Source: Phyllobates terribilis (lineage: Eukaryota). Taken from it: DNA of 64,000 nt. The position numbers and the translations under genes are program-made. The notes below the pieces were generated by a model. The model had not been told where the DNA came from, ran no database searches, and saw only the letters and a program-made list of their open reading frames with translations. The first letter of the stretch is position 1. Each line of letters opens with the position of its first letter. Below, in pieces: positions 1 through 64,000 of the stretch. The stretch is from positions 27,838,001 to 27,902,000 of the forward strand of contig NW_027362774.1 in the NCBI RefSeq assembly GCF_046119375.1, read 5' to 3'.

Positions 1-3000
1 TCGGGTTCGGTTCGGTTCGTCGAACACCGGGATGTTCGAGGAACTGTTCGTCGAACTGTTCGTCGAACACCTTAGAACACCGTTAAAACCAATGGCAGGC
101 AAACAAAAACACATAGAAACACATAGAAAACACCTGCAAAGGTGTCCAAAAGCTGAAAAACTGCTCAGAAGACACTCTCTTTAAAAAAGCCGGCCGGCAA
201 ATTCAGCAGCGGCATACACCGGTACCCGACAATTTAGACAAGAAGGAATAGAGCATCACACATAGATTAGATAGATAGAAACATGTCAGTCACATATATA
301 TGAAGTACAGTGACAGTGTTGGTTACTGCACTTGTCATTTAGTGTAAAGGATTTATTAAAAAAAATATTAGTGTTTTCATGCACCGTCTCTTTAAAAAAG
401 CCGGCCGGCAATTCAGCAGCGGTACCCGACAATTTATAACAGAAAGAATAGAGCTTCACACATAGATTAGATAGATAGAAACATGTCAGTCACATATATA
501 TGAAGTACAGTGACAGTGTTGGTTACTGCACTTGTCATTTAGTGTAAAGGATTTATTTAAAAAAATAATAGTGTTTTCATGCACCGTCTCTTTAAAAAAG
601 CCGGCCGGCAATTCAGCATCTGTACCCGACAATTTAGATCAGAAAGATAGAGCATCACACATAGATTAGATAGATAGAAACATGTCAGTCACATTTATAA
701 TAAGTACAGTGACAGTGTTGGTTACTGTACTTGTCATTTAGTGTTAAAATAAAGGATTTATTAAAATAAAAATTGGCGTGGGATCCCCCATAATTTTAGG
801 CTCTAGCGGAGGTTAAGCAGACAGCTGGGGCAGATGTTTGAAGCCTCGGAAGGGGGTAATACCCACGGAGCTTACCAGGCTACTAATATCAGCCCCCAGC
901 TGAATACTTAGCCTTTACTAGCTATTAAAAAGGGGGACCCCCCCAAAAAAATGACGTGGGGTCCCCCCTATTTTAATAGCTAGCAAAGGCTAAGCAGACA
1001 GCTGGGGGCTGATATTAATAGCCCAGGAAGGGTGCCATGAATATTGGCCTCCTCCCAGGCTAGAAACACCAGCCGTCAGCCGCCCCAGAAATGGCGCATT
1101 CATAGGATGCGCCAATTCTGGCACTTAGCCTCGCTCTTCCCACTGCCCTGTAGCGGTGGCAGTGGGGTAATAGGGTTGGGGTTGATGTCAGCTTATAATG
1201 CCAGCTGACATCAAGCCCAGGTTAGTAATGGAGAGGCGTCTATAAGACACCCCCATTACTAACCCCATAGTCAAAGTTAAAAAAAACACAAACACCCAGA
1301 ATAAAGTCCTTTAATTGAAATAAACACACAATTCTTTATTGTTCTAAATTAAACCATACTTACCGTCACGCCCATTCCAGCTGAAGCCAACGATCTCCTG
1401 TAATAAAAGAAAAATAATAAAGCAACATCATCCTTACCTTTCCATGGTTCCCAGGACAGCTTCAGCTCTGCTACATCGAGATGACTGGCTGGACTGCAGC
1501 AGAACGCCGCCATCCAGCCTGTCATCCCGCAGACACTGAGAAGCGCAGGCATGCTTGCGCTCCTCACTGTCTCGCTGTGACGGCATCCAGATGAGCCGAG
1601 GTCATGTCCAATGAACTCGGCTCACCTCATGCACGTCACTGACAGCGTGGGAAAATTCTCACGCTGAAGCGCTGAGTGCAGGAGAATTCTCCCACGCTGT
1701 CAGTGACGTGCAGGAGGTGAGCTGAGTTCATTGGACATGAGCTCACCTTATGCACGTCACTGACAGCGTGGGAAAATTCTCCTGCACTCAGCGCTTCAGC
1801 GTGGGAGAATTCTCACACTGAAGCGCTGAGTGCAGGAGAATTCTCCCACGCTGTCAGTGACGTGCAGGAGGTGAGCTGAGTTCATTGGACATGAGCTCAC
1901 CTTATGCACGTCACTGACAGCGTGGGAAAATTCTCCTGCACTCAGCGCTTCAGCGTGGGAGAATTCTCACGCTGAAGCGCTGAGTGCAGGAGAATTCTCC
2001 CACGCTGTCAGTGACGTGCAGGAGGTGAGCTGAGTTCATTGGACATGAGCTCACCTTATGCACGTCACTGACAGCGTGGGAGAATTCTCCTGCACTCACC
2101 GCTTCAGCGTGAGAATTTTCCCACGCTGTCAGTGACGTGCATGAGGTGAGCCGAGTTCATTGGACATGAACTCGGCTCATCTGGATGTCGTCACAGAGAG
2201 ACGCTGAGCAGCGCAAGCAAGCCTGCGCTTCTCAGTGTCTGCGGGATGACAGGCTGGATGGCAGCGTTCTGCTGCGGTCCAGCCTGTCATCTCGATGTAG
2301 CAGAGCTGAAGCTGTCGTGGGAACCATGGAAAGGTAAGGATGAGGTTGCTTTATTATTTTTCTTTTATTGCAGGAGATCGTTGGCTTCAGCTGGAATGGG
2401 CGTGACGGTAAGTATGGTTTAATTTAGAACAATAAAGGATTGTGTCTTTATTTCAATTAAAGGACTTTATTCTGGGTGTTTGTGTTTTTTTTAACTTTGA
2501 CTATGGGGTTAGTAATGGGGGTGTCTTATAGACGCCTCTCCATTACTAACCTGGGCTTGATGTCAGCTGGCATTATAAGCTGACATCAACCCCAACCCTA
2601 TTACCCCCTGCCACCGCACCAGGGCAGCGTGGAAGAGCGAGGCTAAGTGCCAGAATTGGCGCATCCTATGAATGCGCCATTTCTGGGGCGGCTGACGGCT
2701 GGTGTTTCTAGCCTGGGAGGGGGCCAATATTCATGGCTCCCTTCCTGGGCTATTAATATCAGCCCCCAGCTGTCTGCCTAGCCTTTGCTAGCTATTAAAT
2801 TAGGGGGGACCCCACGTCATTTTTTTGGGGGGTCCCCCATTTTAATAGCTAGTAAAGGCTATGTATTCAGCTGGGGGCTGATATTAGTAGCCTGGGAAGC
2901 TCCGTGGGTATTACCCCCTTCCCAGGCTTCAAACATCTGCCCCAGCCGTCTGCTTAACCTCCGCTAGAGCCTAAAATTAAGGGGAACCCCACGCCAATTT

Positions 3001-3871
3001 TTTTAATAATAAATCCTTTATTTTAATACTAAATGACAAGTACAGTAACCAACACTATCACTGTACTTCATATATATGTGACTGACATGTTTCTATCTAT
3101 CTAATCTATGTGTGAAGCTCTATTCTGTCTGTTATAAATTGTCGGGTACCGCTGCTGAATTGCCGGCCGGCTTTCTTAAAGAGACGGTGCATGAAAACTC
3201 TATTATTTTTTTTAATAAATCCTTTACACTAAATGACAAGTACAGTAATCAACACTGTCACTGTACTTCATATATATGTGACTGACATGTTTCTATCTAT
3301 CTAATCTATGTGTGAAGCTCTATTCTGTCTGTTATAAATTGTCGGGTACCGCTGCTGAATTGCCGGCCGGCTTTTTTAAAGAGACAGTGCATGAAAACAC
3401 AATTATTTTTTTTGATAAATCCTTTACGCTAAATGACAAGTACAGTAAGCAGCACTTTCACTGTACTTCGTATATATGTGACTGACATGTTTATATCTAT
3501 CTAATCTATGTGTGAAGCTCTATTCTTTCGGTTCTAAATTGTCGGGTACAGGTGTATGCCGCTGCTGAATTGCCGGCTTTTCATGTTTCACTGTGAGCAC
3601 AGTTCCCATCGATTTGGGCAATCACTGTAATGCCACAACCACCATGGCTGTGGCATTACAGTGAGTGGCAGACAATCCCTGCATGATTGGTGCTCTAAAT
3701 AGCGCCAGACATGCAGGACACGCTTTTGGTGCACGAACAGTTATCGAACATAACCTCGAACAGCCGAATTTTTTGCAAATCGTTCGGGTTCGTCGAACAA
3801 CTCGAACACCGCCCAAAACAGCTCGAATTTGAGATTGGCGAACAGTTCTAGTCGAACACCGCTCATCTCTA
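1..3871. mobile_element. Non-autonomous hAT-like/foldback element, left end outside the window, with a ~3.4-kb internal palindrome
   Basis: Right end ...GCTCATCTCTA (3861-3871; reverse complement TAGAGATGAGC, a hAT-like terminus as recalled); GTTCG/CGAAC-rich subterminal repeats at 1-70 and 3735-3860; arms ~177-1590 and ~2185-3590 are reverse complements, each with three ~190-200-bp tandem units; central nested palindromic repeats 1590-2185; no transposase ORF. Confidence 0.7.
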
Positions 3872-5276
3872 CTAATGACATCAACACCCTATATAAGGTG
3901 TGCTTAATTATTAGGCAACTTCCTTTCCTTTGGCAAAATGGGTCAGAAGAGAGATTTGACGGGCTCTGAAAAGTCCAAAATTGTGAGATGTCTTGCAGAG
4001 GGAGGCAGCAGTCTTGAAATTTCCAAACTTTTGAAGCGTGATCACCGAACAATAAAGCGTTTCATGGCAAATAGCCAACAGGGTCGCAAGAAGCGTGTTG
4101 GCCAAAACAGGCGCAAAATAACTGCCCATGAATTGAGGAAAATCAAGTGTGAAACTGCCAAGATGCCATTCGCCACCAGTTTTACCATATTTCAGAGCTG
4201 CAACATTACTGGAGTATCAAAAAGCACAAGGTGTGTGATACTCAGGGACATGGCCAAGGTAAGGAAGGCTGAAAAACCACCACCTTTGAACAAGAAACAT
4301 AAGATAAAACGTCAAGAATGGGCCAAGAAATATCTTAAGACTGATTTTTCAAAGGTTTTATGGACTGATGAAATGAGAGTGACTCTTGATGGGCCAGATG
4401 GATGGGCCAGAGGCTGGATCAGTAAAGGGCAGAGAGCTCCACTCCGACTCAGACGCCAGCAAGGTGGAGGTGGGGTACTGGTATGGGCTAGTATCATCAA
4501 AGATGAACTTGTGGGACCTTTTCGGGTTGAGGATGGAGTGAAGTTCAACTCCCAGACCTACTGCCAGTTTCTGGAAGACAACTTCTTCAAGCAGTGGTAC
4601 AGGAAGAAGTCGGTATCGTTCAAGAAAAACATGATTTTCATGCAGGACAATGCTCCATCACATGCATCCAACTACTCCACAACGTGGCTGGCCAGTAAAG
4701 GTCTAAAAGAAGAAAAAATAATGACATGGCCCCCTTGTTCACCTGATCTGAACCCCATAGAGAATCTGTGGTCCATCATAAAATGTGAGATCTACAGGGA
4801 GGGAAAACAGTACACCTCTGGGAACAGTGTCTGGGAGGCTGTGGTGGCTGCTGCACGCAATGTTGATCGAAAACAGATCAAGCAACTGACAGAATCTATG
4901 GATGGAGGCTGCTGAGTGTCATCGTAAAGAAAGGTGGCTATATTCATCACTAATTTTTTTGGTTTTTGCATGTCAGAAATGTTTATTTCTATATTTTGTG
5001 CACTGATATTGGTTTACCTGGTGAAAATAAACAAGTGAGATGGGATTATATTTGTTTTTTTATTAAGTTGCCTAATAATTCTGCACAGTAATAGTTACCT
5101 GCACAAACAGATATCCTCCTAAGATAGCCAAATCTAAAAAAAAAACCACTCCAACTTCCAAAAATATTAACCTTGGATATTTATGAGTCTTTTGGGTTGA
5201 TTGAGAACATAGTTGTTGATCAATAATAAAAATAATCCTCTAAAATACAACTTGCCTAATAATTCTGCACACAGTG
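3872..5276 (+). mobile_element. Tc1/mariner DD37E (TRT-like) transposon, left end missing at the junction with the foldback element
   Basis: Transposase ORF 3938-4915 (WTDE...QDNAPSH...DLNPIE; 37 residues between second D and E), frameshifted near the C-terminus (SMDGGC*); right TIR ...aataattctgcacacagtg followed by TA (5277-5278). Confidence 0.92.
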
Positions 5277-6197
5277 TATATATACACACATACACACGAG
5301 TAGATATTAAAAGTAACTGCGTCGTCCTTATCTGTCAATTACACTTCCAAAAGGGGTTGTCATCCAGCTTTCCTGAGCCCTGGAAAGCTGGATGACTTTA
5401 TTTTTTCATTGTAATATTTTTGCAAAAAAAAAAAAAACACAGCAAAAAGGGGCAGCAATGTTTACCTGCCCAGGTCTCAGAGCTAATGCACTACCAGGAT
5501 GCAGCAAACCAATTTAATAAAGATGGCGGCAGCACAGGTGCAAAATACTGATGAGACAACCACTCACAACCTACCAGTTCATAGAGGGGGTGATTGCTTA
5601 GTATTCAAAAATTGCACACAAATAAGGCTTGTATAGGGCGCTGTTCACACATGGATAGTGAACAGTATCTGGCTTACCCGTCAATTAGTGACGCCCATGC
5701 TATTAGATTAGGCGGGCTGCCCGGTACTATCCAAGTGCACCCCATGAGGACAGACACCCTAGTTTACAATGCCAACACTGATGGGCCTGGCTGCACCCTG
5801 GAATAAAAAAGTGCAAAAAGTCATAAGTTACTTACCGGTAGCGGGATTTTTCGGAGACCATGACAGCACCACGAGAGAGGGGATCCGCCCACCAAGGACA
5901 GGAAACGTAGAGGGTTAAAAGGGGCGGCCCTCTCTCTCGCCTCAGTTTGGATTACAGAGCATTGAGAGGACCACCAGGTTAGTAGACATGGTAAACAATC
6001 ATAAAAATAATATTTTTATACAACACCACTAAGTGAGAAAATAATAATTAATAACTGAGGAGTGCTCCCATAAAGTGAAGGGACTTAATATAAGGGTGCT
6101 GTCATGGTCTCCGAAAAATCCCATTACCGGTAAGTAACTTATGACTTTATCGGTTGACCATGACAGCACCACGAGAGAATTGCAGAGATGAAGAAGT

Positions 6198-7313
6198 TTA
6201 GGGAGGGACCAAAGCCTGGAGCACCCTTCTTCCAAATGTGAGGTCAGATGAAACACCCAAATCCAGTCTATAGTGCCTATAGAAGGTAGATGGAGAAGAC
6301 CAGGTAGCAGCCTTACATATGTCTTCCATCGAGACACCCGTCTTCTTCGCCCACGAGGTTGCCACTGCCCGGGTATTGTGAGCCTTCAACCCCTGTGGAG
6401 CTTCCTCCCCGCTGGAGACATAAGCTACAGTAATAGCCTCCCTGATCCACCTAGCTATGGTGGACTTAGCAACCCTAAGCCCTTTTCTAACCCCTTGGTA
6501 GGAGATAAACAAGGAACTATCTTTCCGGAAAACCTGGGTGACCGATAGGTACTTAATCACACATCTTCTAACATCTAAGGTATGGAACTCTGCCTCTTTG
6601 TGGTTACTTGGATTAGGACAGAACGAGGGTAGGAGTATTTCTTGGAGTCTATGGAAACGGGAAGCTACTTTAGGGAGATATGCTGGGTCAGTTTTAAGAA
6701 TTATTCTATTGTCCAGGATCTGAGTGAAAGGTGGGGCTGAAGACAGAGCCTGGATGTCACTAACCCTTCTAGCTGATGTTAGAGCTATTAGAAGCGCTGT
6801 TTTAAGGGAGATGGACTTAAGGGATGCTGAATCCATTGGTTCGAAGGGTGAACCAGTTAATGCTTTTAGAACTAAATTTAGACCCCAGGGTGCTAAATTG
6901 CTTTTGATAACAGGCCTGGATCTAAACACAGCTTTGATAAAGCGAGAAATCCAATAATTTCCTGCCAGGTCACAGTTATATAGGGCACCTAAGGCGGAGA
7001 CTTGGACTTTAAGGGTGCTTGTTGCCAACCCCAACTCGAGGCCTTTCTGTAAAAATTCTAAAATTTTACCAATTGGCGCTCCCTCACCAACTGTAGAACC
7101 AGAGAAAGATAAAAAAAAATTCCAAGTTCTAGCGTAAATCCTGGTAGTGACAGGTTTCCTACTACGCATTAGTGTAGTCACTAGATCTCGGGCGAATCCT
7201 TTGCGTTCTAACAGGGACCTCTCAAGTTCCACACCGTAAAGTGGAGGCCGGGAGCTTGAGGATGGAGTATCGGACCCTGGCTGAGGAGATCTGGGATTTC
7301 GGGTAGGACCCAA
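6198..7313 (-). CDS. DIRS tyrosine recombinase (uninterrupted ORF, 371 aa)
   Basis: SARRV(R)...KAHNTR(H-x-x-R)...ATWSS...FYRHY(Y) catalytic set. Confidence 0.9.
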   Translation of the reverse strand: MGPTRNPRSPQPGSDTPSSSSRPPLYGVELERSLLERKGFARDLVTTLMRSRKPVTTRIYARTWNFFLSFSGSTVGEGAPIGKILEFLQKGLELGLATSTLKVQVSALGALYNCDLAGNYWISRFIKAVFRSRPVIKSNLAPWGLNLVLKALTGSPFEPMDSASLKSISLKTALLIALTSARRVSDIQALSSAPPFTQILDNRIILKTDPAYLPKVASRFHRLQEILLPSFCPNPSNHKEAEFHTLDVRRCVIKYLSVTQVFRKDSSLFISYQGVRKGLRVAKSTIARWIREAITVAYVSSGEEAPQGLKAHNTRAVATSWAKKTGVSMEDICKAATWSSPSTFYRHYRLDLGVSSDLTFGRRVLQALVPP

Positions 7314-9018
7314 GGATCAGAGATGGACATGTTCCTCAGGCATGAGAACCAGGGTCTCCTGGGCCAAAAGGGGGCGATCAGGAGGACCCTCGCCTTGTCC
7401 TCTCTGATCTTTCTTAGAACCATGGGAAGGAGATTCAATGGTGGAAAGGCGTACGCCAGACTGAAATTCCAAGTTATTTGGAGAGCGTCTACTGCCAGGG
7501 GGTTTTCTCTGGGATTTAGGGAGCAAAAGAGCTTTGTCTTTTGATTTAGCCTTGTGGCAAAGAGATCTACCACCGGAAGACCCCATTTTCGGACTATTTG
7601 GGAAAAAATATCCTGCTTTAGTTCCCATTTGCCCTGCCTCAGAGAAAAACGGCTTAAGTAGTCTGCTTTTACGTTTTCTTTTCCTTTGATATAGAGGGCC
7701 GTTAAGGAAAGGAGATGACATTCCGAAATCTGAAAAAGATGATCCGTCACTTTCACCAGTGATCCAGCACATGTACCCCCCTGATGGTTCATGTAAGCTA
7801 CAGCTATCCTATTATCTGAAAGGATTTTAACATTCTTATCATGAAGGAAAGGCAAGAAATGATTAATCGCCTTATCCACTGCTAGCAGTTCCTTAGTGTT
7901 GGAGGAAAGACTTTTTTCAGCGTCTGACCAGGACCCCTGGGCAACCCTATCCCCCAGATGAGCCCCCATCCATGGAAGCTTGCATCGGTTGTAATTATTT
8001 TAGTGACTCTAAACACCCAGGGAACACCTCGTGACAGGTTCACCCTCCACTGCAAGGACTCAACAGATCGGGGAGACAAGGACATTCGTCCTTCTAAGTG
8101 CCCATTTAACAAAACCTCATTATGTAGAACGTCCCATTGTAGAACCCTGGAGTGGTATTGTGCCCACAGAACCCCAGGAAGGCAAGATGACAGGGTACCC
8201 AACAAGGACATCACAGCTCTAAGGGACATGACCGGGTTTGATAATGCTTTCTCTACTAGAATTTTAACCTTTTGTTTTTTGGCTTCCGGGAGGAAACATA
8301 TTTGAAGGTCTGAATCCAGCATGATACCCAAGAACTGTTGTACTTTTGAAGGCACAACCCTGGACTTCTCTAGATTTAGGATCCAACCCAGACTTTCCAA
8401 GATGGAGGATACTAATTAAAGATGATTTTCACATTGGAAGGTTGAGTCTCCAACTATCAAGAAATCATCCAGGTAAGGGATAATCAAAATATTATGTTGG
8501 CTATGGCCAGACCGAACGGTAAGGCTCTAAACTGGAAATGTTTAATTTCGTCATCTATGATCAAAGCTACCCTAAGGTATTTCTGGAAGTCCATATGTAT
8601 AGGTACATGGTAATAGGCGTCTTTTAGGTCTAACACTACCGTGTAACAGCCTGAAAAAAAGTAACTTTATTGTAGATTTAATGGATTCCATCTTAAAGGT
8701 GGGAACTAACAAAAATGTATTAAGGGCTTTAAGGTTAATGATGCACCTAAAAGACCCGTCAGGCTTAGAAACCAAAAAGAGAGGCGAGTAGAATCCTAGT
8801 CCCCTTTCTGCTGTCGGGACTTCTACTAGAACCGCTTTATGGACCAAGTTCAGGACTTCCACTTGTAGGGCCGTTTGCTCTAATGCTGAGGAACGGTTTG
8901 GGGTCAAGATGAATCTCCCACGAGGAATCTGCAGAAACTCGAACCTCAGACCGGAACCTACCAGATCAAGGATCCAGTTACTAGAAGAAATTTTTGTCCA
9001 GGCAGGTAAGAAGCCCAA
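7208..9018 (-). pseudogene. DIRS reverse transcriptase / RNase H / methyltransferase-like ORF, broken by frameshifts
   Basis: Split across ORFs 8572-9018, an unlisted YLDD-containing frame near 8460-8480, 7882-8400 and 7208-7969. Confidence 0.88.
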
Positions 9019-9156
9019 CAGCCTCCCCCCTACCTGGGCTGCGAGTCATTGACTTGGTTTCCGGGGGCCTTGGTTAGAAGAAGAAGAGCCGAATAGGAGC
9101 CCTCTACCTCTCGGTCTGCGGTCTTCCCATTTCTCCTGACCCTTCTGTGGTCTTTT

Positions 9157-10641
9157 TCATAGAAACCGTCTCCTATGGAAAGGACGTTTGTAAGTGGGGA
9201 TAGACAAGCTAGGGAAACCTTTCTTTTTGTCACTAGCTTTATCCAGAAGTTCGTCCAGAACAGGCCCAAAAAGATGCTCTCTTTCACATGGAATAGTATA
9301 GAGTCTCGTTCTTGCTTGAATGTCACCTGGCCAACATTTCAGCCACAAGACTCTATGGGCTGAGTTGGACATGGCGACTGACCTCGCTGCCAATCTGACT
9401 GAATCCGCAGAGGCATCTGCCAGGAAGGCTGCTGCCCCCTGTAGGAGTGACATATCTGATAAAATCTCCTTCCTGGGGGTGTTATTTCTCAGATGGGATT
9501 CAAGTTGGTCCAGCCATATCATTAGGGACCTGGCGGTACAAGTAGCGGCAACCGCTGGTTTTACGGCCCCCGCAGATGTTTCCCAGGTCCCTTTGAGAAA
9601 AGTGTCAGCTTTCCTATCCAAAGGGTCCTTAAGAGCCCCCATATCATCAAAGGGGAGAGAGGATCGTTTAGATGCCTTAGCTATAGCCACATCTATTCTG
9701 GGGTCTTTCTCCCAGGACGAAGAAGCTGAGTCTTCAAAGGAATATTTTCTTTTAAAGAACAGAGGAAGAATACCCTTTCTCTCTGGCCTTTTCCATTCTC
9801 TACGTATCAAGCCCTGAATTTTATCGTTAAAGGGAAAACTTCTTCTTTTCCTCTGCCCCAGCCCCCTGAACATAATATCCTGGACTAATTTTTCCGGTCT
9901 GGCATCTGTAATACCCATGGTTGACCGAATTGCTTTAATTAAACCATCGACACCATTAATGGGAAAACCATTCTGACACGCACCACTATCTGAGGAAGTA
10001 GATGATGAAGAGGCTGCGTCGTCTGAGTCCAATTCATAAGCCGACGACAGGGAGTCATCAGGGGCTGGGGAGATCTCACGGTCTGTATCCACCTTTCCTT
10101 TAGTTTTTTTTGGCGAGGATTTTACTGGTTTCAGACTTGACCAAGGTTCTTAATCCCGAGGTGAGGCTAGGGGTCTCCTCTGCCAGCATTTGATTTATAC
10201 AGGACTGACACAATTTTTTGGGATATGAGTTGGGAAGGATGGAGTTACATAATGCACACTGAATATGCCTGGTCTTGGAGGTACACTTCTTCCCCTATTA
10301 AAATTAGAAGGGGAGAAGGGATACTCCATTACTAAGTGAACTTTCTCAAAGATCACTTACCCAGGTGGCTCAAAAAAGGCTAGTACCGATTTGGAGGAAG
10401 GACCCTTCTCAGCCGGGGGATCATCCCAGGAGGCTGCAGATTCGTCCATCCTGCTGGAGCCGTGATGACTGGACTTAGACACCGAACCTCTTTTTCCTGA
10501 GGACCGGGCATTACCAGAAACATGAGGGCGATGCACTTTTTGAGGCTCCCCAAACAGCCGCTGAGATAGTGGAGATGGCGGCTGCTCAACTTGCTGCTGC
10601 AGTAGCTGCTGCTGCTGTTGCTGCTCATTATCGGACTCCAT
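9157..10641 (-). pseudogene. DIRS gag-like ORF1, fragmented
   Basis: ORF 9157-10092 (…DPLDRKAD…LWLKCW…KKKGFP) and upstream fragment 10357-10641 with a CAG/poly-Q run; position 5' of RT inside the ITRs. Confidence 0.75.
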
Positions 10642-12179
10642 GATGAGGAGAACAAGCTGGGAAGCCCTGAACAGTGGTGCTTGGGCCAGTTAAGTAGCAC
10701 CTGTTCCACCCCTCAGCCACCTGATTTCAATTGAATACATTTCCCCATTTTCTTTTTTTTTTTTTTTACACAGGGATGCTTGGCGCCCCATCGCTGCGGT
10801 TAATACCGCACTTACAATTAGGTGCAGGTGACCGGACTTCCGGGTCTCGGTCACGTGATCGCCCCGAGGTGCGGTGACGTCATCGGGCCACGACTTACAG
10901 GAGGAGGCCGGAAGTGCGCGCCCGCACGAGCCTCGCGCCGGGAAGCTCCAGTTGCCGCCGCTCCAGGTAGGCTCTGCCAAGATCCATGAGCCTGCTACCC
11001 GGATTGGGGCGCAGCGTCGGATATCCAGTGCGCCAACCTCCGCTGGGTGTCGATGGGGACGGCATCCCACGCAACCCGTCTGTCTTCAGGGCGATGGTGG
11101 GCTCTGCCACCCAAGATAGGGGCGCAGTCCCACTGCAGTCCGGATCAGACCAGGGGCAGACTCCTCCACAGAAAGGGGCGCAAACCTGGCTGAAGCAGCT
11201 GATGAAAGGGCTGCCACCCCAGATAGGGGCGCTGCCTCCTGCTTATCCGGTGCAAAATATGCTGTGCCACTCCCAGATAGGGGTGCACCCACAAAGCAGA
11301 CGCTGGAGCTACAGATCCCAGATATGGGCGCTGCTCGACAGCCGTCGCCATCCGGTTCTTTCCACGAGCCTGAAATAGGTTCCCTCCATCAAGGACAGGA
11401 AACCAAAACTGAGGCGAGTGAGAGGGCCTCCCCTTTTCAGCCTGTAGGTTTCCTGTCCTTGGTGGGAGGATCCTCTCTCTCGTGGTGCTGTCATGGTCGA
11501 CCGATAAAATACATATAGCATATATGAAGTATTGGTCAAAATACGCCAGCTCGCAACCCGCGTCAAGGGTCCTCATACTTGCAAGTACGATCACCAAACT
11601 AAAAGCAAAGCCACAATAAATAAATATTTTTGCAACTAGCGAGTGGCTTCCAAGGGGGAAGCTGCCCCCATAAAATTTCACATTACTTCTTTTACTTCAG
11701 TTTCCAAACCCTAAAATGGTTAAAAGTGACCTGTTGATTCTTCTTCTGACCTGATCATTCAGTGGGAAGATGGCACAAACTAAATAAAGAAATCTATGGG
11801 GAGCCCAAAAAGACAGACTGAATACACCTGGTGTCTTTTCTAGAATTTTAAAAATGCCACACAAAAAAAAAAGCGGGTGTTTCCTGAAGCGGGTTCACCT
11901 GACTTCAAGACTATGTGCACACGTCGAGTATTTGGTTGCAGTAAGTTGTGAAAGGTTTCTGCCTCTCTTGGCAGCAAAAACGCTGAAGAAAAAACACACT
12001 TTTTTATGCGTTTTTATACAGCAATGAATGCTTTTTGGAGCTAAATAAAAATATTTGAAAAAAGAAATGTGGGACATCGCTTTAACCTTGGATTACCGTC
12101 GGACCTAGGGTGAGTATATTGGGTTAATTTAAATGCTTAAAGAATGTGTCTGTTGTATTTCAAATAAAGTGTTTTATTC

Positions 12180-13240
12180 TGTGTGTGTGTGTGTTTATTT
12201 AACTCTTTTCTTACAGGTTTAGTAATGAGGGTGTCTGGTTGAACCTAAGGGTTGGTGTCAGCAACACCTAATCCCATTACCCCTTTTCTCCTAATGCCAT
12301 TCAAATATGAAGTGTCATTTCAGGGGCAGCTGAGGGCTGCTATTTTTAGTATAGGAAAGGGCCATTAGGCCAACATGCTCCCTGGCTGTTTGGTTAGCCT
12401 TTAGGCTACGTCCCTACGATTAGCAACCAGCTGTGCTTTGGATAATACGACGCCCCCATTACTAACCCCATAGTTTAAATAAACTAAGTTTTAAATATAC
12501 ACACGGCCTTAAAAAAATCTTTAACTTGAAATAAAAGTCCACACGGTTTTAATAATTTATTTAAAAATAAAAAACACAGTATACTCACCTAACTCCTAAT
12601 CTGCTGAAGCCATTGTCACCTGTAAAACAAAATAACAAACAACCATATCCCTCACCGGTCCAATGTGGTGACGTAATCCAGAGTGTCCCATAAAGATCTG
12701 GGTCAGTTCTAGAGCAGTCACATCAATCACTGATGTGACTGTTGTAGAGGACAGCAGGCTACACACTGACACAGGAGTGTAATCTCTCCTGTATCTGTAT
12801 AGCGCTGAGCTGCCGAGAGAGAGGTCACATGAGTTCATCAGCCAATGATCAGCTTATGAGCTCCGGTGACTTCACTTTCTGCACCGCTGCTTGAGAATTT
12901 TCTCACGCAGGATCAGTGCAGTAAGTGAGGTCATCGGAGCTCATCAGCTGATGAACTCATGTAACCTCTGCACTATACAATGCTGGGAGCGATCACATTC
13001 CTGTCAGTAATGCTGGGTGATCAGATCGCCATGGGACACTCGGGATTTCGGCAGATAGGTGAGCATATGGTGTTTTTTATTTTAACATTCATTTAATTTT
13101 AACTTTTTTTCACTGCGAACACAGATGCAGGCTGATGACAGCTCCCATCAGCGGCACCTGCTCAATATCATCAGCGGCAGCAGTCATATGCTGATGGGAG
13201 GAGTAGTCTCTCATAAGCCGACGCCTGTCACAATTCTTTG
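12180..13240. mobile_element. Palindromic MITE-like element (second copy ~17650-18740)
   Basis: Internal inverted repeats (e.g. gatcagcttatgagctccggtgacttcacttt vs agtgaggtcatcggagctcatcagctg); shares cccccattactaacccc motif with the element at 1-3871. Confidence 0.55.
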
Positions 13241-13767
13241 TGCATTTTTGACCCATTGACTTCAAGTGAGTCAGTCGAAAATTTTCAGCAAATACGCAAA
13301 TATTTTTATACCTGCGTTTTTGGATTTGACTGACTCAATTGAAGTCAATGGGTGAAAAACACGGCAAAACGCACAAAGAATTGACATGCTGCAGATTTAA
13401 ACGCAATGCAAACCCTAAGGGTATGTGCACACGGTGCGGATTTGCTGCGGTTTTGATGCTGCGTTTTTATGCAGCGTCAAAACCGCAGCAGCCAGATGTT
13501 ACAGCATAGTGGATGGGATTTCTAGAAATCCCATGTCCACTATGCGTCTTTGTGCACCTGCGGATCACCTGTGGAAACTGACATGAGGTGCGTTTTTCAG
13601 ATCCGCAGCATGTCTATTTCTCTTGCAGAAGCGCATGCGGATTTTCCCCATAGACTTGCATTAGATGAGGAAAATCCGCATGCGTAAAAACTGCATGTGT
13701 GTTTTGTGTGCGTTTAAACAGCGGAAACGCATACAAAAATGCTACGTGATGATCAATAAAGTTTTTT

Positions 13768-14235
13768 CTCTACGACATATGTTTATTTCCTTTGTGTGTA
13801 TTGGAACAACACAAAAACACAGAGAAAAAAGATAAATTGGACATAATTTTACAAAACCACAAAAATGGGCTGTACAAAATTTTTGGCACCTTTCCAAAAT
13901 TGTGAGTAAACAAATTTGTTTCAAGCATGTGATACTCGTTCAGGCTCACCCATGGCAAGTAACAGGTGTGGGCAATATGAAAATCACACCTGAAACAATC
14001 TTTGCATTGTGTGTCTGTGTGTGCAACACTAAGCATGGAGAACAGAAAGAGGAGAAGAGAACTGTCTGAGGACCAAAACTGTTGAGAAATAACAACAATC
14101 TCAAGGTTGCAAGTTCATCTCCAGAGATATCCAGTGTCAGAAAGCAGGATTTGCATCTTACATCATGGGTCTTCCAGCAGGACAATGACCCCAAACATGC
14201 TTCAAGAAGCTCCCAGAAATGGATGGAACAATTTC
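13768..14235 (+). pseudogene. Heavily deleted Tc1 remnant
   Basis: VFQQDNDPKHASRSSQKWM peptide at ~14165-14225 and Tc1-like upstream sequence. Confidence 0.7.
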
Positions 14236-14799
14236 AAGGGCGCCAACACTTTGGGCCATGACTGCATATACAGTATGCTGAATACACAGACCATACGGCT
14301 AAGATTATGTGCCCAAAGCCTTGAGGATGCAATTCAGATTGGGCCCGATGGAGTTTGTCTGGATGGTACAAGGTAGTCTAGATCCAAACTGGTCATCGTT
14401 CGCTGGGGACAAAAGAAATCTCTCAACTTTTCCAGGGTCTATATGCGGATTCAAGTTTACCACAGACAATTCTGGGGACACTTATCATTGCTTTTGCACA
14501 ATTTGGATGGCTCCGGAGATAGTAGCGAGAAGGCATCTTGCATTTTCAGTCTTCAAGAGAGTCAATGACTTTATTTTTCTGCTATCCAAGGAGACGGCTA
14601 TTGACCCAGAAGGCAAATTCTATGGCTGCTGCTATGCGGTCCTGCAAATGAGGTCCACCCTCCTTCATATCGCCCTTCGAGGACTGGAAATCCCAAGTGG
14701 GAGGGAAAAACCTCTGTTATGATGTAAATGACTTTGCAAGGTAATTCTTCTATCTTGAAGGTCACCATTGAGGTCGTCCAACATTGCCATCTCCGTAAA

Positions 14800-17700
14800 T
14801 ATATATATACACACATGAGTAGATATTAAAAGTCACTGCGTCGTCCTTATCTGTCAATTACACTTCCAAAAGGGGTTGTCATCCAGCTTTCCTGAGCCCT
14901 GGAAAGCCGGATGACTATTTTTTCATTGTAATATTTTTGCAAAAAAAAACACAGCAAAAAGGGGCAGCAATGTTTACCTGCCCAGGTCTCAGAGCTAATG
15001 CACTACCAGGATGCAGCAAACCAATTTAATAAAGATGGCGGCAGCACAGGTGCAAAATACTGATGAAACAACCACTCACAACCTACCAGTTCATAGAGGG
15101 GGTGATTGCTTAGTATTCAAAAATTGTACACAAATAAGGCTTGTATAGGGCGCTGTTCACACATGGATAGTGAACAGTATCTGGCTTACCCGTCAATTAG
15201 TGACGCCCATGCTATTAGATTAGGTGGGCTGCCCGGTACTATCCAAGTGCACCCCATGAAGACAGACACCCTAGTTTACAATGCCAACACTGATGGGCCT
15301 GGCTGCACCCTGGAATAAAAAAGTGCAAAAAATACATACAGTACAGACCAAAAGTTTAGACACACCTTCTCATTTAAAGATTTTTCTGTATTTTCGTGAC
15401 TATGAAAATTGTACATTCACACTGAAGGCATCAAGACTATGAATTACCACATGTGGAATTATATACTTAACAAAAAAGTGTGAAACTACTGAAAATATGT
15501 CTTATATTCTAGGTTCTTCAAAGTAGCCACCTTTTTCTTTGATGACTGGTTTGCACACTCTTGGCATTTTCTTGATGAGCTTCAAGACGTAGTCACCGGA
15601 AATGGTTTTCACTTCACAGGTGTGCCCTGTCAGGTTTAATAAGTGGGATTTCTTGCCTTATAAATGGGGTTGGGACCATCAATTGTGTTGTGCAGAAGTC
15701 CGGTGGATACACAGCTGATAGTCCTACTGAATAGACTGTTAGAATTTGTATTACGGCAAGAAAAAAGGAGATAAGTAAAGAAAAACGAGTGGCCCTCATT
15801 ACTTTAAGAAATGAAGGTCAGTCAGTCTGAAAAATTGGGCAAACTTTGAAGGTGTCCCCAAGTGCAGTTGCAAAAACCATCAAGCGCTACAAAGAAACTG
15901 GCTCACATGAGGACCGCCCCAGGAAAGGAAGACCAAGAGTCACCTCTGCTTCTGAGGATAAGTTTATCCGAGTCACCAGCCTCAGAAATCGCAGGTTAAC
16001 AGCAGCTCAGATTAGAGACCAGGTCAATGCCACACAGAGTTCTAGCAGCAGACACATCTCTAAAACAACTGTTAAGAGGAGACTTTGTGCAGCAGGCCTT
16101 CATGGTAAAATAGCTGCTAGGAAACCACTGCTAAGGACAGGCAACAAGCAGAAGAGACTTGTTTGGGCTAAAGAACACAAGGAATGGACATTAGACCAGT
16201 GGAAATCTGTGCTTTGGTCTGATGAGTCCAAATTTGAGATCTTTGGTTCCAACCATCGTGTCTTTGTGCGACGCAGAAAAGGTGAACGGATGGACTCTAC
16301 ATGCCTGGTTCCCACCGTGAAGCATGGAGGAGGAGGTGTGATGGTGTGGGGGTGCTTTGCTGGTGACACTGTTGGGGATTTATTCAAAATTGAAGGCATA
16401 CTGAACCAGCATGGCTACCACAGCATCTTGCAGCGGCATGCTATTCCATCCGGTCTGCGTTTAGTTGGACCATCATTTCTTTTTCAACAGGACAATGACC
16501 CCAAACACACCTCCAGGCTGTGTAAGGGCTATTTGACCAAGAAGGAGAGTGATGGGGTGCTACGCCAGATGACCTGGCCTCCACAGTCACCAGACCTGAA
16601 CCCAATCGAGATGGTTTGGGGTGAGCTGGACCACAGAGTGAAGGCAAAAGGGCCAACAAGTGCTAAGCATCTCTGGGAACTCCTTCAAGATTGTTGGAAG
16701 ACCATTTCCGGTGACTACCTCTTGAAGCTCATCAAGAGAATGCCAAGATTGTGCAAAGCAGTCATCAAAGCAAAAGGTGGCTACTTTGAAGAACCTAGAA
16801 TATAAGACATATTTTCAGTTGTTTCACACTTTTTTGTTAAGTATATAATTCCACATGTGGTAATTCATAGTTTTGATGCCTTCAGTGTGAATGTACAATT
16901 TTCATAGTCATGAAAATACAGAAAAATCTTTAAATGAGAAGGTGTGTCCAAACTTTTGGTCTGTACTGTATAACATATATGAAGTATTGGTCAAAATGCG
17001 CCAGTTCGCAACCCGCGTCAAGGGTCCTCATACTTGCAAGTACGATCACTAAACTAAAAGCAAAGCCACAATAAATAAATATTTTTGCAACTAGCGAGTG
17101 GCTTCCAAGGTGGAAGCTGCCCCCATAAAATTTCACATTACTTCTTTTACTTCAGTTTCCAAACCCTAAAATGGTTAAAAGTGACCTGTTGATTCTTCTT
17201 CTGACCTGATCATTCAGTGGGAAGATGCCACAAACTAAATAAAGAAATCTATAGGGAGCCCAAAAAGACAGACTGAATACACCTGGCGTCTTTTCTAGAA
17301 TTTTAAAAATGCCACACAAAAAAAACGCGGGTGATTCCTGAAGCGGGTTCACCTGACTTCAAGGCTATGTGCACACGTCGAGTATTTGGTTGCAGTAAGT
17401 TGTGAAAAGTTTCTGTCTCTCTTGGCAGCAAAAACGCTGAAGAAAAAACACACTTCTTTATGCGTTTTTATACAGCAATGAATGCTTTTTGGAGCTAAAT
17501 AATGATATTTGAAAAAAGAAATGTGGGACATCGCTTTAACCCTTGGATTACCGTCGGACCTAGGGTGAGTATATTGGGTTAATTTAAATGCTTAAAGAAT
17601 GTGTCTGTTGTATTTAAATAAAGTGTTTTATTGTGTGTGTGTGTGTGTTTATTTAACTCTTTACTTACAGGTTTAGTAATGAGGGTGTCTGGTTGAACCT

Positions 17701-19263
17701 AAGGCTTGGTGTCAGCAACATCTAATCCCATTACGATGAAAAAAAGAATGGACCGCACCTCCAAAAACATACGTTGCCTCTCGGCAAAAATATATAAAAC
17801 TGAACATGAGGTTCTTAGTTTAACATCCTGATCAGACTGTATGAAGCCCACTGCCAAGTCACGGCAAACCTCATAGTGGGTCCTAACATTTCCTGCCTGA
17901 AAGGGAGCGGAGCCGTGCGCCAACCACCACCGCTGCGACAATGCATCAGCAGGGCGGGCGGCCTGGTGCCTCACAGCACCCATGCTGTAAGGCCGAGTCC
18001 CCATGACTCCAGGCCACGCTGCCCCACAAGCACGAAACTATAGCAACAATGGCCGACACACTGCACCAACACCACATGAAATGAGCATTGTGACTCACCT
18101 TCCTCAAGCTCTCAATTATAATAATTTTTTTACAAATAAAAAACACAGTATACTCACCTAACTCCTAATCTTCTGAAGCCATTGTCACCTGTAAAAAAAA
18201 ATAAAAAACAACCATATCCCTCACCGGTCCAATGTGGTGACGTAATCCAGATGTGACTGTTGTAGAGGACAGCAGGCTACATAATGACACAGGAGTGTAA
18301 TCTCTCCTGTGTCTGTATAGCGCTGAGCTGCCGAGAGAGAGGTCACATGACTTCATCAGCTAATGATCAGCTTATGAGCTCCGGTGACCTCACTTTCTGC
18401 ACCGCTGCTTGTGAATTTTCTCACGCAGGATCAGTGCAGTAAGTGAGGTCATCGGAGCTCATCAGCTGCACTATACAACCCTGCACTATACAATGCTGGG
18501 AGCGATCACATTCCTGTCAGTGATGCTGGGTGATCGGATCGCCATGGGACACTCGGGATTACGGCGGATAGGTGAGTATATGGTGTTTTTTATTTTAACA
18601 TTCATTTAATTTTAACTTTTTTTCACTGCGAGCACAGATGCAGGCGGATGACAGCTCCCATCAGCGGCACCTGCTCACTATCATCAGCAGCAGCAGTCAT
18701 ATGCTGATGGGAGGAGTAGTCTCTTATAAGCCGAAGCCTGTCACAATTCTTTGTGCATTTTTGACCCATTGACTTCAAGGGAGTCAGTCAAAAATTTGCA
18801 GCAAATACGCAAATATTTTTATACCTGCGTTTTTGCTGCGGATTTAACTGACTCAATTGAAGTCAATGGGTGAAAAACGCGGCAAAACGCACAAAGAATT
18901 GACATGCTGCAGATTTAAACGCAATGCAAACCCTAAGGGTATGTGCACACGGTGCGGATTTGCTGCTGCGTTTTTATGCAGCGTCAAAACCGCAGCGGCC
19001 AGATGTTACAGCATAGTGGATGGGATTTCTAGAAATCCCATGTCCACTATGCGTCTTTGTGCACCTGCGGATCACCTGTGGAAACTGACATGAAGCGCGT
19101 TTTTCAGATCCGCAGCATGTCTATTTCTCTTGCAGAAGCTCATGCGGATTTTCCCCATAGACTTGCATTAGATGAGGATGCGTAAAAACTGCATGTGTGC
19201 TTTGTGTGAGTTTCCGCAGCGGAAACGCATACAAAAACACTACGTGATGATCAATAAAGTTTG
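14800..19263. repeat. Segmental tandem duplication, copy 2 (segment A, DD38E insertion, segment B)
   Basis: Near-identical to copy 1 apart from substitutions, a ~40-bp deletion near 18250 and a non-matching block (~17715-18120 vs ~12255-12540). Confidence 0.9.
15339..16968 (+). mobile_element. Tc1-related DD38E (Intruder-like) transposon, full length (1630 bp), decayed start
   Basis: TA duplication on both sides; ~200-bp TIRs CAGTACAGACCAAAAGTTT...; transposase ORF 15846-16805 (WSDE...QDNDPKH...DLNPIE, 38-residue spacing) ending inside the right TIR; upstream ACG in place of the expected ATG and an in-frame TGA near 15828. Confidence 0.94.
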
Positions 19264-19599
19264 TTTAAAAAAACCTATTCTCTAATTTCAACATGATGAC
19301 ATGAAAAACGCATGCGGCAAAATCGCATCAAAAAATGCATGTGGCAAAACCGCATGTAAAAACCGCAACTAACCTAATTTGCATATTAGGTGTGGAAATG
19401 GTGCAGAAATTCTGCAGCGTCAAAACCGCAGCAAATCCGCACCGTGTGCACATACTCGAACGGGAAAATTCCTGATCATGTGCACAGCACTTCCACTTCA
19501 GGATTGTCCGTGCATTAGCTGGCACAAGGATTCCCTAGCGTTTTTCAATAATTTCTGAGCAGAAAAAACGCACCAAAAATGCACCGTGTGCACATACCC
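18937..19599. mobile_element. PIF/Harbinger-type MITE (truncated paralog from 13419; related ends at ~11908, ~17362, ~21911)
   Basis: Ends GGGTATGTGCACAC...GTGTGCACATACCC preceded by TAA; internal palindromes; superfamily assignment from terminal sequence only. Confidence 0.55.
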
Positions 19600-20142
19600 T
19601 TCGGGTGTGTGAACTCGGGTTTTTGGAGCAGGTCTGCTTCAAAAATGCTTGAAAGAATCTTACTGTTCCTTTCTATTGTAAAACCACTTTCCTGCCCCCG
19701 TTCAGTCTTTTGAGTCTTTTACTTTTCGAATTCGGGTTTTGAAAAATGTCTGATGGGAGAAAACAAAGTGCATGTGGCTTCCCTGAAGCGGAATTTGAAG
19801 GAAACCTCTCCAAACTAGACACCGTCCAATCAAACCTCTTCTAAATCCACTTCAGAAACTGAAAAACTCCTCCAAAAACTCCCAGAAGAAGGAACGTTTC
19901 CTGAAGCGATAGCCAGCAGAAAACGAGATTCAGGCAGCTAGGACTTGGTTCTCAGAGCTCCTGTCTGGTTGTCCGGCAAATCGATTGTCTCATCTCTACT
20001 CCTCTTGTCCCCGCCAAAAGGGGGGGATCTAGTGACTGCTGCAGCCAATCGGCAGACATTAATTGGCTGCAGTGGTCATGTTCTGCCAGTGCCAGAAGAG
20101 TCTCCTCGCTCTTCCTACCGGTTCAGATAGAATGTAACTGCT

Positions 20143-21585
20143 TAGTAGACAAAATCCCCAAAAACATGGTGCTGGTCTGCACATCAACACGTACAGACAT
20201 GTGTGTGCCACCGCAAGGAGACCACTCCAGAAAACATGGAGAGACGCAAGAGGAAAAAGGAGTTTAAGGTTAGAGCAGCGTGGCTACAGTCGGCGTTCGA
20301 TTAAGAGGGGTTACAACAGGGCTAAAGCAACTCCGAGAGGCCAACTACTCCATTGCCATAATAGAAAAATGTAATCCTCTCAGGGAAAAATAAGTTTTAT
20401 CTCCACATATAATACCGAGTGGGATAATATGCGATCAATTCTCGTCAAACACTGGCCCATACTCTGTACTGAGCCAGCTTTGGCTATGGCTCTTACTGAC
20501 CCGCCCTTCCATGACACCAAGGAGATCCAAAAACCTTAGCGATCTCCTTGTTAAAAGTCACTACGTTTCGGTCAACTGTACTTTTCTGTCGTCTTTCCAA
20601 AGTACTCTTGGATGTTTTCCTTGTAGTCACTGCCTGGCATGCGCCAATGTTTTGAGCTCCCAAACCTTTGACTCCTCGGCTGGAGACCGCCAATACAATA
20701 TCCAACATTGGAGATCTTGTAGTTCCACCTACGTCATCTATTATGCTACCTGCGGGTGCCCACTCATCTATGTGGTGTTTACCTCCAGGGAGCTTAGGGT
20801 CAGGGTTCGGGAGCATGTTAGGGACATTGGCGTGGTCAGGTCTGTGACTGACCCCTCTCTGAGCTTAAAACACTCCCCCGGCACTTCCGCCAGTTTCACG
20901 ATTGTGATGCAATGTCTATCTGTGGTATAGACATTGTCCATCTTGGAGCTAGGGAGGGTAATGTTAGACGACTCCTTGCGCAGCGGGAGGTAAGGTGGAT
21001 CGTCACCTTGGACACGATGGCCCCCAAGGGACTTAATGAGTCCCTTATTTTTTCCTCATTTCTTTATTGGTTCCTCCTTTGTGATTCTTCTTCCTCTGAC
21101 TAGTTTTTAATTTTCATAAATATATATTGTCATAGTAATTTTATTTTTTTCAGTTGGTGCTCTCTTACTGCTTGGTTTATTGTTTGTTTTTTTTCATGTT
21201 ATTTTTTTGTTGCGCTTGTTATTAATTTTTTGCTTTGAGAAAGCTCCTTACACTCCACGCGAAACGCGCGTCGGGAAGTGAGGTACGTTTGTACCATTCT
21301 CTCTTTGTCCTATGCCAGGTAAGCAGTGCATTATTTGTGTTACTTATGGCCTGTGCACCATTGAGACTTGATTCCCAGGTCCTTTCATTCGGTTCACTGT
21401 ATACCGACTCTGGTGAACCACAGGGTTTTGTTTGGCTATTTGCCCACCAGAACCACCCTATTTATCTCTGCATCTTCATATTATTGCACAAGTCTATTGT
21501 TTACACTCATTTTACTATATGTACTCAAGAAAGATTTATATATTTTTTTACTCTAACCTTAAACTCCTTTTTTCTCTTGCATCTC
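20143..21585 (+). mobile_element. 5'-truncated Penelope-like retroelement (GIY-YIG endonuclease), decayed
   Basis: 14-bp flanking direct repeat agaatgtaactgct (20129-20142, 21586-21599); peptides LEQRGYSRRSIKRGY, ILVKHWPIL, CSSTYVIYYATCGCPLIYV..TSRELRVRVREH, REVRWIVTLDTMAPKGLNE. Confidence 0.88.
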
Positions 21586-24169
21586 AGAATGTAACTGCTG
21601 TAGCCAATTAGTGTCTGCTGATTGACTGCAGTGGTCACCTGATGCCTCCACCAGAAAAGAAATCTGGGAAGCCGTCTACCAAGTGGAGTCTGTCACTTGC
21701 TTGGACTTTTTTTTTTTTTCATTTGTACTAAAAAAAAAATTCTATAAAATACTAGTTACTTTTTTTAAAAACTCTTCTTATCGATTTCAAAGGAGAAAAA
21801 AAAATTCAACATCCACATGATGCTGATTTTTTTTTCCTATGTTGAATTCATGGGTCGTTTCTGCCTGAAAATATAAAAAAATAAACCTGGTCCAAATTTG
21901 TCTACTGAATGGCTATGTGCACACTGAGTGTTTTTCGAAGGGCAGAAACTCCAAGTCTTTAAGGATATGAGCATTTCTGAGAAGGATTTGGATAGTTTCC
22001 ACTCTGTTTTTTGCTTGGTTTCTGCTCCAAAAACTCTTGAGTGCACATAACCAATCAATGGAAGCAGAAACAAAATGCCCCATACAGAAAAAAATCCCTA
22101 AAAAAAAAAAAAATAGCCTTTTTTTGTGTGTGTGTGTGTGTCTGTGGAGTTTTCAGCCTGAAAGATGGACATAGCTTTTGGCCTTAAGAGATTTTGAAAA
22201 ATACCTGCTGGAAAAAAAAAAAAAGTATCAAGAGCAAAACTCTTTCAGGAAAAGAAAAACTGCTCCAAAAACTCTCCAAGGCTATTTGCACACGGAAATT
22301 TTTTTTGAGAAGTTTTTGGAGCAGAAACTGAGCGTAAAGCTCTCCAGATCTTCTTCAAATTGAGTTTCCACTCTGAAAACTATGCAAAAAGACTCTGTGT
22401 GTACATAGTCCAAGAAAGGAGAGTTTGGTGAAGTGGTTGAACGCCTTACAAAAAAAAAAAACACACTAAAAAAATAAACTAAAAACAGCCTAAATGACAT
22501 ACAATTGCCATAGTCATAGTATAGCTGTGGATACCTGGATGGCGTTTAAAGAGTTGTTTCAGTAGCTGTGAAGTATTAGGGGTCCCTAACATACTATAAT
22601 ACTACCTTGCAGATCCTCAGGGGGGTCGAACAATTCGTGTTACATGTATAGAGGGATTGGGCATGTTAACAATCAACATGCCCAGTCCTTTGTTTTCATG
22701 AGATATAAGTTGCCACAAGAAAAGTCTGACTGCAGCCCAATCTCTTTTCCCTTTCCGAGTCATCAATTTACCAGTTGCAATTTCTGAAAGTCACTTTTTT
22801 TTTTTTGTCATGTGGTATTTGCCGACTTTCCATCAAATTCTTCAAAGCGACGGCACGTGGATCCTGGATTTGACGCAAAATCAAAAAACGTTCATATGTT
22901 TTTTTTTCTTTAACCGGTTTTTGCAACCTTTCAACACCAAAAGTTGCCAAAACTTTAAAAAGTCGCAAATTTTTCATTAAAAAAAAAAAATGCATTAAAT
23001 TGAAAACTTACTCCAAAAAAAAAAACAAAAAAAAACCATACGACATCTGATAAGAGTCAAATTTTGTGAATCTGTCTAAAACGGACCTGAAAAAAATGGC
23101 GCAAAAAAATAAAATAAAGAAAATTACTTAAGAAAAGAGGAGAAATATAGGAATAAAAAATGAATAAATAAAATACAGACGAAAACATTTTTTTTTTATT
23201 GAAATGATATAAAAGATACAAAATATTTCCTTCTAATTAGAACATAATTTATCTGCAGCAAAAATATTTCCAATTAAAAAAAAAAAAAAAAAAAATAAGG
23301 CTTATAAAATTATATATAAAGGGATACATTATGGGATGTCTTGCCATTGATTTAATTAAGTACACCCCTGAGATGTGAAGCAATGAGCGCTGACGTGTGG
23401 GTGGAGCGGACCTCCTCTTTCATGGTCTTGCAATGCTCCTCGTCCCTTACTAATGTACCTGAGAAGACGATCCTTAGTATACCCCACCCAGACCTTGTCT
23501 TATTTTAACCATTTCTCCACGCAGGAATGTTACCCTGCAAGAATGTGACATCTTCACAACCTGACGGAAAGTACGAGGTGTTGTAATAATATTTCCATTA
23601 GAAATAATTAATCTTGAACTGAATGTTAAGAATGTAACAAAGGCTTCCAGTAAATGTCTCAGAGATGGCCCCCGGATGGATTGCAGAAAAATCATCAATC
23701 AAATCACATCGGACCCCAAATTCTCCCATGTCACACCCCCAGAGCTACAGAGGTCACTCCATTCGGTAATCTGTTGCCCTGAGAATCGGCTCCTTTCTAT
23801 GTGAATCCGCAGCTCTTCCTTTGATTAGCCGGCCTGGTGCGATCATCGCGGTGGTCTGAGGCCGGCTAATCAAATGAAGAGCTGCAGATCCTTTTAGCGG
23901 TTATCCGGCCAAGAGCACCAGATCGGGAACGCGCATATTTCGCCATCTTATGACGTATCAGCTTGTTATTCCCGTCTGTATATTGCTAGGACAGACCTTC
24001 GCCGTATTCTCAGCATCCTTGGGGGTCCATCGATCAGCGATGGTCTAATATTGCGCCCCTTTCTAAATTGTCCCTGCACATCAAAGCCCCCCACTGCATC
24101 CATAGTGACCTGCTATAACCCCTTTATTCGCCCAGACCCCATAATAATATAGTCGTGGCTTATCCTTCA

Positions 24170-24570
24170 ATTTCTAAAAAATATTATAATATATATATAT
24201 ATATAGTTTTTTAATAATCATGGTATTATATATTTTTTATTTTCTATATATTTTCTATTATATATATATTATATATATGTATATTTAATAATATACAATT
24301 ATATGATTATTAAATATACACATATATATAAAATATATAATTTAATAATCATAATTTTTATTATATAATTGATTATGATATATATCCATATTATATCATT
24401 TATATTATATAATATATATTTATATTATATAGATTTATATTTTATAAGTAATTATATTATAATTTATTATATATTATAAAATATAAATATTATTGTAATA
24501 CGTATATATTAAATAATAATGTGATTATTTAAAAAAAATTATATGTATATATACACATACATACACACTT
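24170..24570. repeat. Extremely AT-rich low-complexity tract downstream of TMEM231
   Basis: Almost only A/T with TA runs; contains AATAAA on the minus strand (24463-24468). Confidence 0.85.
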
Positions 24571-24776
24571 TTTAGGGGTATTCCAGAAAACCCATGTAAG
24601 ACCCAATAAAATCAATGTGTCATAATTCCCAAAAAATGTGATAGTAAGTCTGAATAATTTAATATAAAGTCAATTAATTGGGGTATTTAAAAAAAAAAAA
24701 AATCTTGGAAAAATCCCAGAGGTTATTGCATTATGGGAACGGGTGTAAGTGCAGTGAGAATCCAGCGGTGGCGCCG

Positions 24777-24948
24777 TCAGCTCTGGTGCGCTTTGCATGA
24801 CGCCGGCCGGGACGCCGGGACCGTAGTGAACACTTGGTTCTGAAAGATAAAAATTTTCACTCTCTCGAAAACCCAGAGGAAGATGAGGAGGACGCTGACA
24901 TACTGGATCCAGGCGTACTTGATCATCTCCCAGAAGCCGGGCTCATAT
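24777..24948 (-). CDS. TMEM231: TMEM231 coding exon 7 (172 nt to stop)
   Basis: tccttaac...gcac|A-TATGAG ([40 protein letters not shown]...CKAHQS*). Confidence 0.94.
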
Positions 24949-27900
24949 GTGCTGCAGACGGTTAAGGACAAGACGCAAAGATGGCAGGAAATGGAAGAAG
25001 CCGGCGAGGAAATGAGCGCGGAAATATCAGAGGTCGGCATCTGTTTCATCTAACATTTGGTGAACAGAAGCAGAAGATGGAGCAGGGAGAAGGGACCTGC
25101 TGTATACGGGGCAGGAGACACAAAGCCACAATATAGATTTATTATCACTGACTTTCCTATCCGGGATACGGCTGTTATAACCCGTTATTGGCCAGACTCT
25201 CTGGGAAGAGAAGTTACACCGACCAGTAAGAGGTTTTCCATGACAGCATGTGTCCGGAGTGAACTAGGTTCCCCCAATATCACCTTCCATCTGCTGCAAG
25301 ATCCCTGGACCTTAAAGTAGTGCTCTCCCATCTCCTCCTTACTGATGTAAGATGTAACCCCTCTATATACAGATATAGTAACAATAGACGATGTCACAGC
25401 TCACCTCCTCCTCCTCCTCTTGTACAATGACTAATAACACCTCTATATACAGAAGATAACACAGGATCCACCATCACTATAGGTGATGTCACAGCTCACC
25501 TCCTCCCCCTCCTGTACAATGACTGATAACACCTCTATATATAGTAGATAACACAGGATCCACCATTCACAATAGGTGATGTCACAGCTCACCTCCTCCT
25601 CCTGTACAATGACTGATAACACCTCTATATACAGTAGATAACACAGGATCCACCATTCACAATAGGTGATGTCACAGCTCACCTCCTCCCTCTCCTGTAC
25701 AATGACTGATAACACCTCTGTATACAGTAGATAACAAAGGATCCACCATTAACAATAGATGATGTACAGGAGGAGGAGGAGAAGGTGAGCTGTGACATCA
25801 CCTATTGTTAATGGTGGATCCTGTGTTATCTACTGTATATAGAGGTGTTATCAGTCATTGTACAGGAGGAGGAGAAGGTGAGCTGTGACAATGACTGATA
25901 ACACAGGATCCATCATTAACAATAGGTGATGTCACAGCTCACCTCCTCCTCCTCCTGTACAATGACTGATAACACCTCTATATACAGTAGATGACACAGG
26001 ATCCTTATACCATAAAAGTGAAAGCTTCTGTCTGACATACTGACGATCTTCTTGCAGATTTTCTTGTTCCGCAGAGATATTATCAGTGACTGATGACATT
26101 TCACAAAAAGAGAGGAACATTTCGCTGTGACGGGGCCTGATCCTGTGATGGTGACAGTCTGTCTGTGTATATATACACAGATCTCTTAGACCTGTAGAGG
26201 CAGGTGTACTTTTTAAAAAAATCCATGCCAAAATAGTGGTATGATCCTGAAATTAAAAATGAGAATTTTAGAACTTGAAATGTTCTTAAAGTTAGTTGGG
26301 GAAACTTTTTTTTTTTTTTTTTTAGGGCTATTCTGATGTGGATTTTCAAAGTAAATGTATCAGCCTCATTAGGTCCAAGTGATCTATTTAGTAATGAATG
26401 CAGTTTAAGATCCACTCTAAGATGTAAAAGCTACCTACACAGCGGACGGCACCTTCACCTCTTATGTGATCATTACTGCGCTAGGGAAGTTTTTAAAGGG
26501 GAAGTACAGTTATTGGACCCAACAGCAAAAGATTTTTCCAAGAAAAAAAAAGGATATGAAATAGTCTCCATGGGGTAACGGATGACGCCACTTATCACGA
26601 ATGGGTCAAAACTGCCTCTTCCCGGGAGCCATATTGGATTGGGAATGTTCAAGACGGTTGTCACTGCAATCACACAAGACACATACTAATATAAATGGAT
26701 GGATGGGAGGGAAGAAGAGAGTGAACAACGGCAGGAGATAATCACAGGAATAAATGATAATCCCGAGAACTGGAGGAAGGTGGGAGATTCTGCAGAACCT
26801 GTATTCACATCATCCTATGGGAGGCTTCATGGTGACGGGCGAACAGATCGTTACAGAAATCATCACCAGGACAGGCGGGCGAGCGTCAAGGGATAATCAC
26901 CCTAGAAGTTTCGAAATACTCCATCATGCAATGTTTATGCTATGTGTGTCTATATGTGGCCACCTGGTGGTTGCAGCGTGAATTGCAGGCGGAGTGTAAA
27001 GTTCTCAGCGCTATTTTAACCCCTTAAGCCCCGGAGCAGTTTCCGTTTTTGCATTTTCGTTTTTGCTCCCCTTGTTCCCAGAGCCATAGTGTTTTTATTT
27101 TTTGGTCAATATGGCCGTGTGAGGGCTTATTTTTTGCGGGACGAGTTGTACTTTTCAACGCCATTACTAGTTTTACCATATCGTGCACGGGAAAAAAATT
27201 CCAAGTGCGGTAAAATTGCAAAAAAAGTGCAATACCACAGTTGTTTTTTATTTATTTTTTTTACCACGTTCACTGAATGCTAAACCTGACCTGCCCTTCT
27301 TATTCTACAGGTCATTACGAGTTCGTAGACACCAAACATGTACAGGTTCTTTTATCTTTAAGTGGTGAAAAAAAATTCCAAAATTTGGTAAAAAAAAATA
27401 AATAAAAAAATAGCGCCATTTTCTAAGACCCGTAGTGTCTCCATTTTTTCGTGATCTGGGGCTGGTTGATGGCTTATTTTTTGCGCACCGGGCTGACCTT
27501 TTTATTGATAACATTTGGGGTAGATCCGATGTTTTGATCGCCCGTTATTGCATTTTATTGCAATTTTGCGGCGACCAAAAAACGTAATACTGGCGTTTAG
27601 AATTTTTTTCTCGCTACGCCGTTTACCGATCGGATTAATTCTTTTTTTATATTGATAGATCGGGCGATTCCGAACGCGGCGATACCAAATATGTGTATGT
27701 GGGGTTTATTTTTTATTATTTTATTTTGAATGGGGCGAAAGGGGGGTGATTTAAACTTTTATATTTTTTTATTTTTTTTAAAAACTTTTTTTTTTTTCAC
27801 TTACTGCATGCTTCTATAGTCTCCATAGGAGACTAGAAGCAGCAACTATCCGATCGCCTCTGCTACATACAGGGGACGAGCAGGTCCCCTGCATGCAGCA

Positions 27901-30900
27901 GAAATGGTCCTGTGCTATGAGCGCCGACCACTAGGTGGCGCTCATAGCGACAAGATCATGACAACCACAGGCGTCTGCTGCAGACCCTGGGTTGTCATGC
28001 CCACCCATCGGCGACCTGCGATCACGTGACGGGGTCGCCGGTGGGCGGGGCTTATGACGCGCTACCCGGAAGCGCGCGTTAAATGTTGCTGTCAGAGATT
28101 AACAGCGGCATTTAACATGTTAACAGCCGCGGGTGGATCGTGATTCCACCCGCGGCTGTTGCGGGCACATGTCAGCTGTAAGAATCAGCTGACATGTGCT
28201 CCGTTCAGTGAGGGCTCAGCGCAGCAGCCCTCACTGAACGGAGGGTACGCAAATGTGCGTACTAATACGTCCCCGGTATTTAAGGGGTTAAAATTGAGTC
28301 TATTTTAGTGGTATTATAGGATTTATGTATTTTATAATTCATATAGGTCATATTAGTGTTAAGTGATAAAATTGTTGAGACAGTGAAAGGCTTAAAATTG
28401 TACCCCCAGCTCAAAGCGATGATATATCAATAGGACATGCCATCACCTTACAAATGGTGACGGTCCAACCTTCATTAAAGCTGTGCTGTGGTTCCCCTGA
28501 ATTGATGTACCGACGGTGGTTCGGGTGCTGCGCTCCATGTACCAACGGTGGTTCGGGTGCTGCGCTCCATGTACCGACGGTGGTTCGGGTGCTGCGCTCC
28601 ATGTACCGACGGTGGTTCGGGTGCTGCGCTCCATGTACCGACGGTGGTTCGGGTGCTGCGCTCCATGTACTGACGGTGGTTTGGGTGCTGCGCTCCATGT
28701 ACCGACGGTGGTTCGGGTGCTGCGCTCCATGTCCCGACGGTGGTTCGGGTGCTGCGCTCCATGTCCTGACGGTGGTTCGGGTGCTGCGCTCCATGTACTG
28801 ACGGTGGTTCGGGTGCTGCGCTCCATGTACTGACGGTGGTTCGGGTGCTGCGCTCCATGTACTGACGGTGGTTCGGGTGCTGCGCTCCATGTACTGACGG
28901 TGGTTCGGGTGCTGCGCTCCATGTACTGACGGTGGTTCGGGTGCTGCGCTCCATGTACTGACGGTGGTTCGGGTGCTGCGCTCCATGTCCTGACGGTAGT
29001 TCGGGTGCTGCGCGTCATGTACAGACGGTGGTTTCACTTTTTACTGTATTTAATTGTCCCCTTAGGAGTCTTGAAGCTGTGATCGTTTGATTGTCTGTGC
29101 TATTCATAGTAGGGCTTCAGCACTGCTATGTATCGCAAAAACTCAAAATTATGTTCTCCTTTGAGGCAGTGTTCACAGTTGATTCACCATGACAGGCATG
29201 GGGGTCTTCTGCAGATCCCCGGCTGTCATCACAACCCATCGGCGCCCCCAGATCACGTGACAGTTGCGCCGATGGGCGGTATTTGTGACGTGCTTCCAGA
29301 CGGCACGTGTTAAATCCCGCTGTCAGAGATTGACAGCGGGATTTAACCGTTTAACAGCCGCAGACGGAGCTGCAGTATTTTGGATGTTTTCCTATCCGTA
29401 GGAGGTGCTGCTGATGATGGAGGTCCCTGACGTTTGGACTCTCGGAGCAGTCAATCAATGAAATCGACGGTACAATTCTCACCGCACAAATCAGAAAATA
29501 ATAATGCTGCAAAATCAGAAGAAAGTTCAGCGTCTTGCACTCACCGTTCCTCTCCTGATAAGCGGACAGGATGTTGATCAGATCGTAAGAACTTGCGAAT
29601 GGGCTCGTTCCATTGATAACAGAAACCTGCCACGTGGAATCAGAAAAAAAAACAACCAACCATCGTTACTATTCCTGCTCTGTAATCCCCACATCTGGCC
29701 CCCAATCCGCCTCATTTCCATATGTCCAAAACAGACACAGCTCCGCTACGTCCCCCGACTGTAGTGTCTTACGTTGTAGGTGGTGTCCAGGCCCTGGTGT
29801 CTCAGAGGTCGTCTCTGCTGAAGCCTCAGGTCTCCATTGATGTAAAGCTTGGCTCCGGGAACAGGAGACGTATACTGGACGAACGCCATGCTCTGCATAG
29901 CAAATGTGGACATCCTCTGCAGGAATCGCCAAATACAGAAATATATTACATCCCCCATCATCTCATGAAAGTGACCAGAAAATATACTTACAGTATTGAC
30001 TATAACTCTTCTCCCGTTTTATGTATACAGCTCTCCTACAGACCAATGTGTCTGCATGGTTACAGACGGACAAGCCAAGCCCGTGTGGGAGCTAAACTGG
30101 CATTAATTCATTCCTCTTCTCACTGATCTACTGATGACTGCACCGTCAGACTACAAATAGGGCTTGTTTGTAGTCTGTCACCATGGAGACGCATAGAGGT
30201 GTTGGGAAAAAAAAAGGTGAGAGAAAAGCGTCTTGCTAGAGACAGGTAAAATTAGAATTATTTAATGTCCCTTACAAGATCTAGATCCCAAAGCATTATA
30301 AACGCAATATGAATAAAAATAAAATACTTCTACTCACCTCACAGCCCATCTCTCTAACTCATACATGAAAGACTGTGGCCCACAAGGTGGTTGGTTATAT
30401 TTGGCCCGCGAAACCAGAACCCTGCCACCCCTATGTGGGCCCACTATACTGTGTTGAGGACTATGTGGGGCCCATTACACTGTATGGAGGACTATGTGGG
30501 ACCATTATACTGTATGGAGGACTATGTGGGCCCACTATACTGTATGGAGGACTATGTGGGGCCCATTATACTGTATGGAGGACTATGTGGGGCCCATTAT
30601 ACTGTATGGAGGACTATGTGGGGCCCACTATACTGTAAGGAGGACTATGTGGGCCCACTATACTGTATGGAGGACTATGTGGGGCCCATTACACTGTATG
30701 GAGGACTATGTGGGGCCATTATACTGTATGGAGGACTATGTGAGGCCATTATACTGTATGGAGGACTATGTGGGCCCATTATACTGTATGGAGGACTATG
30801 TGGGCCCATTATACTGTATGGAGGACTATGTGGGGCCCACTATACTGTATGGAGGACTATGTGAGGCCATTATACTGTATGGAGGACTATGTGGGCCCAT

Positions 30901-33900
30901 TATACTGTATGGAGGACTATGTGGGCCCATTATACTGTATGGAGGACTATGTGGGCCCATTATACTGTATGGAGGACTATGTGGGGCCCACTATACTGTA
31001 TGGAGGACTATGTGAGGCCATTATACTGTATGGAGGACTATGTGGGCCCATTATACTGTATGGAGGACTATGTGGGCCCATTATACTGTATGGAGGACTA
31101 TGTGGGCCCACTATACTGTATGGAGGACTATGTGGGGCCCATTATACTGTATGGAGGACTATGTGGGGCCCATTATACTGTATGGAGGACTATGTGGGGC
31201 CCACTATACTGTAAGGAGGACTATGTGGGCCCACTATACTGTATGGAGGACTATGTGGGGCCCATTACACTGTATGGAGGACTATGTGGGGCCATTATAC
31301 TGTATGGAGGACTATGTGAGGCCATTATACTGTATGGAGGACTATGTGGGCCCATTATACTGTATGGAGGACTATGTGGGCCCATTATACTGTATGGAGG
31401 ACTATGTGGGGCCCACTATACTGTATGGAGGACTATGTGAGGCCATTATACTGTATGGAGGACTATGTGGGCCCATTATACTGTATGGAGGACTATGTGG
31501 GCCCATTATACTGTATGGAGGACTATGTGGGCCCATTATACTGTATGGAGGACTATGTGGGGCCCACTATACTGTATGGAGGACTATGTGAGGCCATTAT
31601 ACTGTATGGAGGACTATGTGGGCCCATTATACTGTATGGAGGACTATGTGGGCCCATTATACTGTATGGAGGACTATGTGGGGCCCACTATACTGTATGG
31701 AGGACTATGTGAGGCCATTATACTGTATGGAGGACTATGTGGGCCCATTATACTGTATGGAAGACTATGTGGGGCCCATTACACTGTATGGAGGACTATG
31801 TGGGGCCCATTATTCTGTATGGAGGACTATGTGGGGCCCATTATTCTGTATGGAGGACTATGTGGGGCCCACTATACTGTATGGAGGACTATGTGGGGCC
31901 CATTATACTGTATGGAGGACTATGTGGGCCCATTATTCTGTATGGAGGACTATGTGGGCCCATTATTCTGCATGGAGGACTATGTGGGGCCCATTATTCT
32001 GCATGGAGGACTATGTGGGGCCCATTATTCTGTATGGAGGACTATGTGGGGCCCATTATACTGTATGGAGGACTATGTGGGGCCCATTATACTGTATAGA
32101 GGACTATGTGGGCCCATTATTCTGTATAGAGGACTATGTGGGCCCATTATTCTGTATGGAGGACTATGTGGGGCCCATTATACTGTATAGAGGACTATGT
32201 GGGCCCATTATTCTGTATGCAGGACTATGTGGGGCCCATTATACTGTATGCAGGACTATGTGGGGCCCATTATACTGTATGCAGGACTATGTGGGGCCAT
32301 TATTCTGTATGGAGGACTATGTGGGGCCATTATTCTGTATGGAGGACTATGTGGGGCCATTATACTGTATGGAGGACTATGTGGGGCCATTATACTGTAT
32401 GGAGGACTATGTGGAGCCCATTATACTGTAGGGAGGACTATGTGGGGCCCATTATTCTCTATGCAGGACTATGGTGGGGCCATTATTCTGTACGGAGGAC
32501 TATGTGGGGCCATTATTCTGTATAGAACACTTTGTGGGGCCCATTATACTGTATGGAGGACTATGTGGGGCCATTATTCTGTATGGAGGACTTTGTGGGG
32601 CCCATTATACTGTATGGAGGACTATGTGGGGCCCATTATTCTGTATGGAGGACTATGTGGGGCCCATTATTCTGTATGGAGGACTATGTGGGGCCCATTA
32701 TTCTGTATGGAGGACTATGTGGGGCCCATTACTCTGTATGGAGGACTATGTGGGGCCCATTAATCTGTATGGAGGACTATGTGGGGCCCATTATACTGTA
32801 TGGAGGACTATGTGGGGCCCATTATTCTGTATGGAGGACTATGTGGCGCCCATTATTCTGTATGGAGGACTATGTGGGGCCCATTATTCTGTATAGAGGA
32901 CTATGTGGGGCCCATTATTCTGTATAGAGGACTATGTGGGCCCATTATTCCGTATGGAGGACTATGTGGGCCCATTATTCCGTATGGAGGACTATGTGGG
33001 GCCCATTATACTGTATAGAGGACTATGTGGGCCCATTATTCTGTATGCAGGACTATGTGGGGCCATTATTCTGTATGGAGGACTATGTGGGGCCATTATT
33101 CTGTATAGAGGACTATGTGGGGCCATTATTCTGTATAGAGGACTATGTGGGGCCATTATTCTGTATGGAGGACTTTGTGGGGCCAATTATACAGTATGGA
33201 GGACTATGTGGGGCCATTATTCTGTATGGAGGACTATGTGGGGCCATTATTCTGTATGGAGGACTTTGTGGGGCCAATTATACAGTATGGAGGACTATGT
33301 GGGGCCATTATTCTGTATGGAGGACTATGTGGGGCCATTATACTGTATGGAGGACTATGTGGGGCCATTATACTGTATGGAGGACTTTGTGGGGCCCATT
33401 ATTCTGTATACTGGTTGGCCTGCGATTTTGTCCAAATTTTTCATTTTGGCCCTATGTGGGTTGGCGTTTGACATCCCTGATCTAGCCCCTCCGCTCCTCT
33501 CCGCCACCTGTCCAGTCTATAGACTGCTGCCGCTCGTGTCACTCAAGGACAAGACTTCAGATCTGATGAGATTCCGGAAGGTTCTGGGAAAGACAAATAT
33601 ACTGTATACTAGCTATGAACCCGTTCTACGCCCGGGTGGCGAGCATTTTTTATTGGTATATGGTCTCCCATGCTGGTATTTGTGCTGCCCAATCCTGTTC
33701 CTCCATCCTGTTATGTGCTGCCCTCATCCCTATCCTGGTATGCATGGCACCCAACCTCTCATCCTGGTATGCATGGCCCCCTCAACCCTATCCTTGTATG
33801 CATAGCACCACATATTCCTATTCTGGTATGCATGGTACCCCTCATCCCTATTCTGGTATGCATGGTACCCCTCATCCCTATTCTGGTATACATGGTACCC

Positions 33901-36425
33901 CTCATCCTGGTATGCATGGCACCCCATCCATCATCCTGGTATGCATAGCACCCCTCGTTCCCCAATCCTGGTATGCGTGGCACCCCTCGTCCCCCAATCC
34001 TGGTACGCGGGCCCCCCTCACCCCCCAATCCTGGTATGCGTGGCCCCCCTCATCCCCCAATCCTGGTACGCATGCCCCCCCCCTCATCCCCCAATCCTGG
34101 TACGTGTGGCCCCCCCCCTCCTCATCCCCCAATCCTGGTACGTGTGGCCCCCCCCTCCTCATCCCCCAATCCTGGTACGTGTGGCCCCCCCCTCCTCATC
34201 CCCCAATCCTGGTACGTGTGGCCCCCCCCCTCCTCATCCCCCAATCCTGGTACGTGTGGCCCCCCCCCTCCTCATCCCCCAATCCTGGTACGCGTGGACC
34301 CCCCCCTCCTCATCCCCCAATCCTGGTATGCGTTGCCTCCTCACTCCCCCAGTCCTGGTATGCGTGGCCCCCTCACTCCCCCAGTCCTGGTATGCGTGGC
34401 CCCCTCACTCCCCCAATCCTGGTATGTATGGCACCCCTCATCCCTTTCACGCTGCACACATACAAAAAAATAAACACTTATACTCATCTTTCTTCCCTGT
34501 GCTCCAGCGCTGCTGTGTCCTGCTCAGCCGGAGGCCAGAGGAGGAGTGTGGCACCGGAGTACGCGCATGTCCATACCGCGCTGTCCGGCACCATTTTGCT
34601 GAAGACACACTGCAAATGTGTCTTCAGTAAAATGGCGCTGGATAGCGATATGCGCCGACTCCAACGCCTTCACTCCTGCTCCGGTCTCCGGCGAGAAGAG
34701 AGGCGCCGCGGCAACGCTCCTCCCGGTCAGTTAAGTATGTAAGTATGGCGCCGGAGATCGCGGTATGTGTTCAGTGTCTACACATATAGCGATCTCCGGC
34801 GCCATACACTCCTCTCACCAATAATGGCTGTAAGGTGCTTCTGTCTGGAGCCAGACTGCGCGTTGCGCAAGCACAGTCTATAGAGGCTTCAGACAGAGGG
34901 ACGCTTGTAGCGTTATATTATAGATATGGTCCCCATCCTGGTATGTGCTGCTGCCTTCTTGCGCCCCCATCCTGTCATGTGCTGCTCCCATCCTGCGCCC
35001 CAGTGCCAGGATTACTCCGCTGACTATTCTATATGTAATATGTATATATAGTGTCCTCTTCAGATATACTTATATAGATATATGTGTAAGAGACATATGT
35101 GTAGGCGTATGTTATGTTTATTTAAATAATCAATGATGTCATGAGAGGGCGGGGAGGACTGTGGCACCTGCGCAGTCTGCTCTTTCCGGCGCCATTTTGT
35201 TGAAGACACCACACTGCAAGTGTGTCTTCAATGTGTCTATTGAAGACACACTTGCAATGTCTTCAATAAAATGGCGTCGGAAGAGCGCTATGCGCATGCG
35301 CCGATTCCGACGGTGCATTCATCTCCCGGCCCGAAGACACAGCGCGGTCTCCTGGATAGGTGAGTTGCTAGGGGGGGGGGGGGGGGGCAGAGATCGCGGT
35401 AAGCGTTCAATGCTTACGTATACCGCGATCTCCTGGGCCACAATCCTTATCCTAAACTCTTCGTTTAGGATGTGGTTGCGTCCCTCTGTGGGGTCCAGAA
35501 TGAGCAGGCACGTCGCGCTTGCGCAGTCTATAGAGGCTTCAGACACAGGGATGCTTGTACGATTATATTATAGATGGCATCATGATGTGCGCCATAACCT
35601 CGCATGGGCCTGCGCAAGACCCTCCCAGGTCTGTTCAAACCCAGAATGCCCGACCCGAAGCTATTCAACCCGAGCAGGAGTGATCTGGAGATGTCATGAG
35701 GACCGGACGGGTGATGGTGATGAGCAGAGGGGCTGGAGAGGTACAACACATGTGCATTTTGGATTTTTCCAGAATTCAATTCCATTCGAATGTATTTGCG
35801 CATATCTAGTCCTTATACTTCTACACGCCCGGCACTTACATAGAGCTGGTAGGAGAAGGTCAGGATAAGCTGGACCCCGTAGACGTCCTCCACTGGTAAC
35901 AACGGCAGCTCCAAACTGAAGTTCAGCTGCTCCATCTTCCCATCTTGGTTTTTATCCTCCTCTCGAACCTACGAGATGTAAGTGACGTCACATCACTGTG
36001 TGAACAGTTCTGCTGGACAAGTACATGTAGATGTGTGCTACGTACCGACACTTGGGGTATCCGCAGCCTGTCCCCCACTAGGTTGTTGAATCCTTGAAAT
36101 GTGCTCCAAGCCACGTACCCCCCACTGCTACTGGTGATGGCGATGAGTAAGGCCTCATAGCGGAAGCGGACGTTGGGCTGTTCCTCGTACGTGCTCTGCT
36201 TCAACCAGAACCCTGCAAGAAACCGAGGAACGGATTCACAACGCTGAAACCTGCTGAGCGCAGGGATGGGGGGCCGGGGGTCTCACCCTGGCTGCGGTAG
36301 GCCACTAACAGTGGAGGGATGTAGGTCAGCGGCAGCACCACCAGGAGGAAGAGCGTGGCTCTGGAGCACACACTACTTCTGTATCTGACAAGTAGCGGGT
36401 GAGAGTAGACTTCGTAGATCGCCAT
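24777..36425 (-). CDS. TMEM231: Transmembrane protein 231 (ciliary transition-zone B9/MKS complex), 7 coding exons, 312 aa
   Basis: join(complement) 36287-36425, 36046-36212, 35840-35968, 29773-29916, 29545-29626, 26558-26663, 24777-24948 = 939 nt with consistent phases. Starts ccaccATGG ([10 protein letters not shown]...[19 protein letters not shown]...YEEQP...NGTSPFA...[25 protein letters not shown]...CKAHQS*), matching TMEM231 as recalled. Introns 1-5 GT-AG, intron 6 AT-AC. Confidence 0.96.
24949..26557 (-). other. U12-type (minor spliceosome) AT-AC intron of TMEM231
   Basis: 5' end ATATCCTT (26557-26550), branch site TCCTTAAC (24968-24961) about 10 nt before terminal AC (24950-24949); splicing here restores the in-frame ISYEPGFW. 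Confidence 0.93.
25345..26010. repeat. ~90-bp minisatellite within the U12 intron, with an internal inverted block (~25764-25890)
   Basis: Unit acctctatatacagtagataacacaggatccaccattcacaataggtgatgtcacagctcacctcctcc..tgtacaatgactgataac. Confidence 0.9.
26558..26663 (-). CDS. TMEM231: TMEM231 coding exon 6 (106 nt)
   Basis: cag|(V)[15 protein letters not shown]...[11 protein letters not shown]|atatcctt (U12 donor). Confidence 0.93.
27020..28287. mobile_element. piggyBac-type non-autonomous element (MITE) in TMEM231 intron 5
   Basis: TTAA|CCCCTTAAG...TTAAGGGG|TTAA, TTAA duplicated at 27016-27019 and 28288-28291; no ORF. Confidence 0.8.
28500..29030. repeat. 30-bp GC-rich minisatellite (~17 units)
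   Basis: Unit gacggtggttcgggtgctgcgctccatgtacc/t. Confidence 0.95.
29545..29626 (-). CDS. TMEM231: TMEM231 coding exon 5 (82 nt)
   Basis: cag|[28 protein letters not shown]|gtgagt. Confidence 0.95.
29773..29916 (-). CDS. TMEM231: TMEM231 coding exon 4 (144 nt)
   Basis: cag|[14 protein letters not shown]...[11 protein letters not shown]...DTTYN|gtaag. Confidence 0.95.
30430..33410. repeat. 29-30-bp minisatellite (~100 units) inside a hAT-like element ending at 33479
   Basis: Unit ggaggactatgtggg(g)cccattatactgtat; right end ...TTTGACATCCCTG (reverse complement CAGGGATGTCAAA, hAT-like); left terminus not found. Confidence 0.9.
33690..34450. repeat. ~31-35-bp C-rich minisatellite
   Basis: Unit cctcatcccccaatcctggtacgtgtggccccc. 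Confidence 0.9.
34500..35600. repeat. Two diverged copies of a palindromic MITE-like unit (~34500-34960 and ~35160-35600)
   Basis: Shared gaagacacac(t)gcaa.tgtgtcttca..aaaatggcg and tatagaggcttcagaca.ggga.gcttgta..ttatattatagat blocks. Confidence 0.65.
35840..35968 (-). CDS. TMEM231: TMEM231 coding exon 3 (129 nt)
   Basis: tag|[22 protein letters not shown]...[12 protein letters not shown]|gtaagt. Confidence 0.94.
36046..36212 (-). CDS. TMEM231: TMEM231 coding exon 2 (167 nt)
   Basis: cag|GGTTCTGG ([17 protein letters not shown]...RLRIPQVS); donor TCG|gtacgt. Confidence 0.93.
36287..36425 (-). CDS. TMEM231: TMEM231 coding exon 1 (139 nt)
   Basis: Kozak ccaccATGG at 36425; donor CAGG|gtgaga. 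Confidence 0.93.
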
Positions 36426-36689
36426 GGTGGAGATGTCGGGGGTCCGCACCTCATCAGGGTTTATTCTTTAGTGTCTGGACCCTCTTCATGTGTTTTGCAT
36501 AGATCCCCCTGTATAAAAATCTGATTAGAAATAGGGCAATGAGGATAGTCGCCCCCACAACTACAGCATATGGGGGTCTCATACTGAACTGGGCACCGAC
36601 CTCTGTATAACAACCTCCTAATCTCGTACCTCATCATGTGCACGTCTACTCTCCATATACACAGGAGGGGGTATGGAAATACCTGTATA

Positions 36690-38730
36690 TACTCCCCTAC
36701 ACCACTATATACCTCTACTCCTCCTCCCCTGTCCCTCTATATACCCCCTCCTCCCCCCATGTCCCTCTATATACCCCCCTCCTCCCCCACGTCCCTCTAT
36801 ATACCCCCCTCCTCCCCCACGTCCCTCTATATACCCCCCTCCTCCCCCACGTCCCTCTATATACCCCCCTCCTCCCTTCCAGTACCTCTATATACCCCCT
36901 CCTCCTACCCTGTCCCACTATATACCACCTCCTCCCTTCCTGTCCCTCTATATACCCCTCCTCCTCCCCTGTCCCTCTATATACCCCTCCTCCTCCCCTG
37001 TCCCTCTATATACCCCCTCCTCCCTTCCTGTCCCTCTATATACCCCCTCCTCCCCCGTCCCTCTATATACCCCCTCCTGTCCCTCTATATACCCCCTCCT
37101 GTCCCTCTATATACCCCCTCCTGTCCCTCTATATACCCCCTCCTCCCCTCCTGTCCCTCTATATACCCCCCTTCTCCCTTCCTGTACCTCTATGTACCCC
37201 CTCCTCCTCCCCTGTACCTCTATGTACCCCCTCCTCCCTTCCTGTCCCTCTATATACCCCCTCCTCCCTTCCTGTCCCTCTATATACCCCCTCCTCCCCC
37301 CGTTCCTCTATATACCCCCTCCTCCCCCCCGTCCCTCATGTACCCCCCTCCTCCCTTCCTGTCTCTCTATATACCCCCTCCTCCCCCCTATATACCCCCT
37401 CCTCCCTTCCTGTCCCTCTATATACCCCCCTCCTCCCTTCCTGTACCCCTATATACCCCCCTCCTCCCTTCCTGTACCCCTTCCTGTCCCTCTATATACC
37501 CCCTCCTCCCCCCTGTCCCTCTATATACCCCCTCCTCCCATCCTGTCCTTCTATATACCCCCTCCCCCTATATACCCCCTCCTCCCTTCCTGTCCCTCTA
37601 TATACCCCCTCCTCCCATTCTGTCCTTCTATATACCCCCTCCCCCCTATATACCCCCTCCTCCCTTCCTGTCCCTCTATATACCCCCTCCTCTGTACCTC
37701 CCTCCTCCCTTCCTGTCTCTCTATATACCCCCTCCTCCCCCCCCTATATACCCTCTCCTCCCTGTCCCTCTATATACCCCCTCCTCCCTTCCTGTCCCTC
37801 TATACACCCCCCTCCTCCCTTCATGTACCCCCTCCTCCCTTCCTGTCCCTCTATATACCCCCTCCTCCCCCTGTCCCTCTATGTACCCCCCTCCTCCTCC
37901 CCCCGTGTCCCTCTATATACCCCCTCCTCCTCCCCTGTCCCTCTATACACCCCCCTCCTCCCTTCCTGTCCCTCTATATACCCCCTCCTCCCCCCCTATA
38001 TACCCTCTCCTCCCTTCCTGTCCCTCTATACACCCCCCTCCTCCCTTCCTGTACCCCCCTCCTCCTCCCCTGTACCTTTATGTACCCCCTCCTCCCTTCC
38101 TGTCCCTCTATACACCCCCCTCCTCCCTTCCTGTCCCTCTATATACCCTCTCCTCCCTTCCTGTCCCGCTATACACCCCCCTCCTCCCTTCCTGTACCCC
38201 CCTCCTCCTCCCCTGTACCTCTATACACCCCCCTCCTCCCTTCCTGTCCCTCTATATACCCCCTCCTCCCCCCCTGTCCCTCTATGTACCCCCCTCCTCC
38301 TCCCCCCCTGTCCCTCTATGTACCCCCCTCCTCCTCCCCCCCTGTCCCTCTATGTACTCCCCTCCTCCTCCCCCCCTGTCCCTCTATGTACTCCCCTCCT
38401 CCTCCCCCCTGTCCCTCTATGTACTCCCCTCCTCCTCCCCCCTGTCCCTCTATGTACCCCCCTCCTCCTCCCCCCGTGTCCCTCTATATACCCCCTCCTC
38501 CTTCCCCCGTGTCCCTCTATATACCCCCTCCTCCTTCCCCCCTATATACCCCCTCCTCCCTTCCTGTCCCTCTACACACCCCCCTCCTCCCTTCCTGTCC
38601 CTCTATATACCCCCTCCCCCCCCCCCTATATACCCTCTCCTCCCTTCCTGTCCCTCTATACAACCCCCTCCTCCCTTCCTGTACCCCCCTCCTCCTCCCC
38701 TGTACATCCATATACCCCCCACCTATATCC
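36690..38730. repeat. C-rich degenerate minisatellite upstream of the TMEM231 ATG (source of the 700-840 aa Pro-rich ORFs)
   Basis: Unit ~ctgtccctctatataccccctcctcccttc; extreme C/G strand skew. Confidence 0.95.
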
Positions 38731-38759
38731 CGGCCTCCCCGCCGTCCTCCCTTCTCCCG

Positions 38760-39020
38760 GGATGACCCCGGAGGGTGAGATGCGGCCCCGGATCCCGCGG
38801 TTACCACTTTATAGAAGCTCCCAAGCGCGCGCTCCCCAGACTGCGGTCTCCATAGTAACAGACGCCATCAACCGGAAACAAAGTGCAATGACAAACAGCA
38901 CACCGGAAGTTGTTCCTGACCACGTGATACTGGGCAGCCGCTATACCTACATTGACTGTATAGACACAGCTCTGCGGCCTAGTTCCTCACAGCAGAGTCT
39001 GCTGGGAGTTGTAGTTCCTC
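38760..39020 (-). promoter_or_regulatory. Probable TMEM231 promoter: RFX X-box, ETS, E-box, ZNF143/THAP11-type motif
   Basis: CpG-rich; GTCTCCATAGTAAC (38846-38859), CCGGAAGT (38903-38910), CACGTG (38921-38926), GCTGGGAGTTGTAGTTCC (39001-39018). Confidence 0.6.
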
Positions 39021-39309
39021 AGCAGGAGAAGGAGAGCATAGACTGCAGAAAATTGCTGTTTGTGACTGTGCACTCACTGCTCATTACTGGGTGCTGCCCT
39101 CTTATTTGGGGGCAGGGACCTGCGCTCCCCACCGCCTGTCCCATGGATAAGCAATAATGGGGCTTATAAAGGGTTACGACCTTCCACCCCATTGTTGTAC
39201 GGTGCTGTGGAATATGTTGGCGCTATATAATATATTGCTATATCGCCTGCTGTGTCTCATCGCACCACTTTTTGGTGTCATTTGCGTTTTATTTCTCCAC
39301 CATGTGTAA

Positions 39310-39425
39310 GCTCTCCACTTGCCGGCGGAGAATGAGGACGTTCACTTGCCGGCAGAGAATGAGGACGTTCACTTGCCGGCGGAGAATGAGGACGTTCACT
39401 TGCCGGCGGAGAATGAGGACGTTCC
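39310..39425. repeat. 27-bp tandem repeat x4
   Basis: ttcacttgccggcggagaatgaggacg. Confidence 0.9.
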
Positions 39426-40208
39426 TGTAAACTCCACATCTGATCTCGCGGCTGAATCTGCTCCTCTTGTATCCGATCCAATCCTCTGATACATTATAGC
39501 AAACCATCAGAACACGAAGCGATGTGTGCGCTGTGAGCACTGTCCAGACCGGGTGCAAATATAACAACGCTCGGTGGCTTAAGAGGAAATGGCGAAGAAG
39601 TAAAAATGAGATTTAAGAAAGTTGCTGAACTTTCCTGAAGGCGTCCGGTGAAAAGTGATCACTTACAGGCAGGAGAGCTGAGAACATGATCCTGTGTCCG
39701 ACCTCTGGGCACCGATCAGCTTTTATCTCTGGTATGAAATGGAGCGTCAGGGGCCCCATCCACCTCCAATTATAAGGAGCTATTGGACTGCAGAGGGCCC
39801 ATATACTGACCTTACACAGCGGCCTCTTCTGTCTGTCTCCACTCCTGACATAAGGGCTCAGTGGATCCAACTAGACCCAGAACAATCCTATCAGACACTG
39901 TAATGGTACGTGCCCACCATCCGTAATGGCAGCGTTTTGGACACAGCTCACCTGCACTGCGTTCCACATTACAAGCACAACGGATGGCTTTACAGAAATC
40001 CCATGGCCTCTGTGCTTCTGTTTGACGCGGTGTAAACTCACCGGCAGTGCGGCTTTACGAGCCGCAGCCTGTCAATTTCTATTGCTGTAGGGTGCGGTAA
40101 CTCCGCATTGTTCAATGAACACGTGGATTTACCTGCACAATTAGAAGGCAACATTTTAGAAGCAGCAAAAATAAGCTGCTATATCCTTGATAGTGGGAAG
40201 TAGCCTGA

Positions 40209-40403
40209 GACCACGGCCCCACTATCAGTATTCGGTCAGTATTTGGTCAGTATTTTTTCTCAGGAGTGGGAGCCAAAACCAGGTGAGAAACAATCAGAGA
40301 AAAGGTATAATAGAAACAAGTCACCAATTCTGCAATTATCACCCACTCCTGAGAAAAAATACTGACCGAATACTGACCAAATACTGATAGTGGGACCGTG
40401 GCC
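40209..40403. mobile_element. Small palindromic Harbinger-like MITE
   Basis: GACCACGGCCCCACTATCAGTATT...AATACTGATAGTGGGACCGTGGCC; flanks tga/tta. Confidence 0.6.
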
Positions 40404-42266
40404 TTAGGCAGTCACCGTCTCCTTGCTGGAGTTATCTTTACATCGTATGCATTATAGTATCTGTCTTAGATTAGTGGTCTGGGGTCTGCATTAGTTTAGG
40501 GGTCTGAAGTCTCTGTTACTTTAGGGATCTGGTCTGGGGTCTCTTACATTAGGGGTTTAGGGGTGTGTATTAGATTAGGGGTCTGGTCTGGGGTCTATAT
40601 TAGATTAGGGGTCTGGTATGGGGTCTGGTCTGGGGTCTGTGTTCTGGGGTCTGTATTATGTTAAGAGTTTGGTGTTTGTGTTAGATTAGGGGTCTGATCT
40701 AGGGTCTATATTAGTTTAGGGGTCTGCATTAGATTAGGGGTCTAGTCTGGGGTCTGCATTAGATTAGGAGGGGTGATCTGGTGTCTGTATTAGTTTAGGG
40801 GTCTGGAGTCTCTGTTAGTTTAGGGGTCTGGTCTGAGGTTTGTATTAGATTAGGAGTCTGGTCTGGGGTGTGTATTAGAATAGGAGTCTGGTCTGGGTGT
40901 TTATTAGTATAGGGGTCTTGTCTGGGGTCTGTATTAGATTAGAGGTCTGGTGTGGGGTGTTTATTAATATAGGAGTCTGGTCTAGGGTCTGTATTAAATT
41001 AGGGGTCTGGTGTCTATTAGTTTAGGGGACTGGTCTGGGATCTGTATTAGATTAGGAGTCTGGGGTCTGTATTAGATTAGAGGTCTGGTCTGGGGTCTGT
41101 ATTAGTTTATGGGTATGGTCTGGGGTCTGTATTAGATTAGGGGTCTGGTCTGGGGTCTGTATTAGATTAGGTTTCTGGCCTCGGGTCTGTATTAGATTAA
41201 GGGTCAGGTGTCTGTATTAGATTAAGGGTCAGGTGTCTGTGTTAATTTCAGGGTCTTGTTTGAGGTCGGTATTAGTTTAGAGGTCTAGTCTGGGGTCTGG
41301 TGTGTGCCTTAGATTAAGGGTCTGGTCTGGGGTCTGTATTAGATTAGGGGTCTGTATTAAATTAGGGGTCTGGTGTCGGTATTAGTTTAGGGGACTGGTC
41401 TGGGATCTGTATTAGATTAGGAGTCTGGGGTCTGTATTAGATTAGGGGTCTGGAGTCTGTATTAGATTAGGGGTCAGGGGTCTGTATTAGTTTATGGGTA
41501 TGGTCTGGGGTCTGTATTAGATTAGGGGTCTGGTCTGGGGTCTGTATTGGATTAGGTGTCTGGCCTCGGGTCTGTATTAGATTAGGGGTCAGGTGTCTGT
41601 ATTAGATTAGGGGGTCTTGTCTGGGATCTGTGTTAATTTCAGGGTCTTGTCTGAGGTCTGTATTAGTTTAGGGGTCTGGTCAGGGGTCTGTGTTAATTTT
41701 GGGGTCTGTATTAGATTAGGGGTCTGTGTTAGATTAGGGGTCTGGTCTGGGGTCTGTGTTAGTTTAGGGATCTGGTCTGGGGTCTGTATTAGATGAGGCG
41801 TCTGGTCTGGGGTGTGTATTAGATTAGGGATCTGGTCTGGGGTCTGTATTAGATTAGTGGTCTGGTCTGGGGTCTGTATTAGATTAGTGGTCTGGTATCT
41901 GTATTAGATTAGGGGTCTAGTCTGGGGTCTGTATTAGATGAAGGGACTGGTCTGGGGTCTGTATTAGATTATGGATCTGGTCTGGGGTCTGTATTAGATT
42001 AGGGGTCTGGTCTGTGTTAGATTAGGGATCTGGTCTGGGGTCTGTATTAGATGAGAGGTCTGATCTGGGGTCTGTATTAGATTAGGGATCTAGTATGGGG
42101 TCTGTATTAGATGAGGAGTCTGGTCTAGGGTCTGTATTAGATTAAGGATCTAGTCTGGGGTGTGTATTAGATTAGGGATCTGGTCTGGGGTCTGTATCAG
42201 ATTAGGGGTCCGGTCTGGGGTCTGTATTAGATTAGAGATCTGGTCTGGAGTCTATATTAGTTTAGG

Positions 42267-45200
42267 CAGGGACGGACCTACCGCAGAAGCAGCTGGTGCA
42301 ACTGCACCTTGGTCCGGCGGTGCAGGGGGGCCCTTGCCGGGCGGTTAATATTGAGGGCATCATATGCGGCGGACAGGGAACAGCTCCGCTGCTGAGAGGA
42401 GGAGAATGGCAGCGGAGATGGAGGGATCCATCCTCATCTTTGCTTCCTGCCCGGTGCTTCATCCGTTTTTTTTAAATCAGATACATTTTTATTCATTTAG
42501 AAAAAACAATAATGAAATACAACTTCACTATAACAATTTTCCATTTTCTTATTAGCAAAAAGAACCCCACCCTCAACCCACCTCCCCTTTAACAGACAGC
42601 AATAATCCCTAGTCGTTATATAAGATATGATCCAATATCCCACAAAACATCCTATATCCATTTCTATGCATTTCGTAGTGTATTCACCGGAATCTTCCCT
42701 TCAATAGCATTAGTCACACCTTCCATGGTGCCCATAGGTTGTCACTGAGTTTAGCATTTTTCCTTTTAAAATAAATGTTCTCCTCCATCCGTAGCACATA
42801 ATCCACCTGCCTTATATACTCTTGTCTAGAGGGAGGCTCCCTTCGCACCCAATACCTTGCTATTACCTTTCTAGCTGCATATAATAGTCTGGCAATTGTC
42901 AATTTTGCGATATCATTCCCCACAAGTTCCTCCACATATCCCAACAAGTAAACTATTGGATTTCTAGGAATTATACAGTGATAACACCCTTCAATTAGGG
43001 CAGCTACTTCAGACCAATAGCTTGCAAGTTTTGGGCAACTCCACATAACATGTAGTATATCGGCAGCTTCTGACCCACATCTCAGGCAATCCGAGGTCTC
43101 CCGTACTCCTATTCTGAGCAAAAAATCAGACGACCTATACGCTCTGTGAATAAGAAGTAGTTGGGACATTCTGGCGGGTTCACTTAGAGACAGCTTAGGG
43201 ATATATTCTAATATGGATTCCCATTTGTCATCCTCAATGGTACCAATATCTGCTTTCCACTTTCCCTTAGCCAAAACAGGATAATTCAGTAGAAAGGTGT
43301 GAAGCAGATCCGCATACACCGTAGATATGACGCCTGTTGTACATCCCCCCATACAGATATAATCAATAACGATATCCCTTTGAACAGATAGGTTCCTCAT
43401 TTTCCCTTGTTTAATAAACGCATGTTTAACCGGTGTATACTGATAGCTGTGTCTGTCCGATAAGTGAAATTCCTCTTTCAGCGTCTCTAGGGTTTTGATG
43501 CTTTGATTATCCATCAGTGGATAGCTATATTGTATACCCTTTGCCACCCAACCTCTCAGCGCTCTTATTTTGTAAAATTCACATAGGTTTTCATTATCCC
43601 AAATAGGAGTATACATTGTCAGCCCCACTATGCCTCTAATCTTATTCACCCTTGTCCACAATTTATGGACTAGGCCACAGGTCGGGTATGACTTACCCAT
43701 CCTCCCAAAAAGTCCCGTTTCTAGACCCATTACCTATGGACTTTTTTTTAAGATGAAGTTCCAGAACCGCCTGAATAGTCCCCTTCACTGCCCTCTGCGC
43801 CCACCCTCTAATATGTTGGGACTGTGCTGCCAAAAAATATACCCATGGGTTTGGTAGAGCGAGACCCCCCTCTTCCTTCGGCCTTTGGAGAGTCTCCAGC
43901 TTAATCCTAGGCTGCCCTCCACCCCAGACCAGATCTCTAAATATTGCATTAATGCGCTGGAACACTGGCTGAGGAATCCACACAGGAGAGTTATGTAAAA
44001 CGTACCACAATTTGGGCATCAGCACCATTTTAAGAAGATTGGTGCGTCCCACCACCGAGAGGCGCATTTTGCTCCATGTAGATGCTTTATCCTTTAATTT
44101 CCCCAGTATTGGGTATACATTCAACTGAAGGTACTCCTTTACTGGTAATGTTATTGTAATTCCAAGATACTTAAATTCTCGTACCAACTTGAGTTGTGTC
44201 CGCTCCACCTGTTCAACATCTAGACTATTCAGGGAGTCTATTTCCATAATATGAGATTTATCCCAATTAATTTGTAACCCAGATAATAGACCAACATCTA
44301 TTGATAATAGCTATTGCTCCATGTAATGATATCTGAGGGTCTTGTAAGAATAATAAAATATCATCTGCGTACAATGCTATCTTCTCCTCCGCCACACCAT
44401 ACCGGAATCCCCTCACCACGTCTGATTGTCTCAGTACAGCAGCCAACGGCTCTATGGCCAGGGCAAATAACAGCGGGGAGAGGGGGCAGCCCTGTCTGGT
44501 TCCTCTAGTCAAATCAAATTTATCTGACCGCTCCCCATTTACTCTCAATCTAGCCACCGGAAGTGTATATAATAATTTTATCCATGCCAAAAAAAACGGA
44601 CCAATTCCCATCAACTGGAGAACACGCCAGAGATAACTCCACTCCACACTATCAAAGGCTTTCCTTGTGTCTAATGAGACCACCACTCTATGTCCAGCAT
44701 TATCAGCGGCCAATTGCATATTAAGGAATAGCCACCTCAAGTTAATGGCCGTCGATCTATCCGGCATATATCTTGACTGATCCGGGTGAACAACAGCAGA
44801 GACCACCAGGCTCAATCGGTTAGACATTACTTAAGCTAAAATTTTAATATCAGCAAGTACTAAGTATATGGGTCTATACGAATCTGGCTGTGTCCGGTCC
44901 TTATCTGCCTTGGGCAGAACCACCACCGTAGCCTCCCGCATTGACTCCGGTAATTCTCCCACCTCCAGAGGCGCCATAAACACATCTTTTAATTTTGGTA
45001 ATAGTACATCTCTAAGATGTTTATAGAACTCTGTCGGTAAACCATCTGCAAATGGAGCTTTATTATTTGCCATTGAAGCCAAAGCTTCCTCCATTTCCTC
45101 TACCGTCAGGGGGCCCTCCAAGCTATCCCTAGCCTCCTCACTAAGCCTAGACAACTGAATACCCCTCAAAAATTGGTCTATATCATCTCCCGTCCGGTGC

Positions 45201-46777
45201 TTCATCCTTGACACAGGCCTGCTGGGGAGAGCAATGAAGGGGCTGGGCAGAGCAATGATGGAGCTGGAGAGAGGTTGAGAGAGAGCAATGATGGGGGTGC
45301 TGGGAGAGAGCAATGATGGGGGTGCTGGGAGAGAGCAATGATGGGGGTGCTGGGAGAGAGCTATGATGGGGGTCTCTTTGCTTGTACTGTGAAGCCTTGT
45401 ATGTTTTCCGTGTGCACATAGCCTTACAGTTAATTGGGGAGAGTCACAGAGACTGAATAATTTATATTATTGGCCGGTGCAGATTATAGTTAATGGGGGG
45501 CACAGTGCTGCTTATCACTTTATATTTTGATTACTAAGTGGCTAATAGTATATTAATGGGGGGGTTACATATCTGTATTCGAGGACGTAGAGCGGGGGAG
45601 ACATGTATATATACAATATATGTGACCTTCTTATTTTCTAGGCTGGAGATCATCATGACAAGACGAGACGTGGCTGGGAGATGTCGACATGAAGGTCTGA
45701 CCAGATGGAGAAGAAGCAGCAGAAACTGACTGATCAGATGAGACGTCAGCGGTAAGTGCCTGGATGTAAATATTATTCTGTATCTGCGCTGTGTGAATTG
45801 GAGTGATAATGTTATCTGTAAAATCCCTTAGCCCACATTCTCACATTTGTGTGAAATGTCCGTGTGCTGCCAGATTTTTTTATGGGATGGTCCATGGACT
45901 CGTAGAGTTTTATAGATCCATTCACACATCCATGAAAATCACGGATCTGAGAATGAGATCTGTGAGGGTCAGAGAATGTCCTGTTCTGATCCGATTTTGA
46001 GGATTAGAATAGGACATGCTCAATGCGTCAGTAAAAGCAGGCAGCACACCGACACTGCACACGGATACAGGAATGTAACCTTATGTATAGCACAGTCCCT
46101 TAGTATATAGTGTACTCACTTATTATGTATAGCATACGCCCTTAGTATATAGTGTACTCACTTATTATGTATAGCATACGCCCTTAGTATATAGTGTACT
46201 CATTTATTATGTATAGCGCCATCCTTAGTTATATAGTTTCCTCTTTTATTATGTATATCATCGTCCCTTATTACGTACCATCCTCTCTAGTTATATATGT
46301 TGCCGTCCCTTATTATATAGCTTCCTCAGCTGTTATGTACAGTGCTGTCCCTTACATAGCGTATTCTTGTTATTTTTGTCAGTCACAGCGCCCTCTTTTA
46401 TTACATAGTCATCTCTTCTTAGATATAAAATGACGGCTGATGGAGCAGCCGGTGACCAGAAGACCAGTCGATCAGCTCCTACATCAGAAAAGAAGCTTTC
46501 CCATGCTCCATCAGCCGTCATTGCATTATATATCTAACAAGAGAGGACGGTATGTAATAAAGAACAGGGCGCTATAGATAATCCAATATGTATTGGACGG
46601 TGCTGTACATAACAAGAGAGGGCAGTGTGTAATAAGGGGCAGCAATATACATAATAAAGGAGGCTATGTAAGAGGTATATATGTGTGTGTGGCATCTGTA
46701 GCTTTGTAGCCATAAAAGGTGGGGGGCCCAGACACATTTCTTGCACAGGAGCTGCAGGCAGTCAGTGTCCGCCCCTG
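42267..46777. mobile_element. Unclassified TIR element with a 6-bp target duplication, host of the L1
   Basis: CAGGGACGGAC...GTCCGCCCCTG; tttagg on both sides; removing it restores the satellite unit tattagtttaggggtctgg. Confidence 0.72.
42465..45193 (-). mobile_element. 5'-truncated L1-clade LINE (ORF2 RT to C-terminal Cys domain), decayed
   Basis: RT motifs LDTRKAFDSVEW, GTRQGCPLSPLLFAL, YADDILL; CLRCGS...HVMWSC; ORFs broken by stops/frameshifts; AATAAA and short poly-A at 42466-42493; 14-bp TSD ccggtgcttcatcc (42451-42464, 45194-45207). Confidence 0.93.
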
Positions 46778-47589
46778 TTTAGGGGTCTGGTCTCTGTAAG
46801 ATGAGGCATCTGGTCTGGGGTCTATATTAGATTAGGGGTCTAGTCTGAGGTCTGTATTAGTTTAGGGATCGGGTCTGGATTGGATTAGGGGTTTGGTCTG
46901 GAGTCTGTATATTAGTTTAGGGGTTTGGTCTGGGGGCCGTATTGGATTAGGGGTCTGGTTTGGGGTCTGTATTAGTTTAGGGGTCGGGTCTGGAATGGAT
47001 TAGGTGTCTGGTCTGGAGTCTGTATATTAGTTTAGGGGTCTGGTCTGGGGTCTGTATTGGATTAGGGGTCTGGTCTGGGGTCAGTATTGGATTAGGGGTC
47101 TGTATATTAGTTTAGGGGTCTGGTCTGGGGTCTGTATATTAGTTTAGTGGTCTAGTCTGGGGTCTCTATTGGATTAGGGGTCTGGTCTGAGGTCTGTGTT
47201 GGATAAGGGGTCTGGTCTGTATTAGTTTAGTGGTCTGGTCTGGGGTCAGTATTGGATTAGGGGTCTGTATATTAGTTTAGGGGTCTGGTCTGGGGTCTGT
47301 ATATTAGTTTAGTGGTCTAGTCTGGGGTCTCTATTGGATTAGGGGTCTGGTCTGAGGTCTGTGTTGGATTAGGGGTCTGGTCTGGGGTCTGTGTCGGTCT
47401 CAGCGTGTGTTGGGCCATCTCCACAGCTTGTGCCTCTTGTGCGGTCGGTTGCACCGTGTCCTGTGTGCAGAGGCTCCTGGTGTCTGTGGGGACACTCGGG
47501 GTCGGACCCTTCGGCCTCGGGGTCACTGACAGCAGAAGGTGTCACGTGTGAACACTTCCTGATCTCGCACTTGTACGGGGACGCTGCCC

Positions 47590-47767
47590 TGTGACCGCAC
47601 TGTCCTTGATGACGTCACCGGCGCATGCTTACGTCGCTGATGACTCCTCCCTGTTTTTTGCTCAACTGTGGGAGGAGTCAGAGAACAGAAAGCGTTTTGG
47701 CACGGAAGTGACGTCAGAGGGAGGCTCCGCCCTGTTGTTGTTGTCGTTGCTGTCTGTGCTCGGGAAC
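47590..47767 (+). promoter_or_regulatory. GABARAPL2 proximal promoter with CRE and composite ETS-CRE
   Basis: TGACGTCA (47610-47617), GCGCATGC (47621-47628), CGGAAGTGACGTCA (47703-47716); CpG-rich. Confidence 0.65.
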
Positions 47768-47801
47768 ATGAAGTGGATGTTCAAGGAAGACCACGCACTG
47801 G
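47768..47801 (+). CDS. GABARAPL2: GABARAPL2 exon 1 (coding part)
   Basis: aacATGAAGTGG...CTGG|gtgag. Confidence 0.95.
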
Positions 47802-50800
47802 GTGAGAGGCCGGGGACTGCGGGGGCGGCGGAGCCCCGACACCTGACGTGTCACCATAGAGGACGAGGTCGTGTCCTGCCATGTCACCCCATACACTGCA
47901 GTACAGGACCCTGTGCCCCCTGTCCTGTGGATTATACCCTCCTGCCCCTCCCCCCTGTATGTTATATCCTGTGGATTATACCCTCCTGCCCCTCCCCCCT
48001 GTATGTTATATCCTGTGGATTATACCCTCCTGCTCCTCTCCCCTGTACATTATATCCTGTGTATTATACCCTCCTGGCCCTCCCCCCCTTTACGTTATAT
48101 CCTGTGTATACCCTCCTGCCCCTCCCCCCTGTACATTATATCCTGTGTATTATACCCTCCTGCCCCTCCCCCCTGTATATTATATCCTGTGGATTATACC
48201 CTCCTGCCCCTCCCCCCTGTACATTATATCCTGTGGATTATACCCTCCTGCCCCTCCCCCCCGTACGTTATATCCTGTGGATTGTACCCTCCTGCCCCTC
48301 CCCCCTGTATGTTATATCCTGTGGATTATGCCCTCCTGCCCCTCCCCCCTGTATGTTATATCCTGTGGATTATGCCCTCCTGCCCCTCCCCTCTGTATGT
48401 TATATCCTGTGGATTATACCCTCCTGCCCCTCCCCCCCTGTACGTTACGTCCTGTGTATACCCTCCTGCCCCTCCCCCCCTGTACGTTATATCCTGTGTA
48501 TACCCTCCTGCCCCTCCCCCCTGTACGTTATATCCTGTGTATTATACCCTCCTGCCCCTCCCCCCTGTACGTTATATCCTGTGTATTATACCCTCCTGCC
48601 CCTCCCCCCCTGTACGTTATATCCTGTGTATTATACCCTCCTGCTCCTCCCCCCGTACGTTATATCCTGTGTATTATACCCTCCTGCCCCCCCATACGTT
48701 ATATCGTGTGTATTATACCCTCCTGCCCCTCCCCCCTGTACGTTATATCGTGTGTATTATACCCTCCTGCCCCTCTACCCTGTACGTTATATCCTGTGTA
48801 TTATACCCTCCTGCCCCTCCCCCCCTGTATGTTATATCCTGTGTATTATACCCTCCTGCCCCTCCCCCCCTGTATGTTATATCCTGTGTATTATACCCTC
48901 CTGCCCCTCCCCCCCTGTACGTTATATCCTGTGTATTATACCCTCCTGCCCCTCCCCCCCTGTATGTTATATCTTGTGTATTAAACCCTCCTGCCCCTCC
49001 CCCCTGTACATTATATCCTGTGATATGTACAGGACTCAGCATTTCTGTTATTATATATTATCTTTATTATTTCTTCTGTATTTTCTATTCGTGAAGTAAG
49101 ATAAATAAGTGACGCGATACTTGGGGATCAAGACGGATGAGTTTGACCTCTCGAGGTGTGACGCGCGCGGGCCGGGCCTCGGATAAAACAATCTTGTTTG
49201 ACCCCTTTTTATGTTCCTATTGGTCATGACTCGGACGTTACATTTCCCTATATTTCTCTGTTTTGTGTCTGACAAGCTGCTCCTTGTTAATATCCGGTCC
49301 CGGGGAAGCAGGTGTCTCGTCTGCCGGGGCCCCGCACCTGTGCCATCACATGAATGACCCGCCGTGTCTCATTCATAAAGAATCCCTTGTCGGCGGTGGT
49401 CCACATTCCTGCTGCACGGCTCACTCGTCTGCTGACTTCTCCGTCATCTCCTGGTTATTATGTGGACTTCTTCCTGAACCTTCCTTTATTTCTATTATTT
49501 TTTTTTTTTCTTTTTTCAGAACACCGGTGCGTGGAGTCGGCGAAAATCCGAGCCAAATATCCGGACCGTGTTCCTGTAAGTTCTCCTCTTGTGATGTTTC
49601 CTGCGAGGGCTCATCCATTATTCAACGCTCGATTAGAGCTGTATATAGATTGCACTGGCTACAAGCAATAATTTCCCCTCTTATCTCCATGTACCAGAAC
49701 CTGTGCTTGAGATGCCATTAAGCCATAGTCTTAAAGGAGACTTGTCACTTGTCAATAATTTGTATTATTTTTACCCTGCTGTTCTCCTGAATCCGGTGCT
49801 GTTTTGCTTTTGTTCCTGCGACTCTCTGCTCCTGAATCCGGTGCTGTTTTGCTTTTGTTCCTGCGACTCTCTGCTCCTGAATCCGGTGCTGTTTTGCTTT
49901 TGTTCCTGCGACTCTCTGCTCCTGAATCCGGTGCTGTTTTGCTTTTGTTCCTGCGACTCTCTGCTCCTGAATCCGGTGCTGTTTTGCTTTTGTTCCTGCG
50001 ACTCTCTGCTCCTGAATCCGGTGCGGTTTTGCTTTTGTTCCTGCGACTCTCTGCTCCTGAATCCGGTGCTGTTTTGCTTTTGTTCCTGCGACTCTCTGCT
50101 CCTGAATCCGGTGCTGTTTTGCTTTTGTTCCTGCGACTCTCTGCTCCTGAATCCGGTGCTGTTTTGCTTTTGTTCCTGCGACTCTCTTCTTCTGAAATAT
50201 GGTCCCTGCTTCTTTGTATATAAATCTAGTCTTGTTAGCTAAATGGGTGTGATCCTCAACTCTTTGCTGTAGGTGACCTCTTTATGACCACACCCACTTG
50301 GTTAAGGACAAATTTACATACAGGAAAGAGGGGGCAATATCATATGTTTTCAGTAGGGAAAGAGGAGAAAGTCAGAGTCCTCTGACAACAGCTTATCGCC
50401 TGCAAAAATAAAAGTATCAGGAGCTTAAATTCCACCATCCCAACATCATCAGTCGGCCACCAGATCCCACCAAAATCAGTAGGATCGATCCACTTTCATG
50501 TCATGCGTATGGCCACCCCCTCACTTTTGCTGATCCTGTTATTCTTTCTGGAAATGTTCCCAATAAATATAGTTGTCCCTGTCTATATGGGACATATATT
50601 GGTTTGTTGATTAGATGCTACTCATCTCCATATATACAGTGATATCCCACAGTACTAATGTCTTGTGTACTTCCCAGGTCATCGTGGAGAAAGTATCTGG
50701 TTCACAAATTGTGGATATCGACAAGCGGAAATACCTGGTCCCCTCTGACATCACTGTGGCTCAGTTTATGTGGATCATCAGAAAACGCATTCAACTGCCT

Positions 50801-51292
50801 TCAGAAAAAGCCATCTTCCTGTTTGTAGACAAGACTGTGCCTCAGTCCAGGTGAGACGAGGATGACTTTGTCTTAAGATTTCCTCCAAGTGCCGTCCTGG
50901 CTGCACGGGAGACTGACTCTTAACACCTGACTCGTGCTGCGCGACGCGCGTCAGGGAGGGGGAGTGCACCACACAGCCCACTTCAGGGAGGGGTCATTCT
51001 GGCTATTAGTCAGACCCCAACAATCTAGCAAATGTCACTTGTCCTGTGGATGGGAGATAACGCGGAATATCCCTTTAAAGAGGAGGTTAGCAGATACTTT
51101 AACAAGCCGTGGCAATCAGTCTGTCACATATCAAGCCACTGATTGACTACGTTGAACGACAGGGTGGATCAGTAATTGTTTTTCTGTCTCTTTCCCTTCA
51201 GTCTAACTATGGGACAGCTGTACGAGAAAGAAAAAGACGAAGATGGCTTTTTGTACGTGGCATACAGCGGAGAGAACACGTTCGGCTTTTAG
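47768..51292 (+). CDS. GABARAPL2: GABA type A receptor-associated protein-like 2 (GATE-16, ATG8 family), 4 exons, 117 aa
   Basis: join 47768-47801, 49520-49575, 50678-50850, 51202-51292 = 354 nt: [117 protein letters not shown]; all GT-AG; C-terminal G-F ATG4 processing site. Confidence 0.98.
47905..49020. repeat. ~43-bp C-rich minisatellite in GABARAPL2 intron 1
   Basis: Unit gtattataccctcctgcccctccccctgtacgttatatcctgt. Confidence 0.95.
49520..49575 (+). CDS. GABARAPL2: GABARAPL2 exon 2
   Basis: long T-tract cag|AACACCGG...GTTCCT|gtaag. Confidence 0.96.
49731..50190. repeat. 45-bp tandem repeat (~9 units) following a TTAA-AGGAGA (T2-MITE/Kolobok-like) end in GABARAPL2 intron 2
   Basis: Unit ctgctcctgaatccggtgctgttttgcttttgttcctgcgactct; matching right TIR not found. 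Confidence 0.85.
50678..50850 (+). CDS. GABARAPL2: GABARAPL2 exon 3
   Basis: cccag|[10 protein letters not shown]...DKTVPQS-AG|gtgag. Confidence 0.97.
51202..51292 (+). CDS. GABARAPL2: GABARAPL2 exon 4 (to stop)
   Basis: ttcag|[33 protein letters not shown]. Confidence 0.97.
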
Positions 51293-51741
51293 ACACATTG
51301 ACGGCTTGTGAATCTTGTAAATAATGTTGGTTTTAACATGATGTGTAAGTCTCCATCCCGTAGGTTAGACGCATCTTAACTGGACGCCTTCTGTTTTTCT
51401 TTTCCACGTCTTGTCCTCCATCTTTGTCTAAAACTTTTTTTTTTCTTTTAACGTAATTTATTTTCGTGCTTTGTGAAGAACTCCCTTTACTGCCAAAGAG
51501 GCAGGAAGTTAGAAATCGGCGGCCGATTACTTTAGCAGTGAAGTGGTTAAGTAATAGTACTTAGGAAGAGGTGGGGTCAGGCGGCCGCACCAGTAGCATT
51601 CATCATATATATATATTTTTTGAGTTATGTTTACATCATTCTGCCATTTGCTGACCTTCGCTATAAGACACAGACTAGTAGTGATTGATATTGTAATCAG
51701 TAGTTACCGGTATGTAATATTCACCTTTACAAATTCCTGCA

Positions 51742-51747
51742 AATAAA
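51742..51747 (+). promoter_or_regulatory. Candidate polyadenylation signal of GABARAPL2
   Basis: AATAAA about 450 nt after the stop codon. Confidence 0.6.
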
Positions 51748-51928
51748 ACCATTCAGTCCATAACTTCTCGTTTTGTCACCAGTCCGATCACAGTAAGGGC
51801 TCATTCACACCACTGCATTTTACATCTCCAGATCCGAACTACAGACAGAGTTGGGATCAACCAAACATCGGTCACCGCTTTGCACTCTTTTTATGCTGCT
51901 GTCAATCTCTATGCCAATTCACCTCTTC

Positions 51929-52376
51929 CAAAAGTAAGACTGGCCCTGAACCCAGGGATTGGTAATCAGCACGTCCCCCCCCAAAAGTAAGACTGGCCCT
52001 GAACCCGGGGATTGGTAATCAGCATGCCCCCCCCCCAAAAAGTAAGACTGGCCCTGAACCCGGAGATTGGTAATCAGCATGCCCCCCCCCCCAAAAGTAA
52101 GACTGGCCCGAACCCAGGGATTGGTAGTCTTCCGTTAGGGTGGACGTGCCAATTACCAATCCCCGGGTTCAGTGCCAGTCTTACTATTGTAGGGGGGGGC
52201 GTGCTGATTACCAATCCCCGGGTTCAGTGCCAGTCTTACTATTGTAGGGGGGGCGTGCTGATTACCAATCCCCGGGTTCAGTGCCAGTCTTACTATTGTA
52301 GGGGGGGCGTGCTGATTACCAATCCCCGGGTTCAGTGCCAGTCTTACTTTGGGGGGGGGGGGGGCGTGCTGATTAC
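51929..52376. repeat. Inverted array of ~55-bp units between GABARAPL2 and ADAT1 3' ends
   Basis: About 4 forward units 51929-52126, ~26-nt spacer, about 4 reverse-complement units 52153-52376. Confidence 0.92.
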
Positions 52377-52404
52377 AGAGCAGCAGTGATTCCCACCGTC
52401 TGTC

Positions 52405-52531
52405 TCAGCTGAAGTGCAGGTAGTCGCGTGATGTCCGGATCCAGGAGGTAAAGCCCTGCTCTCGCAGCCGCCTCCAGGCCTCCTGGTAACACACGGCAGC
52501 TTCTTTGTAATCACAATATGTCTTCAATTCC
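52405..52531 (-). CDS. ADAT1: ADAT1 coding exon 10 (to stop)
   Basis: ttccag|(R)[41 protein letters not shown]. Confidence 0.93.
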
Positions 52532-55500
52532 CTGGAAGAGGAAAAGGATAAAATATTGTACAAGGTTTATATAAACCAGTGATTGGACCAGTAAGAGACC
52601 AATTAACCGTAACAACAAATTATTATGCAAAAAGTGTTTAGGAGTGATAAGGGAAGAATTTGTTTGTTTGTCAGTTAAACTCATTGATGGTGATGTGTGT
52701 CAGGGCTCTTTATATCACTGTAAGCAATTGCAGACACCTGTGCTAATTAGTTTGGCAGGTGTGTCCAATGAAAGGCAAGACTACTTAAGAAGGCTCTCTC
52801 ACATTATTAAGCAGCCTACATTTTCTGCCAAAATGGGAAAGAAAAAGGATGCGTCGGCTGCTGAGAAGCAACAAATTGTGGAGTGTTTAGGTCAAGGCCT
52901 GACTACAATCAACATTGCCAAGACACTTCATCCTGATCATCGCACAATCAAGAAGTATGTAGCTGATTCACAGTACACACGTGTGCGTGCTGATAAGGGA
53001 AAATTGAGGACTCTTTCCTACAGGCAATTACGTCAGGTTAAAAGAGCAGCGGCAAAAAAGCCTTGTCATAGCAGCAGACAAGTTTTTGAAGCTGCTGGTG
53101 CCTCCAACGTCCCCCGAACAACAAGATGCAGGGTCCTTCAAAGGTTTGCAGCTGTGCGTAAGCCATCCTGTCGACCTCCTCTATCCACTGCACACAAGCA
53201 GAAACGGCTCCAGTGGGTCAAACAATACATGAAGACTGACTTCAAAACTGTTTTATTCACGGATGAGGGCCGTGCAACGCTCGATGGTCCAGATGGATGG
53301 AGTGGAGGATGGCTGGTTGATGGACACCTCATGCAAACACGGCTACAGCGCCAACAAGGAGGAGGTGGAGTAATGTTTTGGGCTGGAATAATTGGGAGAC
53401 AGATTGTTGGCCCTTTTAGGATCCCTGAAGGGGTAAAGATGAAGTCCATAATGTATGTTGAGTTTCTCAAACAGCACTTCCTTCCATGGTTCAAGAAGAA
53501 GAACCGTGCATTCCGCAGCAAGATCATTTTCATGCATGATAATGCCCCGTCTCATGCTGCACATAACACATCTGCATCTCTGGCTGATATGGGCATAAAA
53601 GGGGACAAACTTATGGTGTGACCCCCATGCTCCCCTGACCTCAACCCCATTGAGAACCTCTGGAGCATCATCAAAAGGAGGCAGTTCACATCTAAGCAAC
53701 AGCTCTGGGAGGATATTCTGTCCTCATGCAAAACAATTGAAGCAGAAACCATCCAAAACCTGACAAATTCAATGGACGAGAGAGTTCAGAAGCTCCTTTC
53801 GAACAAGCGGTCCTATGTGAAAATGTAACATCACCTAGAATAAAGTTTTGAGTTGAAAGCTGTTTGATTTCAGTGTGTAATAACCTGCTAATGCTTATAA
53901 TTTCAAAAATGACCATTTTTTTGTTCTTTATTAAAATGAAAAGGTTGAAAACTCTCCTGTGCATAATAATTTGGAACATGTATTTTGAGTGCAGTTTGAG
54001 TGTTTTATTTTTTTAAAAATATACTGTTATCATAGGCAGTTTGTACAAAAACCTTTCAATTGTACTCTAATAGTTATTTGACTGGAAAATTACAATGACT
54101 GCAATTCATAGAGGTAATTTGGGAAAATCTGAGAAAATATTATTTGCATAATAATTTGGAACACAGTGTATAGATGTCTGGTATCTGTGTACTCGTACTG
54201 ACCCAGAGAATCAAAAAATAAAAAACCCAAAAGACAATTGTGCATTTTCCCCACATTTGGATTTTTTTCCCGTTTTCCAGTGCCCTATATGGTAAAATTA
54301 ATGGAGCCTTTCAAAATACAACTCGTCCTGCTAAAAGCAATCCCTCACACGGCCATATTGACAGAGATATAAAAAAAAAAAAAAGTTAATGCTCTGGGAA
54401 GAAAAAAACAAAAAATGTCCATGGTTGCGAAGTGTTTAAGACTCTGCTGAATTTGTAGCGACCTGACAGATGAAGAAACCTCAAGGTATTTTTGTTAAAA
54501 GCAAATATTCTCTATCCAACAAGGCAAAGACCTAATCGGAGAGACACAGCCAGGGTGTGAAGCGTTAGCACCGTCCTCGGCCTCCGTGGCTTGTTGGGCA
54601 ATTCCCACCCGAGAGCGAGTACATGCCGTATCGTGCACCCTCCCAAAAAAAAACAACAATCCAAAAATGTAAGATTGTGAAATTGGTGTTGTCCAAAACT
54701 GCATGTCCTTCCGAGCAACCTCAATGGCCTGGAGCTGAGACTAGAGAATGGCGTCACTATTTTATCAGTATGACGCCACATGGAGCAGAATATTAGGCCG
54801 CTATTTGCTCACGCGGCCGGATCGGCAGAAGTTAATGGTAACTGCACGGCTACGACCGAACTCGCCCTGAAGTTTTAGGGACTTTCAAGCTTCGACATTA
54901 ATGATTGCAAAGTTCCTTTTTCAAAACGGCGCACAAGGTAATGAAACATTTCACCCCATCACATGCATTGAAGTAAAACAAAATACATTTCCCAAATGTG
55001 GACAACCCCCTTTAAGATCTTTGCTTGCTGTCAGTGAATGAATCAGAAACTTGGAGGAGTGTTACAATCCCACGTCCTCCTGGCAATAGATGGTTCATTG
55101 CTAGAAAAGCCTGTGTAATGCCGACACCAGGGCCGGACCCCACTACGGACATTCGCCAGCTTTTCCTGGCACCGCCGCAGCCCTGACTTCTAGCCAAATC
55201 CTCAGTGCTCGGAAGACAAGAGACCGACTCATTTTTCCGCCGGGCCCTGTAATCTTCTTTACAAGGCGCTACGTGGGTGTCCGATCGCTCATCACACGCT
55301 GCAAAATTAAAGGGGGTCACTGGTCTTCTGCCGAAAAGTTCTACAACTTTCCAAAAACACTTTACGGCTCAGTTCCTCGCAGTTTGTAAGATCTCTGCTT
55401 GCTCCACGCAAGGTCTAATATTTCTCACATCTGAAGGTTTGCTATCAAAGTATCTAGTCTACATACCACGCTGCTTGTTTGTTACAATGTTTCAGTGCAG

Positions 55501-58500
55501 GTAAAATGTATCAGTCACCAAAACACGGATACACGTCTGATTTTGACCCGAATCGTGGATCGAACTTGTCAATGTAAGTCTATGGGTCCACTAAGAAAAA
55601 AACTCCGAGACTGCTCTGACCCCATCCAAACTCTATGGGTGGAACGGCTGTGAACAATGAAGACTTCTTCAGCGAATCCCAGTAGGGACTGACATCACAA
55701 GTCACAGAAATCCTTAATAGCAGGCAGCGGTCCCGGCCGTCACACCCTGTGAGAGCAGAGCTGCTAATCTGCGGAGCCTCGCTCCGTATTGGCGCAGAGC
55801 CGTCCTGCTTCTCCATTATGAGATATTCAGCTTTATCGATAACCCTCTGGCACCATCCACTGTACATTTACATCAGGCATGGTGCTAGGTAATCACCATA
55901 AACCTACAGCGCCCAACGCTGTCCGCAGACCCTGGGGGTCACTGATCACTTCAGTCTCACTAGTTTAACCTTTTAGATGCTGTTGCTGTGGTCAATAGTG
56001 ATTGCAGAATTTAATCTGTGGCACCAGAAACCTGGACACGTTCATTCAGCCTAAGGCAAGTTTCATATGTCCGACGTTCACGCTCCAAGTACGGGCAGAG
56101 ACGTCGCCAGAGGACGGCCGAGACGTCAGAGTGTGGACAGCAATGTCGTCACAGGACGGGCCGAGACGTCAGAGTGTGGACAGCGATGTCGTCAGAGGAC
56201 AGGCAGAGTCAGAGTGTGGACAGCAATGTCGTCAGAGGACAGGCAGAGTCAGAGTGTGGACAGCGATGTCGTCAGAGGACGGGCCGAGACGTCAGAGTGT
56301 GGACAGCGATGTCGTCAGAGGACGGGCCGAGACGTCAGAGTGTGGACAGCGATGTCGTCAGAGGACGGGCCGAGACGTCAGAGTGTGGACAGCGATGTCG
56401 TCAGAGGACAGGCAAAGTTAGAGTGTGGACAGCGATGTCGTCAGAGGACAGGCAGAGTCAGAGTGTGGACAGCGATGTCGTCAGAGGACAGGCAGAGTCA
56501 GAGTGTGGACAGCGATGTCGTCAGAGGACAGGCAGAGTCAGAGTGTGGACAGCGATGTCGTCAGAGGACAGGCAGAGTCAGAGTGTGGACGGCAATGTCG
56601 TCAGAGGACGGGCAGTGTCAGAGGGTGGACGGCGATGTCGTCAGAGGACGGGCAGTGTCAGAGGGTGGACAGCAATGTCGTCAGAGGACGGGCAGTGTCA
56701 GAGGGTGGACGGCGATGTCGTCAGAGGACGGGCAGAGTCAGAGTGTGGACAGCAATGTCGTCAGAGGACGGGCAGAGTCAGAGTGTGGACAGCAATGTCG
56801 TCAGAGGACGGGCAGAGTCAGAGTGTGGACAGCAATGTCGTCAGAGGACGGGCCGAGACGTCAGAGTGTGGACAGCAATGTCGTCAGAGGACGGGCAGTG
56901 TCAGAGGGTGGACAGCAATGTCGTCAGAGGACGGGCAGTGTCAGAGGGTGGACAGCAATGTCGTCAGAGGACGGGCAGTGTCAGAGGGTGGACGGCGATG
57001 TCGTCAGAGGACGGGCGGTGTCAGAGGGTGGACAGCGATGTCCAGAGCTGGACTGAACAGTGTCATAGGAAAGCATTAGGCTGCTGAGTTCGGGTCAGTA
57101 GTCCCATGGCCGGTCCGGACATCGTGGTCCATACGGACTAATGACCAGTTTATCGTCCTCGGATGTGTGATCCCTTTACCTGAGGGTCGCCGGGATCTGC
57201 TCCTCGGACAGATTCTCCACCAGATGACGGAACGTGTGAAACAATTCCACTTTACAGATTCGGGATCTGGAGAAAAACATAAATCACCTTCCATTACATT
57301 CCACATCTGACAGGAGTGCACACAGCTGGGGTATGGGACCCACTGCGGCCCCCACTAGCGGCATCGCTACCTGGACTGAGGCGCTCCAATTGCTTTCTTC
57401 GTCGTCCCTTGTCTGTAGCCATTAGCGGTGACATCTAGTGGCTGATGTGGAACAGCGCACCAACTAATCGCTGTGGAGGAAAGATTGGGGGCACCACGTT
57501 AATTCTACTCCATATCCGATACCAAAAAAAGGGGCAATAACCCAAAATAAGGAAAGTCATGTCTCTGTGGATGAATTTTTTTGATGTAGCAGAGCGGAGA
57601 TGGTCATTTCACCGTCATTGATGGTCATGGTCCATTTTTTAGCTGTAGTATCTGGTTGCTGTGCCCCTGATAATATTAGGGACCCTTTAGGGAGGTGCAC
57701 GTCTCTCGCCCTGGACTCACCTGCCCCGCAGGGACCCATCTTCCTTGCACCATCCGCCGTCCTCAGTGCGTCTCGTCCGTGCTGGAACTGTAGTTGTGAC
57801 TGCAGGATGTGCGGCTTGTGCACTCGGAATCCGTCCGGTAGATCCGAAACATTTTGACACCTGAAAAGCGAAAAAAAATGAAAATATCAGAAGTGTCAGC
57901 CGCTGCCTTACCCTGTATCTGATGAAGAATAGTGACCATGGAGTACCTACTGTGCAGAGCCCGCTCCATGGACCGCTGGCTGAACGAGCACCTGCCCACC
58001 ACCACCGAGGACAGATAGATGGGCAGCTGCAGAAAATGCATGAGTAGCGCCCCCTGGCAGCCCAGCACGTTCCAGCGAGCCATCTTATCGCTGCAGGACA
58101 TGGATATGGTGGGGTCTCCCCGGCCGGGCTTGACGCGGAGGACCCCCGCAGTGTGATAGTCCGGCCCTGGATCCCGCCGGTCCTGCACCTCCCCGGGAAC
58201 GCACTTTGCTCCGGTTCTAAACACATCAGGTGTAAAATCTGCACTTTCTTCCTTTTCCTTCAGCTCAGTTTTCCTCCCGGTTTCCTGGTCGGATCCATCT
58301 TGTCTCATTCTCTTAGCCGCAGGGGAATCACCAGCCGCCGGCTTCCTTTTATCGCCGGCAGTGATAGACGTGGGACAGAGCTGATCCTCTAGGGGAAGCA
58401 TGGGTATAATGGAGGCATCACCGCCTATAGGACCAATAGTGGTGTATTAGATGGCGGTCATACACGTATGTGTCTCCTATGTGGATCCACAGGAGTCAGC

Positions 58501-61500
58501 GATGCACAGGACCCCCCTCTATTAACATGAGAGAGTACTTACATGGTGTGTGACTGGTGAAAAACACAAAGGAGACCCCCGGCCTCAGCGCCCACTTGTT
58601 GGCGTCACTTCCAGGGACCAGCACACAATCCCGGCTCCCCGACAGCGCTAAGGAAAGCTGGTGGAGGAGATACCTGACCGAGACAAGAAGGCAGAGCCAT
58701 TATCACAGTCAAGTGTCCGCTCTGTAAGACCCGGCGCGTTTTGGGTGGACGCTGATTTTATACTCGACTCAAGTCACAGATACAGTGGGGAAAATAAGTA
58801 TTTGATACACTGCCAATTTTGTATGTTTTCCCACCTACAAACAATGGAGAGATCTGTAATTTTTATCGTAGGTCACTTCACCTGTGAGAGACAGAATCTA
58901 AAAAAAATCCAGAAAATCACATTGTATGATTTTTACATAATTAAATTGCATTTTATTGCATGAAATAAGTATTTGATCACCGACCAACCAGTAAGAATTC
59001 TGGCTCTCGCAGACCTGTTAGTTTTCTTTAAGAAGCCCTCCTACTCTGCACTCATTACCTGTATTAATTGCACCTGTTTGAACTCGTTACCTGTATAAAA
59101 GACACATGTCCACACAATCAATCACACTCCAACCTCTCCACCATGGCCAAGACCAAAGAGCTGTCTAAGGACACCAGGGACAAAATTGTAGACCTGCACA
59201 AGGCTGGGATGGGCTACAGGACAATGGGCAAGGAGTTTGTTGAGAAGGCAACAATTGTTGGCACAATTATTAGAAAATGGAAGAAACACATGATGACTGT
59301 CAATCTTCCTCGGTCTGGGGCTCCTTAACAATAATAATTTCTATTTTTATAGCGCCAATATATTCCGCAGCACTTTACAATTTTAGGGGGGGGGCTCAAT
59401 GCAAGATCTCGCCTCGTGGGGTAAAGATCATTCTGAGAAAGGTCAGGAATCAGTCCAGAACTACACGGGCAGACCTGGTCAATGACCTGAAATGAGTCGG
59501 GACCACAGTCTCAAACATTACAGTTAGTAACACACTACGCCGTCATGGATTAAAATCCCGAAGGGCACGCAAGGACCCCTGCTCACACCAGCACATGTCC
59601 AGGCCCGTTTGAAGTTCGTCAATGACCAGGCGTGGGGCATGGAAGAAGGTCATGTGGTCAGATGAGACCAAGATAGGACTTTTTAGTATCAACTCCACTC
59701 GCTGTGTTTGGAGGAAGAAGAAGGATGAGTACAACCACGAAAACACCCTCCCAACCGTGAAGCATGGTGGTGGAAACATCATACTTTGGGGATGCTTTTC
59801 TGCAAAGGGGACAGGACGACTGCACCATATTGAAGGGAGGATGGATGGGGTCATGTATCATGAGATTTTGGCCAACAACCTCCTTCCCTCAGTAAGAGCA
59901 TTGAAGATGGGTCATGGTTGGGTCTTCCAGCATGACAATGACCAGAAACACACAGCCAGGGCAACTAAGGAGTGGCTCCATAAGAAGCATTTCAAGGTCC
60001 TGAAGTGGCCTAGCCAGTCTCCAGACCTGAACCCAATAGAAAATCTTTGGAGGGAGCTGAAACTCAATGTTGCCCAGCGACCGCCCTGAAACCCGAAAGA
60101 TCTGGGAAGATCTGTATGGAGGAGGGGGCCAAAATCCCTGCTGCAGTGTGTGCAAACCTGGTCAAGAACTACAGGAAACGTCTGACCTCTGTAATTGCAA
60201 ACAAAGGTTTCTGTGCCAAATATTAAGTTCTGTTTTTCTATTGTATCAAATACCGTACTTATTTCATTAAATAAAATGCAAATTAATTATGTAAAAATCA
60301 TACAATGTGATTTTCTGGATTTTATTTTTAGATTCTGTCTCTCACCGGTGAAGTGACCTACGATAAAAATTACAGACCTCTCCATTCTTTGTAGGTGGGA
60401 AAATTTGTGAAATTTGCAGAGTATCAAATACTTATTTTCCCCACTGTATATCACTGAAAATGGAGTCCAGATTGCGTGCGATATTGCAGCTCATTCCTAC
60501 TTATTACAATGGCGCTGAGCTGTAACACCAGATCCCATGCACAGAAGTAGTCATGTTTTTCTAATCCTCTACGAACCCTTGTGCCTCTCATTTTTGCATC
60601 GGGCATTAAGTAATGCTTCTGCCCCCCGGGACGGGAGGAAACCTCTGGACGCCGGGCATTAAAAAAAAGTTTGTCAACTTTCTATAAACTTAAAAACTCG
60701 CTCCAGATTGATTCCTTGAGGATTCCGGTACAACCAGGCCTCCTGTGATCACATCTGACTGCTGCAGCTAATCGCTGGGATAAAACCTCATCACAGGAAG
60801 CAGAGAAGTACCAGACCGGCAAGGGACCAGTCATGGGGCGAGTATAATTTTATTTTATGTGCAGCAGAAAATCAGCAGTAAAGTCCAGACCAACATCTGA
60901 AAGATTAAGTGCAGATTTGCTGCTGTGGATTAAGTACGGAAACTTTCCATAGTGGACATAAGAAAAAGAAAAAAAGTTTCGTGCTTGAGCCCATGCCTAA
61001 CGAGCATTCATACAAAATCAGCGAACGTTACCTCTGAAAACTCCTCTTTGCAATTATCTCCGCATGACTGTCCTGGAGAACATCACCTGGGCAGGAAAAT
61101 AATGGAGTGGGTAATGACAGGGCTCTTGTATCCGCCCCCGTATACAGTACAATACATTGAAATAAGATGCGCCGACATCCGCTTAATCATATTAAATTAC
61201 ATGTATATTTGACCCATTTCACTGTTTCTTTAACGACAAGAAGACGAGTTAACTCCCGTCATACCGGCCATAATGGATGACAACTCATTCTCGTCCAGCT
61301 CTCTATGCAAAAGTGAAAAAAAAAAGTTGAGTTGAGCAATTTCACCTATATCCTTAACCCCTTCACCCCCAGCCTGTTTTCACCTTCCTGACCAGGCTAA
61401 AATTTTACAATTATGACCACTGTCACTTTATGAGGTAATTACTCTGGAACGCTTCAACGGATCCCCCTGATTCTGAGATAGTTTTTTCGTGACATATTGT

Positions 61501-63116
61501 ACTTCATGATTGTGGTAAAATTTGTTCGATAACGGAATAATGGAAATTTAGCAAAAATTTTGAAAATTTTGCAATTTTCAAACTTTTAAGTCCTTAAACC
61601 AAAGAGTTATGTCACACAAATAGTTAATAAATAACATTTCCCACATGTCTACTTTACATCAGCACAATTTTTGAAACATATTTTTTTATAAGGGTTAAAA
61701 GTTGACCAGCGATTTCTCATTTTTCCAACAAAATTTACAAAACTATTTGTTTTAGGGACCACATCATATTAAAGGGGCTTTGAGGGGCCTGTACGACAGA
61801 AAATACCCAAAAGTGACACGATTCTAAAAACTGCACCCCTCAAGGTGCTGGATTGTATGTACTCACCAGTCTTCCGTAATTTTGATTGCCCAATACATTT
61901 TGTCCCAGTTCCCATAGCAACAACTGTGAAATAAACGGAAAGAAAATAAAGTATAAGACGATCGCATCTTAGATCACTGGAAATGGAAGCGTTACACCGC
62001 CTGGTGGACAGAGAGAGAACTACACAGGCAGGATTGGAAATGTAAGCATTACACCGCCTGGTGGACAGAGAGAGAACTACACAGGCAGGATTGGAAATGT
62101 AAGCATTACACCGCCTGGTGGACAGAGAGAGAACTACACAGGCAGGATTGGAAATGGAAGCGTTACACCACCTGGTGGACAGAGAGAGAACTACACAGGC
62201 AGGTCTCGCAATGCGGGAACCACCATCACCTTTTTTGGTGCCGGGCACAGACTCCACCTGTATCACTGCCGCCATCAGGGTCCATTCCTTGCCGGTGTCC
62301 GGTTGGCCTCGCTTAGGGAGCTCGGTGCGGTAATGATCATAACACAACGCAGCGATCTCATCTGCAGCCTCCGACCTGTAACCAGAGAAAAGATCCCATA
62401 ATGAGCCACCAGATACAAGTAATGCAGCCAGTCCTGGCTCAGGCTGGGACTACATGGCGAATGCGGCATGTCAGGACGCTTCGTGACCCGCAAGGTACAC
62501 GGCAAGCAAGTGGCAAAGTCAGAACCAGCCGGATTGCTGGCGACTTGATTGCTGTGCACTTGCGGGTCGCAAAGCGATCACAAGGCATTCGCTTGAACTA
62601 AAGGGATCGTCTGCTGCCACTCACTACACAGGTCGTGACCCATTATGGACAATCCCTTTAATTCAGATGAATGTCATGTGATCCATTGGCTACGAGGTGG
62701 GCAGGACTGGGGGGAGGGGTGGATCCTGCCCCACATTTGAGATAAAAGCCTATAGACAAGCGCATTGCCCTGTTTCCAGCACTATTTCGGCTGTTATTAC
62801 AAGCACAATATGCAACAATCACTACAAATATCAATACGAACATTTCCATTGGGAAATAATGGCGGCTTTATTGCCATGGAGACTGATCGGTCGCCCCCTG
62901 TTGGTCCTGGGCACCGCTAGGCCCTTTGGGAGCTGCTCCACACCACACCGGCTGCTTTACCCCGCCATTACTGATGACGTCACCACACGCGACGTCGAGT
63001 CCGGAGGCTATAAAAGCGCCGAGGCCACTGCTGCACTGTGCACACTGCGCTGTTGTGAACAGACCGGGCTCCGCGTCTTGTTCCTTTTTTTCCATCAGGT
63101 GTTGTACTCACCTCAT
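52405..63116 (-). CDS. ADAT1: tRNA-specific adenosine deaminase 1 (A37 of tRNA-Ala), 10 coding exons, 441 aa
   Basis: join(complement) 63112-63116, 62230-62375, 61867-61923, 61032-61086, 58543-58673, 57947-58424, 57721-57860, 57371-57470, 57180-57266, 52405-52531 = 1326 nt, phases consistent, all GT-AG. Zn-deaminase motifs DSHAE, HTPC and MSCSDK present; N-term [17 protein letters not shown] and C-term YKEAA..YQEAW..W match ADAT1 as recalled. Confidence 0.94.
52575..54168 (+). mobile_element. Tc1/mariner DD37E (TRT-like) transposon, decayed, left TIR truncated, in the last ADAT1 intron
   Basis: Transposase from ATG 52833 (MGKKKDA) to 53828 with a TGA at the conserved W (53619-53621) and a short in-frame deletion; FTDE...HDNAPSH...DLNPIE 37-residue spacing; right end ...aataatttggaacacagtg|TA. 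Confidence 0.9.
56070..57045. repeat. 39/43-bp CpG-rich minisatellite in the last ADAT1 intron
   Basis: Unit gtcagagtgtggacagcgatgtcgtcagaggac(gggccgagac|aggcaga). Confidence 0.95.
57180..57266 (-). CDS. ADAT1: ADAT1 coding exon 9
   Basis: tccag|(R)[12 protein letters not shown]...PATL-AG|gtaaag. Confidence 0.93.
57371..57470 (-). CDS. ADAT1: ADAT1 coding exon 8
   Basis: cacag|(A)[34 protein letters not shown]|gtagcg. Confidence 0.94.
57721..57860 (-). CDS. ADAT1: ADAT1 coding exon 7
   Basis: ttcag|(R)[11 protein letters not shown]...PCGA-G|gtgagt. Confidence 0.94.
57947..58424 (-). CDS. ADAT1: ADAT1 coding exon 6
   Basis: tag|(C)GDASIIPM...RTGAKCV...LRVKPGRG...[21 protein letters not shown]...ERALHS-AG|gtactc. 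Confidence 0.95.
58543..58673 (-). CDS. ADAT1: ADAT1 coding exon 5
   Basis: tcag|(R)YLLHQL...[10 protein letters not shown]|gtaagt. Confidence 0.95.
58783..60446 (+). mobile_element. Tc1 DD34E transposon (IR/DR type), full length, decayed, in ADAT1 intron 4
   Basis: TA|CAGTGGGGAAAATAAGTATTTGATAC...GTATCAAATACTTATTTTCCCCACTG|TA; inner direct repeat aaataagtatttgat; transposase 59143-60226 with stops/frameshifts; WSDE...HDND...DLNPIE 34-residue spacing. Confidence 0.94.
59326..59398 (-). mobile_element. ~70-bp LINE/SINE 3' tail (L2/CR1-like) inserted into the Tc1 transposase
   Basis: Reverse complement attgtaaagtgctgcggaatatattggcgctataaaaatagaaattattatt; flanked by duplicated ggggctc; similar tail at ~39195-39235. 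Confidence 0.65.
61032..61086 (-). CDS. ADAT1: ADAT1 coding exon 4 (HAE motif)
   Basis: cccag|(G)[19 protein letters not shown]|gtaacg. Confidence 0.95.
61358..61850. mobile_element. Truncated piggyBac-type MITE in ADAT1 intron 3
   Basis: TTAA|CCCCTTCACCCCC start; other end absent before the exon-3 donor. Confidence 0.6.
61867..61923 (-). CDS. ADAT1: ADAT1 coding exon 3
   Basis: cacag|(V)[19 protein letters not shown]|gtgagt. Confidence 0.95.
61979..62203. repeat. 57-bp tandem repeat x4 in ADAT1 intron 2
   Basis: Unit ggaaatg(g/t)aagc(g/a)ttacaccgcctggtggacagagagagaactacacaggcaggatt. Confidence 0.95.
62230..62375 (-). CDS. ADAT1: ADAT1 coding exon 2
   Basis: tacag|...[40 protein letters not shown]...TKK-G|gtgatg. 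Confidence 0.88.
63112..63116 (-). CDS. ADAT1: ADAT1 first coding exon (ATGAG only)
   Basis: aagtATGAG|gtgagt joins in frame to the next exon giving [10 protein letters not shown]; start inferred. Confidence 0.65.
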
Positions 63117-63119
63117 ACT

Positions 63120-63430
63120 TAGCGCCAGAGCGGAATGTGGACGTCACGCGTGAGGGATTCTGGAAGTTGTAGTCCCTTCACATTGGTTGATTTCGTTAGA
63201 CATACGCCGATGTTACGTGCAGGACTACAATACCCAGAATCCCTCACACCGTGTACTGGTGAGATAGAGACTGAGAGCCAATAGGGAGTCACAGACTGGT
63301 GATGAATGCGGAGCAGGAAAATACATTATTTATGTCATTATATACCTGAATACCGGGGAGGAGAGGGAAGCACTCCAACAATGGAGCAATGCAGAGCTCG
63401 GGTGATTGCAGAACTACAACTCCCAGGCTG
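63120..63430 (-). promoter_or_regulatory. Probable ADAT1 promoter: three ACTACA..CCCAG (ZNF143/THAP11-type) motifs, CCAAT boxes, CRE-like site
   Basis: 63158-63176 (minus), 63222-63240, 63412-63427; ATTGG 63182-63186, CCAAT 63278-63282; GACGTCAC near 63140. Confidence 0.65.
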
Positions 63431-63549
63431 CCCTGATAACTGCAGGCTGCAGCACATGAGGTTACTCACATTAATCTATAGGAGAAACTAGATCCTAAAT
63501 CTTTTCTGCTGCCAATGAAAGCTGGAGATTAAAGGCTTCACCCCAAAGT

Positions 63550-64000
63550 AAACAGGCTGATGGCCCCATCCCCAAGTAATCAGCTGACGGCCCCACCCCC
63601 GAGTAATCAGGCTGATGGCCCCATCCCCGAGTAATAAGGCTGATGGCCCCACCCCCGAGTAATCAGGCTGATGACCCCAACCCCGAGTAATCAGGCTGAT
63701 GGCCCCATCCCCGAGTAATAAGGCTGATGGCCCCACCCCCGAGTAATCAGGCTGATGACCCCAACCCCGAGTAATAAGGCTGATGGCCCCACCCCCGAGT
63801 AATCAGGCTGATTGCCCCACCCCCGAGTAATCAGGCTGATGGCCCCACCCCCGAGTAATCAGGCTGATGGCCCCATCCCCAAGTAATCAGCTGACGGCCC
63901 CACCCCCGAGTAATCAGGCTGATGGCCCCATCCCCGAGTAATCAGGATGACGGCTCCCATCCCAGAGTAATCAGGCTGATGGCCCCACCCCCGAGTAATC
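63550..64000. repeat. 29-bp minisatellite running off the window end
   Basis: Unit ccccgagtaatcaggctgatggccccacc. Confidence 0.95.

What the first reader, a model, noticed from the sequence alone, without database searches (positions are those of the whole stretch)
1364..2420. Giant foldback element with symmetric, outward-facing splice cassettes around a TGACGT-rich core
Seen: each arm of the ~3.4-kb palindrome carries, reading away from the centre, a consensus donor (AAG|GTAAGG at 2334; mirror at 1437), a 40-nt pyrimidine-rich spacer ending in CAG (2373; mirror 1398), a 34-nt exon-like block and a second consensus donor (ACG|GTAAGT at 2408; mirror 1363). The centre (1590-2185) is an array of nested palindromes repeating GTCAGTGACGTGC (CRE/E-box-like cores). 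Inference: the architecture looks like a portable bidirectional promoter plus first-exon donor unit that could launch spliced transcripts into flanking DNA in either orientation, or let the element be spliced out of host transcripts. The 40-nt spacer is shorter than typical vertebrate introns, so the cassette may act as competing sites rather than a real intron.
Basis: partly seen in the sequence, partly recalled or inferred. Interest (0 to 1): 0.72.

Follow-up and report, generated by a model that had tools for sequence, protein, structure and literature searches.

The report
Frog foldback transposon with mirrored splice-like module
This is one copy of a very abundant, protein-less palindromic jumping gene of a poison frog; it carries a promoter-like centre and outward-pointing splice-signal look-alikes on both arms, but I found no evidence that these signals are used.

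Summary
A 3.37-kb palindrome has arms at 200-1877 and 1894-3571 that are 94% complementary. Its centre is a 154-bp palindromic tandem array with eight exact GTCAGTGACGTGC motifs. Each arm carries, facing outward, ACCATGG AAAG|GTAAGG, a 40-nt pyrimidine-rich stretch ending in CAG, a 34-nt block, and ACG|GTAAGTAT.

The palindrome sits between CGAAC-rich subterminal DNA and a right terminus reading TAGAGATG inward. This fits a non-autonomous hAT-type element; the left end lies outside the window. Thousands of variant contigs per position in four public runs show very high copy number.

A second palindromic family in the window (12068-13105 and its duplicate) is about 64% identical and keeps GT, AG and GT. 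Every GGTRAGTAT in the window belongs to these two families. However, one arm of the second family lacks the mini-intron. The mirrored ORFs differ almost only by amino-acid changes. 40 nt is shorter than any validated vertebrate intron. No splice joint appeared in the listed joints.

My reading is a foldback transposon carrying an inherited, mirrored transcription-unit-like module of unproven function. The scan has already noted foldback hAT elements, and this outward-donor design, elsewhere in this genome.

The parts
1..175 (.). Left subterminal region of the host element, cut by the window edge. It is rich in CGAAC/GTTCG (9 motifs in 1-64). The left terminus and any target-site duplication lie outside the window.
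   Evidence: loose ends at 175 show other copies diverge here
200..1877 (-). Left arm of the palindrome; its modules read outward on the - strand.
1894..3571 (+). Right arm of the palindrome; its modules read outward on the + strand.
220..744 (.). 200-bp subrepeat x2.6 in the left arm (mirror: 3028-3549).
3028..3549 (.). 200-bp subrepeat x2.6 in the right arm.
1590..2185 (.). Core: alternating inverted 77-nt half-units (154-bp unit x3 at 1643-2111). Each has a CATTGG/CCAAT loop and GTCAGTGACGTGC stems. The centre of the whole palindrome (1878-1893) is one of these loops.
2186..2325 (+). Leader-like stretch made of two hairpins (mirror 1446-1585 on the - strand).
   Evidence: read directly; a 50-aa ORF across it differs at many residues between the arms
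2326..2415 (+). Splice-like cassette, right arm: ATG 2326; donor 1 GT 2334; 40-nt spacer 2334-2373; 34-nt block 2374-2407; donor 2 GGTAAGTAT 2407-2415.
1356..1445 (-). Splice-like cassette, left arm (mirror image): donor 1 at 1437, spacer ends at 1398, donor 2 at 1363.
2416..2506 (+). AT-rich stretch after donor 2 with AATAAA (2431-2436) and ATTAAA (2456-2461). Homologous to 12118-12216 of family 2, where it ends in a TTCTTACAG acceptor-like site.
2507..2553 (.). Hairpin GGTTAGTAATGGGGG...CCATTACTAACC (mirror 1218-1264). It is the best conserved block shared with family 2.
3577..3723 (.). Non-palindromic internal stretch with a small hairpin of its own.
   Evidence: loose ends at 3724
3724..3872 (.). 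Right subterminal region (9 CGAAC/GTTCG motifs) and terminus ...CGCTCATCTCTA, which reads TAGAGATGAGCG inward. The end is placed at 3870-3873.
   Evidence: (loose ends at 3871 and 3873)
12068..13105 (.). Second, smaller palindromic family (F2). It has a core with a CCAAT hairpin (12820-12969), outward ATG blocks, and GGTGAGTAT or GGTGAGCAT donors at 12109(+), 12589(-) and 13058(+). The mini-intron is present only on the left arm. It lies in a different transposon backbone.
17523..18610 (.). Duplicate of F2 in a segmental duplication, with an unrelated insertion at about 17735-18130.

Best explanation
Window 1 to about 3872 is the larger part of one copy of a very high-copy, non-coding cut-and-paste DNA transposon of a poison frog. 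It is most likely a non-autonomous hAT-type element moved in trans by a transposase that recognises its TAGAGATG-type terminus and CGAAC subterminal repeats. Its interior is a foldback: one half was copied in reverse, probably by template switching or hairpin-primed repair, on top of older nested hairpins and tandem subrepeats. The splice-like cassette belongs to a module that predates the foldback: a CCAAT/TGACGTG-rich core, a hairpin leader, an ATG, a donor, and an AT-rich stretch with poly(A) hexamers. It appears twice and faces outward only because the arm is mirrored. The module looks like the relic of a promoter, first exon and first intron of some ancestral transcription unit. It is not protein-coding now, and its 40-nt 'intron' is too short to be spliced. 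Shown here: the palindrome, the motifs, the high copy number, the right terminus, and homology with a second family. Inferred: the hAT superfamily, the origin of the module, and the mechanism of palindrome formation. Transcribed copies would fold into long double-stranded RNA, and one run shows an editing-like A>G/T>C excess consistent with that.
For: Palindrome and nested repeats. No ORF above 72 aa inside the element. The mirrored 50-aa ORFs (1434-1586 on -, 2185-2337 on +) differ at about 9 residues for about 12 nucleotide differences, so they are not under coding constraint. CGAAC/GTTCG clusters occur next to the palindrome only at 1-64 and 3734-3853. The terminus at 3870-3873 is shown by loose ends that run into different flanks, and by contigs of the flanking Tc1-type element that join at 3871. 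TAGAG fits the hAT YARNG rule (my own knowledge). Copy number: 98,411 and 387,352 contigs from two DNA runs lie on the 4 kb, and small runs of 143-181 million letters also hold it. Both arms carry the same subfamily variants at polymorphic mirror sites (1100/2671 and 1365/2406). Family 2 shares the module at 64% identity inside a different backbone. All 7 GGTRAGTAT in the window lie in these modules, against 1.03 expected. hAT-Ac makes up about 5% of Phyllobates terribilis reads (PMC12208295). Earlier unchecked scan notes describe many hAT foldbacks in this genome. Editing-like bias in run X10: A>G plus T>C account for 34 of 78 changed places, against 40 of 177 in the other runs, Fisher p = 0.001; site 1537 T>C is at 76% in X10 and about 0 in the DNA runs.
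Against: The left terminus and the target-site duplication are outside the window. The hAT assignment therefore rests on one end, the subterminal repeats, and unchecked earlier notes. The outer flanks (1-175 versus 3577-3872) are not mirror images, so the palindrome could be a separate element nested in a hAT shell. Donor 2 (GGTRAGTAT) is the most invariant block in the seven-sequence alignment: 7 of the 24 invariant columns fall in it. That hints at constraint rather than a dead relic. X10 is only guessed to be RNA.
Confidence: 0.72

Rival explanations
1. The core is a working bidirectional promoter, and each arm supplies a first exon and donors. Copies would then launch spliced chimeric transcripts into whatever lies outside them. 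Here the right arm points at an apparently intact Tc1-type transposase ORF at 3938-4915.
For: CCAAT and TGACGTG motifs are repeated in both orientations. A Kozak ATG lies about 165 nt downstream of the last CCAAT. Donor 2 pairs with U1 over 9 consecutive bases. GT/AG/GT is kept in family 2, and GGTRAGTAT is the best conserved block. An unchecked note reports the same design in other MITEs of this genome.
Against: No start, joint or loose end supporting it appears in the listed rows, though those lists are truncated and built from contigs only. Retention of the splice dinucleotides between families has P about 0.07. The right arm of family 2 lacks the mini-intron. The leader is two strong hairpins. 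In the RNA-like run the two strongest sites specific to that run are both T>C (1537 and 2842). That implies minus-strand RNA running through both arms, not outward transcription only.
Confidence: 0.12
2. The signals act on host or read-through transcripts rather than on the element's own. One version: the acceptor at 2373 and donor at 2408 define a 34-nt cassette exon in whichever orientation the palindrome sits in an intron. Another version: the U1-perfect donor placed 23 nt upstream of AATAAA mutes the element's own poly(A) signals, which would make intronic copies tolerable.
For: An acceptor-like site, a 34-nt block (31 nt in family 2) and a strong donor are in the right order for exon definition. 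AATAAA and ATTAAA follow donor 2 within 55 nt. A palindrome presents one sense copy on each strand.
Against: There is no RNA evidence. 34 and 31 nt would shift the reading frame, so exonisation would be harmful rather than selected. The U1/poly(A) idea rests on my general knowledge of U1-mediated suppression of polyadenylation, not on any test here.
Confidence: 0.08
3. The hairpins are the functional part: transcribed copies feed small-RNA pathways (siRNA, piRNA or miRNA-like) or are merely ADAR substrates, and the splice-like motifs are incidental.
For: There are extreme hairpins. Many sub-threshold matches to miRNA-precursor models fall in the core, all below gathering scores. Run X10 shows an editing-like A>G/T>C excess.
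Against: No Rfam family reaches its threshold; the matches reflect hairpin shape only. No small-RNA data were available. X10 is not on record as RNA.
Confidence: 0.06
4. Assembly artefact (a foldback chimera of long reads), or a local palindromic duplication of a single-copy gene's 5' end.
For: The element touches the window edge, and no contig spans the centre.
Against: The arms differ at 101 positions, whereas artefactual foldbacks are near-identical. The centre falls in a periodic array that is symmetric in itself. Every part of the stretch is present in thousands of variant contigs in five independent studies. A second palindromic family is present in the same window.
Confidence: 0.02

Closest known systems
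Non-autonomous hAT elements (maize Ds, vertebrate hAT-N and hAT MITEs), including the foldback hAT copies already noted in this frog genome by this scan
   Same: No transposase. The terminus fits YARNG. Short subterminal repeats are clustered at both ends. Copy number is very high. The interior is rebuilt by inverted duplication. From my own knowledge, Ds elements are also known to be spliced out of host pre-mRNA through donor and acceptor sites they carry.
   Different: The left terminus and the 8-bp target duplication could not be seen. The interior carries a conserved outward-facing ATG/donor module on both arms around a CCAAT/TGACGTG array. I do not know of that for Ds or hAT-N families.
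Drosophila Foldback (FB) elements and Galileo (long inverted arms built from tandem subrepeats; PMC3688188 appeared in the search results, and I did not read it)
   Same: Kilobase-long inverted arms containing tandem subrepeats (200 bp x2.6 per arm), no coding capacity, and strong cruciform or hairpin potential.
   Different: The termini and subterminal motifs look hAT-like, not FB- or P-like. Here the whole interior is palindromic, down to a periodic central array. No homology was tested.
Transposon-borne promoters and first exons that create chimeric transcripts (for example the L1 antisense promoter and LTR-driven first exons; my own knowledge)
   Same: Promoter-like motifs followed by a short exon-like block and a strong donor pointing into flanking DNA.
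   Different: No transcription start or junction has been shown here. The unit is carried by a DNA transposon and is mirrored.
Inverted-repeat transposon pairs as ADAR substrates (for example inverted Alu pairs; my own knowledge)
   Same: A long intramolecular duplex is expected when the element is transcribed. One run shows an A>G/T>C excess.
   Different: It is a single element rather than a pair of insertions. Editing is not proven, because there is no matched DNA and RNA.

Membership tests
hAT superfamily (non-autonomous member) | Short terminal inverted repeats beginning YARNG | tested here: inconclusive
   The right end reads TAGAG(ATGAGCG) inward, with the end placed at 3870-3873 by loose ends. 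The left end is outside the window, so inverted-repeat pairing could not be checked.
hAT superfamily (non-autonomous member) | 8-bp target-site duplication | not testable with these tools
   The left junction lies beyond window position 1. No other copy could be fetched.
hAT superfamily (non-autonomous member) | Clusters of short subterminal repeats (transposase-binding type) at both ends | tested here: met
   9 CGAAC/GTTCG in 1-64 and 9 in 3734-3853, against 1 per kb in the window as a whole.
hAT superfamily (non-autonomous member) | hAT transposase (BED/DDE/dimerisation domain) encoded, which is needed only for autonomous members | tested here: not met
   The longest ORF inside 1-3872 is 72 aa. 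The element can only be non-autonomous.
Foldback-type element (structural class) | Long inverted arms composed partly of tandem subrepeats, with little or no unique middle | tested here: met
   Arms 200-1877 and 1894-3571 at 94%, a 16-nt centre, and 200-bp x2.6 subrepeats in each arm.
Foldback-type element (Drosophila FB family proper) | Sequence homology of the termini to FB, and a 9-bp target duplication | not tested
   No FB reference sequence was compared, and the left end is missing.
Functional intron/exon cassette | Consensus 5' and 3' splice sites in the right order | tested here: met
   Two donors with 8 of 9 matches to MAG|GTRAGT and a pyrimidine-rich CAG acceptor. This is the only such triplet in the window.
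Functional intron/exon cassette | Intron long enough for the vertebrate spliceosome | tested here: not met
   40 nt (36 nt in family 2), against a shortest validated human intron of 43 nt (PMC4463651).
Functional intron/exon cassette | Junction reads or contigs in RNA | tested here: inconclusive
   No 2333>2374 joint and no loose end at 2407 or 1364 among the listed rows. Only 15 of 160 joints and 24 of 3235 loose ends are shown, the data are contigs only, and no run is on record as RNA.
Functional intron/exon cassette | Splice dinucleotides conserved above background | tested here: inconclusive
   Within family 1 almost nothing in the cassette varies at 10% or more; only 2406/1365 and 2370/1401 do. 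Between families, 6 of 6 positions are kept at 64% background identity, P = 0.07. Donor 2 is the most invariant block in 7 sequences, of which only about 4 are independent.
RNA polymerase II promoter | Mapped transcription start sites | not testable with these tools
   Only motif content (CCAAT, TGACGTG) is seen. No raw RNA reads were on offer.

The most novel reading that the evidence does not exclude
The core plus the outward ATG/U1-site module is a working, portable unit carried by several unrelated MITE backbones in poison frogs. Each of its thousands of copies would then be a small bidirectional promoter that either launches spliced transcripts into neighbouring DNA or uses U1 binding to silence its own poly(A) signals. 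That would be a genome-wide source of chimeric first exons in a 10-Gb-class genome.
Probability: 0.12. Interest if true: 0.7.

Novelty: new variant of a known kind. Interest (0 to 1): 0.38.

Why it matters
Poison-frog genomes are swollen by transposons that current libraries classify poorly. If this family is simply a foldback hAT derivative, it is one more example of how hairpin-prone DNA transposons rebuild themselves. It is also a likely source of double-stranded RNA. If the conserved outward donor module is active, thousands of copies would supply alternative promoters, first exons or cryptic exons near genes. That would be a notable case of a DNA transposon spreading a transcription unit. 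The data here do not decide this, but they define the exact junctions and start windows to look for.

Tried and rejected
1. I tried to fetch other genomic copies for a conservation test, and everything came back blank. This covered exact-product look-ups of two element ORFs, a protein word search with the 72-aa read-through ORF, two metagenome DNA scans, and one viral-contig scan. These collections evidently hold no frog repeats, so the blanks say nothing about rarity.

2. Penelope-like element, snRNA or spliced-leader gene: no hammerhead, snRNA or SL RNA match. Only sub-threshold miRNA-hairpin look-alikes appeared.

3. Protein-coding exons: rejected. The mirrored ORFs differ mostly by amino-acid changes. 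In family 2 the homologous blocks run into stop codons.

4. The CGAAC cluster at 28.5-29.0 kb is not a related end. It is an unrelated 32-bp minisatellite.

5. Depth profiles were not used as evidence. For example, X10 shows a tenfold drop after 2412. The depths are per-contig means, and the tool warns against ranking by them.

The exons were only read in place.

Full report
**What is in the sequence**

Window 200-3571 is a near-perfect palindrome. Four collinear pairs of arms cover it: 200-647/3124-3571, 647-950/2820-3123, 928-1140/2631-2843 and 1164-1877/1894-2607. They are 94-97% complementary around a 16-nt centre. A global alignment of the right arm with the reverse complement of the left gives 101 differences in 1701 columns.

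Each arm holds a 200-bp subrepeat x2.6. The centre is a 154-bp unit repeated three times at 98% identity. That unit is itself two inverted 77-nt halves, so the whole core (1590-2185) is symmetric at several scales. As single-stranded DNA it folds at -349.8 kcal/mol, with z = -47.8. GTCAGTGACGTGC occurs eight times exactly, four per strand, against 0.05 expected. The hairpin loops between these motifs carry CATTGG, which is CCAAT on the other strand.

**The splice-like cassette**

All motifs are at the stated coordinates.

- Right arm: ACC ATG GAA AG|GTAAGG, with GT at 2334.
- A 40-nt pyrimidine-rich stretch follows, ending TTGCAG at 2373.
- A 34-nt block runs from 2374 to 2407.
- Then comes ACG|GTAAGTAT, with GT at 2408.
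- Mirror images lie at 1437, 1398 and 1363.

Donor-like 9-mers occur at 0.39 per kb per strand. This is the only donor/acceptor/donor triplet in the 64 kb. My rough expectation is 0.3 per window, so on its own it could be chance. The mirror copy is not independent.

**What the element is**

No ORF inside exceeds 72 aa. CGAAC/GTTCG motifs cluster at 1-64 and 3734-3853, directly outside the palindrome.

Contigs from public runs place an element boundary at 3870-3873. Copies run on into different flanks after 3873. Contigs of the neighbouring Tc1-type element join at 3871. Read inward, the end is TAGAGATGAGCG, which fits the hAT YARNG rule (my own knowledge).

The flank is a Tc1/mariner element with a 325-aa DDE_3 ORF. 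The window starts inside the left subterminal region, so the left terminus and the target duplication cannot be seen.

Two DNA runs place 98,411 and 387,352 contigs on the 4 kb. Runs of only 143-181 million letters also hold more than half of the sampled words. The family, or its modules, is therefore present in very many copies.

Earlier notes of this scan identify the genome as a poison frog and describe several protein-less hAT foldbacks in it. I treat those as leads only. Published read-based estimates give hAT-Ac about 5% of Phyllobates terribilis reads (PMC12208295).

An assembly artefact is unlikely for three reasons:

- The arms differ at about 6% of positions.
- At the polymorphic mirror sites 1100/2671 and 1365/2406 both arms carry matching variants.
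- A second palindromic family lies in the same window.

**The second family**

A relaxed search with the right arm found homologous pieces at 12109-12236 (+), 12445-12662 (-) and 12821-12958 (core). The duplicate copy is at 17564-17690, and a further piece at 18130-18260 was read directly.

This family (F2) is a roughly 0.5-1 kb palindrome. It has a CCAAT-bearing hairpin core and outward ATG blocks followed by GGTGAGTAT. It sits in a different transposon backbone, with TATGTGCACACG-type ends and GCGTTTTT motifs. An unchecked note says such designs recur in unrelated MITEs of this genome.

F1 and F2 are 64% identical over 256 columns. They keep GT, AG and GT, with a 36-nt spacer and a 31-nt block in F2. 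The probability of keeping all six positions at that identity is 0.07.

In a seven-sequence alignment, of which about four sequences are independent, GGT.AG.AT of donor 2 holds 7 of the 24 invariant columns. All seven GGTRAGTAT in the window belong to these modules, against 1.03 expected. Donor 2 is therefore the best conserved part of the module, together with the GGTTAGTAATGGGGG hairpin stem.

Three points count against a required cassette:

- The right arm of F2 lacks the end of 'exon 1', the mini-intron and most of 'exon 2'. This is an indel of about 70 nt between GGATTACG and GATTAGG.
- The F2 blocks run into stop codons.
- The mirrored 50-aa ORFs of F1 differ at about nine residues for about twelve nucleotide changes.

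**RNA evidence**

No listed run is on record as RNA. I laid four runs on 1-4000. The listed joints contain no 2333>2374 skip. The listed loose ends contain none at 2407 or 1364. Only 15 of 160 joints and 24 of 3235 loose ends are printed, and all the data are contigs, so this is weak negative evidence.

Within family 1, the only places in the cassette that vary at 10% or more among the listed rows are 2406/1365 and 2370/1401. The first is the -2 position of donor 2, a CpG where most copies read TG. The second is the -4 position of the acceptor, which is also a difference between the arms. The splice dinucleotides are therefore no better conserved than their neighbours.

Run X10, guessed to be RNA, shows A>G plus T>C at 34 of 78 changed places, against 40 of 177 in the other three runs (Fisher p = 0.001). 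Position 1537 reads C in 76% of its depth and in about 0% of the DNA runs. This is what ADAR editing of a long hairpin RNA would look like. It needs matched DNA and RNA to confirm. The two strongest sites specific to X10 (1537 and 2842) are both T>C. That points to minus-strand RNA crossing both arms, meaning read-through rather than purely outward transcription.

**Conclusion**

The most likely identity is a high-copy, non-autonomous, hAT-type foldback transposon.

The cassette is part of an older module that resembles a promoter, first exon, donor and first intron, and that the foldback mirrored. The 40-nt spacer is below the shortest validated vertebrate introns (43 nt; PMC4463651), so it cannot be a true intron.

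Whether donor 2 and the core still act remains open. Possible roles are as a promoter, as a U1 site next to poly(A) hexamers, or as a cryptic 34-nt exon. The local conservation of GGTRAGTAT is the one observation that a pure relic does not explain well.

**Leads that went nowhere**

- No other copies could be fetched from any collection.
- Rfam gave only sub-threshold hairpin look-alikes.

Noticed in passing
window 3938-4915 (+): An uninterrupted 325-aa Tc1/mariner transposase ORF (DDE_3 1.7e-15, HTH_Tnp_Tc3_2) starts 65 nt beyond the foldback element's right end, on the strand that the right-arm cassette points along. The foldback seems to have inserted into the Tc1 element's 5' region.
   Followed up: partly
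window 1-4000, run X10 (e.g. 1537, 2842): Editing-like excess of A>G and T>C differences in the one run guessed to be RNA. 1537 T>C is at 76% there and near 0 in the DNA runs. This is possibly ADAR editing of the hairpin transcript.
   Followed up: partly
window 1365 and 2406: This copy keeps CpG at the -2 position of donor 2 on both arms, while about 65-70% of the family depth reads TpG/CpA. The arms therefore share a minority, undecayed subfamily state; 1100/2671 behave the same way.
   Followed up: partly
window 12554-13093 and 18134-18595: The two arms of the second palindromic family are asymmetric. Only the left arm has the mini-intron and second block; the right arm has an indel of about 70 nt between short GATTA repeats.
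   Followed up: yes
window 28505-29033: A 32-bp minisatellite, 16.5 copies at 96% identity. It is rich in GGTTCGGG and unrelated to the transposon's CGAAC ends.
   Followed up: yes
window 30431-33409 and 36705-38719: Two large 30-bp-unit minisatellites, about 98 and 68 copies. The second is C-rich and open in three frames for over 2 kb. This explains the long overlapping ORFs that have no Pfam match.
   Followed up: partly
window 9160-10092 (-): A 311-aa ORF with a LAP2alpha domain match (1.6e-09), in a transposon-rich stretch. I did not check whether it is a host exon or a captured or transposon-associated domain.
   Followed up: no
window 1-4000, joints 2291/2297/2298 > 2072: Contigs from three runs join the leader hairpin to a core unit in the opposite order, with a few letters between (CCATCC). 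This suggests flip-flop isomers or rearranged module orders among family members.
   Followed up: no

Follow-up and report, generated by a model that had tools for sequence, protein, structure and literature searches.

Based on a comparison of two tandem copies of a segment in the window (the whole 64,000-nucleotide stretch of Phyllobates terribilis DNA analysed here) with one another and with the assembly, we propose, at a probability of roughly 0.78, that a DIRS retroelement and a Tc1-type transposon inserted independently and that their five-base spacing reflects the target itself: a dispersed repeat places an A-run ahead of a TA tract, in which Tc1 elements land recurrently, and DIRS most likely hit the A-run once, by chance. 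Both insertions were likely made after the local tandem duplication. Being encoded in the sequence of the repeat, the spot serves Tc1-type elements as a portable magnet, and is likely not a hotspot shared by the two classes. It provides a clean worked example of apparent cross-class hotspots, produced here by a strong Tc1 target and an A-run lying side by side in one repeat.

The DIRS element and the DD38E/Intruder-type transposon, Tc1-a, reside in different copies of the duplication (Table 1). In copy 1, five A (5815-5819) are found to the left of DIRS and four A (11506-11509), followed by TACATATAGC, to its right, while copy 2 holds an empty run of six A at 15327-15332. As AAA is common to both DIRS flanks, five plus four minus the shared three restores the six A of copy 2; a target-site duplication for DIRS was rejected, the A count fitting a crossover. 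In copy 2, Tc1-a begins with CAGT, ends with ACTG, and is preceded by TA at 15337-15338 and followed by TA at 16969-16970. The gap between the DIRS AAA core and the Tc1-a target TA is five bases. The empty site rebuilt in the first-pass annotation, with its six-A count, and the DD38E transposon placed there at the TA just downstream were thus both correct, the spacing from the second D to E being 38 residues.

Table 1 Features of the duplicated region (positions in the window).
Feature	Position	Strand	Evidence and remarks
Copy 1 of head-to-tail duplication	1..13761, starting 1,674 bp left of the window	+	blastn, block alignments; holds Tc1-b and DIRS
Tc1-b, second Tc1-type transposon	1..5276, left end ~186 bp left of the window	+	both ends and empty copy-2 site at ~14799
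Host repeat copy 1, left part	5413..5819	.	TSD 5413-5425; ends in A-run
DIRS1-like tyrosine-recombinase retroelement	5817..11508	-	ITRs, ICR, domain matches; AAA core at both ends
Host repeat copy 1, right part	11509..11635	.	empty TA tract, monomer remainder, TSD 11623-11635; continuation matches other repeat copies
Duplication junction	13762..13764	.	TTT common to copy-1 start and copy-2 end; three contexts compared
Copy 2 of duplication	13762..19262 (end approximate)	+	alignments; holds Tc1-a
Host repeat copy 2, left part	14930..15338	.	TSD 14930-14942, intact six-A run 15327-15332, target TA 15337-15338
Tc1-a, DD38E/Intruder-type transposon	15339..16968	+	1,630 bp, TIRs, TA duplication
Host repeat copy 2, right part	16969..17090	.	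TSD 17078-17090

The ITRs of the DIRS element (5847-5948 and 11406-11508) are 89% alike, and its internal complementary region (6095-6178) matches the left end over 6095-6148 and the right end over 6146-6178, with a shared TTT junction at 6146-6148. Its coding frames are broken: in a check for gag, RT/RNase H and tyrosine-recombinase coding, a LAP2alpha domain lies above the Pfam cut-off (E 1.9e-9), RT_RNaseH (E 7.8e-5) and Phage_integrase (E 0.009) fall under theirs, the RT is divided among frames with a YLDD motif visible, and 7317-7808, considered for a methyltransferase, gave no Pfam match at E up to 1. The closest other copy is 95.6% alike. ITRs, two ICRs overlapping at a 3-bp junction, TTT/AAA termini, the lack of target duplication and a length of ~5.7 kb are features shared with XtDIRS2 and XtDIRS3, whereas the extended target context detected here (A or T at +1, T-rich from +7 to +11) is absent from the available part of their description (PMC3266345). 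DIRS integration is presented in that part as a 3-bp crossover, and the paired filled and empty sites confirm this scar-free model.

Tc1-a has TIRs of ~272 bp (15339-15610 and 16697-16968, 96% alike), and its transposase frame has no ATG start and one in-frame stop. The family counts 128,537 exact ends genome-wide, i.e. about 64,000 copies; the copies compared are 94-97% alike. Spacing, TIRs, TA duplication and a size within 1.5-1.7 kb resemble the DD38E/Intruder (IT) family of Tc1/mariner reported from Anura (PMC7731502, as far as the accessible text goes), and on these four features the element is putatively assigned to Intruder; it differs from members of that family in that the present copy is dead and in the ~64,000 copies found here.

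The target site is not unique DNA, as it is part of a dispersed repeat of ~545-bp period with 1-2 tandem units (41 loci mapped), flanked by a 13-bp TSD in both copies and found at 38 other loci at 87-90% identity (40 scored of 4,837 candidates). Exact genome-wide copies number 188 for the site 27-mer and 342 for the site motif, with 3 of the first 30 motif matches outside the host repeat. The first-pass annotation had named a high-copy segment as an argument against its own hotspot reading, and the shared site does sit within a high-copy repeat. With a monomer of a few hundred bases, 1-2 tandem units, inverted arms and an 11-15-bp TSD in several copies, the repeat resembles the non-LTR retrozymes and Penelope-derived repeats in the accessible part of bioRxiv 10.64898/2026.07.22.740005, but a hammerhead core, in contrast to those retrozymes, was not found: the core pattern occurs in only 2 of 30 loci, at differing places, and 6 loci gave no relevant Rfam match for a ribozyme. 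Folding of the repeat was uninformative (z -1.8 and -2.3).

The duplication was mapped by searching 60 kb of upstream and 40 kb of downstream sequence with the window (blastn). A ~4-kb segment is present head to tail, with copies that are 2.7% diverged (94 of 3,436 aligned bases differ in block alignments); the two copies reported in the first-pass annotation are therefore present, but the unit extends beyond its segments A and B. Copy 2 has lost ~415 bp of an old Tc1 fragment, and ~380 bp are replaced in it at 17735-18115. Private to copy 1 is Tc1-b, inserted at TA with a ~3.9-kb fold-back element nested inside and a DDE_3 transposase match (E 1.9e-15 for 3908-4915). Segment 14280-14780 has exactly two matches across the assembly, both in this region, and no N bases occur in the 164 kb around the junction, where the head-to-tail join is gap-free. 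From this gap-free junction and its 3-bp microhomology, the tandem duplication looks real rather than artefactual. Contigs of four runs placed on 13300-15400 were swamped by repeats, and that none of the 32 listed bridges 13762 (with 39,893 further pieces) proves nothing; contig depths, which are not equivalent to copy numbers, were excluded from use. Two further near-identical pairs upstream were dropped as local duplications; their TG...CA-type ends make LTR pairs the probable explanation.

Alternatively, the two copies may be allelic haplotypes that the assembler or a genuine exchange between homologues brought together, with the two insertions already present on their respective alleles. 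The first-pass annotation had offered haplotypes assembled in tandem as its second reading; we regard this as unlikely. Relative to copy 2, contigs from four other samples show up to 9 differences over 470-640 bp, differences between individuals are comparable to those between the copies in that block (10/575), contigs from other samples mix copy-1 and copy-2 states, and at copy-2 positions 14291, 14305, 14454, 14462 and 14648 every covering contig among those listed has the copy-1 letter. The anatomy of the junction, however, speaks against alleles: non-homologous places are joined via three shared bases within a gap-free stretch, a structure that an overlap assembler would presumably not make without reads. 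In addition, run X6 has a copy-1-type piece together with a piece across the empty Tc1-b site, fitting a carrier of both copies, but also a heterozygote. Even if the copies were alleles, the insertions would still be independent and the target-motif explanation unchanged.

For two independent insertions into a true duplication, we propose the following order of events. The ~545-bp retro-type repeat first inserted with its 13-bp TSD, and since repeat and TSD are present in both copies, this predates the copy split. The ~4-kb segment would then have been duplicated head to tail at the 3-bp microhomology visible at the junction, presumably in vivo. In copy 2, the DD38E transposase placed Tc1-a at the TA of ACA-TA, duplicating TA in agreement with the family preference, and in copy 1 the DIRS recombinase likely crossed the AAA of its circular junction with AAA of the six-A run, as both ends suggest and following the mechanism given in the available part of PMC3266345. 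The closeness of the two elements may then derive from adjoining simple motifs and from one locus having been chosen among very many.

Within this TA tract, elements of the Tc1-a family are present at 10 places, distributed over six sequences, and 5 of the 10 use the identical TA; the uniform expectation is 0.035 (about 280-fold excess). At the 9 other loci the flanking DNA is unrelated, and the repeat copies are mostly 88-92% alike as opposed to 94-97% for the Tc1 parts, which indicates separate insertions; copying of repeat plus Tc1 as a single unit was rejected on the same grounds. Being spread over six sequences, the recurrence follows sequence, not locus. It also agrees with the A-N-R-TA preference of the family, where A is found three bases ahead of TA in 29/30 ends and a purine adjoins TA in 30/30. 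Among 44 sampled tracts, a TA-targeting element is present in 6 and a TA-CAG-TA footprint in 1, and the ends of the three TA-targeting elements concerned do not occur across 40,576 bp of upstream flank. Tract occupancy amounts to 2-3%, a few times over rough consensus-site rates (0.3-1.1% per site).

A TA core, a conserved A at -3, a liking for TA repeats and a CAG footprint are shared with the Sleeping Beauty ATATATAT preference, and A at -3 looks tighter in Tc1-a than in wild-type SB100X, with the reservation that Tc1-a was measured on natural, aged copies (accessible parts of PMC8934666 and PMC8151067). Among Stowaway MITEs in carrot, different elements at one orthologous position are described as common (292 sites, 1.6%), which likewise represents TA-targeting elements sharing a position; there, both elements are mariner-type and use the same TA, whereas the present case involves two mechanistic classes whose motifs differ and lie side by side, and the copies are paralogous (PMC6881990, available part). 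Parallel insertion is a risk for presence/absence markers at tracts of this type, as the same family has entered the same TA five times.

DIRS behaves differently from Tc1 at this site. Counted from either end with exact patterns, in a family of at least 1,150 copies, DIRS occurs at this site only in the window, and before T[AG]CATA the same family was found nowhere else in the genome by exact patterns. The insertion hotspot suggested in the first-pass annotation hence stands for Tc1, with 10 places, and fails for DIRS, with one; the count of other elements at homologous sites that it had advised likewise returned recurrent Tc1-type elements (10 places; 6/44 tracts) and DIRS in the window alone. 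The family needs little more than AAA, which was observed at the left end in 27/30 copies and at both ends in 22 of the 25 with both ends found (34 tried), 21/25 targets being A-runs of 4 or more.

The chance of one DIRS and one Tc1 insertion within 6-10 bp in the two copies comes to 0.3-0.9% when computed from motif counts and to 0.15-0.36% with weight matrices (0.07-0.9% per locus by all methods), and 0.003-0.006 DIRS insertions are expected over all 342 site motifs. Ranked within the duplicated unit by its own matrix, the site is 27/302 for DIRS and 7/207 for Tc1. The proximity is improbable per locus, not per scan: the DIRS insertion looks like a 1-in-100 to 1-in-1,000 coincidence selected from a large scan, an argument that depends on many looks.

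A true shared hotspot, in which flexible or accessible DNA, or a break that recurs, attracts tyrosine recombinase and DDE transposase to the same few bases, would imply that two unrelated enzymes respond to a common feature of DNA or chromatin, and is quite improbable. Compatible with it are the five-base spacing, at under 1% chance per pair, and a regional bias of Tc1-a (9 exact ends in the 164-kb region vs 2.0 expected), as well as a slight overlap of preferences: Tc1-consensus half-matches lie within 12 bp of DIRS ends in 11/25 and 11/28 copies vs 29% background (P 0.08 and 0.16; pooled 22/53, about P 0.03 by hand), and the TA tract partly supplies the T-rich DNA that DIRS favours 7-11 bases off. 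The single DIRS at this motif and the Tc1 recurrence tracking sequence rather than locus nevertheless count against it, as do the held-out DIRS ends, with a Tc1-type end within 40 bp in 1/28 and a TA-tract-like flank in 4/28. Of 28 matches to a DIRS right end with TACAG next to it, 20 were inspected; none had a Tc1-a end and 1 resembled another Tc1 end.

Linked events, in which one element was ancestral to both copies and was cleanly lost from one by recombinase reversal (DIRS, where the 3-bp crossover described in part of PMC3266345 might reverse scarlessly) or excision with repair (Tc1), and in which the second insertion was promoted by the lesion or conversion tract, are very improbable: the ages of elements and duplication overlap (DIRS 95.6%, Tc1-a 94-97%, copies 2.7% apart), but no observation here requires excision, and Tc1 excision from copy 1 was rejected as its TA lacks the CAG footprint that occurs in other tracts.

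We note a richness in T at 7-11 bases from the crossover in the targets of 25 DIRS copies, replicated in 28 held-out copies. It is conceivable, though rather doubtful, that DIRS recombinases read more than three bases, such that a T-rich patch about one helical turn off makes A-run/TA-tract junctions good targets, and that mobile repeats carrying such junctions seed genome-wide landing pads for tyrosine-recombinase and DDE elements. A limited literature search found no report of a site shared by DIRS and Tc1, and none of a longer target context for DIRS. The replicated T-rich context adds a small, testable detail to how DIRS elements choose their targets.

We propose, with a probability of about 0.78, that known target preferences for two neighbouring motifs of a dispersed repeat account for the paired insertions, within a tandem duplication that is probably real. 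The DIRS1-like tyrosine-recombinase retroelement (DIRS element), which has inverted ends, splits copy 1 of the duplicated segment. AAA is found at both of its ends, and the A count, 5 + 4 less 3 shared, yields the 6 A present in copy 2. Copy 2 is split five bases beyond the DIRS position by the transposon Tc1-a, which has a D-to-E spacing of 38; it is alike in this spacing to, and fits, DD38E/Intruder as described in the available part of PMC7731502. The first-pass annotation, with a DIRS element in the A-run of copy 1 and a DD38E element at the TA about 5 bp further on in copy 2, is correct.

Features of the duplicated segment and of the remaining window (window positions)
Feature	Position	Strand	Remarks
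Start of copy 1	1,674 bp left of the window
Fold-back element nested in Tc1-b	1-3872		~3.9 kb; start about 20 bp left of the window; apparently carries an 8-bp target duplication
Fold-back element, arms	193-3577		Arms 94% alike; internal ~200-bp and ~154-bp repeats
End of Tc1-b (second Tc1-type transposon)	5276		Private to copy 1; corresponding empty site in copy 2
Paired stretches (self-comparison)	5276-5819 / 14795-15331		96.5% identity
Host repeat	5413-5819 / 11509-11635		A-rich end fixed, also in L011-L040 (other genomic stretches)
DIRS element	5817-11508	minus
Overlap of its internal complementary regions	6146-6148		TTT
Paired stretches (self-comparison)	11514-13767 / 16969-19265
Unrelated stretches between flanks common to both copies	12281-12546 / 17735-18115		266 / 380 bp; a replacement, no simple insertion
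Copy 2	13762 to about 19262		Head to tail with copy 1
Tc1-a	15339-16968		1,630 bp; flanked by two TA
Minisatellite/satellite arrays	28505-29033, 30431-33410, 36682-38724, 40457-42266, 47922-49022, 56093-57069
Broken LINE-type reverse transcriptase	42714-45466	minus	RVT_1 E 6.5e-26; zf-RVT weak
Open frame, adenosine-deaminase (editase) domain	57763-58446	minus	Pfam A_deamin E 5.5e-33

The window (C14:27838001-27902000) was extended by 60 kb on its upstream and 40 kb on its downstream side, and the comparison covered 164 kb. A unique block of the duplicated segment has exactly two occurrences in the assembly. Alignment of the two copies over 3,436 bases gives 94 differences, a divergence of 2.7% overall and of 1.2-3.9% in individual blocks. 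Since Tc1-a, the DIRS element and Tc1-b are each private to one copy, the copies are set apart by three insertions or more; copy 2 also bears a deletion and the 380-bp replacement. That the copies are allelic haplotypes, each with its own insertion, is unlikely, though its probability is not negligible. In contigs from four runs of four samples (4 of 10 runs found), copy-1 and copy-2 letters are mixed, plus letters of their own; over 470-640 bp they show as many as 9 differences, so that individuals diverge about as much as the copies do, in favour of haplotypes. One run (X6) gave a copy-1-type piece and a piece spanning the empty Tc1-b site, and a piece from another (X7), beginning at 14795, shows 7 other letters, equal to the count of copy-1 differences in that stretch; among the pieces listed from the four runs, none crosses the duplication junction. 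Against haplotypes stands the junction anatomy, with TTT common to both sides and no N in the 164 kb, from which the tandem duplication is probably real.

About 115 bp of the host repeat lie beyond the insertion site, and in both copies a 13-bp target duplication flanks the repeat; 38 other loci match 5425-5815 with 87-90% identity (40 scored of 4,837 candidates). Its other copies consist of one or two ~545-bp monomers in tandem, inverted arms and duplications of 11-15 bp being frequent, an anatomy similar to that of Penelope-derived repeats in the accessible portion of bioRxiv 10.64898/2026.07.22.740005. No hammerhead was recognisable in the repeat, which is therefore not classed as a retrozyme. 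At the site the repeat normally carries an A-run followed by TACATATATATA; the exact 27-mer motif has 188 matches in the genome and a shorter pattern 342, 3 of the first 30 checked being other than host repeat.

This tract is a portable magnet for the Tc1-a family. Among its 128,537 exact ends in the genome, the first 30 (22 distinct flanks) carry an A three bases before the TA in 29 cases and a purine beside it in all, a preference like the ATATATAT of Sleeping Beauty (PMC8934666, in part). The family lies within 16 bp of the host-repeat A-run at 10 places, nine outside the window, against 0.035 hits expected under uniform insertion; the identical TA is occupied at five, window included, and 9 of the 10 also match the 342-site pattern. 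The outside insertions are separate events, because their flanks are unrelated and their host-repeat parts (mostly 88-92% like the window's, with one 39-bp match at 97%) are less alike than their Tc1 parts (94-97%). That TA-targeting elements insert in parallel at a single site has been described before (PMC6881990, available section).

Among 44 tracts sampled by their order along the genome, a script labelled TA-targeting ends in six (three Tc1-a family, one another Tc1, two a MITE that we take to be pogo-like) and a TA-CAG-TA footprint in one. A seventh end, at L141, was left unlabelled and is probably the far side of one of the six events. None of those three end types occurs in 40,576 bp of upstream flank, where three other Tc1 ends lie. 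TA-CAG-TA footprints in the tract of L023 and L139 (about 1515-1535, motif strand) point to past insertion and excision of Tc1 elements.

For the DIRS family, exact matches number at least 1,150 for the right end and 192 for the internal junction. Left ends are preceded by AAA in 27/30 and by ATA in 3/30; both ends were located for 25 of 34 copies, with AAA on both sides in 22 and runs of at least 4 A at 21, as predicted by the 3-bp crossover model of DIRS integration (PMC3266345, as far as available). In the right flanks of L152-L189 and L213-L242, DIRS targets have A or T at +1 and are T-rich at +7 to +11. T occupies +8 in 17/25 (P 1e-5, position chosen after looking) and in 15/28 held-out copies (P 0.002; background 26%), and also at the window site. 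The DIRS insertion at the site is a one-off: in genome-wide exact counts, the window alone has a left end at the host-repeat A-run, and likewise the window alone a right end ahead of T[AG]CATA, whatever the surrounding sequence; a Tc1-type end lies within 40 bp of 1 in 28 held-out right ends. Tc1 half-sites within 12 bp of DIRS ends (11/25 and 11/28 versus 29% background; P 0.08 and 0.16; pooled about P 0.03, computed by hand) count against this. The suggested insertion hotspot thus holds for Tc1 but not for DIRS, and a hotspot shared by both elements is quite improbable. A linked excision and insertion is very improbable indeed.

Given a single DIRS and a single Tc1 insertion in the 3.9-kb unit, motif counts put the probability of a pair within 6-10 bp at 0.3-0.9% and weight matrices at 0.15-0.36%; for A-run plus tract at the window site it is 0.07-0.7%. 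The site ranks 27/302 for DIRS and 7/207 for Tc1 in the unit: both sites are good for their enzymes, without being extreme. Six full Tc1-a family copies lie in the 164 kb (C14 27.778-27.942 Mb; L082-L091 and the window), with 9 exact ends versus 2.0 expected (Poisson P 2e-4, overstated since ends come in pairs). Here the density of full-length DD38E copies is several times the genome average. Such a pair would be expected somewhere in a repeat-dominated 10-Gb genome (the assembly has 10.6 Gb) and a scan of many windows.

Elsewhere, L200, L201 (about 1500-1600), L194 and L203 show DIRS copies head to tail via their own AAA circular junction and DIRS ends that adjoin the end of a sister subfamily, which would reflect either tandem circles or self-targeting. 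A right end with an identical flank is found at 12 places, on C17 and on small contigs (L207-L210 and eight more), an insertion amplified within a larger repeated unit. The deaminase-domain frame in the window is predicted to be an exon or retrocopy of an ADAR/ADAT/ADAD-type gene, and the right half holds many minisatellite or satellite arrays.
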